A program made the translations under genes and the position numbers. Positions 1 to 64,000 of a stretch of DNA of 64,000 nucleotides are shown in pieces (the stretch's first letter is position 1; the number at the start of each line of letters is the position of its first letter). This DNA comes from Octopus sinensis (Eukaryota), in contig NC_043005.1 of the NCBI RefSeq assembly GCF_006345805.1, forward strand, positions 76,260,001-76,324,000. Reading direction: 5' to 3'. Under the pieces are notes generated by a model, which saw nothing but the letters and a program-made list of their open reading frames with translations, searched no databases and was not told the origin of the DNA.

Positions 1-450
1 TTATTAGGTTTTATTTACATCTTTTTTTCTATTAGCTAATTGAGAAATGTTGGAAATGGTAGTGATAGAGTACAGCAAAAAATACTATTGACTTTTTAAA
101 GAATCTATTGATTAGGAACATCAAAGCTTCAGTACAATTTGTTTCATTCCTATAGTACATCTTGGAGAACACACATTTGAATATACTTGTGTCGTCTGCT
201 CTACAAAACCATAAAGGAAAAAAGCGGGAAGAAATACAAAGAGCAGTTAAAATGAAAGAAAAATCTCTTGTTTGGTATCGTATTGATTGGAAAATGAATG
301 AAAAAGAGGCAATATGGTGTAGGTATTAATACTTGAAAACTGATGAAATATTGGTGTATGTACTTCGGAGAAAACAATTACGGTGAAGTCTACATTGCTG
401 ACTCGCGACGATTCTTGTCTGTTTTGTATATCAATTACTATCTCTATTGA

Positions 451-589
451 TATTCTGTTCTATTATAGATACAAGGCCCAAACTTTTTTGGGGAAGGGAA
501 CCAGTCGATAAAATCGTCCCCAGTACGCAACCGGTGCTAAATTTATCGACCCCGAAAGGATGAAAGGCAAAGTCGACCTCGGCAGAATT
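451..589 (-). mobile_element. tRNA-derived SINE family A, partial copy
   Basis: Shares ATCGACCCCGAAAGGATGAAAGGCAAAGTCGACCTCGGC with the copies at 12297-12523 and 17952-18183; the head is missing. Confidence 0.8.
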
Positions 590-714
590 ACTGTCTGTAT
601 TGATATTGATAGCTGACTAAACGAACCTATGTCGGTACGGGTAGAATGACGACAGCTGAGGCGGTCTTCTGGCAGATATCCTATATGTATAGGACATCTG
701 CGTATACATATACA

Positions 715-739
715 CATCTACATATACTACATGCATATA

Positions 740-792
<53 letters not shown>

Positions 793-883
793 ATATATAT
801 ATACATACATATGTACATATTACATACATGCATATATATATATACACATACATATATATATGTACATACATACACTTACATGC

Positions 884-941
<58 letters not shown>

Positions 942-1045
942 TATAAAATAGTGTAATAATAAAATATATGCATACATACAAACATATATGTACATACCTA
1001 CATCTACATGTATATATACATGCATATATAAATATATATACGTGT
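715..1045. repeat. (TA)n/(TACA)n microsatellite tract, one of dozens in the window
   Basis: Visible directly; source of the YIYI-type spurious ORFs. Similar tracts at 1497-1612, 5798-5918, 19338-19572, 23630-23780, 50940-51045, 51460-51596, 59581-59660. Confidence 0.97.
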
Positions 1046-1492
1046 GTACAGGACACCACAAATAGACGTAGAACTCAACGAGAAACGAAAACGTAAAAAC
1101 AGCATGGAACGGACCATTCCTTTAACAACGAAAAAACAGAGTACAAGAAAACTACACAAGGAAAATCTCCTTCATCAGCCGTCCCTAGTTCAACTCCAGC
1201 GTGTTTCGAAGGTGAGGACAGAACACGTCTCGTCGAACTAGTCCTTCCTGCGAAAGAATTAAATAAAATTCCTTTGCAGAGGGCTAAAAACAAGGAAAAA
1301 ATGTGACAAAAACAGGACGTAAAAACAATACAATTAAAAACAAATACAAAATAAAAATACAATTACAAGAAATACAGTACAAGAAGGAATAGAAACAGGA
1401 CAGGAAAACAAATAAAGAGGGCCTATAAGCCTAGACGAGGAAAAAATCGATTCGATTCGTTTGGTTTCGTTTCGTTTCTTCTTCTCTAAGCT

Positions 1493-1495
<3 letters not shown>
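1046..1495 (-). repeat. Dispersed repeat 'Q', probable Penelope-like 3' end/pseudo-LTR remnant
   Basis: The minus strand shares ordered motifs with 62540-62891(+): CCTCGTCT(A)GGC, TCGAAA..GGAGT, CTGATGAAGG, then a T-rich stretch ending CCTGTAC at a microsatellite. The PLE assignment is inference. Confidence 0.45.
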
Positions 1496-1541
<46 letters not shown>

Positions 1542-1583
1542 TCATATACATACATATATATATGCATACATATATAACACACA

Positions 1584-1618
<35 letters not shown>

Positions 1619-1879
1619 CACGCACATCACTCTACAAAATGCACACACTAGGTTGCTTATATACATATACACACGCTTCCATACGCACAAACGGACCATA
1701 TGATTTTAAGCTTGTCCGCACCTATACTCACACTCGCTTGTCCCATTCACACATACACACGCACACACATACCATCCTCACAAATACACACGCGCTTCCG
1801 CACCCTATTTCAGCAAGGTCACCATTATTATCTCCCTTCCACTCAACCTTTTTTTCCGGTCATTTCATGTTGAACCGTT

Positions 1880-2070
1880 AACTCCTACACATTTTTTCTC
1901 GTTCTCTCTCCATTTTTTCCCATCGCACTCCTTTCTGTCGAAGAGCATAGGCTCGAAACGTCAAAGACTTTTCCATTCTTCCCGAACATCAAGCTGATAC
2001 ACCTGCTTGCTGTTTTCGTTCACCTGTCTTCGTCTTTTGTTTTCGGCAAATTTGAACTATATATTACAAT
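1880..2070 (+). mobile_element. Penelope-like pseudo-LTR segment (repeat 'P') upstream of the PLE ORF
   Basis: Contains a minimal hammerhead motif; homologous pieces at 15273-15368(-), 59909-60034(-), 63136-63235(-) and 63306-63507(+). Confidence 0.7.
1931..1966 (+). ncRNA. Minimal type I hammerhead motif with variant core (A6U)
   Basis: CTTT-CTGTCGA-A-GAGC(ATAG)GCTC-GAAAC-GTC-AAAG: 4-bp stem I, 4-bp stem II, palindromic ACGT stem III, GUC site. Confidence 0.65.
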
Positions 2071-2312
2071 ATATTACATATGCTCACGTGGTTACCCCAG
2101 TTCGATCCTGCCTGACTAAACTTCCTCTTTTCTTGGACGCTCATCTTTCCTGTTTTCTTATTGGCTACTTTCGTAGCTGTATATCGAACTAATCTGCCAT
2201 GACTTTTAAACTTTCTGAAACTTGCTGAACTTTTTGAACTTCGTACGTTAATAACTTTGCCATTTGTTCTCTCTCTTTTTCATCTTTTTTCTCTCCTATT
2301 CCTCATTCCACC

Positions 2313-4430
2313 ATGCCCAATAACAAATCCTTCTTCCTCCACCTACACCACTGCCTAAAACATCACCTCACCTCGCTTCCCTTCCGCTGACTTCATTCTT
2401 CTTTCAATCTTTTCTTATTCGCTTTCTAAAAGACACATTTCTCCAGTCACACTTCCTTTCTCAGTTGCTGCCTTCATCACAACGTCATTCCCAATGGTTT
2501 CCGCCTCCTTTTCCACCCTACCTCCCATTCTGCTTCTACCATCTTACCCATCCTCCGTTCCACTTCCTGCCGCCTCATGCGTGCCACCATCCGTTCGAAT
2601 CTCTCCAAAATACACCCTTGACCGCTTTCTCCCTCTTTTTGACTCCATTTTCTTCTCCTGCTGCACCCCACTCCGTCGCTGACTCCATCATACGTTTCAT
2701 TTTCCATCTAAGGCACCTTCTCCATGACTAAAGTATACAAACTTCAATCACTCCTTCATTCTGTTCCACTGGACGTAATTACCCTCACCCCTCGTCCCGT
2801 TCTCCCTGACCTACTCTCCCTCATCCCCGCTCCTTCATCCTGTCCCACCCAACACCACTACACCCACCCTGACTCTTCCTCCACGATCCACAACACCTCA
2901 TCCTCATCCCAACCATCTACTACTCCTACCCTCACCCATATCACTCCTCTCTCTTTTCCCAGCCTTCTACCGCCTCCACCTACCCGTCCTCACCTAACTC
3001 ATCTTCCTCCACACACCTACTTCACTCTGTTGTTACCATTTCTCCTGATTTCCCCTTCTCTGACGTGGAGCATTCTCGCCTTAGTAGGGGTCTCTGTTTA
3101 ATCCCTCTCACTCCATCCACTGACTAGTTTTAGACTCGCTTTGATATCCAACACTTCGTGCGCCGTGTCGGGCTACATGCGCTAATCCACAACACTTCAT
3201 CTGCATCTAATGAAGAAGACTGTTTCACCGAACTGGGCCGCTGGCCATCCCACTGGACACCAGTTCCCGGCCAGTTTCCAGCAGCTGATCAATTTGCAAT
3301 AGTCTGTCAACGTGTTATGGACCGGTTTAACTTTCGCACTGCCACCAACCCTATTGTCCGTACCCCACACAACCCCACTATTCACTTCCTTCCCCAAATC
3401 GACAAACCCCACAACCCTATCGCTCCATCATTTCTGCCCGCAACTATCCCATCGAACTTATCTCTAAGTACCTTGACTGTGTCCTTGCCCACCTAGTGGA
3501 TTCCATCCCCTCACACATTCACGACACCAACCATGCTTTCCGTTTATTTAACTCTTTGTCGTTCCCTCCTGGGCCCACTCGACTCCTGTTCGTTTCTGAT
3601 ATCAAATCTCTATGCCTGATGATCCCGAATAACGAAGGTCTTGCTCTAAGACACTTTCTAGACTTTCGTCCAAACCCTTAGCCCGACACCTCCACACTTC
3701 TTCGTATGGCTGAACTTGTCCTCTCCCTCAACTGCTTCTCGTTCGTGGGTGAGTTTTACCAACAGGTCTTAGGAATGGCTATGAGAAAGAGAATGGGTCC
3801 CAGCTATGCAAACTTATTCATTGGCTATGTTGAGGCCCAAATATTCTTACAACTTACTGGTCCTATCCCTAACTACACGGTCGTTAAATCGTCAATTGTA
3901 TTGATGCAACATCACTCTCCCGCGAACATCATGACTCCTTCCTTTCCTTTGTTCAGTCCTTCCATCCTGCCCTCGAATTCTGTTGCACTGTCTCCAACTC
4001 CCCCGTTGAATTCTTGACATTTCTGTTAGAATAGACCACTTGACTCTTACCACCTCCATTCACTGCAAACACAGATTCACACTCCTGTCTCAACTTCTCC
4101 TCCTCCCACCCTATCAACACCAACCTCTTCATCCCCTATTCCTAGTTCTTCCGTCTACGCTGGCTCTGCAGTGATGACCATGATACTGAGACCCAGTCTC
4201 AACTCATGGCTCACCACTTCACCCTACGCACTATTACCAAAACTGCCCTTGCCCGGGCACGATCCGTTGACTGTGCCTCTGCACTCTCTCCCCGACCCAC
4301 GCTTACCCGCCTCCATTTCCCCCTCATCTATCACTTCTTCACTCTGCTCCTCCAACGTACCATTCTCTGGGCCTTCCATCGACTCCAGTCCACCCCTCCA
4401 TCTTCCACTTTTATCAACGGTGTGTATACA
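2313..4430 (+). mobile_element. Degenerate Penelope-like element 1, RT region, C-rich; truncated before the GIY-YIG domain
   Basis: Frameshifted motifs: LFVSDIKSL..IP (motif A), FYQQVLGMAM..MGPSYANLFIGYVE (motif B), FLDISV, DSHS.LNFSSSHP, IPYS.F.RL..LCSDD. Confidence 0.85.
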
Positions 4431-5643
4431 TTAAGTATAATACATAAATGGCTATTTCAGTTTGATAGTTCCTCATTAGTGTACACCGCATGTATGCATG
4501 TTTGTCTCTCTCTCTCTCTTTCTTTCTCTCTCTTTATATATATATATATATATGTTTGTATATACACACACACACATACATATGTATATACATATACACA
4601 CACACACATATACATATATGCATACATACATATATATATTATATATATGTTTATATGGCCACAGCTCATTAGCTGAAACTGGAAAAATCAAAATCAAAAT
4701 CAATATATATATATCGAAATTACTACGATGATCCGGTTCTTGACTGAAGACTGAGGGTTTCGAATGTCCTGTCCGTGTTTATTGTATCGTCTTCTAAGAG
4801 TTATACGTTCTTGTCCATGTTGTATTTTTCTACATACCTTAATATATATATATATACATACATATATATATATAGATACATACATATATATACATACATA
4901 TATATTATATATATGTTTGTATGTATATATATATATATATATATAGATACACACACACACACATATATTTGTATGCATATATATGAAAACAATTTGCCTG
5001 ATTCAGGGTCACGGCAGAAAACACAGGCGAAAACTACCACACACACGTAACCTGGAACCACAAGAATGCGAAGGCGACTTATCTATATGAGCTTGCCAAT
5101 GTCCACGTTGCTTAATTTTTATCAGCAAAAGTATTTGGACTGGAAAACAACAAAACTCGAATATCAAGACAACCTAGCTGTAAATCTCCATACAGAGATT
5201 CACAGCTAAATTGTCTATGGCTGTACGACTGGTGTCTGAATGCAGCGCTCGTAGGAAAATTCGAAAGTGTGCATGCTTCTCTAAACCTGCTGTAAAAATT
5301 TAAGTTAAGTATAAACTGTTCAAACTTAATTTAATCATCTTGACATTTCAATCTAGAAAAACCTTTTAAAGGTTACAGTCGCTGTCTCTCCATTTCCAAT
5401 TATGGAATAAAAAAATTCCATTACTTCTTTATATTTAAAAAATATAGCACCACAAGTAACTGTGTCTGACCTTGTCATGCTTATTAATTCTTAAAAAGAA
5501 TACAGGAATTACTATATTTTAGATAAATTGGTTTAAAAATGATGCTGATTATCTTCAGATCGTCTGGGAATACTGATTCTCCCAGAACTGTCGCATCCTA
5601 AAAATTGAGGAAATGGTTCAAGTTGAAATTGATAAGAATGAAC

Positions 5644-6655
<1,012 letters not shown>

Positions 6656-6679
6656 TATAAATACACACACACACATATG

Positions 6680-6980
6680 ATGGCCACTCCCGTCGAAGAC
6701 GATGCATGAGCATTCATATTTTACCGAACGACCTGCACAAATGATTTGTTTATAGTGATCAAATGTATGAGCCAGACATCAGCTCACACTCTCTCTCTCT
6801 CTCTCCATCAAATCGACGTTTCCTGAACAGGTGCACAGTGTACTATGCATGACGTATCGAAGTGATTGCAGAACAGCGTGAGAGGAAGTGTTTTGCTCAA
6901 GAATAAAATGCACCACCTGGTCTAGGAATTGAAACCACGATCTCGTGATCGTGAGTGCAACATCCTAACCACTAAGCCAT
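6680..6980 (-). mobile_element. SINE with family C head and alternative tail
   Basis: The plus strand shows GAAGTGTTTTGCTCAAGAA..GGAATTGAAACC..CCTAACCACTAAGCCATGC, as in the 8594-8856 copy. Confidence 0.7.
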
Positions 6981-6998
6981 GCTTTCCCACTAGGACTA

Positions 6999-7027
6999 TA
7001 TCTATCTATCTATCTATCTATCTATCC

Positions 7028-7108
<81 letters not shown>

Positions 7109-7202
7109 CGTACGCACGTACTTATGTATGTATGTATGCATGTATGTATGTATGTATGTATGTATGCATGTATGTATGTATGTGTGTGTGTAAGTATGTA
7201 TG

Positions 7203-7233
<31 letters not shown>

Positions 7234-7352
7234 TACCATATATATATATAGTAATGATAATGATGATGATTATGATGGTGGTGGTGGTGGTGGTGGTGGT
7301 AGTAGTAGCAGTAGTAGTAGTAGTTAGTAGTAGTAGTAGTAGTAGTAGTAGT
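6999..7352. repeat. Compound microsatellite (TATC)n-(TATG)n-(TC)n-(GAT)n-(GGT)n-(AGT)n
   Basis: Visible directly. Confidence 0.95.
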
Positions 7353-7819
7353 TGATAAACCAGCAGAACTGACATTTATTAATAAAGGACATATCTATTT
7401 TTCACATTTAACTTTATTAATGTAGTAAAACAAACTCAGGTCAGAGAAAGTGCACATTTCACTTTATATATATAACAGAAAAAGCAATTTCCTTCTGAAG
7501 CAAGTTTACGTTCATTATGATTAATTAATATTATTTAAGTTTTCTAATTAAAAATCAAATTTCTTTTTTAGAAAGTTAACAGAAAATATCACATAGTCGT
7601 GATATTTTTCCTGGCAAAGATGTGTTGCTATGGAAAATTTCAACTGCTTAGACATAAAACTCTGACCTTCGATTTGGAATATATATATATATATATATAA
7701 ACAGAAATTACGTATAGACATGAATAAATACATGAACGCATTAAGAAATATACATAAATACATGCACCCATAATACATATATATGTACACAATACATACA
7801 TTCATTCATCATCTTTTTT

Positions 7820-8151
7820 CTTATTTCTTTATTGCCTACAAGAGGCTAAACATAGAAGGGACAAACAAGGACATTAAGTCGATTACATTGATCCCAGTGC
7901 GTAACTGGTACTTAATTTATCGATCCCGAAGGGATGAAAGGCAAAGTCGACCTGAGCGGAACTTGAACTCAGAACGTAACGGCAGACGAAATACCTATTT
8001 CTTTACTACCCACAAGGGGCTAAACACAGAGAGGACAAACAAGGACAGACAAGCGGATTAAGTCGATCATATCGACTCCAGTGCGTAACTGGTACTTATT
8101 TAATCGACCCTGAAAGGATGAAAGGCAAAGTCGACCTCGGCGGAATTTGAA
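7820..8151 (-). mobile_element. Dimeric SINE family A, 5'-truncated
   Basis: Two head-to-tail units joined at GAAATACC|TATTTCTTTACTACCC (7995/7996), the same junction as at 25578/25579. Confidence 0.85.
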
Positions 8152-8561
8152 ATCATTATTGTAAGACAGATGAAAAATAGAAAATATAATCAACTTTTCA
8201 CCTGTTAGTTGACCTTTATTTCATACTTACTGAAAAATATAAAGCTTTCTTCTTTTCGTAAGCCCCGAGTTGGACGCCAGGGAAATATGTCCTTTGTGTC
8301 AGATGTGATACACAGAATAGGCAAAAGATTAAAGTTCTCGGATAACTCTACCTTCACGGTGGCTGATCCACTTCATATTCTTGAAGAAATGCTAAGTAGA
8401 CATAACAACAGTGACCTATTAGAAAGAAATAATATAAAAAGCCCCCTCTTTATAACTGAGCTATCTGTTCTTTCTTTCTTTTCTTACTTTCTTTCTTTCT
8501 TTGTCTGTCTGTCTTTTTTTTCTCTCTCTCTCTCCTCTCTCTCAACATACACACACACACA

Positions 8562-9420
8562 AAACACACACACTGTATGATTTTGTCATAAATTAAATAA
8601 ATAAATAAATGCGCCCTTTTAAAGCCTAGCCAGGCTCATGGGCCCGGTTTCCCGGTTTCTCTGGCGTATGTGTTCCCAAGCTGGACGGGACGCCAGTCCA
8701 TCGCAGCGTTACTAATTTTGCCGGCTGAGTGGACTGGAGCAACGTGAAATGAAGTGTTTTGCTCACGAACACAACGCATCGCCCGGCCCAGGAATCGAAA
8801 CCAGAATCTTACGATCATGGTGCTGACACCCTAACCACTAAGCTACGCGCCTCCACTTTTGTCATAAATAACCTTGCTAAATATACACATTAGACAGATA
8901 TATACTTGAAAATATACGAAGATATATATTGCTACACAGACGCACAAACGCACACACACACATGCGCAGACTCAAACCAAACACACAAACACACACACTG
9001 TATGATTTTGTCATAATTAAATAAATAAATAAATGCGCCCTTTTAAAGCCTAGCCAGGCTCATGGGCCCGGTTTCCCGGTTTCTCTGGCGTATGTGTTCC
9101 CAAGCTGGACGGGACGCCAGTCCATCGCAGCGTTACTAATTTTGCCGGCTGAGTGGACTGGAGCAACGTGAAATGAAGTGTTTTGCTCACGAACACAACG
9201 CATCGCCCGGCCCAGGAATCGAAACCAGAATCTTACGATCATGGTGCTGACACCCTAACCACTAAGCTACGCGCCTCCACTTTTGTCATAAATAACCTTG
9301 CTAAATATACACATTAGACAGATATATACTTGAAAATATACGAAGATATATATTGCTACACAGACGCACAAACGCACACACACACATGCGCAGACTCAAA
9401 CCAAACACACACAAACACAC
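8562..9420. repeat. 424-bp tandem duplication, each unit containing a family C SINE
   Basis: The identical ORF translations at 8636 and 9060 give an offset of 424; unit boundaries lie in (CA)n. Confidence 0.92.
8594..8856 (-). mobile_element. Full-length tRNA-derived SINE family C (second copy ~9018-9280)
   Basis: Minus strand: A-box-like TAGCTTAGTGG, B-box-like GGTTTCGATTCC, (ATTT)n tail; 13-bp TSD TTTTGTCATAAAT at 8581-8593 and 8857-8869. Confidence 0.9.
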
Positions 9421-10180
9421 ACACACAGGCACTCGCACACTCACACATACACACAGATATGTAAATGTGTGTGTGCGTGTGTGTGTGTGTGTGTGTGTAA
9501 AAGTGCAGCTATCATGCATACATAATGCCTGACGTAACACTATCAACATTATTTCACATCAAAGAACGAGTTGGTATATGACACGTAAAATGGAAAAGCA
9601 GACGATACATTAAGTAAGAAGGTTAGTCGTCTGGCGTTTGATGTGAAAGGATGGCAGAAGATGCTGAATTTTCCGAATGTTACAAATGCAGTTTAAAACG
9701 TACTTTCTCTCGTCTGCGTAAAATGTAGACTGTAAATGTCAACAGCTACGAATAACTCTTTTGATTCGAGAGTTGTTGACGCTTTTACTTTATGATTCGT
9801 TAATTTAATTATTGGAAACTCATTGAAACTAATCAACGGTCGATGCACACAGACACACACCACACACATATACACACAGAGACAGGCATACACACACACA
9901 CACAGAGACACAGACACATACACATACAGTTGTGTAAGTATCCTAAAGTTCCAGTTCAATGCTACATTGGAAATACCTCATCTTTCTACCCGCCAAGGAC
10001 TTTACACACACACACACACACACGCACACACAGACACACACACGCACGCGCATACACACACACGCACACATACGCACGCACACACACACGCACACATGCA
10101 CACATGCGCGCACACACACAAACACACACACACGCACATACACGCACACGCACACACACGCACACACACACGCACACACA

Positions 10181-10489
10181 GAGGCGTAAGCAGAGCTGTG
10201 TGGTTAAGAAGCTTGATTGGTAACCACTAGTTTCGGGTTCAATCCCACTGCATAGCACCTTAGGTAAGCGTCTTCTACCATAAACCCAGACCGACCATTG
10301 TATATGAATGTGCTTGCATACGTGCGCTTGCGTTTGTCTCCACAACCACTTGACAACTGGTGTTGGTTTGTTTTCACCAGTAATCTAGCGGTTCGTAGAA
10401 AGAAACCGATAAAGTAATGACCTAGATTTGAAAATAAGTACTGGTGTCGATTTGGTCAAATAAACCCTTCAGTGACTGTAACAGGTAAA
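10181..10489 (+). mobile_element. SINE family D, diverged
   Basis: GCTGTGTGGTTAAGAAGCTT..GGGTTCAATCCCACTG head; 3' CACTTGACAACTGGTGTTGG..GTCGATTTGGTC. Confidence 0.75.
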
Positions 10490-10491
10490 AT

Positions 10492-10937
<446 letters not shown>

Positions 10938-11550
10938 TACATAAGTAGGTTTATAGAGAAAGCTTCCTTAAAGTCTGTAAACTTTATATAGAAAGGTCTA
11001 TAAGATTCTCTTACTAGTTTCAATGATCCTATACGCTATGCATTTCTAGGCTTTGTTCAGTGAACCTCTTTCACCAACTTTAGTACCAGGAAGCGTTGAT
11101 TTCAGTCCTTCCTTTTCAGTCACACCCAACTCTCTTTGCAGGTATAAAAGCGTCATTATCAATAAAGTGGCCACTTAATCGTGGAAACTTTGTTTGAACA
11201 GTGTCTGAATGGATTAGTGGATAAGGTTGTACGCCTCAACGGCGCTCTTTTCATGGATGAATTCCCAATCTCATCGAAGGAAACGTATACAAAAAAGTTG
11301 GTTAGTACTCTACTAGCAAGCTCGTTTTCTATACTGCGCTGGAGAAAAGATTTATAAAATATATTTGATTCAGGTTGAACTGGAAAATCTATTCAGAAAA
11401 ATATGCAACACAGATTTATGCATGTGGTTTGTGTGGTTTGTCAAATGTAATACTCGAGGTTTCAGTAGAGTGAACTAAAGCCTTTCAGTAAGAAAATAAC
11501 ACCCTGGTGTTGTTGCAACAGGGATTGTGTAGTTACTATATTTCTAACAA

Positions 11551-11761
11551 TTAAGGTGACGAGCAGGTGGGATCGTTAGCATGTCAGACAAAATACTTAA
11601 CGGCATTTCGTCCGTCTGAGTTTTAATTCTGCCGAGGCCGACTTAGCCTTTCAAACGCTTCGGGTTCGATAAAATAAGTATCATTTGAGTACTGGGGTCG
11701 GATGTAATCGACTTACCCCGCTTTCCCGAACTTGCTGGCCTTGTGCCAATATTTGAAACCA
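11551..11761 (+). mobile_element. SINE family A, diverged
   Basis: TTAAGGTGACGAGC..GATCGTTAGC head; CTGGGGTCG..AATCGACTT body; ATTTGAAACCA tail. Confidence 0.75.
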
Positions 11762-11776
11762 GTATATTTCGTACAT

Positions 11777-11991
11777 TAAGGTGACAAGCTGGCAGAATCG
11801 TTAGCACGCCGGGACGAAATGCTTAGCGGTATTTCGTCTGCCGTTACGTTCTGAGTTCAAATTCCGCCAAGGTCGACTCTGTTTCTCATCCTTTCAGAGT
11901 CGATGAAATAAGTACTAGTCAAATACTGGGGTCGATGTTATCGACCTGCCTATCCCCTCATAAACTGTTGGCTCTGCTCCAAAATTTGAAA
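11777..11991 (+). mobile_element. SINE family A with TSD
   Basis: CTGGCAGAATCGTTAGC (A-box-like), GAGTTCAAATTCC (B-box-like); 14-bp TSD TATATTTCGTACAT at 11763-11776 and 11992-12005. Confidence 0.88.
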
Positions 11992-12096
11992 TATATTTCG
12001 TACATGTGAAACAGTTCAATGCACGGAAACATAAGGAATACCAAATGCTGGATGAAATGATAGAAGTAAAGTAACTCAGAAGAGACAATATAAGAA

Positions 12097-12298
12097 ATAA
12101 TCCTTTCTACTATAGACACAAGGCCTGAAATTTTGGGGAGTAGGATAGTCGATGGCATCGATTCCAGTGCTCAAATGGGGTTTATTTTATCGACTTCGAA
12201 AGGATGAAAGGCAAAGTCGACCCCGGCGGGATTTAATCTCAGAAAGTAAGACTGAATGAAATGTCGCTAAGCATTTTGTCTAGTGCTCTAACGATTCT
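12097..12298 (-). mobile_element. SINE family A, diverged, head cut by the adjacent copy
   Basis: GAAAGGATGAAAGGCAAAGTCGACC body; ends at ACGATTCT where the next copy begins. Confidence 0.75.
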
Positions 12299-12523
12299 TA
12301 TTTCTTTATTGCCCACAAGGGGCTAAAAATAGAGGGGACAAACAAGTCCATTAAGTCGATTACATCGACCCCAGTGCGTAACTGGTACTTAATTTATCGA
12401 CCCCGAAAGGATAAAAGGTAAAGTCGACCTCGGCGGAATTTGAACTCAGAACGTAACTGTAGACGAAATACCGCTAAGCATTTCACCCGGCGTGCTAACG
12501 ATTCTGCCAGCTCGCCGCCTTAA
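12297..12523 (-). mobile_element. SINE family A monomer (type X tail)
   Basis: Complete head CGTGCTAACGATTCTGCCAGCTCGCCGCC and ATTGCCCACAAGGGG tail. Confidence 0.9.
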
Positions 12524-13103
12524 CAATGAAAGAAATAATACCTCGTATATTTGTTTAATTACTCGTTGGACAGAGTGACGCAATAGAAACGTCCGTACAT
12601 CGAAACTACACTGTAAATAAAAGGATACTTTTTTAAATACTTGTACGTTGCAACTGATTTGTCTACATGTGTGTATCAATATATCTACGGGGGTAGGTAC
12701 AAAATATATTATGCCGTAGGAATTTGTACAGGGCCAAGGGATCACCAAGTGACCATGATACACCAAAATCCAAGTTACATAGTGTGCAGAAGCGACAACA
12801 GGACGTTTTGCTTAATATTTAGGATAATTGCTGATTCCAGAATAATTGTCGCTTTCAATAATTTTTTTTTTCAGACTGTCTTCAGTGGATAAAGATACGG
12901 AGTCAACCAAAAAGACAAACACTAAATACAGCCGCTTGATTAACTCTGATCACACAGACCAACGACCAAGAGCGTTGACGTTGTGATCTACCAGCTTCAC
13001 ATGCAAGACTACACTATCTTTGATATATATATCTTCTCTTTGTAGAATCTAGGGGAATGATTTTAGACTTGGCTGCAGTTTCTTGTAGGTCAACTAACCA
13101 TAT

Positions 13104-13389
13104 GTGGAGGCACATGCCCTAGTGGTTAGAGCAGCGGACTCGCGGTTGAGGGATCGAAGGTTCGAATCTCAGTGTGTGTTTATGAATAATACCTAAGCTC
13201 CACGCGACTCCGACAGAAGGTAATGGCGAACTTCTGCTGACTCTTTCGCCACAACTTTCTCTCACTCTTTCCTCCTGTATCTTGCAGCTCACCTGCGACG
13301 GACCGGCGTCCCGTCCAGGTGGGGAACCTATACGCCAAAGAAACCGGGAAACCGGCCCTTATAAGCCAGGCGTGGCTCGAGAAGGAACG
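13104..13389 (+). mobile_element. Chimeric SINE: family B head, family C tail
   Basis: Head matches 35510 (GCAGCGGACTCGCGG); tail GGCGTCCCGTCCAG..GAAACCGGGAAACCGG matches family C; imperfect TSD CAACT(A/G)ACCA at 13091 and 13392. Confidence 0.8.
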
Positions 13390-14721
13390 AGCAACTGACC
13401 ACTTAGAATCTTACGTTTATCTGAAGAGATGAAATATCTAATAAAACTTGAAACATTTCCCCTTTCAACTGCTTTTATACTACTGACTTCAGCCAATATA
13501 ATTCACTAAAAGTTTCCATGAATTCTTATATTATGTTAGTCGTACTAATATCTTACCAGATATGATACCCCGATCCACATGGCTCTATAAATACAATCGG
13601 TACGACATCTGTTTTCCGGACACTGAAGATCCGGAACCTCTTATATATAACCCGCACTGATTTACACTAATGTACAGTACCTGTATTTTATTTAATTATT
13701 TTGGTACTTAATTTAGATTGTGCTAACCAAAGTGATCACCTAGTTCCAAAAAAAATCTTTAATCCGGAAAGTCACTGGAAGCAAAGTCTCCAGAAATTCA
13801 ATGTTGTATCTGTATTCGCTTTGCTACATTTTTAACAAGTTAACATTAAAGTCGATATCTAGAAATTCAAACGAACAGAAATACATTAAAATATGCATAT
13901 TTAAACAGACGAATTTCATTAAATTTTCAATCATCTATAAATCAAAATAATTTATTGGTGAAACAGGAACAAAAATACAATGTATGATATACAATGTTGT
14001 CATATAACAGCACACATGATATTTTAGTTAATTTGAAATTATTCTGTCATATATATATTCATAGCAATAATCGATAAGTCACTTCTTGAGTTATTTATAC
14101 GAATACATTTTCAGCCAATGTAATTGAATCGATGTAGTGAACATTTGAACATAATTATTTAAAAGAAATTTTCGTCCAAGGATATCCAATATTACGATCG
14201 TAGCTGCTTCTGAAAACCAATTTATATACAAAATACTCTGCACAATTGCAGGTTCTATTTGCAGATGACATTTCAAAAATATGAAAAACTTATGAAAGCA
14301 TATAACGAGAACCAAAAAATATGTGCTGACGTCGGACAATAATAATAAGCTATAGGAAAATTTATATCACATATTCTAGTAGTTAAAATACCAAAATGAA
14401 CGACGAAGTTCGATTTAAACTCGGTTTGCATCGTAGTTAATAGCTTGAACGACGGTTTCACTGGCTGACAAATTATATAAAAAAAACATTTTTATTGGTG
14501 ACCTTGTAATTCAAAAATGGCTGATGGGGAGATTTTTTTTTTATATAGTGGGCACTTCAGTTTCTTTCGGTTTGGCTTAAAGGTCTAAATTATCAGGAAT
14601 TAGCAAAGCACGATTTAGGGTATTATTTTCTAAATGTAAATAGAAATGGAAGCACATCATTAACTTAAACTTCTTGGAGCATAGCTCCCACACCACAAGA
14701 ATAGAAGTATAATAATGTTAA

Positions 14722-14940
14722 TTAGTTCTAATCTTGACAAAAGGCCAGATATTTTGAGGGGATGAGCAAGTCGATTACATCGAGTCCAGTGCTCAACTAA
14801 TATTTATTTTACCGACCCTAAAATGATGAAAGACGATGTCAACGTCGGGGCCATTTGAATCAGAAAGTAAAGAACCAGCAGAAATGCCACAATGCACGTT
14901 CTTCTGTGCGGTAACGATTTTATCAGCTCGTCGCCTTAAT
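14722..14940 (-). mobile_element. SINE family A, old copy
   Basis: AAGTCGATTACATCGA..CCAGTGCTCAACT and ACGATTTTATCAGCTCGTCGCCTTAA. Confidence 0.65.
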
Positions 14941-15064
14941 ACGAATAGCAATGATGGTAACAATAATAATTCTTTTGTTTGTCACTATATGTCATTTTTC
15001 CACCATGTCATAAAAAATATGATTAAAAAGACATGTGTGAATGTAAAAACATAACCAACACAAA

Positions 15065-15250
15065 CAGGTTGCACTTCTTCGTTGACATTGTTCCTGCTCA
15101 TATCAGACAGTAGCCAGTCGAGTGGAGATGTCAAAGGCTGCTAGTGATGAAAGCCATCTTGTCCTGGGACGTCAACATTCGGCCCAACGACTAATGTCAA
15201 GAAGAAGCTTCCTCAACCATATCCAGCTCTTAACATCATCTCGGAAAGAA
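15065..15250 (-). mobile_element. RTE-clade LINE 3' coding remnant
   Basis: A minus-strand frame contains RPRTRWL, the C-terminal motif also seen at ~33238. Confidence 0.4.
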
Positions 15251-15272
15251 ACCAGATTCCAGCTCTATCTCT

Positions 15273-15368
15273 CTATATATAGTTCGAATTTACAGAAAAC
15301 AAACGACGAAGACAGGCGAGGGAACAACAAGGTGTATTAGTGTGACGCCCGAGAAGAATGGAAAAATC
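15273..15368 (-). repeat. Pseudo-LTR repeat P fragment
   Basis: The reverse complement aligns by eye to 1967-2062. Confidence 0.7.
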
Positions 15369-16380
15369 ATACAGAAATTTACATACAAAGAAACACGTAC
15401 AGATATACTAGTACATACGAACACATAAGTTATTTAAATTTGTTTCTGGATAAATTCCTTAAGAAAGAAGCATTATTTCATCACTTACCACTTTTACATT
15501 TCTTTACTTGACTGGTTTTAACCCACGTCTAAAACCGCCCTTTGTTTTGTAATACTAATATCACTTGCTAATATCTTTCAAGTTTGGCTTGCTATTATTG
15601 TTAGTGTTGCTAATATTTTTGTTTATTGTTTGCAAATTTCTGTCTTCGGCTACGAAATAATGAGTTTTCCCAATCTTAAAATAACTTAAAATTGAGAAAA
15701 TATTTATAATTATAGAAGTCGTGCCCGAGGTTACAGTTACAAAATTGTATTGTGTAGCTTTAATTGAAAACTGATAATCATTGTTGAGGTTTAACGACAG
15801 TCTCAAATGTATTAAAATGCGTGTCTCCATCGTCACTTGACGTGCCAGAAATTGCCGCTAAATATCTTTCAAATCATATCCCATTGTCTTACAGATGGGC
15901 AATGAACTAATTAATAAATGTAGTTGTATATAATATAAACTGTGTCTAAATACAGAATGCTCGTGGCTGGAAAGCCGTCTTTATCTTATTATTTCACAGG
16001 TCTGTCTACTTGGTGTGAGCATTTCTGGCTCCTAAATAAAAACTATAATAGCAACAGCAACAACAGCAACAACGAAAACAACAATAGTCAAAGTGGGATG
16101 TGAAACATCTGACCAATAATCGCGACTTTTTGGCGGCGAGCTGGCAGAATCGTTAGCACACCAGAGTCAATAAGATAAATAACAGTTGAAAAGTTTTCTC
16201 CTACTTCTTTCTTAATTGCAAAGTCTTTGGTCAGATCCTCACTATTATACCATGAACACTTCGAAATTAAATTTCCGACCATATAAACCACTTCGACTAT
16301 TACTTTAGCACGTTTAAAGTGATTTCGATTGTGCTATAAACTATTTACCATTTCAATAGTCCCTCCCTTTTTAGTGTCCT

Positions 16381-16666
16381 AAGTCCGCGCTTCCCTTAAT
16401 GCTCTAAGCCCGTGCTTCCCTTAATGCCCTAAGTCCGTACTTCCTTTAATGCCCTAAAGCCGTGCTTCCCTTAATGCCCTATATCCATAGTCCCTTAATG
16501 CCATAAGTTCGTTCTTCCCTTAATGCCCTAAGCCCGTGCTATCCTTAATGCCCTAAAGCTGTACTTCCCTTAATGCCCTAAGCTCGTGCTTCCTTTAAAA
16601 CTCTAAGCCCGTATTTCCCTTAATGCCGTAAGACCGTGCTTCTCTTAATGTCCTAAGCACGTTCTT
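16381..16666. repeat. 25-bp minisatellite, ~11.5 copies
   Basis: Consensus AAGCCCGTGCTTCCCTTAATGCCCT, counted unit by unit. Confidence 0.95.
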
Positions 16667-17951
16667 ATTTTGCTTAATGTTCTCATGGAAAAAATACGAA
16701 AGATTGAAGTCGTATCTCGAAGTGTGTTTGTTTCATATCCACTTCACGTAATGGAGCTGGACATATACAGACTCATAGGAAACTGTGGAGATCCTTAGAT
16801 AGTGTATAAAGTAGTACTCAAATATCTTGCTGCGAAACAATCCCATGTCTTTGATCAAACAGACCCCTGACCACCAAGGTGAAAAGATTTACCCATTCAA
16901 TAATTACATTTCAATATCAAAGCTTTGTTTAAGGTTATGTGACGTTGGCGTTTCATTAACAAAGACAATATTACCTTAATATAATAATAAACAGTGAAGT
17001 TCGTTCAACAGTTTCACTAATTGAAAGCGTCTGTTATAGCACGTTGTGCGCACGCGCATGTACGTGTGTGATCTTTTGTGTTCAGACTTTAGATTTAATT
17101 ACATCATTAATCAAACATCAAAAAAATGTAATTTTTCTTTAACATCAAAGACTGAAAATAATAATTGAATTTCAGTTGGAAAAAAGCAAACAACAAAAGG
17201 AAAAAGCAAAAATATGACTGGAGGCTATTTTCAATGTTTCTTTTCGTTTGTTCTCAAGAATCCATTTTACCGAGCGTCACTGCTGCACCAGGAATTCAAC
17301 TCAAGAAGAGATATTGTATTTACATGGCCTTCAATTTGGCTTATTTATAGGAAGGTCGGAAGAAGAGAGGACGAACACTGAACTCCAGAAATAGCAACAT
17401 GATTGAAATGAAAAACAGTTCCGATTAGGAATTGATACTGATGTGCAGGTATACCTCAGTTCACGTCATTTCGAGTTACGTCTTTTTTTTTGACTTCACA
17501 CTATTTTTTTTTTGTTTGAAGTGAATTCATGGAAAAATACACCTCAACTTCCGTCGATTTATGCGACTTTATGTCGGTCTCAGGAAGCATATTTAATAGA
17601 CACCAGAATAGCAAAACTGAAGTGAAAGATCAAATAAAAGACGTATAAAAATATGTACAAACAATTTATCAAAACAAATATGAATCAATAAATTAAAATA
17701 AAATTCATGTTATGTCGTTTTTCAAGTTTAGTCGTGTGTCTTGGAGTCAATTACCGACTTGAGGCATTCCTGTATTGTTATTGGGATCAACGAGTGATGC
17801 ACTATGTAAATGGTAAGTTCCCATTGAGCTGGTTTCTCGACGTTTGAAGTCAATTAATTTTATATCATTTATGACCTTATCTATTTGCTCTCGAGAATTG
17901 CACACGGGTCACCTAATGACAAAAGTTTATGCACGTATATAAACTATTATC

Positions 17952-18183
17952 TCTTTCTTTACTACCCACTAGGGGCTAAACACAGAGAGGACAAACAATG
18001 ACAGACAAACAGGTTAAGTCGATTATATCGACCCCAGTACGTAGCTGGTACTTATTTAATCGACCCCGAAAGGATGAAAGGCAAAGTCGACCTCGGCGGA
18101 ATTTGAACTCAGAACGTAGCGGCAGACGAAATACCGATAAGCATTTCGCCCGGCGTGCTAACGATTCTGCCAGCTCGCCGCCT
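17952..18183 (-). mobile_element. SINE family A monomer (type Y tail) with TSD
   Basis: Complete head; ACTACCCAC tail; 16-bp TSD TATATAAACTATTATC at 17936-17951 and 18184-18199. Confidence 0.92.
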
Positions 18184-18325
18184 TATATAAACTATTATCA
18201 TCTCTCTATTACTATATGTGCAAAAATCGGAAGAGAACATAAATTAAGTGTTAGAGCTCGAAGCACCCTGTAATACTTTTTATTATAGTTTCACTTCACT
18301 AATGTTGAAATGGAAAAAAGCAATA

Positions 18326-18370
<45 letters not shown>

Positions 18371-19000
18371 GTATGTATGTATGTATGTATGTATGTATGT
18401 ATGTATTGATAGACATTGTAAGACAATAAAAGAATGAAAGAGACCTCTATATTACGTTAATAGAGGAATTTATCGGTAAATATAATGTGACAATTATGGC
18501 TACTGAATAATTGTCACATATTGTATTTACAGATATATATATATATGTATGTATATATAACGCTATTTAACGCCTTCAACCCTCTATATTATTGTTTTTG
18601 TTATTGTCAATTATTTATATTTATTGCAGATAATAATAACAATAATGATATCTATGTAAGTTTTCGCATTTGAATATTGAGTCCCTATTAATATATTAAC
18701 ACTGAAGCTATTCAGATTTTGGCGCAAAACAATTCAGACTTCAACGTGACGAATTGAATTTTTTCCCTTGGTAAAACTTACTGAGGAGAGTTAAGGCTTT
18801 TTCGCCAGAACTCAGAATCATGATACAAATGTATCCAAATGCCAGACTATATAGTATTTAGCTATGATGGTATGCCTAAATTCTTTACCCGTTCGCCCGA
18901 CTACTGTTGTTTGCTGTTGTTTTTTCAGTGTTATTCATGGTTTATCTAGGGGTTTTAACTCCACCTCCTAGCAGGTAGTCACCTCAAGTGCCGTTATGAT

Positions 19001-19043
<43 letters not shown>

Positions 19044-19189
19044 GGTATGATGGGATGGAGGCTTGGGTCAATGTTGTTGGTAGCATGACTGGATCCATTG
19101 CTGTAGAAATAGTGTCAAGTAAGGTGACATCCTTGCCCCAACTCTCTTTTCTTTATACTTTGCTGCTGCTTTTACTTATGCTTTTTGCT

Positions 19190-19335
19190 AAGGTTAGCTC
19201 TCTAGGAATAAATGTCGGGTATCGATCTTCTGGCCGCCTCTTCAATCTGCACCGATTTGCTGCCAATTCAAAAGTTGTCCAGTCTCTTATTTGTGACCTC
19301 CTTTATACACATGACTGTGACTTAGTCATCCGCCC
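19190..19335 (+). mobile_element. RTE-clade RT fragment
   Basis: [35 protein letters not shown] resembles the RTE G.Y.RYR..G.LFNL.R..LLFADDCAL region. Confidence 0.7.
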
Positions 19336-19415
<80 letters not shown>

Positions 19416-19443
19416 ATATGTATATATGTATATATATATATAG

Positions 19444-19474
<31 letters not shown>

Positions 19475-19496
19475 ATATATATTATGTATATATGTA

Positions 19497-19575
<79 letters not shown>

Positions 19576-20956
19576 TGCATCTAACTTAAGTACCATATTC
19601 ATTTGAATCTAAATTTTGCTGAACATACATATATATATATTGTATGTATGTATGTATGTATGTGTGTGTGTATGTATATGTGTTTACATATATATATGCA
19701 TATGTACACACACATATATATATGCGTGTATATATGTATAAATACATATAGATAAAAGAAATTTGATAGGTTGTTAGAAAGAATCATACATCTCTCTCTC
19801 TCCTTCCATGTATATATATATATATATATATATGCATGTATATATACATACACGCGCACACACACACACACATATATATATGTATGTATGTATATAATAT
19901 ATTCAGTGACATATATTGAAGAGAAAGCTTTTTCAGCACGATCGTGTAACGTGATCAAAGCCGTGTGTTTTTTGGTGCAGAACATAAGTATCCTGATCTA
20001 AAGTTGAGAGTAAAAGTAAAAAAAAAAAAGAAAGCAAAAAAAAAAGAGAACAAAAACACCATACCATCACGAACAAAAGGAAAAAAAGAACGGAAAACAA
20101 AACAAAAAAATACATTAGGCAAGATAGACAATGGCTATTTGGTTTTAAACAAAGAATGAAACGTATTTTATTGTACTAAAAGCCACACGAGATCATATAT
20201 ATATATATTATAATATATACTAAGAAAAAGTGTTCGTATATTACAGTTATATATCTACAAGCACGAAATATAAATAGTGAATAAATAAAAGAAAAACAAG
20301 AAACTACAGCCTCAAGACAGTACTTCGACATCGGAAGGTAAATAAGATACGAAGAATTTCGGTGCTAAGTGAATTATTGATGCTAGTTTCTCTTTCAAAC
20401 CTCATAATGATCCTACAGTTTTATTTACACAACCCCACCGCTTTATAGCCCTTCTTTCTTCCTTTCTTCCTTTCTTTCTTCCTTTCTTCTTTTCTTTCTT
20501 TCTTTTCCTTATTCCTTTGTTGTCTTGTATTTTTTTCTTTCTTTCTATAAATCCTATTTCTATCAGTAGGCCAGTAGTGATAAGAACACGAGTCGGCTCT
20601 CAGCACCTTTTGTCGACCACTCACACACAAACAAAGCAAAAAAATCAACAAAGCCAGAAGATGAAAATAAACGATAAGGAGGCTCTCGTGTCTGCGAAAG
20701 GAGAGTCTGTTAGCCAGAATGACGAGAATAGTGCATGGAACACACACACACACACACACACACATGCACACGCACATACGGGCACTCATACATGCATGAA
20801 CTTACGAAACGAACATTCATGGTTTCAGGACGCAACTTTCGAGTGCTCTGGAACTCATCACGAATGATGTTCCTGGAGTGTGTGTGTGTGTGGGGGGGGC
20901 ATGTGTGTATGCGTGTATGTGTGCATGCATTTTTGTATGTGTGTATGAATTGAATG

Positions 20957-21055
<99 letters not shown>

Positions 21056-21324
21056 ATATATATATATATATACAAATATATATATATGTATATGTATATA
21101 TATGTGTGTGTGTGTGTATACATATATACATATCTATGTATAAATATGTATATATATATGTATATATATAATATATATATGTATGTATATCTATACATAG
21201 ATATGTATATATATATATCTATATATCTATATATATATCTATATATATATCTATATATCTCTATATATCTATATATCTATATCTATCTATCTATCTATCT
21301 ATCTATCTACTATCTATCTATCTC

Positions 21325-21357
<33 letters not shown>

Positions 21358-23012
21358 ATAACTGCTATTGATCTGGTCGCACAAGTATCAGCACTTTCTT
21401 GCACTCTTGTAAGTACTTCTTCAACTGTACTCTTGGTTCCAGATACACAGCCTACTCCTACCGATCAATTAAGAGAAATGCACGAATGTGATTGGGATTT
21501 GCAATAATTCTTTGATAATTCCAAGACCATGGAACACAAATAAATGTATAATAGACCTCCAGGTTCTTAATGCATCTACTACAAATAACTGCCTGATTAG
21601 ACTCAAAGAATATCATCCTGGTTAAATAAAGATAATATGATCATACATATCCCATAGCAAAAAAAAAAAAAAAATTAGATAAAATATAATAATATAAAAA
21701 ACAGAAGTGCCATAGCTGAGCAGCTTTGGTTTGTAATGAGACAATTGGGTGCCGCTGTTTGGGCGCTGGTGATTTTGCACGGCCTTCTGGGCATTTAACT
21801 TGTTTTGACAACAGTTCGTTTTTGCGTTGGAGGGGAACACACACATGTGCATGTACACAGAAATATACACATACATATAGAGAGTGAGAGAGAACGAGAG
21901 AAAAATATTACACAAACATAACTATATGTTTACACATAAATAGAGAGAAAGGGAGAGAGAGAGAGAGAGAGAAACAGAGAGGGGATGTGTGATAAAGAGA
22001 AAGGGAAAGACGGAGAGAAAGGGAAAAGAGAACGAGAGTCGTTTTAAAAGGAGAGAAACATTGAAATGAGTGGAACGTTAAAGCGTCTGATGTCAAAAAG
22101 TCAGCATCGAATCAACGACGCCTTATAGGCGGCGGCAAAACAGCTGTGCCGAAACGCCTCATACACATTTTAGTTTCAAGCATCACAGATTTGGTCACTC
22201 TGTCAGATAGAAATAGCAACCGAGTCTCCCTAAAATTACACAGCACGTAAATCTTAAGTAAATAAATGACACATTAAAACATGCTGTTCTAGCGAATTTT
22301 AAAATATCTGGGTGGCTACATCTCGAATGTCTTTTATCTTTTGCTCGATAAGGAACTAAACTATAATTAAAAATAGGAGGTGAAATAGAAAGAACAAATA
22401 TAATAACTTGGATGAAAGAAAACTTGTTTAATACTGTAAACGTAACCCGAAGGGTTAATTTCTGCCACGTTTGGAACTGAAGATTAATCTATACAGTAGC
22501 GTATTGGATTTCACTGGAAGCTTTAGATAAAGGTCCCATCGTGGCATAAAACTTCAGTATTTAGTTAGAACTCGAATCTCTTGAGTGCAAATTCAGAAGT
22601 AAAGTTTTCTAGTTTCATGAAATTTGTTTATAGTGGAAGGGAAATGCTCTTAGCGAATATATCGATTTATCTGAAATGAAAAAAAAAATAAATGTAAAAG
22701 ATGCAACACAATGCTTGCTGATATGTAGAGGAATAAACAATGATTTAATACTGTGCTAGAAGGCTGTAGGGAGAAAGTGTATGGTTGATTGAATCGATGT
22801 CAGTATGTGAATGGAACCTGTTTAATAGATTCTGGAGAAAAGGAAGGGAATATCAAACGCTGAGGGATTTAAATTTCGTAGCGTATAGAACAGAGACTAA
22901 ATACTCGAAGCCATTTAACCCAGCGCCTTTTCGTTATGTTTGTTCACTTCACCGCCATTCTATTGGAGGTAAATGAAGACCTGGTGAGAAAATTTCTCAA
23001 CAATTACACAAT

Positions 23013-23164
23013 CTCTGTGAGGTAAGAAGTTTGCTCCCCAACCACATGGTTCTGGGTTCAGTCCCACTGCGTGACATATTGGATGAGTGTCTTCTGCTAT
23101 AGGCTCGGGCCGACCAAAGCCTTGTGAGAGGATTGGGTAGACGGAAAAGGAAAGAAGCCCGTCG
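23013..23164 (+). mobile_element. SINE family D head
   Basis: GGTTCAGTCCCACTGCG..GGGCCGACCAAAGCCTTGTGAG..GAAGCCCGTCG followed by (TA)n. Confidence 0.85.
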
Positions 23165-23211
<47 letters not shown>

Positions 23212-23218
23212 TATATAG

Positions 23219-23428
23219 TCTTTTACTCTTTTACTTGTTTCAGTCATTTTAATTGCGGCCATGCTGAAGCACCCGCCTTTAGTCGAGCAAATCGACCCCA
23301 GGACTTATTCTTTGTAAGCTAGTCTCTTTTGACGAACCGCTAAGTTACGGGGATGTAAACACACCAGCATCGGTTGTCAAGCGATGTTGGCGATACACAC
23401 ACACACACAAACATATACGCACACATAC

Positions 23429-23465
<37 letters not shown>

Positions 23466-23628
23466 TATACGACGGGCTTCTTTCAGTTTCCGTCTACCAA
23501 ATCTACTCACAAAGCTTTGGTCGGCCCGATGCTATAGCAGAAACTCTGCCAAGGTGCGACGCAGTGGACTGAACCCGGAACCATATTGTTGGTAAGTTAG
23601 CTACTTACCACATAGCCACTCCTGTGCC
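23219..23628 (-). mobile_element. SINE family D, full length with internal microsatellite
   Basis: The reverse complement matches 43762-44200 along head, microsatellite and (AAAAGAGT) tail. Confidence 0.88.
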
Positions 23629-23645
23629 TATATATATATATATAC

Positions 23646-23693
<48 letters not shown>

Positions 23694-23714
23694 GATATAT
23701 AATATATATATATA

Positions 23715-23747
<33 letters not shown>

Positions 23748-24220
23748 TATATATATATATATACCCATATATATTTATATACATACACAGACACACCATA
23801 TACGATCACGTGCGTGTGTGCAAAGCATATTCAGACGTTGCTAACGGATCGTTTGATTACCACCAAAAGTCTCGTTTATTGACCATTGACTGCGAACAGA
23901 TATATCACATAACCGTAATGTATCTTAGGCAAAAAATCTGAGAACCAGGAATTGAAGCTGCATCGCTAAAAAACATAGAAATATATACGTCTATTCATTC
24001 ATTCATTCATTCATTCATCCATTCATTCATATTCATGGATACATACATACATACATACATACATACATACATACATACATACACACACACATACATACAT
24101 GCATGCATATCTTTAGTCAACTTATTCTGTTTTCGATTAATGTATGCACGTATCTATGTTTGTTCTTTCCCTGGTTGCCAGTTATACTCAATTTGGCTGT
24201 TTGTTGGCATGTAAGTCGGT

Positions 24221-24262
<42 letters not shown>

Positions 24263-24988
24263 GTGGGACGAGTCGGTTTATCAGCTGAGTCTATCGTCAA
24301 TATTGTCACGCCTCCTTCCTTCAAACGGGAAGGAAGATCTATTTTCATCATCCTTGTGGCTATGGCGAAAGAATGTATCTGGTGGACGCGTCTAAAAGGA
24401 TTGGAGACAAATACTTTCCTCTCTGGCCAATCTCTCATAAACTTCTTCAAGTACCACTTGAAAAGGAAAGTGAGAGTAGAGAGGCAAGTTTTGTCTAGCG
24501 AATGTTTTAAAAAAAGATGGGTGAATGTAGTAATGATGGCACGTATGAATGACGAAGCCACCTTGAGCATAATCCTATGAACCCAGAAATTGCAAACAAA
24601 TGTGGTAACATATAACAATATTGATCAAGGTTACCGTGGTCTTTTTCGTAGGCTTTTCTTCCCACGGATAAACCTTACTTGCTTTCCCCTTTACACCATA
24701 CATCATAACACTGTGATACACGATCCCTATTGATCGTTTTTTTCCCTCCCCCCTTTTTTCTTCTTTCATTTCCCTTTTCTTTTGTTCCTTTTCCTTTTTT
24801 TCTTTTTTTAATATTTTTTGTTCTTTTTTTCCCTTTTACGATACCTTTTAATCGAAAACCTACGCCACCTTTTTTTTGTTTCCTTTGTTTTTTGTTTTTT
24901 TCATCCCCCAAAAGAAAAGCTCTACCTTGTAACTTGTTCCATCTGTGTGCAGCCCTGTGTGGCCAATAAAGAAACTTATCTATCTATC
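24263..24988 (+). mobile_element. L1/Tx1-clade LINE copy 1, heavily 5'-truncated
   Basis: Encodes the same C-terminus (VGLSAESIVNIVTPPSFKREGR..ATLSIIL) as 29791-30279; 3' UTR ends AATAAAGAAACT(TATC)n; preceded by (TATC)n. Confidence 0.92.
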
Positions 24989-25390
24989 GACTGGCTGTTG
25001 TCATGTTGTCTCCCGTAAGCTTAAAAAATTCATGTTTATGTATGTGTATTTGCAAATTTTGGTGAAAAAAGATAATTAGCAACACCTGCTTTGGCCTGAG
25101 CGCGTCTTTCGCTCGAAAATTCGCTCTTCAAGGGTGAATTTTCGGATTTAAAAATTTTATCAAAATTTTTTTTCCTATCTGTCTAAAAAAATGGATTGTT
25201 TTTGTGAAGCTGGTAGCGTTTCTGCGTGCTAATCGGTGACTGACTTCCCTCCATTGCCGACAACTACGAGGAAGAAAGAAAATATAGATTCACTTTCGCA
25301 CACACACACATACACACACAAACACACACAGACACACACACGCACACGCACACGCACGCACATACACAATTGAACAACCACGACAACACA

Positions 25391-25810
25391 TATTTATTTC
25401 TTTATTGCCCACAGGAGCCTAAACATAGAGGGGACAAACAAAGACAAACAAATGGTTTAAGTCGATTACATCGAGCCCAGTGCGTAACTGGTACTTATTT
25501 AATCGACCTCAAAAGAATGAAAGGCAAAGTCGATCTCGGCGGAGTTTGAACTCAGAACGTAACAGCAGACGAAATACCTATTTCTTTACTACCCACAAGG
25601 GGGTAAACACAGAGAGGACAAAGAAGGACAGACGAACGGATTAAGTCGATTATATCGACCCCAGTGCGAAACTGGTACTTATTTAATCGACCCCGAAAGG
25701 ATAAAAGGCAAAGTTGACCTCAGCGGAATTTGAACTCAGAACGTAGCGGCAGACGAAATACCGCTAAGCACTTGCCCGGCGTGCTAACAATTCTGCCAAC
25801 TCGCCGCTCT
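25391..25810 (-). mobile_element. Full-length dimeric SINE family A
   Basis: Two units, junction at 25578/25579; single 10-bp TSD CGACAACACA at 25381-25390 and 25811-25820. Confidence 0.92.
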
Positions 25811-26295
25811 CGACAACACACATTGACGCAAGCGTTCCTTCCGAACGAATGGGAAGGAAAAGCAGAGAAAATGAATGCATGCCTAAGACAATGAACGTTG
25901 CCACTACCACTGTCATCTTCCACTGCCACCCCCACCTCCACCACTAACATGAACAAACAATTTTGCTTCTGTTTTGAGGCAAAGAAGGTGCCTGGTTTCT
26001 TTTTCAGCGAAAGAAATATTAGCATACAAATCAATATTATGCAAAGAAGAAAGAACGATAAAATTAAATTCGCCAAAAGACATTTTACAGGACATTTAAA
26101 AACAAATTATAATTTACAAAACTCTAAGCGTAAAAACAAAAAGGCTAGAACACGTCACTCAACAAACGGTAGAAAAATGTTTTCAAAAAACATATTAGAA
26201 GGAGTAAAAGATTTCTCACTGACGAAGTAAGGTTCGACACAGAAGAACATACAAAAGAACTTTCAACAAAGACACTTGAATGCGAGAAAATCATA

Positions 26296-27694
26296 ATGAT
26301 TCCTACTTACCTTGGTTGTAGTGTGGTGAAGGTAAGAATAAAAGATGTGCCCACTGAGATGGAAACACGATGGCTGGTGTCAACCATCTGCTATAATTTC
26401 GAAGAGGTAAGCAACATCTTAGAAATTGCTGTCCTGAAGCAGCAAAAATTATTTGGACTAGGGGTTGAAGTCTTAATTCAAGCGAATCAAGAGACAATTG
26501 AATCAGTCCCAGATCTTGTAAATCTGCCAGATGGCACCAACTTACACGTGGCTGCTGAAAGTAGAACGCCACGCTGCCACCTTTGTCATAGCGAAAACTA
26601 TCTCAAGATCGACTGGGTGTATGAGGCCTTTCAGCAGCACTTTGCCCGACTGCTCGGGACAACTGGTGGGTCGGAACGCAGGATAGACTTTAGTGCCTAC
26701 CAGCGTAGCCTGCCACGACTATCGGCAAGAGAGGCGGAGTGTTGTGAAAATCCCATTACAACCGCTTGATATAATGCGATGGCAAACTGCGCGAGAGACA
26801 AGTCACCGGGCTTGGATGATCGGCTCTATGAGCTTTATTTTCATATGCCAGACTTGTTTGGAGATCTCTTGGCAACAATCTACTGCAACTGGCAGCAAAA
26901 TGGGAGTATCCTCAGTTTTGTGAGCCAAGGAGCAGTGACACTGCTAAAGAAAGACCCAAATAAGGGGAGCATTACAGATAATTTCAGGCCCATCACTCTG
27001 CTCAATGCAGACTGGAAAATTTGGGCCAAATGCTAGCCGAAAGGTTACCGCTTGTCATCGAGAAACTGGTCGACAAGGCGCAAACATGCGCCGTGCCGGG
27101 CAGAACTATCCATGACAACCTCCACCCCATGCGCTACATCATAGACATGGTAGTTAAGGAATCTGGCATGGGTGGGGCGCTGACCAATTCGATCAACCAA
27201 AAGCCACCTTCCTTTAACAGGGAAGGCAAGGCAGTTTTCATTCTACTGGTTGCTATGGCGAAAGATTGTGTATGGTGGACTCATTTGAAAGTCTTAGAGA
27301 CAAATGCTTTCGTCTCTGGGCAACCTCTCATCAACTTTTCAAGTATCAATTGAAAAGAAAACTAAGAGTAGAGAGGGAAGTTTTATCTAATGAAAGTTAT
27401 AATAACAAAGATGGAACGCATGAATGACGGAACCACTTTGAGCTTGAATCTATAAAACAAAAAGTGAGAGGGTATTTTGGTCTTAATTTGCTTTCCCTTT
27501 TTGCGAGGTTACCATGGTGTTTTTTCGTAGGTTTTTCTCTCCGCGGATAACTCTAGTCAGTGTTATATTTTCTCCCCCTTTTGGGAATTTAAATTGTTAA
27601 AAACGACACCTTGTTATCTTCTTGTGTACACAACCCAAAAATTCTACATTATATTGCCCTCTCTGTGTTCGGCCCTGCATAGCTAAATCAATCA

Positions 27695-27696
<2 letters not shown>
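26296..27696 (+). mobile_element. L1/Tx1-clade LINE copy 2, older, internally deleted; ORF1-like piece joined to ORF2 pieces
   Basis: ESRTPRCHLCHSENYLKIDW resembles a decayed CCHC knuckle; from ~26616 it matches ORF2 (EAFQQHFARL, SPGLD, FRPITLLNAD); jumps at ~27204 to the C-terminus; ends in (TATC)n. Confidence 0.8.
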
Positions 27697-27790
<94 letters not shown>

Positions 27791-30623
27791 GGGTAGAGAT
27801 AGGAATAGACGGGGATGCAAATGCCTCAGAGACCTGCTCAGACGCTTTCAACTGTCTGACAGGTTCCGACTAGACTACCCGAATGCGCCAACGTGGACAT
27901 GGAGCAACCGCATCGGGTCGTCGAGATCGTATCTAGATAGGATACTGTGTAGGACAGTAGACAGAGATAGCATAGGATATCCACAATTCCACATAGTCAG
28001 CTACACGGATCACAAACTTGTGACATGTACGCTAGACTTAGGTAAGACACTTAGGCAGGGTCCCGGATACTGGAAACTAAACGCGTCTTTCCCATCGAGA
28101 CAGGTTTTCAGAGACCGGATTAGCACACTAGTAAAGAGGGCTTTGACGGGAGCCATCATCAACAACAAATGGTGGTTTGCCCTCAAGAGAGCAGTAAAAG
28201 CAGAAGCGATCAGGTACAGCAAAGCACTAGCCATAGATAGAAATAGAGTAGAGGGTAAGCTAGTTAAGAAGCTAGAAGAGGCAATTAGAAGCGGCTTCGC
28301 ATCCGACGTTTTGGCGGCGAGGTTGGCCCTCGACCAACACTTCAACGCCAAACACGAAGGATGTGCTGTCAGAGCTAGGATGCGTGCTCTAAGGAACGAA
28401 GGTGTTGGAGCCGCGAGAGAGGCCCGGGTGGCAGAGGCGCAACAGGGCAACAAAGCCACCATTCGGTCCTTGGTAGATGAACAGGGGCGCGAATTTCTCG
28501 AGCCAAGTAAAATGTGTGAGGCCTTTCAGCAGCATTTTGCCCGACTGTTCGGAACGAGTGGAGGGCAAGAACGTAGGGTGGACTTCAGTGCCTACCTACA
28601 TAGCCTACCACGACTCTCGACAAGAAAGGCAGGGTGCTGCGAAGGTGCCATCACGGCGGCGGAAGTGCAGGAAGCGATGGCAGAATGCTCGAGGGACAAA
28701 TCACCGGGTTTGGATGGTCTACCCTACGAGCTTTACAATTGTATGCCAGACTTGTTTGGAGATCTCTTGGCGGCGGTGTACTGCAACTGGCAGCAAAACG
28801 GGAGCATTCCTGGTTTTGTGAGCCGAGGAGCCGTAACACTGCTGAAGAAAGATCTAAACAAGGGAAATGTAATAGATAACTTTAGGCCCATCACTCTGCT
28901 TAATGCAGACTTGAAAATTTTGGCCAAGGTGCTAGCCAAGAGGTTGGCGCTTGTCATCGAGAAACTGGTCGACAAGGCGCAAACATGCGCCGTGCCAGGC
29001 CGGACCATCCACAACCTCCACCTGATGCGCTACATCATAGACAGGATAGTTAACGAACCTGGCATGGGTGGGGCGCTGATCAATTTGGATCAATCGAAAG
29101 CTTTCGATAGGGTGGACCATCGATACTTGGAGGCGGTCCTCGGAGCGGCTGGCTTCGGTCCCGTCTTCCGCGGCTGGATAGCCGCTTTGTACAGAGGCAT
29201 CCGTTCGGTAATTCGCGTGAATGGACATCTATCGAGACCCTTCGACATCGCACGTTCGGTCCGTCAGGGATGCCCCCTCTCGTCGCTTCTATACGTATTG
29301 ACTCTCGAGCCATTATTGCGGAAGCTGGCAACCTTGAGAGGCATCCCGCGAGAACTGGGATGCGGGACGAGCGTGTCTGCATACGCGGACGACGTCACCG
29401 TCATAGTGTCTAGCCACGAGCACATCGAGCAGGTCGGCGAGACACTGAAAAACTACGAAGCGGTGACAGGAGCGAAAATCAACCGGGAAAAGTCAGTGGG
29501 CTTGCGACTAGGCACCTGGAGAAGCAAGCCCATGCCGTCCACCAGCGCCTCCGTCGTGGGACGCTGGACCGACGGCCCGGTTGAGTTGCTCGGGGTCTGG
29601 TTTGGTCCGGACCTCCAAGTGGAGAAGAACTGGAACGAGATAACGAGTAGGGTGGTCACTCTCGCCCGGCAATGGGCCGAGAGGAAACTGGGGCGAACCT
29701 GGACGTCGACGAGGAGTACCTGACCCGCCTGTTCAGGACGACTTTCGGGCCAGGGCCCATGGACAACTTCCAGAGATCCCTGGCCTGGCAGTGCTACCGA
29801 GAAGCGCTACCCGTTCGGGAAAAGCTCTACAGACACGGCTCGAGAAACACGGGGCCGACCTGCCCGAGATGCGGTCAGAGCGACGAAACCGTTCTGCACG
29901 CACTCGTGCAGTGTCCAACAATTTCCGACCTGTGGGCTTATGTCGAACAACTGCTGTCACGTGTGGGACGAGTCGTTTATCAGCTGAGTCTATCGTCAAT
30001 ATTGTCACGCCTCCTTCCTTCAAACGGGAAGGAAGAGCTATTTTCATCATCCTTGTGGCTATGGCGAAGGAATGTATCTGGTGGACGCGTCTGAAAGGAT
30101 TGGAGACAAACACTTTCCTCTCTGGTCAATCTCTCATCAACTTCTTCAAGTACCACTTGAAAAGGAAAGTGAGAGTAGAGAGGCAAGTTTTGTCTAGCGA
30201 ATGTTTTAAAAAAAGATGGGTGAATGTAGCAAGAATGGCACGTATGAATGACGAAGCCACCTTGAGCATGATCCTATGAACCCAGAAATTGAAAACAGAG
30301 AGTTGCTTATTATGTGACTCCATTGACCGAGGTTACCGTGGTGTTTTCCGTAGGCTTTTCTTTCCACGGGTAAACCTCACCTGTCCTCCCCTTTACACTT
30401 CATATTGACATTTCTGTGATAACGATCCCCATTGATCAATTTTTTTTTTCTTCCTCTCCCCCTTTTTTTTGTCCTCTTTCTCTCCTTTTACGATCCCTTT
30501 TGATCGAAACTCCCCCTTCCTTTTTTTTTTTTTTTAAACCTTCAAAAGAAAAGCTCTACCTTGTAATTTGTTCTATCTGTGTGCAGCCCTGTGTGGCTAA
30601 TAAAGAAACATATCTATCTATCT
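27791..30623 (+). mobile_element. L1/Tx1-clade LINE copy 3, truncated within the APE endonuclease, with a 487-bp internal deletion
   Basis: Open frame 27792-29723: TWTWS..SYLDRIL and YTDH (APE), WKLNAS, SPGLDGLPYELY, DQSKAFDRVDH, RQGCPLS, YADD; C-terminal CPRC..ETVLHALVQC; (TATC)n tail. Confidence 0.95.
27792..29723 (+). pseudogene. ORF2 fragment (APE C-terminal half plus complete RT core), frameshifted by the deletion at 29690/29691
   Basis: The 567-aa track ORF extends 76 codons upstream in frame without a stop. Confidence 0.88.
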
Positions 30624-32114
30624 AACGAGATAACGAGTAGGGTGGTCACTCTCGCCCGGCAATGGGCCGAGAGGAAACTGTCCCTAAAAGGTCGGGCGGA
30701 GGTGGCGAACACGTACATCGCGTCCATCATCTACTACCGCCTGACCGTCGTACCTTGTCCCGACCCTACCATCACCAAACTAGAACGCATTCTCTTCCGC
30801 TTCTTGTGGAAAGGATGTGTCCCGATGGTCAGGCGATCCATTTGCTGTCAACACCCGTTAAAAGGAGGGCTGGGTAGGCCGTGATTGATGATGCGCAGAC
30901 ACGCGCTGAGACTGAGACATCTCCGGCTCTATGTAGACGACGGTGAACAGGTGTGGTCGCCGTTTGTGAGGTACGCTTTCCCGCAGCTCGTCTCCATGAC
31001 CGAACTGCAGTCGTGGATCAAAAAGAGGCCGAGGAAGGGCGAATGGCACCGCGAGTATCGCGTTGCTCTCAAGCAACTCTGCCGTCCCGGGTCGACCTTG
31101 AGTGACTTCAACACAACCAAAGCATTCTATAGGGGATTAGTGGAGGGGAGGTATGACGACGATCTTGGGGTAAACCTGGGCGTCGACGAGGAATACCTGA
31201 CCCGCCTGCTTGAAACGACTTTCGGGCCGGGACCTATGGACAACTTCAAGAGATCCCTGGCCTGGCGGTGCTACCGAGAAGCGCTACCCGTTCGGGATAA
31301 GCTCTATAGGTATGGCTCGAGAAACACGGGGCCGACCTGCCCGAGATGCGGGCAGAGCGACGAAACCGCTCTGCACGCAATCGTGCAGTGTCCAGCAATT
31401 TCCGACCTGTGGGCCTATGTCGAACGACTGCTGTCACGTGTGGGACGTGTCGGTTTATCAGCCGAGTCTATCGTTAATGTTGTCACGCCTCCTTCCTTCA
31501 AACGGGAAGGAAGAGCTATTTTTATCATCCTTGTGGCTATGGCGAAAGAATGTATCTGGTGGACGCGCCTGAAAGGATTAGAAACAAACACTTTCCTCTC
31601 TGGTCAATCTCTCATCAACTTCTTCAAGTATCACTTGAAGAGGAAAGTGAGAGTAGAGAGGCAAGTTTTGTCTAGTGAATGTTTTAAAAAAAGATGGGTG
31701 AATGTAGCAAGGATGGCACGTATGAATGACGAAGCCACCTTGACTATGATTCTATGAACCGTAAAAATTAATACAGAGAGTTGCTTATTTGCAAAAAAAA
31801 AAGAAATATAACATGTGACTTCATTGACCGAAGTTACCGTGGTCTTTTCTGTAGGCTTTTCTTTCCACGGGTAAACCTCACCTGTCCTCCCCTTTACACT
31901 TCATATTGACATTTCTGTGATAACGATCTCTATTGATCATTTTTTCCTCCCCCCTTTTTAAAAAACATTTATTCACCTCTTTTTTGTCCTCTTTCTTTCC
32001 CTTTACGATCCCTTTTGATCGAAAACCAAACCCCCTTTTTTACCCCCAAAAGAAAAACTCTACCTTGTAATTTGTCCTGTCTGTGTGCAGCCCTGTGTGG
32101 CTAATAAAGAAACA
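30624..32114 (+). mobile_element. L1/Tx1-clade LINE copy 4, 5'-truncated after the RT core
   Basis: LSLKGRAEVAN..RFLW..GGLG.P, one in-frame TGA at 30882-30884, then 290 aa with a CCHC knuckle; (TATC)n at 32115-32196. Confidence 0.95.
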
Positions 32115-32184
<70 letters not shown>

Positions 32185-32694
32185 GCTATCTATCTACGTC
32201 TTCTCCTTTCACAATAACTAGTTGTCTGACTTTGCGATAATATAAAAATGCAGTATAATGATGCAACGTAACCATAATGGTGCATTGTCAATAGACAACA
32301 TTATAACAGCGTCTATTAATATTAACCAAAAATATCCGCGTAATCCCTTTGTATAACATCACACTTCATACAATATCACACTGGATGACCACAGCATAAA
32401 GGTGGTCGGTTCATTGTATTTAGAAACAAATCATTTGTTAGTAGCAACATGCATGCATATATAAAAGCACAGCGTAGTTACGGCATGTAATTTCGAAAGA
32501 AGAATCGCTCATTTTATTACAAAGAAATATCTATCAATAGTTCTCAATTGTTTCTAGTACTTGTGGTGTTATGAATGAAATCATTGTCAACAGGTTCCTT
32601 GTTCGAAATCAGAAATAATAGATAAAGTTAGATTACGGATATTCGTAACTTGTTGATTGGTTTAGTTTGTGACTCCAATGTGTAGTAACTACAG

Positions 32695-32880
32695 CGAGGT
32701 TGCGTGGCCTAATGATTAGAGTGATGCACTCACGATTGCGAGGTTGTGGTTTCGACTCACGGATTGGACGGTAAGTTGTGTTGTTGAGCAAAAACATTTC
32801 CTTTTACGTTGCTTTGTGATCATTTTGACATCTGACGTGTTGCACATTTTGCATCTGTGCTGGCAAAGTGAATTTGACGA
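32695..32880 (+). mobile_element. SINE with family C-like head, diverged
   Basis: GCGTGGCCTAATGATTAGAGTG..GGTTTCGACTC..GTTGAGCAAAAACATTTC. Confidence 0.6.
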
Positions 32881-33069
32881 AGGAAATGAATTCATAAACT
32901 AAACAAACATTTGATGACTATAAACACAAAATCTGAGGAGAGTGCTTAGAAAGTTACTGCGGAAACATCTTTCTTGGACTCCAGAATCTACCAATTAGAA
33001 GAACAAAAGGGATGAGACGAAATAACTGACGGAAAAGTGCGAACAGAAGCGGCCGAAATGTGTTTTTCT

Positions 33070-33400
33070 TCGGTAGGACCTCCGGAGTAACGTTACTCAA
33101 CAAGGTACATAGTTCGGTGATTAGAGAGTTTCGTCACCAGGTTTAGTCGCTACTTTTCTATACTGCGGAGTCATACGATTAGAGCGTCGCAAGACTGATT
33201 ATTCAAGCCGAGCAAATCGACAGAGACCTAGGAGAAGACCAAGAACAAGATGGTTGGATGATCTCCAAAATCTCAGCTGGTCACACTTGAGAATCCAGCT
33301 GGACGGTGTAATGACCGTTACTTCTGATAGGGCCCTATGGAAAGATGCCTGAGGACTCTAGCCTCAAAACTTTTCCAGAAATGGTGGGCAAAGAAGTAGG
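33070..33400 (+). mobile_element. RTE-like LINE 3' coding remnant
   Basis: RPRTRWLDDLQNLSWSHL..DRALWK. Confidence 0.5.
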
Positions 33401-35310
33401 GTGGACGGAAAAATATTGATTGGTGAATAGACAGATGGTGTGTAGCTCTTGCCATCTGAGCTGAATATAACACCACTGAAAGGATCTAGAAAGATCGAAA
33501 TCTATAAAAAAAATGTCTCAGTTGAATTGTCTAATAATGTTGGAGTTACGTCCCATGCTTGTTTGTTTTAGGTTTATAAACACCTCCCAGTGGAAGTATT
33601 TGTCTTCTAATTGCATGATTAATCTCAGTTGATCGAAGTTGTTGTATTTACTGTTACATATATAAGATCCTCCTCTACATGTGCAACACATCCCTGAAAC
33701 CAGATGTGTTATAACTAGAACACACCGACGCCTTTCTTACTCGATTCATTTTTATATCTAAATATGAAACAGAAGACGATTTGTCTAGTTAACAACGTAG
33801 GCGACGACTCAATAGAGCAGTCTTTATATGGCTGATTGAGCTGTTGAAAATAACAGCTAAGTTCTTAATTCACACCCTGCTGTCTTAAAATGAATAAACC
33901 AGCTCATGTGGTCAAAGGTTTTATCCACAGGGGATAAACAGTTGTCAGGGTCCAAGCTGGAACGCTCTCAAAATAGGGTCTACTTCAGGTTAAGCAACAA
34001 CAACAACAGCAGCAGCAATGATGTTAATGAGAAAAAATGTGAGTGTTCGTTTCTTAGAAATAGCAGTCAAATTTCCCTCAAATCGCATAAAAGAGCATTG
34101 GACTCTTATGTTGCAGATACAACAGTGTGAACATGAACGTGATGTTTACAATTGAAATGTCTTTGATAATGGACGTGCATTCAAGACTATCCATCATGGA
34201 CCAACGAAGGCGGCAATGTGGTCACTGAATTCTATAGATATAGCAGCTAAATCTCCATGAACTCACCATCTTATATTTTAAGAATTATAGATTCACTGGA
34301 TAATAACATTGAAACTGACTCTGCGATTGGAATGACTTTGATTATATGTTTACTCGGGGTAGTTTTTGGACTAAGAACAACAAAAAAGAACACTTAAGTC
34401 AGTGAAGATTGTTCGAGCAAAGCAGCTCTCTTTTAAATATGGGTGTAGATCCTAGTTTATGTTTGAATCTCCACCCAGAAATTCAGGCAAATGTCTCTTA
34501 CCATATCTTCGGGTTGATCAATAACCTGTCAACGGAATACTACTGACAAAACTGCGTAAATACTTCTTGTTACACTCTTCACACAGAGAAAATTCAAGAT
34601 TATACTGGAATATTTCATGAGTGTTCGACATTAATCTCAAGATAAGCAAACTTCAGTCTTTATCTCAAGATGCGAAGTTATAACAATCGCGATTTAAAAC
34701 AAATACAAACCAAATCTTAGTTGAAATGGTTAGATTAATTTGCATATCGTACATTTATCAACAGCATAATTAAATAACTAATAAATATTTTATGTACAAA
34801 CAGCACGTATTAGGAAATCTAACATAAATTTAAGGTAGTTGGGATCACATTTTATTACATATTTGCAAGATGAATTTAATGCATTGCAATACATAAAGAT
34901 ACATCCATGCTACGTGCGTACGATGGCGCATCCCTATAAAGTGCACACACAAAAGTTTAAAAAAATAGGAAAGAATATAGAATAAATGGTAAGTATATTT
35001 CAGTTGGAGGTCACGTATATTCACATATTTATAGATTTTGAAACATTGAGGAATTGATATTTATAAGTAAGAAAGAAAAATAAAGGCTATAATATATAAA
35101 GCATATATCTATATAAAATTACGGAATATAACGTATATCTGTCGACAATTTATGAACATTTCTTTAACACACTCTATAAATTTTCGTAGCTATGACGTAT
35201 TCTTTCTCTGTCCGCATCTCATTCTCTCTGCCTTTCTCTCTCTCTTCCCCTCTCTCCCTGTCTTTCTCTCTCTCACTATATATATATATATATATATGTA
35301 TAATATGTAC

Positions 35311-35380
<70 letters not shown>

Positions 35381-35509
35381 GTATATGTAAGTTTATATGT
35401 ATGTATGTATAAGCATATTTATTTGTATGTGTATTGATATGTGTGTATACGTCTATACATATGCATATACATACATATAATAATATATATATATATATAT
35501 ATAATATAT

Positions 35510-35886
35510 GTAGAGGCGCAATGGCCCAGTGGTGAGGGCAGCGGACTCGCGGTCGTAGGATCGCGGTTTCGATTCCCAGACCGGGCGTTGTGAGTGTTTA
35601 TTGAGCGAAAACACCTAAAGCTCCACGAGGCTCCGGCAGAGATAGTGGTGATCCTGCTGTACTCTTTCACCACAACTTTCTCTTACTTCCAGTTTCTGTT
35701 TTACCTGTATTTCAAAGGGTCGGCCTTGTCACTCTCTGTGTCACGCTGAATATCCCCGAGAACTACGTTAAGGGTACACGTGTCTGTGGAGTGCTCAGCC
35801 ACTTACACGTTAATTTCACGAGCAGGCTGTTCCGTTGATCGGATCAACCGGAACCCTCGTCGTCTTAACCGACGGAGTGTTTCCAT
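35510..35886 (+). mobile_element. tRNA-derived SINE family B, full length
   Basis: TGGCCCAGTGG A box, GGTTTCGATTCC B box; head shared with 13104. Confidence 0.85.
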
Positions 35887-35935
35887 CCCATAATATATAT
35901 ATATTTATATATATATACACAGACACACAAACACT

Positions 35936-35984
<49 letters not shown>

Positions 35985-36025
35985 GTTCATATTTACCTGC
36001 ATATATTTTTATATAATACTAGCAG

Positions 36026-36230
36026 AGATACCCGACATTGCTCGTGTTACATACAATTGAAGAATTAGACTTTTCTGTTATATTTTCTCTATGTTTCGAA
36101 TTTCATCAAAATTACAGATGAGGGTTATTTCCCACTTTACACCCCAACAAAAATTGTAATCGTGCCACATATATCCCATATTACTGATTTTTATGCGCAT
36201 ATTCCAAAATTCCAGTCTCATAGAACCTGT
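36026..36230 (+). mobile_element. Possible 5' end of a non-autonomous Helentron/HINE-like element
   Basis: TACTAGCAGAGATACCCGACATTGCTCG resembles HINE subterminal starts; recall-based. Confidence 0.35.
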
Positions 36231-36592
36231 TAAAAGGATTTTGCTCCTGAAAAATGGAGGTTATGGAGCTCTAAAATGTGAGAATTATTGGGAGTGGGCA
36301 TCTTAATGTCAACCAGAGAAGTTGAATTGTTGAGAATCTTTTTTACTTGGGTCTTATATCTATTGTTTGAATTTCTTTGAAATAGGAAATGTATGTTCAC
36401 TGGGTTTGTAAAAGAGAGCAAAGCTACAGGAAACCAAAAGACGAATGATCAAAATAAGCAGTCAGTTACCCTACCCTAGTAGTTACCACTCCCAATGTAG
36501 AATATCATGTCAATAGTTGATCTGCTTCTTCTAAAGCCACACTGCGATTCTGAATAAATCCGAGAAGCAAGCAGGATAATGTGAGCTAAGGC

Positions 36593-37735
36593 CTTTCAAA
36601 CAGTGCTTAGAAGAGATATTCCACGGTAATTGTTACAATCACCACGGTCACCTTTGTTTGTGTAAAGCGTAATGATGTTAGCATCCCGCATATCGTGAGG
36701 GACTGTACCCTCTCCCCAGCACTGAGTGTTTTTGCCGGTTTTGATGATCTCTAAGGGGATGACGTTTTTTCCGGGAGCCTTGTTACTTGCTAGGGAGTCA
36801 ATAGCCTTGGTGAGCTCTGCTATAGATAGCAGACTGTCAAGTTTACACATGACTAGCAAGATCTTGACATCCTCCATGCAGCTTCAGCTACCTGGTCTCC
36901 CGTGAGTAGAGATCCTGGTAGTCCTCCACCCATCTCTCCATTTGCTTGCTTTCGTCCTTGATGAGATCTCCAGCAGTTGATTTCAGAGGGGCTGACTTGA
37001 TTGCGGATGGACCGAGGGTCTTCTTCAAACCGGCATACATCCCATGGGTGTCGCCACTGTCAGCAGCTGACTGGATACTCTGACAGATTACCTATTTGCA
37101 CAGCGTCTGGCAGTCAGTTGGGTTTTATTTCTTGCCTTTCTGAGTTCTTCGAGTGACTTTGTAGAAGAATCACTCTTGTATTGCATCAGAGCTGCACGCT
37201 TTGCTTCGATAACTGTTTCCAGCTCTGAGAGCCCAGCACTAAACCAATCTGGGTTTTGCCTTTCTCTCATGCCGAAAGTATCTATTGATGTGGTATACAA
37301 AGCTTCCCTGATATAATTCCACCTGATTTCAGCAGAGGAGGTTGGGCAGCTACTGAGGGCAACCTTGATGGAAACAGCAAAACATTTTCGCACTGTAGGG
37401 TCCGAGGTTCTGGCAGTGTTAATGCGTGGTCGGCCCATTTTCTTGGAGTAATGGACTTTGTTAGACAGAATCCTCACCCTGCTTCTTATTAGTGAATGAT
37501 GTATGTCACCATCCGCACTGTGGTAACTACGGGTCAGTTGAACAGAATTCAGAAAGGATCTTCGCGTCTTGATGAGATCCAGCTGATGCCAGTGGTGAGA
37601 TATTAGATGTCTCCAAGATGCTTTGTGGGATATCTTGTTGGCATAGAATGTGTTGGTGATGCACGGGTTATGGTATGTGCAAAATTCAAGTAGTCGCTGA
37701 CCATTGACATTCATGTTGCCAATACCAAAACACAT
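36593..37735 (-). mobile_element. RTE-clade LINE fragment (endonuclease C-half to start of RT)
   Basis: NGQRLLEFC..ITNTF..HWHQLDLI..YHSAD; KAPG; PHDMRDANIITLYTNKGDRGDCNNYRGISLLS. Confidence 0.92.
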
Positions 37736-37984
37736 ACACTTACATATATACATACATATATATACGATTGATTTGTTTCAGTTCCTGTCTACATATATAT
37801 GTACACACACACACACACACACAACACACACACACCACACAACCCACCACACACACACACACACACACACAAAGATAAATTGATAGATACAACTGAGTGG
37901 GCAAACAAAAATATGAGACACTGCGTAGTGCTTTTTTATATTGTGATAAGCCTGATACTTATTCTATCAGTTTCTTCTTGTGAA

Positions 37985-38250
37985 AACAGTAAGTTATGGG
38001 GATGTAAATAAATGAACACCAGTTGTGAAGCAGTGATGAAGGAGAAACACAGACACACACATAGACTTACATATATACATACATACAATTGATTTCTTTC
38101 AGTTTCTGTCAACAAAATCCACTGACAAGGCTTTGTTTGGTCTGAGGCTTTAGCAGAAGACACGTGCCAAGTTACCACACAGTGGGACTGAACTGAAGAC
38201 CATGTGTTTTGGAACGAAGTTTGTTACCACACAGCCAAACCTGCACCTAT
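37985..38250 (-). mobile_element. SINE family D, diverged
   Basis: CAGTGGGACTGAAC..TTACCACACAGCC head and TTCTTTCAGTTTC. Confidence 0.7.
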
Positions 38251-38431
38251 GTATGTGTGTGTGGGTGGGTAGGTGGAGGAGTGTGTATGGGTGTATATGT
38301 GTATGCATGTATAATGTGTATATATATATATATGTTTATATATTACATGTATATCTATATATATACATCTAGACATATATGTATACATATACATGTATAC
38401 ATATACAGCTATACATATACATCTATATAAG

Positions 38432-39072
38432 TTTAACATTAAGGATAATCTCTTAATAAGGGATCTTAACAAGAAATTATCGGGCAGCTAGCGTGAAAAC
38501 CTCATAAAAGAAAAGAATTCGAAAATAATTTTTTTCTTGAACAAATTAATTATATCTATATTGTATAGAGGGCATTATTACACATAAATGCCTCACACTA
38601 AGAGGGACAAAAGTCATACTACCAAAATTATACTAATCATACCCAAATGCAGTTTTTCAAAGCAAGACATTTAAAAAATGAATTTAGTTCTGTATCACCA
38701 TGATTTCACATTCAACTTACGTCTTATGATCATCAGCAGAACTGATTCTGAACACATCATAAATAACTACCAACCTTACGTAGCGAAGACGAACAGACAA
38801 CTGCTCACTCCGGCAAGCACATGGAATGTTTATAAATCATATATCCGTTAAATGGCGGGCTTTTTACGAACTGCATGTCGGATAATGAAAAATATTCGGA
38901 ATAATTTAACAATTAAGGATAATCTCTTAATAAGGGATCTTAACAAGAAATTATCGGGCAGCTAGCGTGAAAAACTCTCATAAAAGAAAAGAATTCGAAA
39001 AATTTTTTTTTCTTTTGAACAAATTAATTATATCTATATTGTATAGAGGGCATATTACATATGCCCTCTATA
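38432..39072 (-). repeat. ~1.35 units of a 474-bp tandem repeat carrying a hammerhead (family HH2)
   Basis: A ~165-bp direct repeat with AAGGATAATCTC at 38441 and 38915 (offset 474); TA-rich flanks. Confidence 0.85.
38686..38743 (-). ncRNA. Type I hammerhead ribozyme fold (HH2)
   Basis: Minus strand: AGTTCTG-CTGATGA-[T CAT AA GAC GTAA GTT GA ATG T]-GAAA-TCA TGG TG-ATA-CAGAACT. 7-bp stem I, GNRA-capped stem II, 4-bp stem III, AUA site. Confidence 0.85.
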
Positions 39073-39329
39073 TTACATATACATCTATATATATATACAT
39101 GTATATCTATATATATACATACATATATATTTACATACATATATTTACATACATATATATACACACACAATCATATATATATATATTATATATATATATA
39201 TATAATATATATATATAATATAATATAATAGAGAGCTGTTTTTATTTCACTTTAACACGTAATGCTGAAATAGTGGAGAGATATATTGCTGTGGGCCCGC
39301 CCTAGGCAAGCAGTTAAACATTATTTGCC

Positions 39330-39470
39330 ATGACACTACATGGACCCTAAGTAAGGCATGTCTAAAATTTGAATGAATTTGGTTGTGTAGTTCTCAAGTT
39401 TTAGGGATTCACACAGACAGACAGACATACACACATTCTCAGTTCTGTATATATAGAAAAGCTTTACATC
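39330..39470 (+). mobile_element. Possible 3' end of a Helentron/HINE-like element
   Basis: AAAATTTGAATGAATTTGGTTGTGTAGTTCTCAAG..ACAGACAGACAGACATAC..TATATATAGA pattern; recall-based. Confidence 0.4.
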
Positions 39471-39533
39471 TTTTATATAAAACGAAATACAAATACACAC
39501 ACACGCACACACAAACACACAGACATACACACA

Positions 39534-39573
<40 letters not shown>

Positions 39574-39897
39574 CACACACACTACACAAACACACATATG
39601 ATTTATGAACAATTTTTTTCGAAACTCTCTCAACTCCTACGGCTATGACATGTCGCCTGTTTGTAATTTTCGATCATAGAGTAAACAAAGTTTTAGAAAC
39701 AACATGTCTGTCCGTTGTCTAACCCTGGAAGAAAGTCGTGACACTCGAAATGTTGGTACCGTTCTAGGGTTGAGATCCAAAATAATTAAAAAAAGCATAC
39801 TCTTTTTTACATAGATTTTGTATTGTAAAGTGTATGGAAGATGTATCTTTTTGTATGAACTGTATGATAGGCTGTTTTATTATTTTCACTATATTAT

Positions 39898-39991
<94 letters not shown>

Positions 39992-40027
39992 GTATCTCCG
40001 TCCGATGGTGTATATATATATATATTA

Positions 40028-40058
<31 letters not shown>

Positions 40059-40106
40059 ATATATTATATAATTATATATGTATGTATGTATATATCTATG
40101 TATTAT

Positions 40107-42466
40107 GTGAAGACATAGCTCTGTGGTTAGCCTACCGGGCTCGCTATCATGTGATAGAGAGTCTAATTCCCGGACCGGGCTCTGTGTTGTGTTCTTGAGC
40201 AATACTATGGTCATCCCTCAAAGCATATGTAATCTGTTTGACTGACCAGGCAGTTCCCGTTGGGCTTCCCAAGAAGAAGAAACACAAGCCCTGGGTGACG
40301 AAGAAGGTTAAACGAGAACGTCGACTCAGAGATATTGCTTGGGCTGAATTCAAAAATCTGGATTCGACTGCAGCTTTTGAGGTGTACAAAACTCAACGAG
40401 ACCGAGCCGTGAAAATTGAAAGAAAGAACGCTTCAGTTATGAATACAAAATCGCGGCAAATGCCAGTAGCAATCCAAAAACCTTCTTTGCCCATGTCCAG
40501 CGGAATTCCCGCTTGAACAACCAGATTGCAACGTTGGTAGACTCAACAGGTGTATCGATTGAGGACCCTTATCAACAGAGTCAATTATTTGCCGAGGCTT
40601 TTTCAACTATTTTCAAACAAGATGATGGTCGTGAACCCCCTCCATTTGATAGATCGGTACCTCCAATGCTTCGATTGGTCATCACGCGGGACGAATTCAA
40701 ACGTGTTATTCAAGCCTCGATGTCAACAAGGGTCACGGCCCTGACGGCATACACCCACGGGTTATCAAAGCGTTGGCTCCGGTCATCTGCGAGCCCTTAA
40801 CACGACTATTCAATATGTCATTGGCGACGGGTGTTATACCTGCAGACTGGAGAACAGCGATAATCTGCCCAATTTTCAAGAAAGGGAGCCGCGAAGACCC
40901 GCTTAACTACCGACCGGTTTCCCTTACACATCAATCAGCAGCAAGATGTTCGAAACCATCCTTAAGAAAAGTATGATGCTCCACCTCCTAAACACAGCCT
41001 CTATCTCTGATTCCCAACACGGCTTCGTGCCGAAGAGATCATGCTTGACCAACTTACTAGTAATGGAAGAATTGGTGACGCGCATCCTCGATGATAGTGA
41101 TGCTGTTGACATCGTTTTATTGGACTTTGCCAAAGCTTTTGACTCGGTAAACCACCGCCTATTACTTGTCAAGCTTCAAGCATATAGTTTCCATCCGGAT
41201 ATTACGATGGGTTGGTGCCTTCCTCTCAGATCGCTCCTTCCAAGTCCAAGTTAATGGTTCGCGGTCCGACGTCTCCAGTGCGAGCAGTGGCGTGCCTCAA
41301 GGTTCAGTGCTTGGGCCCTTGTTGTTCTTAGTCTTCATAAATGACTTACCCGACGACCTCACGCAACACACCCTTCTATTTGCCGACGATATCAAACTGG
41401 TCGCTCCTCGCGGTAATATAGAGGATCTTCGTCGATGCCTCCACCAAATTTGGAAGTGGTCTAACGATTGGGACCTGTGTCTGAACGTGTCAAAGTGCTG
41501 TCATCTGCCTGTCGGCTCTACTCCTGCAACTCAACTTGATTTCGAGCCGGGTCGTCTGCTGCTGGAGAGGACCGATCAGGTAAAGGACCTGGGTATCTTG
41601 GTGGATTCCTCCTTTTCGCCTTCGGCCCAGTGCGTCCATGCTGCCAACAAAGCACGCGGAATTCTGTTCTTGATTCGACGGTCATTCGGAATGCTCACAG
41701 CAGCCATATTCCTACCACTCTATGTCACGCTGGTGAGACCCATACTGGAGTATGGGATTCAAGCCTCTTCTCCTTATCTCCTCAAAGACATACAGCATCT
41801 CGAAAGAGTCCAGAAGCTGGCTACCCGCATGGTTCCTGGTCTCAAAAATTTGTCCTACGAAGAAAGGCTGAGGACGCTCGACCTTTATTCTCTTGAAAAA
41901 CGCCGCCGCCGTGGTGATCTCATTCTCTCCCACAACATCATAAGCGGAAAGTGTAACCTCTCGAAAGAGCTGTTCTTCACTCCTGCTCCAGAGCGTCGGC
42001 TGCGGGGTCATTCCGAAAAGCTCTACCTGCGACGATTTCATCTCAATCGAAGGAGAGGAGCTTTCTCCGTCCGGGTTGCGGATCCGTGGAACAAGCTGCC
42101 AGACGAGATGGTGAAGATGCCGACGACCGCTTTGTTCAAAGCCTCCCTTGACCTCAAGTGGCCTGAACTCTTTACATGAACACCACCCTGTACTTAACTC
42201 CATGTCCCCCTACATGGCCTTGCTATTTGCTTTTGAGCCAAATTAACTAACTAACTAACTAACTTCACATTGCACCAGTTCACTCAGCTGTAGAAATGAG
42301 TTGCGACGTCACTGGTGCCAAGCTGTATCGGCCTTTGCCTTTCCCTTGGATTACACTGGTGGCATGGAGAGGGGAGGCCGGTATGCACAGGCGACTGCTG
42401 GTCTTCCATAAGCAACCTTGCCCGGACTTGCAATCCCATGGTCATTCATGACCGAAGGAGGTCTGT
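40107..42466 (+). mobile_element. SINE (family C head) split into 40107-40206 and 42264-42466 by a LINE insertion
   Basis: GTTCTTGAGCAATACT resumes as TTCACATTGCACCAGTTCACTCAGCTG, continuous with the family C sequence GAGCAAAACACTTCATTTCACGTTGCTCCAGTCCACTCAGC. Confidence 0.8.
40207..42263 (+). mobile_element. CR1-clade LINE, 5'-truncated (no endonuclease), RT with frameshifts, (TAAC)n tail
   Basis: WSSLK..KPW start; GPDG; YRPVSLT; QHGFVPKRSCLTNLL; LDFAKAFDSVNH; QGSVLGPLLF; FADD; ERVQKLATR..SYEERL..L..LEKRR.RGDLI. Confidence 0.93.
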
Positions 42467-42469
42467 ACC

Positions 42470-42503
<34 letters not shown>

Positions 42504-42508
42504 ACTAT

Positions 42509-42542
<34 letters not shown>

Positions 42543-42549
42543 ATATAAA

Positions 42550-42800
42550 ATAATAAATAAATAAATGCGCTCTTTTAAAGTCTAGCCAGGTTCCTGGGCT
42601 CGGTTCCCCGGTTTCTATGGCGTATGTGTTTCCCAGCTGGACAGGACGCCAGTCCATCACAGCATTACTCATTTTTACCAGCTTAGTGGACTGGTGCAAC
42701 GTGAAATGAAGTGTTTTACTGAAGGACACAACGCGTCGCCCGGTCCAGAAACTGAAACCACAATCTTACGATAATGATGCTGACACCCGAACCACTAAGT
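42550..42800 (-). mobile_element. SINE family C
   Basis: Colinear with 8594-8856, with scattered substitutions. Confidence 0.87.
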
Positions 42801-43397
42801 GTATAGTTATTAAAGCAACGACTATTTTCTTTCGCAAAAGCTCGGTTTCTTCTTGTATACGATATGAACTTTGCTGATTACGATAAATATATTTCTGCCT
42901 CCTCACAAGCCTGGAGTACTTCAAGTATTCAGTATGATATTGTCAAATTGTCTCCATATATAGATACACATATCTGTCTGAGTTTCTTTTATGGAAATAA
43001 TAGTTATATCTTGAAAATAACAGTGAAAGTTCTCTTTATATAAGAATAACAATGACAAGCATTCTTAATAATAATCTTAAAAATTGAAGTATACTGTTAA
43101 AATTTGTCGCCACCAAATGTTTGGCACGTTCAGTGGTGTAGACTGCAGTGTGTATGTTGCCATCGATTACATTTTAGTGGTATTGAATATCTGCGGATGA
43201 ATATTCAGTATATAGTATCGCGGCAGAATTATTTGAGAAAGATTTAGATGTTAATTTATATGTGGTATTTACCTGTACATAGTAAGATGGATATCATTTG
43301 AATGTAGTTAATCGCTAATGTATTTGGTTTAGTATAATGTAGATAACGTTTGAGATGTTAGGGACTAAAAATAATTTGACTTATTCTATTTGCTCTG

Positions 43398-43477
<80 letters not shown>

Positions 43478-43478
43478 C

Positions 43479-43525
<47 letters not shown>

Positions 43526-43564
43526 GTTTCATTGTTTATATATCAATATATCTATACATCAATA

Positions 43565-43748
43565 TACGCAGCATGTTAGCTAACTGGGCCAAATGCTTAG
43601 CAACATTTCGACAGTCTTTTGTCCTGAGTTCAAATTCCGCCGAGGTCGACTTTACCTTTCATCCTTTCGGGCCTATAAAGTTGAGCACTTGGGTCGACAT
43701 AATCGACTTCGCCCGACATTGCTGGTCATGAATTAAAAATTTGAGACC
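43565..43748 (+). mobile_element. SINE family A, diverged
   Basis: CTGAGTTCAAATTCCGCCGAGGTCGACTTTACCTTTCATCCTTTCGGG. Confidence 0.75.
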
Positions 43749-43761
43749 TAATATGCATAAG

Positions 43762-43913
43762 TGACTGTGTGGTAAGTAGCTTGATTACCAACCACATGGT
43801 TCCGGGTTCAGTCCCACTGCGTAGCACTTTGGGCAAATGTCTTTTACCATAGCCTCGGACCGACCAAAATCTTGTGAGTGATTTGGTAAACGGAAACTGA
43901 AAGAAGCCCGTCG

Positions 43914-43991
<78 letters not shown>

Positions 43992-44200
43992 TTGTGTGTC
44001 TGTGTTTGTCCTCCCACCATCACTTGACAGCTGATGCTTGTGTGTTTACGTCCCCGTAACCTAGCAGTTCGACAAAAAGAGACGATAGAATAATACTAGG
44101 TTTACGAAGAATAAGTCCTGGGGTCGATTTGGTCGACTAAAGGCGGTGCTCCAGCATGGCCGCAATCAAATTACTGAAACAAATAAAAGAATAAAAGAAT
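43762..44200 (+). mobile_element. SINE family D, full length with internal (TA)n(TG)n
   Basis: Head, microsatellite, then CCACCATCACTTGACA..CCTGGGGTCGATTTGGTCGACTAAAGGCGGTGCTCCAGCATGGCCGC and (AAAAGAAT) tail. Confidence 0.9.
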
Positions 44201-44513
44201 ACATACACACACACACACATACATACATACATACATACATACATACATACATACATACATACATACATACATACATACATACATACATACATACATGCAT
44301 AGATGATTTGGGATAAAGATGAGAAACTGTACATTTGTGGAAATCAGCTACCCAGTGCATGTTTAACATAAAGCTGAAGTTCAGTGAAAAAGAGAATACC
44401 TACGCTGAACTATAGAGAAATCTGCAGTTACTCTATCCAGATTATAAGAGTGTGTGTATATATATATATATTATATATATATATATAATATATATATATA
44501 TAATATATATATA

Positions 44514-44717
44514 TATAATCAAAATAAGCAACAAGGATATCCAGATGTAATGCAGTGCGATCGTTTCATGCGACTCCATTTAATTGAACAATGCATGTAT
44601 TACATCATTACTTGCATTACTTTCATTGTATTACTTGCATTGTTCAATTAAATGGAGTCGCATGAAACGATCGTACTGCATTACCTCTGGATATCCTTGT
44701 TGCTTATTTTGATTATA
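44514..44717. mobile_element. Near-perfect palindrome, MITE/foldback-like
   Basis: ~82-bp arms with 2 mismatches, ~40-bp spacer, TA at the ends. Confidence 0.8.
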
Positions 44718-46430
44718 ATCACCCCATTTGGAATTATATGGATAATACCATATTAAATTCTGGTGCCTTTAACTTAAGTACCATATTCAACTGAATCTAA
44801 ATTTTTACTGAACTTATATGTATATAAATATATACAGCATATTTCATAGTTGACAATTGTATAGTAAAACGCAATCATATATGCAATTTTCGAATATATT
44901 TATGTATGAATATATGTATATTGTATGAACATATCTACACAGAACTAACCCCACTCATATTTATATAAAATATTTACTCAGCTGAAATCAGTTTAAAGTG
45001 GGTTATTTTCATATGTACTCGTGGTACACAATTCAAAATAAAAGTGTAATGATTTATATTACTTTTATAAACATTTTGCCCTCGCGCAATATTTTGATTG
45101 ACGTAGATGTTTATACACACAGAAACACACATGTACATACAAAAAGACATACACGTACACACGTATGTGTGCATATGATAATCTAGCAGGACCCAACCAA
45201 TCGTGGTGAAACTTGTTGGTTTATGCCTCTAGCGTAAACAAGGCTGGTATAGAAAACACAGGAAACGATAACATAGGAAATGATGAATGATCAATAAGGC
45301 TTTATTGATATTAAACAATGCATCAACTATGCTTCGTCCCATATCGAAATTAGAAAATTCCGATAAGATGTCATATGCTATACAGCTCCAGTTCGAAGGC
45401 AAGCAATGTTGCTTATTATACGATAATTAAATCCCTGAATGAAATGAATGGAAGAAGTAGTCAAGCACTAAAAATGTTTCAAAAAGGTATTGAATACATG
45501 TAATGTAACATTAAAAGAGTACGTACGCACCTGTGTGTGTTGTGTGTGTTTGTGTGTGTATGTGTGTGTGTAATTTTGAGTATATAATTATGCATTTGTA
45601 ATAATAAATTGCAGCACGAAATTTTGTCAGTGAACAGGTCGCGGTGTCAAAGCGACGAAAATATTTTGACAAATTAAGTGTCGAAATGAATCTAATGGTT
45701 TTTGTGTGTTTCTTAAATGGCTTATAAACACCTTCCACGCTGAAATTGTTTTCGTTCCTGCACACGATCTTAGATCAGATCACTTGCTATGCAAGTATAT
45801 CTGTTTCATTTCAATTTTTTTATGTCTCACTGCTTTTCTGTCGTTACATTCAACAATCTTTTGGTGAACAGCTATGTGTTTGCATGCTTAGGACAATTTA
45901 CGTAAGATATTCGGTATTATAATTTTGCATGAGCGCAGTGCGGACGTATTAATTTGTAAATATATACGTATCTGCGGCACAACTCACTGCAAGGTTTAAC
46001 AGAGTGTGGGCTGCGAACCCAATGGCCTTCATCAATCGTTTGGTGCAATGTACAGAAGAGGCCTGGCGGTAATCAACGCTAACAGTGATCACACAAGATA
46101 TTGAGTTCATTTCTTTGGATCAAGGAGATATTACGTCATCACGTGACACCATGTGACGTCAAACATGTTTCAGGAAATGACGTTTTATCATTAGGAAAAC
46201 GGTTTCTTAATTAGCACTCTTCAAGCAATGCTATGACAGTCTGTTAATAAACCGGTTTCTATTTAGTATATGTGCGACATTTTTTTTTGTGGTTCAGATT
46301 ATGTGTGTGTATGTGCGTGTGTGTGTGTATATGTATATATTTATGAATATATATGATTATGTGTGTATATGAATATGCTATGTATGCACCTGTGTAGTTT
46401 CTTTTGTATGTGGACGTATACATACACGTA

Positions 46431-46501
<71 letters not shown>

Positions 46502-46639
46502 ATTTGCATAAAAACGCCACCTAGCAGAGTACTCCATCTAATGAGAGTCCAATATGCGTTTCATTATATATGCATTACATGGGTTATTAATAGTTTCACA
46601 TATCTGACAAGTACGTTCATCAGGCGTTGATTATTCGAT

Positions 46640-48950
46640 GAAATCAAGACGTTTAAATTCTTGTGAGTCGTAGAAATATCGATGATATGATAGATTAGAG
46701 TGTTTAGCGAAGAGATTGGCTTTTATTACGTGAAATGGCCACAAACCTAATTTCCACGCTGAACCCACTTGTAGTTTGCTAAATCCGGCCAAATCCGAAA
46801 TAAGATTAGTGGCTAAGAAAATACTGAGAAATGTTAATAATAAAGAAGGAAAATTACTGGCTTCAGACAGTAGAATAATAATTTCACAGCAGTAGATTGG
46901 TTCAGTAGGATTAAAAATAAGGATAAGGCAAAATTCATTAATTTTGATTTTATTGATTTTTTACCCCGCCATCTCTAGTTCACTACTAGACAAAGCTATT
47001 GAATTTGCTAGATCATTGGTCGATATTGGGAGTATAGAATTGGATTTTATTAGACATGCCAGATTAAACATTATTATTTAGCAAAGTGGGAACTTGGGTA
47101 AAAAAAATCAGGTGGCGATGAGTTATTCGAGGTTTCTATGGGATCGTACGACAGCGCCGATATCTGTGATTTGGTCAGCCCTTATATACTAAATATATTG
47201 AAGAGGAGGCCTCCATCTCATGATGTTGGAGTGTACCGCGATGACGGCTTGTTTGTTTCCAACATGTGTGATGGAAATGCACTTGATAAGATCAGAAAGC
47301 GTCTTATCTTTACGTTTAATCCGTTGGGCTTGAGAATCACAGTAGTCACGAACCTTTCAGCGGTCGAATATTTAGATGTTTCATTAAATCTAAATTCCTC
47401 GTCCTATAAGCCTTACCATAAACTCAATGAAAAACTAACATATTTACACAGACAGTCCTACCACCCTCCTGTTATAATAAAAAATCTAGTAGCAAACATT
47501 AGCAAAAGGGTATCTAATCTCTCGTCCTCTAGGGAAATTTTCGAGACGGCTGCCCCATATTATAACATAGCTTTAACTAATAGTGGATTTAAAGAATTGG
47601 TATATAAACCTTCTTCTAATAATAGCATTAATAAGATACATAAAAAATTAATGATAAAGTATCACATTCTTATAACAATTCTATAAGCAGATCAAGAAAA
47701 ATTATTTGGTTTGCCCTTTCTTTTTCCCTGAATGTAAAGACGAATATTGGCAGAAAATTCCTGGCCCTCCTAGATAAACATTTTTTCTGATGCTCATAGA
47801 TACAGGAAAATATTTAACAGAAATTCCGTCAAATTATCATATAGCTGCTGCTTGAGCATAAAAAGTATTATCACCCGCAAGAACCAACAGGAAACTGAAT
47901 CAGGTTGCAATAGTCGCAACGCGGAATCCTGCCCGCTGGACCAGCAGTGTATGACGAAGTCCATTATATACGGAGCAACCCTTAATAGCAGTGACAGAAC
48001 CGATAAAAGAACATACATCGGACTATGGGAAGGAATTAAAAAAAAAAAAAACACTACGCAGCAACAATGGCGTCGTTCCGCCACAGTGAGAAAAGCAAAA
48101 CCACAAAGTTGGCGAGCCACATTTGGGCCATCAAAGAGAAAAATGTACCACATACGATTAAGCGGAGAGGCGCAGATTTTATTTAGATCCGAGATTTCGA
48201 ACTCGATACTGAACTCGAGGTCAGAAATTTTTAGTGGCTGTAAATACATGTTTAAATATGTCTTAAAAACTGGAAAATTCCACCGATTCTCGATTGGTTG
48301 GTCATTTTTTTTTTTACTTTTCTTTATAATGTCTAGGATCTAGGAATATAGATATAGTTTCTTCTTTCATTGTGTCGATTTCTATCTCATATCTAAATCT
48401 GCATTATATTTTTTCCATCCTTTCATATTCTTTTTGCAATTTTTATATATTATAATTATAGAACTTTATAGCAGACACCATAGAGTTTTCCTACTTATAT
48501 TTTTATGCAATTTATGTATGTTTATTTGTGTACTTGTATATAATTATTTTTGCACTTGTATAATCTTTGTATTGTATATAGCTTATGTATTTGTATATAT
48601 TTCTATAGCTTTCGGATAATTTGTAGATCTGTATATGTTTTCAGATTTTATATGTTGACACGTTTATAATTTAATTTAATTTTATAATTTTTATTATTTA
48701 TAACTTTATCATTTTACTTTATCTTTTTATGTTTGTTTCGATTTAAATTCATCTGAATGCTCTGCATCGGTTCAATTTGGTAGCTCAGCAATAGTGGAAT
48801 CTTCCATTAAATATGGTTGGCTTTAAGATCGCCTCTCACCCGGTCCTCCATTTAAACTTCCTAATTTCATAGAATAATAAGCGCCTGATGAATGTACTTG
48901 CCATGCACGTGAAACTATTAGTAGCACGTGTAATGCATGTGGAGTGAAAC
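46640..48950 (+). mobile_element. Degenerate Penelope-like element 2: RT, Cys-rich linker, GIY-YIG, AT-rich 3' region
   Basis: AFIT..HKPNF..PTC.LLNPAKSEI; FDF.DFYPAI; MGSYDSADICDLV; GVYRDDGL; EYLDVSLNL; YHPP; CN.RN..SCPL..QC; IIY..YIG. Confidence 0.9.
48881..48927 (+). ncRNA. Decayed minimal type I hammerhead at the 3' end of PLE 2
   Basis: GCGC-CTGATGA-ATGTAC(TTGCCAT)GCACGT-GAAAC-TATTA-GTA-GCAC; stems I and II each have a mismatch; stem III is near-palindromic ACTATTAGT. Confidence 0.55.
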
Positions 48951-48976
48951 GCATATATACATATATATATATATAT

Positions 48977-49255
48977 ATAATTTCTTTATTTATGAATTAA
49001 GGCTACCATTGGTTTCATATTAAGAAGAGTAGGAAAACATCCAAGTATCTTAACAATTTTTCAAACCGGTCATTTTGGAAAACAAACTAGTTTCGTTCTC
49101 GGGATTACTCGTGAACGAAACGAGATCGCTTTCTAAAATGGGGGCGAACACCTATCCCCATATGACCAGCTTGAAAAATTAAGATACTTGGATATTTTCC
49201 TACTTTTCTTAACGCGAAACCAGTGGTAGCCTTAATTCATAAATAAAGAGATTAT
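48977..49255. mobile_element. MITE-like element with ~95-bp imperfect terminal inverted repeats
   Basis: CTTTATTTATGAATTAAGGCTACCA.. matches ..TGGTAGCCTTAATTCATAAATAAAG; internal hairpin TTTCGTTC/GAACGAAA. Confidence 0.8.
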
Positions 49256-49899
49256 TTATCTACCAATGCGGTGGTGAGCACTCAATGTAACGTTCTACAT
49301 TTGCGTATATATATATATATATATATATTCATGTATTACGTAGTATCTAGGTAGGTTGGTATTATCCATGCAACGATAGAAGCAGTAATCAATTAATAAA
49401 AAAGAGCGCATATATACCTTCATACCTGAGAAGCTACATTACTAGCTGGGGTAGGGTGGGACGAAAGTTTTTATCAAAACACTCTCATCGAACTTTGTTA
49501 TGTATGATGTATTTGTGCAATGCTCTCAGCTGTTGCTTCACTTATGATGCTCCTCTTCAATAACGATCACACACACACACACACACCACACACACACTCA
49601 CACATACACACATACACAAACATACACACACAGACTATAATTAGGTTCTCAATGAAGAACAGTCAAGTAATATTAATATACAATAAAACACAAACAACAA
49701 AACAACCCCAAACCAAGAACTAAGAACCTTCCAGAAATTAAGGACACCTGAGCACAACGATAATACAAGATATAAAAGATTCATAGACAACTAACATGTC
49801 AAAAATATATTCCATTCATCTGCTGCCTAACAAATATCATCATGCTTTTGACACCTGGGTAATATCATTCTTTCCGACGCTTTAACAATATTTAAAACA

Positions 49900-50460
49900 G
49901 AAACGCTCTCTGTGAATGAAAAGACATGTAGCAAGAATCTAAATATTAGAGTAGAGGTTACCGTCTAGTTCAGATAGGCTTCGAGCACTTTCAATGCTTT
50001 TGGGAAATCGTACAATCACACAAAAAAAGAGAAAGTAAATGGGAAGAGCTGTCACGACAATATGATGTGAACAAAATTACCGATAAAGACCGAGCTAGAA
50101 ATTTCGAAAAATGTATAGGAGATGGTTTCGCAGATTTGCTCTAGCACGAAATAGATGACATTGATGATGTAAAAGCATCTTTCAAAGACACAGCAAACAC
50201 AAAATAATAAAAGAAACCTTTGGCATTGAAAGCAAGTGAAGAGTCTACAATCAGAAATAGAGACAGTCTTTCAACAAAGGCGAAAAGCTAGAATAGAAAA
50301 TGTTGAACAACGCAGACGATGTTATCAAAGGCGAACGATACAAAAGACTGAACAAAGCAGACAACACATCGGTCAAAATACAAAAGAACAAGAACCTACG
50401 AAACAAAATAAAACGTCGTCTGGCTTCAAAAACAACAATAGCTACAACCTTTTACCAGAG
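49900..50460 (+). mobile_element. Heavily decayed LINE (RTE-like) endonuclease-RT linker remnant
   Basis: Broken frames with YDVNK.. and ERYKRLNK..V patterns; weak. Confidence 0.3.
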
Positions 50461-50515
50461 AATCCGTGTAACGGAGGAAAAGTGCTCAAAAGTGTATACA
50501 TATACATATATATAT

Positions 50516-50564
<49 letters not shown>

Positions 50565-50944
50565 CTATCCACGCACATACATACATGCATACATACATGT
50601 GTATATATATATATATATATATATATTACATACATACATACTTACATACATACATGCATACATACATACATATATACACAGACACACACACACATATACA
50701 TACACACAAATATATGCACATAAATATATGCATAAGAACGTATGTATATATATATGTATATTCACATTTCTATATATATATGTATATTCACATTTCTATA
50801 TATATTAATACGTATATATTTTTGTATGTGTAAGTGCATAACATTGCACACATACATATATGTATGTATATATGTGTGTATGTATTTATGTATGTACAGG
50901 CTTACATATATATGTATGTGTATGTATGCATGTATATATATATC

Positions 50945-51017
<73 letters not shown>

Positions 51018-51149
51018 TATATATATATAATATATATATATATACATCTATTACGTTTATGCTGGAAAGATACTTCTCATGGAAACAAAACAACACTTCA
51101 TGTGTAAAAGCTATGTTTGAAGAGGAATTGAAAGGAAATTGAAAACAAC

Positions 51150-51300
51150 TCCAGAAACATAAATATTCAATAAAATCCAAACGAAAACAACGTTACCAAT
51201 CCAAGAGGACTGACATTGGGAATATCTCGTTCTTCAATCTATTCGGCAGTGTGATATGAAAGTTAGACCATATTTTCCGAAGATACACTGTACATATTAT
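51150..51300 (+). mobile_element. Possible Tc1/mariner transposase HTH remnant
   Basis: One frame reads RGLTLGISRSSIY; very short. Confidence 0.25.
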
Positions 51301-51484
51301 ACCGACATTCAGAGATACAAACATGCAACACCCACACACATATGTATACATACATACATGCATACATACATACATACATACGTACGTACATACATACATA
51401 CGTACATACATACGTAAGTACATACATACATATATACATATATATGTATATATTCTATATATATGCAATATATTTATATGTATG

Positions 51485-51574
<90 letters not shown>

Positions 51575-51596
51575 TATATATACATATATATACATA

Positions 51597-54500
51597 TAGT
51601 CAATTTAGGGTAGCAAAAAAATTCATAGAAATTTATCGCAACCAGCGGTCTGGTGGAAAAGAGAAAATAGTCATCGACTAAATATATAAATATAACAATT
51701 TAGAAGTGACCCCAACAGGTCACTCGTCCACCAGAAAGAGCAGCCATAACTCACACCGCCGCCAAGTAGTAGTAATTCAGAAATTAGGTGAAAATTTAAA
51801 AACATTTACCCTAATTCATCTTTTAGACGTTGCAACGTTTCGTGTCATTAATGATTAAATTAGCTTAATTAAATTAAATTAAGCCAATCTACCATAGGTT
51901 ACACTTCATCAGTAAAAGACCTGGGAGAGACAAATATACACGAGGCGTCTGTATCGATGCCTACGGGATATCTGACTTAAAATTTTCAAGACTGACGTAT
52001 TCGCGCCAAACTTATCAGCAGTAAATATAAACTGCCGATTCAATCTCAGAATTATTCAGAAAATTATCAATTAGTCAATTTAGGGTAGCAAAAAAATTCA
52101 ATAGAAATTTATCGCAACCAGCGGCGGCTGGTGGAAAAGGAAAATAGTCATCGACTAAATATATAAATATAACAATTTAGGAGTGACCCCAACAGGTCAC
52201 TCGTCCACCAGAAAGAGCAGCCATAACTCACACCGCCAAGTAGTAGTAATTCAGAAATTAGGTGAAAATTTAAAAACATTTACCCTAATTCATCTTTTAG
52301 ACGTTGCAACGTTTCTGTGTCATTAATGATTAAATTAGCTTAATTAAATTAAATTAAGCCAATCTACCATAGGTTACACTTCATCAGTAAAAGACCTGGG
52401 AGAGACAAATATACACGAGGCGTCTGTATCGATGCCTACGGGATATCTGACTTAAAATTTTCAAGACTGACGTATTCGCGCCAAACTTATCATCAGTAAA
52501 TATAAACTGCCGATTCAATCTCAGAATTATTCAGAAAATTACAATTAGTCAATTTAGGGTAGCAAAAAAATTCAATAGAAATTTATCGCAACCAGCGGCC
52601 TGGTGGAAAGAGAAAATAGTCATCGACTAAATATATATAATATAACAATTAGGAGTGACCCAACAGGTCACTCGTCCACCAGAAAGAGCAGCCATAACTC
52701 ACACCGCCAAGTAGTAGTAATTCAGAAATTAGGTGAAAATTAAAAAACATTTAACCCTAATTCATCTTTTAGACGTTGCAACGTTTCTGTGTCATTCATT
52801 ATGATTAAATTAGCTTATAAATTAAATTAAGCCAATCTACCATAGGTTACACTTCATCAGTAAAAGACCTGGGAGAGACAAATATACACGAGGCGTCTGT
52901 ATCGATGCCTACGGGATATCTGACTTAAAATTTTCAAGACTGACGTATTCGCGCCAAACTTATCAGCAGTAAATATAAACTGCCGATTCAATCTCAGAAT
53001 TATTCAGAAAATTATCAATTAGTCAATTTAGGGTAGCAAAAAAATTCAGTAGAAATTTATCGCAACCAGCGGCCTGGTGGAAAAGAGAAAATAGTCATCG
53101 ACTAAATATATAAATATAACAATTTAGGAGTGACCCCAACAGGTCACTCGTCCACCAGAAAGAGCAGCCATAACTCACACCGCCAAGTAGTAGTAATTCA
53201 GAAATTAGGTGAAAATTTAAAAAAAAATTTACCCTAATTCATCTTTTAGACGTTGCAACGTTTCTGTGTCATTAATGATTAAATTAGCTTAATTAATAAT
53301 TTAAGCCAATCTACCATAGGTTACACTTCATCAGTAAAAGACCTGGGAGAGACATATACACGAGGCGTCTGTATCGATGCCTACGGATATCTGACTTAAA
53401 ATTTTCAAGACTGACGTATTCGCGCCAAACTTATCAGCAGTAAATATAAACTGCCGATTCAATCTCAGAATTATTCAGAAAATATCATTAGTCAATTTAG
53501 GGTAGCAAAAAAATTCAATAGAAATTTATCGCAACCAGCGGCCTGGTGGAAAAGAGAAAATAGTCATCGACTAAATATATAAATATAACAATTTAGGAGT
53601 GACCCCAACAGGTCCTCGTCCACCAGAAAGAGCAGCCATAACTCACACACAACCGCCAAGTAGTAGTAATTCAGAAATTAGGTGAAAATTTAAAAACATT
53701 TACCCTAATTCATCTTTTAGACGTTGCAACGTTTCTGTGTCATTAATGATTAATTAGCTTAATTAAATTAAATTAAGCCAATCTACCATAGGTTACACTT
53801 CATCAGTAAAAGACCTGGGAGAGACAAATATACACGAGGCGTCTGTATCGATGCCTACGGATATCTGACTTAAAATTTTCAAGACTGACGTATTCGCGCC
53901 AAACTTATCAGCAGTAAATATAAACTGCCGATTCAATCTCAGAATTATTCAGAAAATTATCAATTAGTCAATTTAGGGTAGCAAAAAAATTCAATAGAAA
54001 TTTATCGCAACCAGCGGCCTGGTGGAAAAGAAAAATAGTCATCGACTAATATATAAATATAACAATTTAGGAGTGACCCCAACAGGTCACTCGTCCACCA
54101 GAAGAGCAGCCATAACTCACACACACCGCCAAGTAGTAGTAATTCAGAAATTAGGTGAAAATTTAAAAACATTTACCCTAATTCATCTTTTAGACGTTGC
54201 AACGTTTCTGTGTCATTAATGATTAAATTAGCTTAATTAAATTAAATTAGCCAATCTACCTATAGGTTACACTTCATCAGTAAAAGACCTGGGAGAGACA
54301 AATATACACGAGGCGTCTGTATCGATGCCTACGGGATATCTGACTTAAAATTTTCAAGACTGACGTATTCGCGCCAAACTTATCAGCAGTAAATATAAAC
54401 TGCCGATTCAATCTCAGAATTATTATTCAGAAAATTATCAATTAGTCAATTTAGGGTAGCAAAAAAATTCAGTAGAAATTTATCGCAACCAGCGGCCTGG

Positions 54501-55231
54501 TGGAAAAGAGAAAATAGTCATCGACTAAATATATAAATATAACAATTTAGGAGTGACCCCAACAGGTCACTCGTCCACCAGAAAGAGCAGCCATAACTCA
54601 CACCCCGCCAAGTAGTAGTAATTCAGAAATTAGGTGAAAATTAAAAACATTTACCCTAATTCATCTTTTAGACGTTGCAACGTTTCTGTGTCATTAATGA
54701 TTAAATTAGCTTAATTAAATTAAATTAAGCCAATCTACCATAGGTTACACTTCATCAGTAAAAGACCTGGGGAGACAAAATACACGAGGCGTCTGTATCG
54801 ATGCCTACGGGATATCTGACTTAAAATTTTCAAGACTGACGTATTCGCGCCAAACTTATCAGCAGTAAATATAAACTGCCGATTCAATCTCAGAATTATT
54901 CAGAAAATTATCAATTAGTCATTTAGGGTAGCAAAAAAATTCATAGAAATTTATCGCAACCAGCGGCCTGTGGAAAGAGAAAATAGTCATCGACTAAATA
55001 TATAAATATAACAATTTAGGAGTGACCCCAACAGGTCACTCGTCCACCAGAAAGAGCAGCCATAACTCACACCGCAAGTAGTAGTAATTCAGAAATTAGG
55101 TGAAAATTTAAAAACATTTACCCTAATTCATCTTTTAGACGTTGCAACGTTTCTGTGTCATTAATGATTAAATTAGCTTAATTAAATTAGCTTAATTAAA
55201 TTAGCTTATTAAATTAAATTAAGCCAATCTA
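51597..55231 (-). repeat. Left arm of the ~474-bp hammerhead tandem array (family HH1), ~7.6 units, ribozyme on the minus strand
   Basis: Marker ACGTTGCAACGT at 51827, 52301, 52773, 53250, 53721, 54194, 54672, 55139 (last copy lacks the CTGATGA half). Confidence 0.97.
52293..52394 (-). ncRNA. Type I hammerhead fold, representative minus-strand copy (7 complete in the left arm)
   Basis: Reverse complement of the 56066-56167 motif. Confidence 0.85.
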
Positions 55232-55233
55232 AC

Positions 55234-58200
55234 AAATGTTTTTAAATTTTCACCTAATTTCTGAATTACTACTACTTGGCGGTGTGAGTTATGGCTGCTC
55301 TTTCTGGTGGACGAGTGACCTGTTGGGGTCACTCCTAAATTGTTATATTTATATATTTAGTCGATGACTATTTTCTCTTTTCCACCAGGCCGCTGGTTGC
55401 GATAAATTTCTATTGAATTTTTTTGCTACCCTAAATTGACTAATTGATAATTTTCTGAATAATTCTGAGATTGAATCGGCAGTTTATATTTACTGCTGAT
55501 AAGTTGTGCGCGAATACGTCAGTCTTGAAAATTTTAAGTCAGATATCCCGTAGGCATCGATACAGACGCCTCGTGTATATTTGTCTCTCCCAGGTCTTTT
55601 ACTGATGAGTGTAACCTATGGTAGATTGGCTTAATTTAATTTAATTAAGCTATTTAATCATTAATGACACAGAAACGTTGCAACGTCTAAAAGATGAATT
55701 AGGGTAAATGTTTTTAAATTTTCACCTAATTTCTGAATTACTACTACTTGGCGGTGTGAGTTATGGCTGCTCTTTCTGGTGGACGAGTGACCTGTTGGGG
55801 TCACTCCTAAATTGTTATATTTATATATTTAGTCGATGACTATTTTCTCTTTTCCACCAGGCCGCTGGTTGCGATAAATTCTATTGAATTTTTTTGCTAC
55901 CCTAAATTGACTAATTGATAATTTTCTGAATAATTCTGAGATTGAATCGGCAGTTTATATTTACTGCTGATAAGTTTGGCGCGAATACGTCAGTCTTGAA
56001 AATTTTAAGTCAGATATCCCGTAGGCATCGATACAGACGCCTCGTGTATATTTGTCTCTCCCAGGTCTTTTACTGATGAAGTGTAACCTATGGTAGATTG
56101 GCTTAATTTAATTTAATTAAGCTAATTTAATCATTAATGACACAGAAACGTTGCAACGTCTAAAAGATGAATTAGGGTAAATGTTTTTAAATTTTCACCT
56201 AATTTCTGAATTACTACTACTTGGCGGTGTGAGTTATGGCTGCTCTTTCTGGTGGACGAGTGACCTGTTGGGGTCACTCCTAAATTGTTATATTTATATA
56301 TTTAGTCGATGACTATTTTCTCTTTTCCACCAGGCCGCTGGTTGCGATAAATTTCTATTGAATTTTTTTGCTACCCTAAATTGACTAATTGATAATTTTC
56401 TGAATAATTCTGAGATGAATCGGCAGTTTTATTTACTGCTGATAAGTTGGCGCGAATACGTCAGTCTTGAAAATTTTAAGTCAGATATCCCGTAGGCATC
56501 GATACAGACGCCTCGTGTATATTTGTCTCTCCCAGGTCTTTTACTGATGAAGTGTAACCTATGGTAGATTGGCTTAATTTAATTTAATCATTAATGACAC
56601 AGAAACGTTGCAACGTCTAAAAGATGAATTAGGGTAAATGTTTTTAAATTTTCACCTAATTTCTGAATTACTACTACTTGGCGGTGTGAGTTATGGCTGC
56701 TCTTTCTGGTGGACGAGTGACCTGTTGGGGTCACTCCTAAATTGTTATATTTATATATTTAGTCGATGACTATTTTCTCTTTTCCACCAGGCCGCTGGTT
56801 GCGATAAATTTCTATTGAATTTTTTTGCTACCCTAAATTGACTAATTGATAATTTTCTGAATAATTCTGAGATTGAATCGGCAGTTTATATTTACTGCTG
56901 ATAAGTTTGGCGCGAATACGTCAGTCTTGAAAATTTTAAGTCAGATATCCCGTAGGCATCGATACAGACGCCTCGTGTATATTTGTCTCTCCAGTCTTTT
57001 ACTGATGAAGTGTAACCTATGGTAGATTGGCTTAATTTAATTTAATTAAGCTAATTTAATCATTAATGACACAGAAACGTTGCAACGTCTAAAAGATGAA
57101 TTAGGGTAAATGTTTTTAAATTTTCACCTAATTTCTGAATTACTACTACTTGGCGGTGGTGAGTTATGGCTGCTCTTTCTGGTGGACGAGTGACCTGTTG
57201 GGGTCACTCCTAAATTGTTATATTTATATATTTAGTCGATGACTATTTTCTCTTTTCCACCAGGCCGCTGGTTGCGATAAATTTCTACTGAATTTTTTTG
57301 CTACCCTAAATTGACTAATTGATATTTTCTGAATAATTCTGAGATTGAATCGGCAGTTTATATTTACTGCTGATAAGTTTGGCGCGAATACGTCAGTCTT
57401 GAAAATTTTAAGTCAGATATCCCGTAGGCATCGATACAGACGCCTCGTGTATATTTGTCTCTCCAGGTCTTTTACTGATGAAGTGTAACCTATGGTAGAT
57501 TGCTTAATTTAATTTAATTAAGCTAATTTAATCATTAATGACACAGAAACGTTGCAACGTCTAAAAGATGAATTAGGGTAATGTTTTTAAATTTTCACCT
57601 AATTTCTGAATTACTACTACTTGGCGGTGTGAGTTATGGCTGCTCTTTCTGGTGGACGAGTGACCTGTTGGGGTCACTCCTAAATTTTTATTTATATATT
57701 TAGTCGATGACTATTTTCTCTTTTTCACCAGGCCGCTGGTGCGATAAATTTCTATTGAATTTTTTTGCTACCCTAAATTGACTAATTGATAATTTTCTGA
57801 ATAATCTGAGATTGAATCGGCAGTTTATATTTACTGCTGATAAGTTTGGCGCGAATACGTCAGTCTTGAAAATTTTAAGTCAGATATCCCGTAGGCATCG
57901 ATACAGACGCCTCGTGTATATTTGTCTCTCCCAGGTCTTTTACTGATGAAGTGTAACCTATGGTAGATTGGCTTAATTTAATTTAATTAAGCTAATTAAT
58001 CATTAATGACACAGAAACGTTGCAACGTCTAAGATGAATTAGGGTAAATGTTTTTAAATTTTCACCTAATTTCTGAATTACTACTACTTGGCGGTGTGAG
58101 TTATGGCTGCTCTTTCTGGTGGACGAGTGACCTGTTGGGGTCACTCCTAATTGTTATATTTATATATTTAGTCGATGACTATTTTCTCTTTTCCACCAGG

Positions 58201-59580
58201 CCGCTGGTTGCGATAAATTTCTATTGAATTTTTTTGCTACCCTAAATTGACTAATTGATAATTTTCTGAATAATTCTGAGATTGAATCGGCAGTTTATAT
58301 TTACTGGCTGATAAGTTTGGCGCGAATACGTCAGTCTTGAAAATTTTAAGTCAGATATCCCGTAGGCATCGATACAGACGCCTCGTGTATATTTGTCTCT
58401 CCCAGGTCTTTTACTGATGAAGTGTAACCTATGGTAGATTGGCTTAATTTAATTTAATTAAGCTAATTTAATCATTAATGACACAGAAACGTTGCAACGT
58501 CTAAAAGATGAATTAGGGTAATGTTTTTTAAATTTTCACCTAATTTCTGAATTACTACTACTTGGCGGTGTGAGTTATGGCTGCTCTTTCTGGTGGACGA
58601 GTGACCTGTTTGGGGTCACTCCTAAATGTTATATTATATATTTAGAGTCGATGACTATTTTCTCTTTTCCACCAGGCCGCTGGTTGCGATAAATTTCTAT
58701 TGAATTTTTTTGCTACCCTAAATTGACTAATTGATAATTTTCTGAATAATTCTGAGATTGAATCGGCAGTTTATATTTACTGCTGATAAGTTTGGCGCGA
58801 ATACGTCAGTCTTGAAAATTTTAAGTCAGATATCCCGTAGGCATCGATACAGACGCCTCGTGTATATTTGTCTCTCCCAGTCTTTTACTGATGAAGTGTA
58901 ACCTATGGTAGATTGGCTTAATTTATTTAATTAAGCTAATTTAATCATTAATGACACAGAAACGTTGCAACGTCTAAAAGATGAATTAGGGTAAATGTTT
59001 TTAAATTTTCACCTAATTTCTGATTACTACTACTTGGCGGTGTGAGTTATGGCTGCTCTTTCTGGTGGACGAGTGACCTGTTGGGGTCACTCCTAATTTT
59101 ATATTTATATATTTAGTCGATGACTATTTTCTCTTTTCCACCAGGCCGCTGGTTGCGATAAATTTCTACTGAATTTTTTTGCTACTACCCTAAATTGACT
59201 ATTGATATTTTCTGAATAATCTGAGATTGAATCGGCAGTTTTATTTACTGCTGATAAGTTGTTGCGCGAATACTTCAGTCTTGAAAATTTTAAGTCAGAT
59301 TCCCCGTAGGCATCGATACAGACGCCTCGTGTATATTTGTCTCTCCCAGGTCTTTTACTGATGAAGTGTAACCTATGGTAGATTGGCTTAATTTAATTTA
59401 ATTAAGCTAATTTAATCATTAATGACACAGAAACGTTGCAACGTCTAAAAGATGAATTAGGGTAAATGTTTTTAAATTTTCACCTAATTTCTGAATTACT
59501 ACTACTACTTGGCGGTGTGAGTATTGCTGCTCTTTCTGGTGGACGAGTGACCTGTGGGGTCACCTCCTAAATTGTTATAT
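55234..59580 (+). repeat. Right arm of the HH1 array, ~9.2 units, ribozyme on the plus strand
   Basis: Marker at 55675, 56148, 56605, 57077, 57549, 58017, 58489, 58962, 59433. Confidence 0.97.
56066..56167 (+). ncRNA. Type I hammerhead fold, representative plus-strand copy (9 in the right arm)
   Basis: TCTTTTA(56066-72) CTGATGA(56073-79) A GTGT..ACAC A GAAA(56145-48) CGTTGCAAC GTC(56158-60) TAAAAGA(56161-67). Confidence 0.87.
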
Positions 59581-59612
59581 ATATACATATATATATATAT
59601 TATATATTAATT

Positions 59613-59664
<52 letters not shown>

Positions 59665-59873
59665 AAGTGAACTGTAAATGGAGACAATACTCCGTTTATA
59701 GTACGACTTTGTTTTGTGCTCGTTTATAAGCTAAGGAGTATATAAAATTTTTGTAGAATATGAAAATGTCAGTTGTGAGTATTTTACATCCGAAAATGAA
59801 ATCGTGCTTACAGTGATTTATAAGACTTGGATGAGATACATGTGTATATCAAAAATTCAAATAATAAAAGTTT

Positions 59874-59908
<35 letters not shown>

Positions 59909-59910
<2 letters not shown>

Positions 59911-60034
59911 CAGGTAGCTTTATGAAAATAGACAAAAGACGAAGGCAGGTGGGAAACAAACAAACAATTGTATTAGTATGGCGCTCAGGAAATATAAATA
60001 AAACAAGTCTTTAACGTTTCGAGCTTACGCTCAT
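59909..60034 (-). repeat. Pseudo-LTR repeat P fragment with the 3' half of a minimal hammerhead
   Basis: Minus strand GAGC(GTAA)GCTC-GAAAC-GTT-AAAGAC; the 5' core is lost at (TA)n. Confidence 0.7.
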
Positions 60035-60061
60035 ATATATATATATGTATATACATATATA

Positions 60062-60350
60062 TTAATAATGAAGGATACTACTTGTGGCACGAGCATGCTA
60101 GAAATAACTGTCAAAACAACGCAATGCCATAGTTTTCACTTGTACACAAGGGCGAACTCGAGGGAACATGCAGTAAAATTTTAAGACGAAAAGAATCGAA
60201 AATGAAAATCAGACATACCCATATCTCAGGGATTTCGAACTTTTTGAACAATCACTTTACTCCTCGTTCCTTCGATTTCGCCCTTGTGTGAGTCGTTTTA
60301 ACTACTATTTTCAGCAGGTTGGTGCTACATGTTGTAGCCTTCATTATTAA
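60062..60350. mobile_element. Degenerate MITE/foldback element
   Basis: TTAATAATGAAGG termini inverted; internal inverted pair CACAAGGGCGAA / TTCGCCCTTGTG. Confidence 0.7.
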
Positions 60351-60472
60351 GGAATAATTTTGTCATTATGGTTCTTTTACACGTGCTACCCACTGATATT
60401 ATTGTAAATTTCTAACTATAATATCCTTATATATTTTCATGTTTATATATATGTATATTTCTATGTATGTAT

Positions 60473-60524
<52 letters not shown>

Positions 60525-60572
60525 AGTATATGTATATATGTATGTATTATGTATATATATAATATCTAATTT

Positions 60573-60675
60573 TATTGTATAAAGGGTCGTAGGTAAGGCC
60601 AGAACTATGCGAAGTAATTGCAAAGCGAATTTACTGCGCATTGTTCTGGCCTTACCCCCGATTCTTTATACAATA
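60573..60675. repeat. ~100-bp imperfect hairpin
   Basis: TATTGTATAAAG..GGTAAGGCCAGAAC pairs with GTTCTGGCCTTACC..CTTTATACAATA. Confidence 0.85.
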
Positions 60676-60747
60676 TATTCTACACAATGCTTCATAGTAT
60701 TTATCCCATATATATATATATATATGTTATTATATATATATATATAT

Positions 60748-60786
<39 letters not shown>

Positions 60787-60838
60787 GATAGATAAATGGA
60801 TAGATAGATTGATATACATGCATATATATATATATATC

Positions 60839-60947
<109 letters not shown>

Positions 60948-61424
60948 ATGGGTAGATAGATTGATAGATTGATAGATAGATAAATAGGCAGATACTTAAA
61001 TATTGCTTAAGATTAGCTTCGGTAGTAAAAGGTTTTCAAGGGACCACTCATTGGTTCAGTGCATCTCTGAAATTGTGAGTCACAAGGGATTATCTGCAAT
61101 GCAAGACGTATATGTCAAATTAATATGGTTGAAAGGCATCAATATTTCGCTTTTCGAATATTTATATGTATTTATTTCGCCGAGAGAATGGTTTGGGTAT
61201 ATCATATATTTATATATATATATATATGTAGTATGTTATGTATGTATGTATGTATGTATGTATGTATGTATGTATGTATGTATTTATGTATCTATGTATA
61301 TATGTGCGTGTGTGTGTATGTGCAAATCTATGTATTTGTATATACACACATATATATGTATATAAGCATATATATATATATATGTATCTCAATGTATGCA
61401 TGTATGTATATATATATATGTATG

Positions 61425-61467
<43 letters not shown>

Positions 61468-61908
61468 TATATATATATATATATATGTGTGTTGTGTGTG
61501 TGGTGTATCTTCTTTCTATCTACATGGGAGAACATACTATAAACATTGCAAATCTACACTACACTACACTACACTACACTAGAAACGCTTAATAAAATGT
61601 GATTTTACTTTCTCCCTTGTTTACAGCATGTACTAAAAATTTTTACATGAAGACATTTTTCTATACGAAAACTTTTCTGCTATATGTGATCCTTTTGCAT
61701 ATTTTGTGAGCGTAAAACTCACCTTCTGAAGATATATGTCGCTATGCATACTGTCTGGCGCTGTAACAATTCTGCCAGCTCGTCGTCATATATGCATCTA
61801 CTTATTTACAGAGTATCATTGTAGTGGAGAGCTTAATTTACATACAACACACAAACAAAAACACACGACATACACGCACACACACTATATATATGTATCT
61901 GTATATAT

Positions 61909-61958
<50 letters not shown>

Positions 61959-62186
61959 TATATATATATATATATTTATGCTTGTTCGTGAGTATATATT
62001 TATGTGTGTGTTTGTATATGTGTGTGTGTGATAAAATTAGAGCTAATTTAATTAGTGCAGCGAACCAAGAAATTTTAATTAATTGAAATTACGTGCATAG
62101 GGGGAAGAAAGAACATAATGGATTTAGTGATTAAGTCTGTTCAAGAGAAGGGGGTGCAACAACTATCGTAATTTAGATTTTATATA

Positions 62187-62280
62187 ATGGTGATAAAGTT
62201 TGACTTCTGTTTAAATGTTGACAACTCAAGGCATGTTTTAGTCTTATTAGATCTCCTCAATAATTTTGATGCGACTCTAC
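62187..62280 (+). mobile_element. L2/CR1-type RT remnant
   Basis: DFCLNVDNSRHVLVLLDLLNNFDA resembles ND.L...D.G....LVLLDLS.AFD. Confidence 0.35.
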
Positions 62281-62539
62281 CTGTACTGTTCTCTCTCTCT
62301 CTCCCTTTCGTTTTCTCTCTCATACTTTCTCTAATTCTTTTTTCTCCCATTCACCGTTTTCTATCTGTCGCTCTCTCTCTCTCTCCCGTTGCTCACACGT
62401 GACCATCGTCCATGTTTCTTTTCCTCGCGTGATCATCTTTCTTTTTCTTCAGTCTCTCACACAGACCAGACCCATACTTATCTGGCTCCTCTCCTATCTC
62501 TTCTCTTGTGAAAGAATATTCCTCCAACGTTTGATACCT

Positions 62540-62891
62540 TACCTCGTCTGGCCTAACGGCGCTCCATGTTTGTTTTCGTTTGGATTGTTGTGTTTCCACT
62601 GTCCTGTTTTTGTTACCAACTTTAACCCTCCGCAAAATCCCAAATTTTATTTTGTTTCGCGGGAGCAACTGTTTTTCGAATCCTCATATTGCCGTTAATT
62701 GCTCGAAATGTGGAGTAGATAAACAGCCGACTACTGATGAAGGGTCGTTCTTTATGTTACTTGTCTCGTTTTCCATTTGTTTCTCTCGTTGTTCGCATAC
62801 CCAAGTTTGCTTTCGTATTTCATGTTGTTTTCGTATTTCGTAATTCGTTGTTTTCATAATTCAGGTTGTTTACGTTTAGTGACGCCTGTAC
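62540..62891 (+). repeat. Dispersed repeat Q, second copy
   Basis: Motif order shared with 1046-1495(-). Confidence 0.45.
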
Positions 62892-62924
62892 CTACCTACC
62901 TACCTACATACATACATACATACA

Positions 62925-62955
<31 letters not shown>

Positions 62956-63089
62956 TACATACATACATACATACATACATACACACACACATATATAACT
63001 AAGTATGTACATATATGTATGTATGTATGATATATTTTTTATCTATATTATTATATGATTGAACGTCACGCATTATTTCCAAGTAAGAT

Positions 63090-63135
<46 letters not shown>

Positions 63136-63232
63136 GTCTTTAATGTTTGGAGCCTACGCTCTTCCACAGAAAGGAACACAGAAGAAACAAGGAGAGAAAA
63201 AATGAGTGTAGTGGGTAGTAATCTATTATGGC

Positions 63233-63309
<77 letters not shown>

Positions 63310-63506
63310 CCATGATAGATTGTTAGCCACTATACACATTTTTTTCTCTCTTTGTTTCTCTCCTTGTTTTTTTTGGTCCCTTTCTGCAGAAGAGTGTAGG
63401 CTGGAAACGTAAAAGACTTTTTCTATTCCTGAGCGTTATACTAATACATCCGTTTGTTTTGTATACCACCTGTCCTCGTCTTCTGTTTTTTTCGTGAATT
63501 CTCCCT

Positions 63507-63507
<1 letters not shown>
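63136..63507. repeat. Inverted pair of pseudo-LTR repeat P around a (TA)n spacer
   Basis: 63136-63235(-) and 63306-63507(+), each with a decayed minimal hammerhead. Confidence 0.8.
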
Positions 63508-63589
<82 letters not shown>

Positions 63590-64000
63590 AATGTGAATTT
63601 ATATATGTTTGCATGCATGTATAAATGTATGTATGAATGTATTATGCATGTTAGTTCTTGATGATGCTCGTTCCAGTATATCATTATTCTATTTATATAG
63701 CCAACGGGTGGCTATTTTATTATTTTCTTTTTGCCGTTTCATACCAATTAAATAAGTCATTATTGAATTCGTAACTCCAAGAAAAATACACTTTATAGTT
63801 TCAGTTTCTTCCATAATTATAACTAATATGATTCTGTTTACCGTTTTCGATGTTGCTTTTCTTCAGTTCTTCTTTGCCGTTGTTGTTGATATTGTCGTGT
63901 TCAGCCATGTTGTTTGTAGCAAATCTTTGCAAAAGGAATCATTTATGGGGAAAATATTCACTAGATCTTGAATAAAAAGGTTTATTTTTTGCAACGAATG

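What the first reader, a model, noticed from the sequence alone, without database searches (positions are those of the whole stretch)
51597..59580. 8-kb tandem array of a ~474-bp unit, each complete unit carrying a type I hammerhead: retrozyme-like self-cleaving RNA system
Seen: each unit has TCTTTTA-CTGATGA-stem II-GAAA-CGTTGCAAC-GTC-TAAAAGA. That gives a perfect 7-bp stem I, the CUGANGA and GAAA core, an ACGU/ACGU stem III inside a perfect 12-bp palindrome, and a GUC site. 16 complete copies (7 minus, 9 plus), no ORF. Known: type I hammerheads occur in tandem repeats (newt satellite 2, schistosome Sm-alpha, cricket pDo500) and in metazoan non-LTR retrozymes that yield circular RNAs and are thought to be mobilised by Penelope-like elements. 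Inference: read-through transcripts would self-cut into ~474-nt monomers that could circularise and be re-copied into concatemers. I do not know whether this family is already described.
Basis: partly seen in the sequence, partly recalled or inferred. Interest (0 to 1): 0.95.

Follow-up and report, generated by a model that had tools for sequence, protein, structure and literature searches.

The report
Hammerhead-ribozyme retrozyme array in a cephalopod genome
An 8-kb block of about 17 copies of a 474-base non-coding unit, each carrying a self-cutting hammerhead RNA motif, is a new cephalopod example of the known "retrozyme" mobile elements, and its layout looks like a footprint of copying by a Penelope-like retrotransposon.

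Summary
TRF finds two abutting arrays of a 474-bp unit, 7.6 copies on the minus strand and 9.3 on the plus strand. Sixteen complete copies carry a type I hammerhead. The core is intact, stem I is 7 bp, helix III is 4 bp inside a 12-nt palindrome, and the cleavage site is GUC.

- One unpaired A sits on each side of helix II, which also carries a 55-nt extension.
- No Rfam hammerhead model matches, even at E<=10.

That A.A arrangement is typical of the lineage rather than a defect. The same layout occurs in a second, unrelated 478-bp hammerhead element in the window (about 38.4-39.1 kb). [quoted passage not shown]

All these elements abut (TA)n microsatellites. The two arms of the array have their 3' ends outward and their truncated 5' ends joined at the centre. 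This is the tandem/inverted, microsatellite-targeted pattern published for PLE insertions.

The host is a cephalopod, judged from LINE homologues. Verdict: a new member of a known kind, the non-LTR retrozymes. Cleavage, circular RNA and mobilisation are inferred, not shown.

The parts
51597..55189 (-). Left arm: 7.6 units of the 474-bp repeat, RNA sense on the minus strand. Its 3' end (unit position 227) is at 51597, against (AT)n. Hammerhead C17 positions: 51826, 52300, 52772, 53249, 53720, 54193, 54671, plus a truncated copy at 55138.
55234..59585 (+). Right arm: 9.3 units, RNA sense on the plus strand. Its 3' end (unit position about 133, inside the unit's own TA-rich tract) is at about 59585, against (TA)n. 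C17 positions: 55687, 56160, 56617, 57089, 57561, 58029, 58501, 58974, 59445.
55139..55240 (.). Central head-to-head junction of the two 5'-truncated arms. The minus arm starts at unit position 408 (inside helix II) and the plus arm at unit position 19. A 14-nt motif ATTAAATTAGCTTA is present 3.6 times at 55167-55216. The junction is not mirror-symmetric.
   Evidence: the MIR7533 'hit' is only this long hairpin
56066..56167 (+). Representative type I hammerhead:
- stem I 5' strand 56066-56072
- CUGAUGA 56073-56079
- extra A 56080
- helix II GUGU 56081-56084 paired with ACAC 56140-56143, with a 55-nt distal extension 56085-56139
- extra A 56144
- GAA 56145-56147
- helix III and loop (12-nt palindrome ACGUUGCAACGU) 56148-56159
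- C17 at 56160, predicted cut between 56160 and 56161
- stem I 3' strand 56161-56167
51345..51598 (.). Left flank: (ATAC)n followed by (AT)n microsatellite. Presumed half of the insertion target.
59576..59660 (.). Right flank: (TA)n microsatellite. Presumed other half of the target.
47384..48265 (+). Decayed remnant of a Penelope-like element: RT C-terminus, Cys-rich linker and a GIY-YIG-like domain in one frame, with internal stops.
   Evidence: tblastn E=4e-36 to P0001
48878..48930 (+). Decayed hammerhead at the 3' end of the PLE remnant, 25 nt before a (TA)n tract at about 48955. Core CUGAUGA...GAAA, helix III ACU/AGU as in L001 and L003, stem I paired at 5 of 7 positions.
38435..39066 (-). 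Second, sequence-unrelated retrozyme-like element. It spans 1.32 units of 478 bp between two TA-rich microsatellites. One intact type I hammerhead lies at 38743->38686, with the cut predicted after 38693.

Best explanation
What it is. The block is a non-LTR retrozyme locus: a non-coding, non-autonomous retroelement whose 474-nt unit encodes one type I hammerhead ribozyme on one strand. The host is a cephalopod genome.

Proposed life cycle (inferred):
1. The array is transcribed into multimeric RNA.
2. Hammerheads of neighbouring units pair through the 12-nt palindrome of helix III, forming a double hammerhead, and cut after C17. [quoted passage not shown]
3. A host ligase, or the ribozyme itself, circularises them into stable, highly base-paired circles.
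4. The RT/GIY-YIG endonuclease of a Penelope-like element copies the circular or multimeric RNA at a break in a (TA)n microsatellite.

How this locus probably formed (inferred). Both 3'-OH ends of one break primed reverse transcription (twin priming). Each went several times round the template. The two cDNAs were then joined at their 5'-truncated ends. This would give two inverted arrays with 3' ends outward.

Shown here:
- the array, the motif and its statistical non-randomness
- the architecture shared with PLE hammerheads
- the microsatellite flanks
- the 3'-out/5'-in geometry
- the predicted RNA stability

Inferred: transcription, cleavage, circularisation, the identity of the mobilising enzyme, and twin priming.
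For: Array and motif. TRF and the exact pattern confirm the array and 16 motifs. Chance is negligible: 0 strict hits in 40 Mb of random sequence.

Fold. All invariant core positions are present. The hammerhead fold lies within 0.7 kcal/mol of the MFE and makes up about 10% of the ensemble without any tertiary term. The helix III hairpin is worth -0.9 kcal/mol, against -17.9 for the inter-unit 12-bp duplex.

Variation. The core and stems are less variable among copies than the rest: 3 of 47 versus 87 of 427 variable columns (Fisher p=0.018). Distal helix II is the most variable part and tolerates 14-nt copy-number changes.

RNA stability. The circular monomer folds at -127.6 kcal/mol with z=-5.7 and 64% of bases paired. 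The complementary strand gives -96.3 and z=-3.8. GC is 35% and there is no ORF.

Shared architecture. One nucleotide on each side of helix II is also seen in:
- a second unrelated 478-bp element in the window (U.U)
- PLE 3' ends on L001 and L003 (U.U)
- the window's PLE remnant (A.U)

Across the four intact motifs, 53 of 53 stem cells pair, and 13 of 15 stem positions show changes on both sides.

Target. All of these elements end next to (TA)n.

Literature:
- Retrozymes are tandem type I hammerhead repeats with low GC that yield circular RNA (PMC7229834).
- A U.U mismatch at the base of helix II in axolotl HHR_Amex2 still cleaves, and cleaves better as a dimer (PMC7229834).
- PLE hammerheads have an extra nucleotide after A9, a larger helix II and a palindromic helix III (PMC4209133).
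- PLE insertions form partial tandems with an adjacent inverted 5'-truncated copy and prefer microsatellites, including (TA)n (PMC8557442).
- Retrozymes derive from PLE pLTRs (bioRxiv 10.64898/2026.07.22.740005).

Template. The insertion ends are not at the cleavage site, and both elements exceed one unit. This implies a circular or multimeric template.
Against: - No Rfam hammerhead model matches, even at E<=10 on a single motif.
- The A.A at the base of helix II, or the second A before G12, has no tested precedent that I could find.
- Canonical loop-loop tertiary contacts cannot be recognised.
- Copies within the array are near-identical, and most differences are singleton indels that look like long-read errors. 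The array itself therefore gives no covariation.
- The cross-element covariation is partly built in, because the motifs were found with a pairing descriptor.
- No other genomic copy of this family could be retrieved.
- The unit has no sequence similarity to the neighbouring PLE remnant.
- Arm variants shared at non-mirrored positions do not fit rolling copying of a single circle without later conversion or a heterogeneous template.
- There are no expression data.
Confidence: 0.78

Rival explanations
1. It is an ordinary satellite DNA. The array grew and was inverted purely by DNA-level processes: unequal crossing-over, replication slippage, or fold-back/break-induced replication at a fragile (TA)n tract. 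The hammerhead is transcribed cargo, as in the classical views of newt satellite 2 or cricket pDo500, and this locus did not arise by reverse transcription.
For: - The copies are highly homogeneous, and variants are shared between arms at non-mirrored positions, as expected from conversion or unequal exchange.
- The 14-nt slippage variants inside helix II (0, 1 or 3 copies) show DNA-level instability.
- The right end lies in the unit's own TA-rich tract, which could recombine with (TA)n.
Against: - A second, unrelated hammerhead element of 1.3 units also sits between TA microsatellites. PLE 3' ends do the same, which points to a shared insertion mechanism.
- The 3'-out/5'-in orientation with non-mirrored truncation points (unit positions 408 and 19) matches PLE-type insertions (PMC8557442) rather than a fold-back duplication.
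- The classical hammerhead satellites have themselves been reinterpreted as retrozymes (PMC7229834).
Confidence: 0.12
2. The motif is a dead or coincidental hammerhead look-alike. The insertions next to helix II and the long helix II abolish catalysis, and the repeat has no RNA-level function.
For: - No Rfam hammerhead hit.
- The non-canonical 10.1/11.1 arrangement.
- The thermodynamic MFE of the isolated motif is a competing fold.
Against: - Chance expectation is below 1e-4 per unit.
- The same arrangement recurs with fully covarying stems in independent elements.
- A U.U mismatch at the same place is catalytically tolerated in axolotl retrozymes (PMC7229834).
- Core and stems are the least variable part of the unit.
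Confidence: 0.07
3. The inverted (palindromic) arrangement is an assembly or long-read artefact, such as a chimeric fold-back read, and the true locus is a single direct array.
For: - The differences between copies are dominated by singleton indels, typical of error-prone long reads: 83 of 113 variable columns contain gaps.
- PLE-type tandem/inverted structures are known to trouble assemblies (PMC8557442).
Against: - The junction is not a mirror point (unit position 408 joined to position 19).
- The arms differ in length and in their outer end points (unit positions 227 and 133).
- The variants are not mirrored.
- The outer flanks are different unique sequences.
- This rival concerns only the geometry, not the identity of the repeat.
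Confidence: 0.08

Closest known systems
Metazoan non-LTR retrozymes (Cervera & de la Pena 2020, PMC7229834; e.g. Mytilus galloprovincialis, Acropora millepora, axolotl Rtz_331/Rtz_353)
   Same: [quoted passage not shown]
- Low GC (35%), no ORF, strongly self-paired monomer.
- Co-occurrence with PLEs.
- Weak helix III with a palindromic loop, which favours dimeric cleavage.
- A mismatch at the base of helix II, as in axolotl HHR_Amex2 (U.U there, A.A here).
   Different: - The unit (474 bp) is at or above the upper end of the 150-450 bp first reported, though within the 51-972 bp of the 2026 vertebrate survey.
- Helix II carries a 55-nt extension.
- No recognisable canonical loop1-loop2 contacts.
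- Rfam models fail.
- The host group (cephalopods) is not among the examples in the papers I could search.
- Expression and circular RNA are not shown here.
Hammerheads of Penelope-like elements (Cervera & de la Pena 2014, PMC4209133) and PLE insertion architecture (Craig et al. 2021, PMC8557442)
   Same: - Extra nucleotide between A9 and helix II, larger helix II, palindromic helix III.
- Insertion into (TA)n.
- Partial tandems with an inverted 5'-truncated copy.
- PLE relatives L001 and L003 carry hammerheads with the same 1x1 flank at helix II.
   Different: - There is no RT/endonuclease ORF in or next to the array, so it is not an autonomous PLE.
- Helix III here is a real 4-bp stem, and stem I has 7 bp. 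The 'minimal' PLE motifs lack helix III and have a short stem I.
- No sequence similarity to the PLE remnant in the window.
Classical hammerhead satellites: newt satellite 2, Schistosoma Sm-alpha, Dolichopoda pDo500 (PMC2837043)
   Same: - Type I hammerhead in every unit of a tandem repeat.
- pDo500 units are 463-505 bp, the same size class.
- A double-hammerhead mechanism has been proposed.
   Different: - Unrelated sequence.
- Those motifs have a canonical G10.1-C11.1 directly at the core and a short helix II.
- They form very large satellite blocks. This locus is a 17-unit insertion inside a microsatellite.

Membership tests
Hammerhead ribozyme, type I | Invariant core: C3 U4 G5 A6 N7 G8 A9, G12 A13 A14, A15.1-U16.1 pair, H17 (not G) | tested here: met
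   CUGAUGA, GAA, A...U and C17 are present and identical in all 16 complete copies.
Hammerhead ribozyme, type I | Three helices around the core, with helix I open-ended | tested here: met
   Stem I has 7 bp (plus a G.U), helix II 4 bp plus an extension, helix III 4 bp. The constrained fold is -31.0 kcal/mol against an MFE of -31.7.
Hammerhead ribozyme, type I | Helix II starts directly at the core with the quasi-conserved G10.1-C11.1 pair | tested here: not met
   One A lies on each side between the core and the GUGU/ACAC stem in 14 of 16 copies. The same 1x1 arrangement recurs in related elements. An analogous U.U mismatch occurs in the active axolotl HHR_Amex2 (PMC7229834).
Hammerhead ribozyme, type I | Match to the curated covariance models (Rfam Hammerhead_1 and relatives) | tested here: not met
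   No hammerhead family at gathering score or at E<=10, including on a single 116-nt motif.
Hammerhead ribozyme, type I | Stems supported by compensatory changes among relatives | tested here: inconclusive
   There is no informative variation within the array. Across four intact motifs of the same architecture, 53 of 53 stem cells pair and 13 of 15 positions change on both sides. However, the motifs were partly selected by a pairing descriptor, and their homology is not proven.
Hammerhead ribozyme, type I | Loop-loop tertiary contacts between helices I and II | tested here: inconclusive
   Both helices carry a predicted 5x5 internal loop, but at non-canonical distances from the core. No known contact motif was recognised.
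Hammerhead ribozyme, type I | Site-specific self-cleavage 3' of position 17 | not testable with these tools
   Needs a transcription/cleavage assay.
Non-LTR retrozyme | Short tandem repeats, each unit with a type I hammerhead; no LTRs | tested here: met
Non-LTR retrozyme | Low GC (<45%), non-coding | tested here: met
   GC 35%. No ORF longer than 65 aa within the array. The six-frame translation finds no protein.
Non-LTR retrozyme | Monomer RNA highly self-paired | tested here: met
   Circular MFE -127.6 kcal/mol, z=-5.7, 64% of bases paired. This is a prediction only.
Non-LTR retrozyme | Co-occurrence with Penelope-like elements in the genome | tested here: met
   A PLE remnant lies at 47384-48265 with its own hammerhead at 48878-48930.
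Non-LTR retrozyme | Expressed as unit-length linear and circular RNA | not testable with these tools
Autonomous Penelope-like element | RT plus GIY-YIG endonuclease ORF between pseudo-LTRs | tested here: not met
   There is no ORF in the array. The nearest PLE coding remnant is 3.3 kb away and unrelated in sequence.

The most novel reading that the evidence does not exclude
The locus is a direct fossil of twin-primed, rolling reverse transcription of a circular ribozyme RNA by a PLE enzyme at a (TA)n break. In addition, the PLE lineage and its retrozymes use a distinct, catalytically active hammerhead subclass that current covariance models cannot see. This subclass has a 1x1 non-Watson-Crick pair at the base of helix II and tolerates a helix II extension of more than 50 nt. 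Finally, the three retrozyme 3' junctions all lie 4-7 nt after a CCTWAAT(T)G motif. That would point to a specific priming or recognition site on the RNA, a feature not described for retrozymes.
Probability: 0.3. Interest if true: 0.6.

Novelty: new member of a known kind. Interest (0 to 1): 0.4.

Why it matters
Retrozymes and their link to Penelope-like elements are established ideas, but the integration step has not been seen directly.

This window offers a compact natural example of that step:
- two unrelated hammerhead repeat families of the same size
- a PLE remnant with a matching hammerhead type
- all of them inserted in TA microsatellites
- one of them showing the 3'-out/5'-in inverted arrays expected from priming at both ends of a break

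It also shows that a whole subclass of animal hammerheads escapes Rfam-based annotation. These have a mismatch at the base of helix II and a long helix II. Genome scans that rely on those models therefore under-count such elements.

For cephalopod genomics, it flags an unannotated class of repeats that may produce circular RNA.

Tried and rejected
- Rfam at gathering score and at E<=10 gave no hammerhead or other ribozyme. The strong MIR7533 and mir-297 'hits' are the palindromic junction and the flanking microsatellite, not miRNA genes.
- Exact-pattern scans for the hammerhead in metagenome, viral and prokaryotic genome collections gave 0 hits.
- Exact look-ups of three unit-encoded ORFs were not on record.
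- A six-frame pseudo-protein of the unit, searched against 5.8 billion proteins, found nothing. No other copy of the family could be fetched, so within-family covariation could not be tested.
- blastn of the unit against the rest of the window gave only TA-rich chance matches.
- Global alignment of the 474-bp and 478-bp units showed no similarity (z=0.9).
- The fold-back artefact idea was rejected for the reasons given under that rival.
- A tRNA scan for SINE heads found none.
- Pfam did not recognise the PLE remnant or P0001. The PLE assignment rests on motif reading, on the RVT_1 gene upstream on L001, and on the published PLE hallmarks (3' hammerhead and a (TA)n target).
- A relaxed-descriptor hit at 41868 (stem I of 2 bp, inside an RT ORF) was judged spurious.


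Full report
**Observation**

Tandem Repeats Finder reports two abutting arrays: 51597-55189 (period 474, 7.6 copies) and 55234-59585 (period 472, 9.3 copies). Both show 96% matches and 2% indels. The arrays are in opposite orientation.

The exact string CTGATGA-N(40-70)-GAAACGTTGCAACGTC occurs 16 times, 7 on the minus and 9 on the plus strand. It occurred 0 times in 100 shuffles. A 17th copy at the centre keeps only the 3' half of the motif.

The cleavage-site-to-cleavage-site monomers are 457-478 nt, with a consensus of 474 nt and 35% GC. No ORF within the array exceeds 65 aa.

Most differences between copies are singleton indels: 83 of 113 variable columns contain gaps. This looks like long-read error on an essentially homogeneous array.

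**The motif**

Reading 56066-56167 on the plus strand:

| Element | Sequence |
|---|---|
| Stem I, 5' strand | UCUUUUA |
| Core | CUGAUGA |
| Extra nucleotide | A |
| Helix II, 5' strand | GUGU |
| Helix II extension | 55 nt |
| Helix II, 3' strand | ACAC |
| Extra nucleotide | A |
| Core | GAA |
| Helix III and loop | ACGU-UGCA-ACGU |
| Position 17 | C |
| Stem I, 3' strand | UAAAAGA |

All invariant hammerhead positions are present.

A descriptor I wrote requires the core, stem I of at least 5 bp, helix II of at least 4 bp (allowing one mismatch at its base) and helix III of at least 3 bp. It finds 14 of the 16 copies and nothing else in the window. First-order Markov sequence gave 1-3 such hits per 20 Mb. 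It gave none in 40 Mb at the observed stem lengths. A chance origin inside one 474-bp unit is therefore below about 1e-4.

The three-way-junction fold is -31.0 kcal/mol against an MFE of -31.7, and it makes up about 10% of the ensemble. The helix III hairpin alone is worth only -0.9 kcal/mol. Two units pairing through the 12-nt palindrome give -17.9 kcal/mol. As in newt, viroid and PLE hammerheads, cleavage as a double hammerhead in multimeric transcripts is therefore the likely mode (PMC4209133, PMC6155905).

**Evidence against, stated plainly**

No Rfam hammerhead model matches at gathering score or at E<=10. This holds even when a single 116-nt motif with the shortest helix II is searched alone. 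The long helix II and the two extra nucleotides probably explain the failure, but I could not test that with an edited sequence.

**Why the odd base of helix II is probably not a defect**

A relaxed scan found a second hammerhead on the minus strand at 38743-38686. It lies in a different element of 1.32 units of 478 bp between two TA-rich microsatellites. This element is unrelated in sequence to the 474-bp family (z=0.9). Its physical properties are nevertheless nearly the same: GC 32% and a circular fold of -119 kcal/mol with z=-5.2.

Its hammerhead reads AGUUCUG-CUGAUGA-U-CAU...AUG-U-GAAA-UCAUGGUGA-U-A-CAGAACU. Again there is one nucleotide on each side of helix II.

The window also holds a decayed Penelope-like element (PLE). 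RT C-terminus, Cys-rich linker and a GIY-YIG-like region lie at 47384-48265 in one frame with stops, with E=4e-36 to protein P0001. About 600 nt downstream is a decayed hammerhead (48878-48930), followed 25 nt later by (TA)n.

The contig encoding P0001 (L001) has an RVT_1 gene, the P0001 gene and a perfect type I hammerhead at 5302-5349. That motif reads GUUUUGA-CUGAAGA-U-UGCC-GUAA-GGCA-U-GAAA-CUUUAAG-U-A-UCAAAAC. An (AT)n tract follows about 100 nt later.

Two further relatives fetched with P0001 show the same pattern. L003 has an intact motif at 1307-1346 followed by (TA)n. L002 has a decayed one.

Across the four intact motifs, every one of 53 stem cells is paired. Thirteen of 15 stem positions show changes on both sides, while the core, A15.1-U16.1 and the 1x1 flank of helix II are constant. 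This covariation is partly built in, because a pairing descriptor was used. However, L001 and L003 were found from the core pattern and their position alone.

Published work supports the reading:
- PLE hammerheads have an extra nucleotide after A9, a larger helix II and a palindromic helix III (PMC4209133).
- The axolotl retrozyme motif HHR_Amex2 has a U.U mismatch at the base of helix II. It still cleaves 22% in one hour as a monomer, and much better as a dimer (PMC7229834).

**Within-array variation**

Core and stems have 3 variable columns of 47, against 87 of 427 elsewhere (p=0.018). The distal part of helix II is the most variable, with 26 of 55 variable columns. It carries 0, 1 or 3 copies of a 14-nt motif in different units. 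This fits a dispensable peripheral extension, but the error profile of AT-rich sequence could contribute.

**Geometry of the locus**

Both arms point outward. The minus arm ends with its 3' end at 51597 (unit position 227), against (AT)n. The plus arm ends at about 59585 (unit position about 133, inside the unit's own TA-rich tract), against (TA)n. The two 5' ends meet at the centre at unit positions 408 and 19.

A free 3'-OH on each side of a double-strand break, each priming cDNA synthesis on a sense RNA, would give exactly this strand arrangement.

Neither outer end is at the ribozyme cut site, and both elements are longer than one unit. The template was therefore multimeric or circular. 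This fits the model in PMC7229834, in which a target-primed circular RNA gives tandem cDNA copies.

It also fits the published PLE insertion pattern of partial tandems, an adjacent inverted 5'-truncated copy, and a bias for microsatellites including (TA)n (PMC8557442).

The junction is not a mirror point, the arms differ in length and end points, and shared variants are not mirrored. A simple fold-back read artefact is therefore unlikely, though only raw reads can settle this. Shared variants at non-mirrored positions also mean that the story is not simply one circle copied twice. Later conversion or a heterogeneous template is needed.

**Host**

A fairly intact LINE RT (28020-29723) has its best named relatives in Argonauta hians (68% identity) and Acanthosepion pharaonis. 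The window is therefore from a cephalopod, probably an octopod. The best hit of any kind is only 70% identical, so the source genome itself seems absent from the protein collection.

PLEs are documented in octopus genomes (PMC13282606). I found no paper in the searchable library that links hammerheads or retrozymes to cephalopods. Molluscs (mussels) are covered in PMC7229834.

**Verdict**

It is a new member of a known kind, the non-LTR retrozymes. Three details are instructive:
- a hammerhead subclass that Rfam misses
- a clean twin-primed-looking insertion in a (TA)n tract
- a second, unrelated family of the same size nearby

Catalysis, circular RNA and mobilisation remain to be shown.

Noticed in passing
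window 38435-39066 (minus strand): A second retrozyme-like element: 1.32 units of 478 bp with one intact type I hammerhead (38743->38686), between TA-rich microsatellites. It is unrelated in sequence to the 474-bp family but has the same size, GC and predicted RNA stability.
   Followed up: yes
window 47384-48265 and 48878-48930 (plus strand): A decayed Penelope-like element (RT C-terminus plus a GIY-YIG-like domain, with in-frame stops). It has a decayed hammerhead near its 3' end, 25 nt before a (TA)n tract.
   Followed up: yes
window 59565-59585, 51597-51612, 38435-38450: All three retrozyme 3' junctions lie 4-7 nt after a CCTWAAT(T)G motif: CCTAAATTGTTATAT|, CCTAAATTGACTA| and CCTTAAT-GTTAAAC|. 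The PLE 3' ends instead read ...GCA|TATATA (window 48954, L001 5447). This is a post hoc observation. It could mark a priming or recognition site, or it could be chance.
   Followed up: partly
L001 5302-5349; L003 1307-1346; L002 about 1405-1450: PLE relatives from unrelated public contigs carry type I hammerheads with one U on each side of helix II (decayed in L002). In L001 and L003 a (TA)n tract follows shortly after. No hammerhead family was listed for L001 at E<=1 in Rfam.
   Followed up: partly
window 28020-31757 (plus strand): A LINE-type retrotransposon: an RVT_1 ORF of 567 aa followed by zf-RVT ORFs. Its C-terminal part is duplicated (29672-30279 and 30885-31757 share sequence). Best relatives are in cephalopods.
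   Followed up: partly
window 41166-42179 (plus) and 37088-37753 (minus): One further retrotransposon fragment (RVT_1, 337 aa) and a 221-aa ORF with no Pfam hit. The latter was not examined further.
   Followed up: no
window 25395-25762: Two tandem copies (85% matches) of a 184-bp unit that resembles, from memory, a cephalopod SINE. ARAGORN finds no tRNA head in it.
   Followed up: partly
window 8553-9424 and 16371-16666: A 424-bp unit repeated twice (98% matches), and a 25-bp minisatellite of 11.9 copies. Neither was examined.
   Followed up: no
window, throughout: Very high density of (TA)n, (TATC)n, (AC)n and (ATAC)n microsatellites: 116 TRF rows in 64 kb. This gives abundant potential (TA)n targets for PLE-type insertion.
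   Followed up: no
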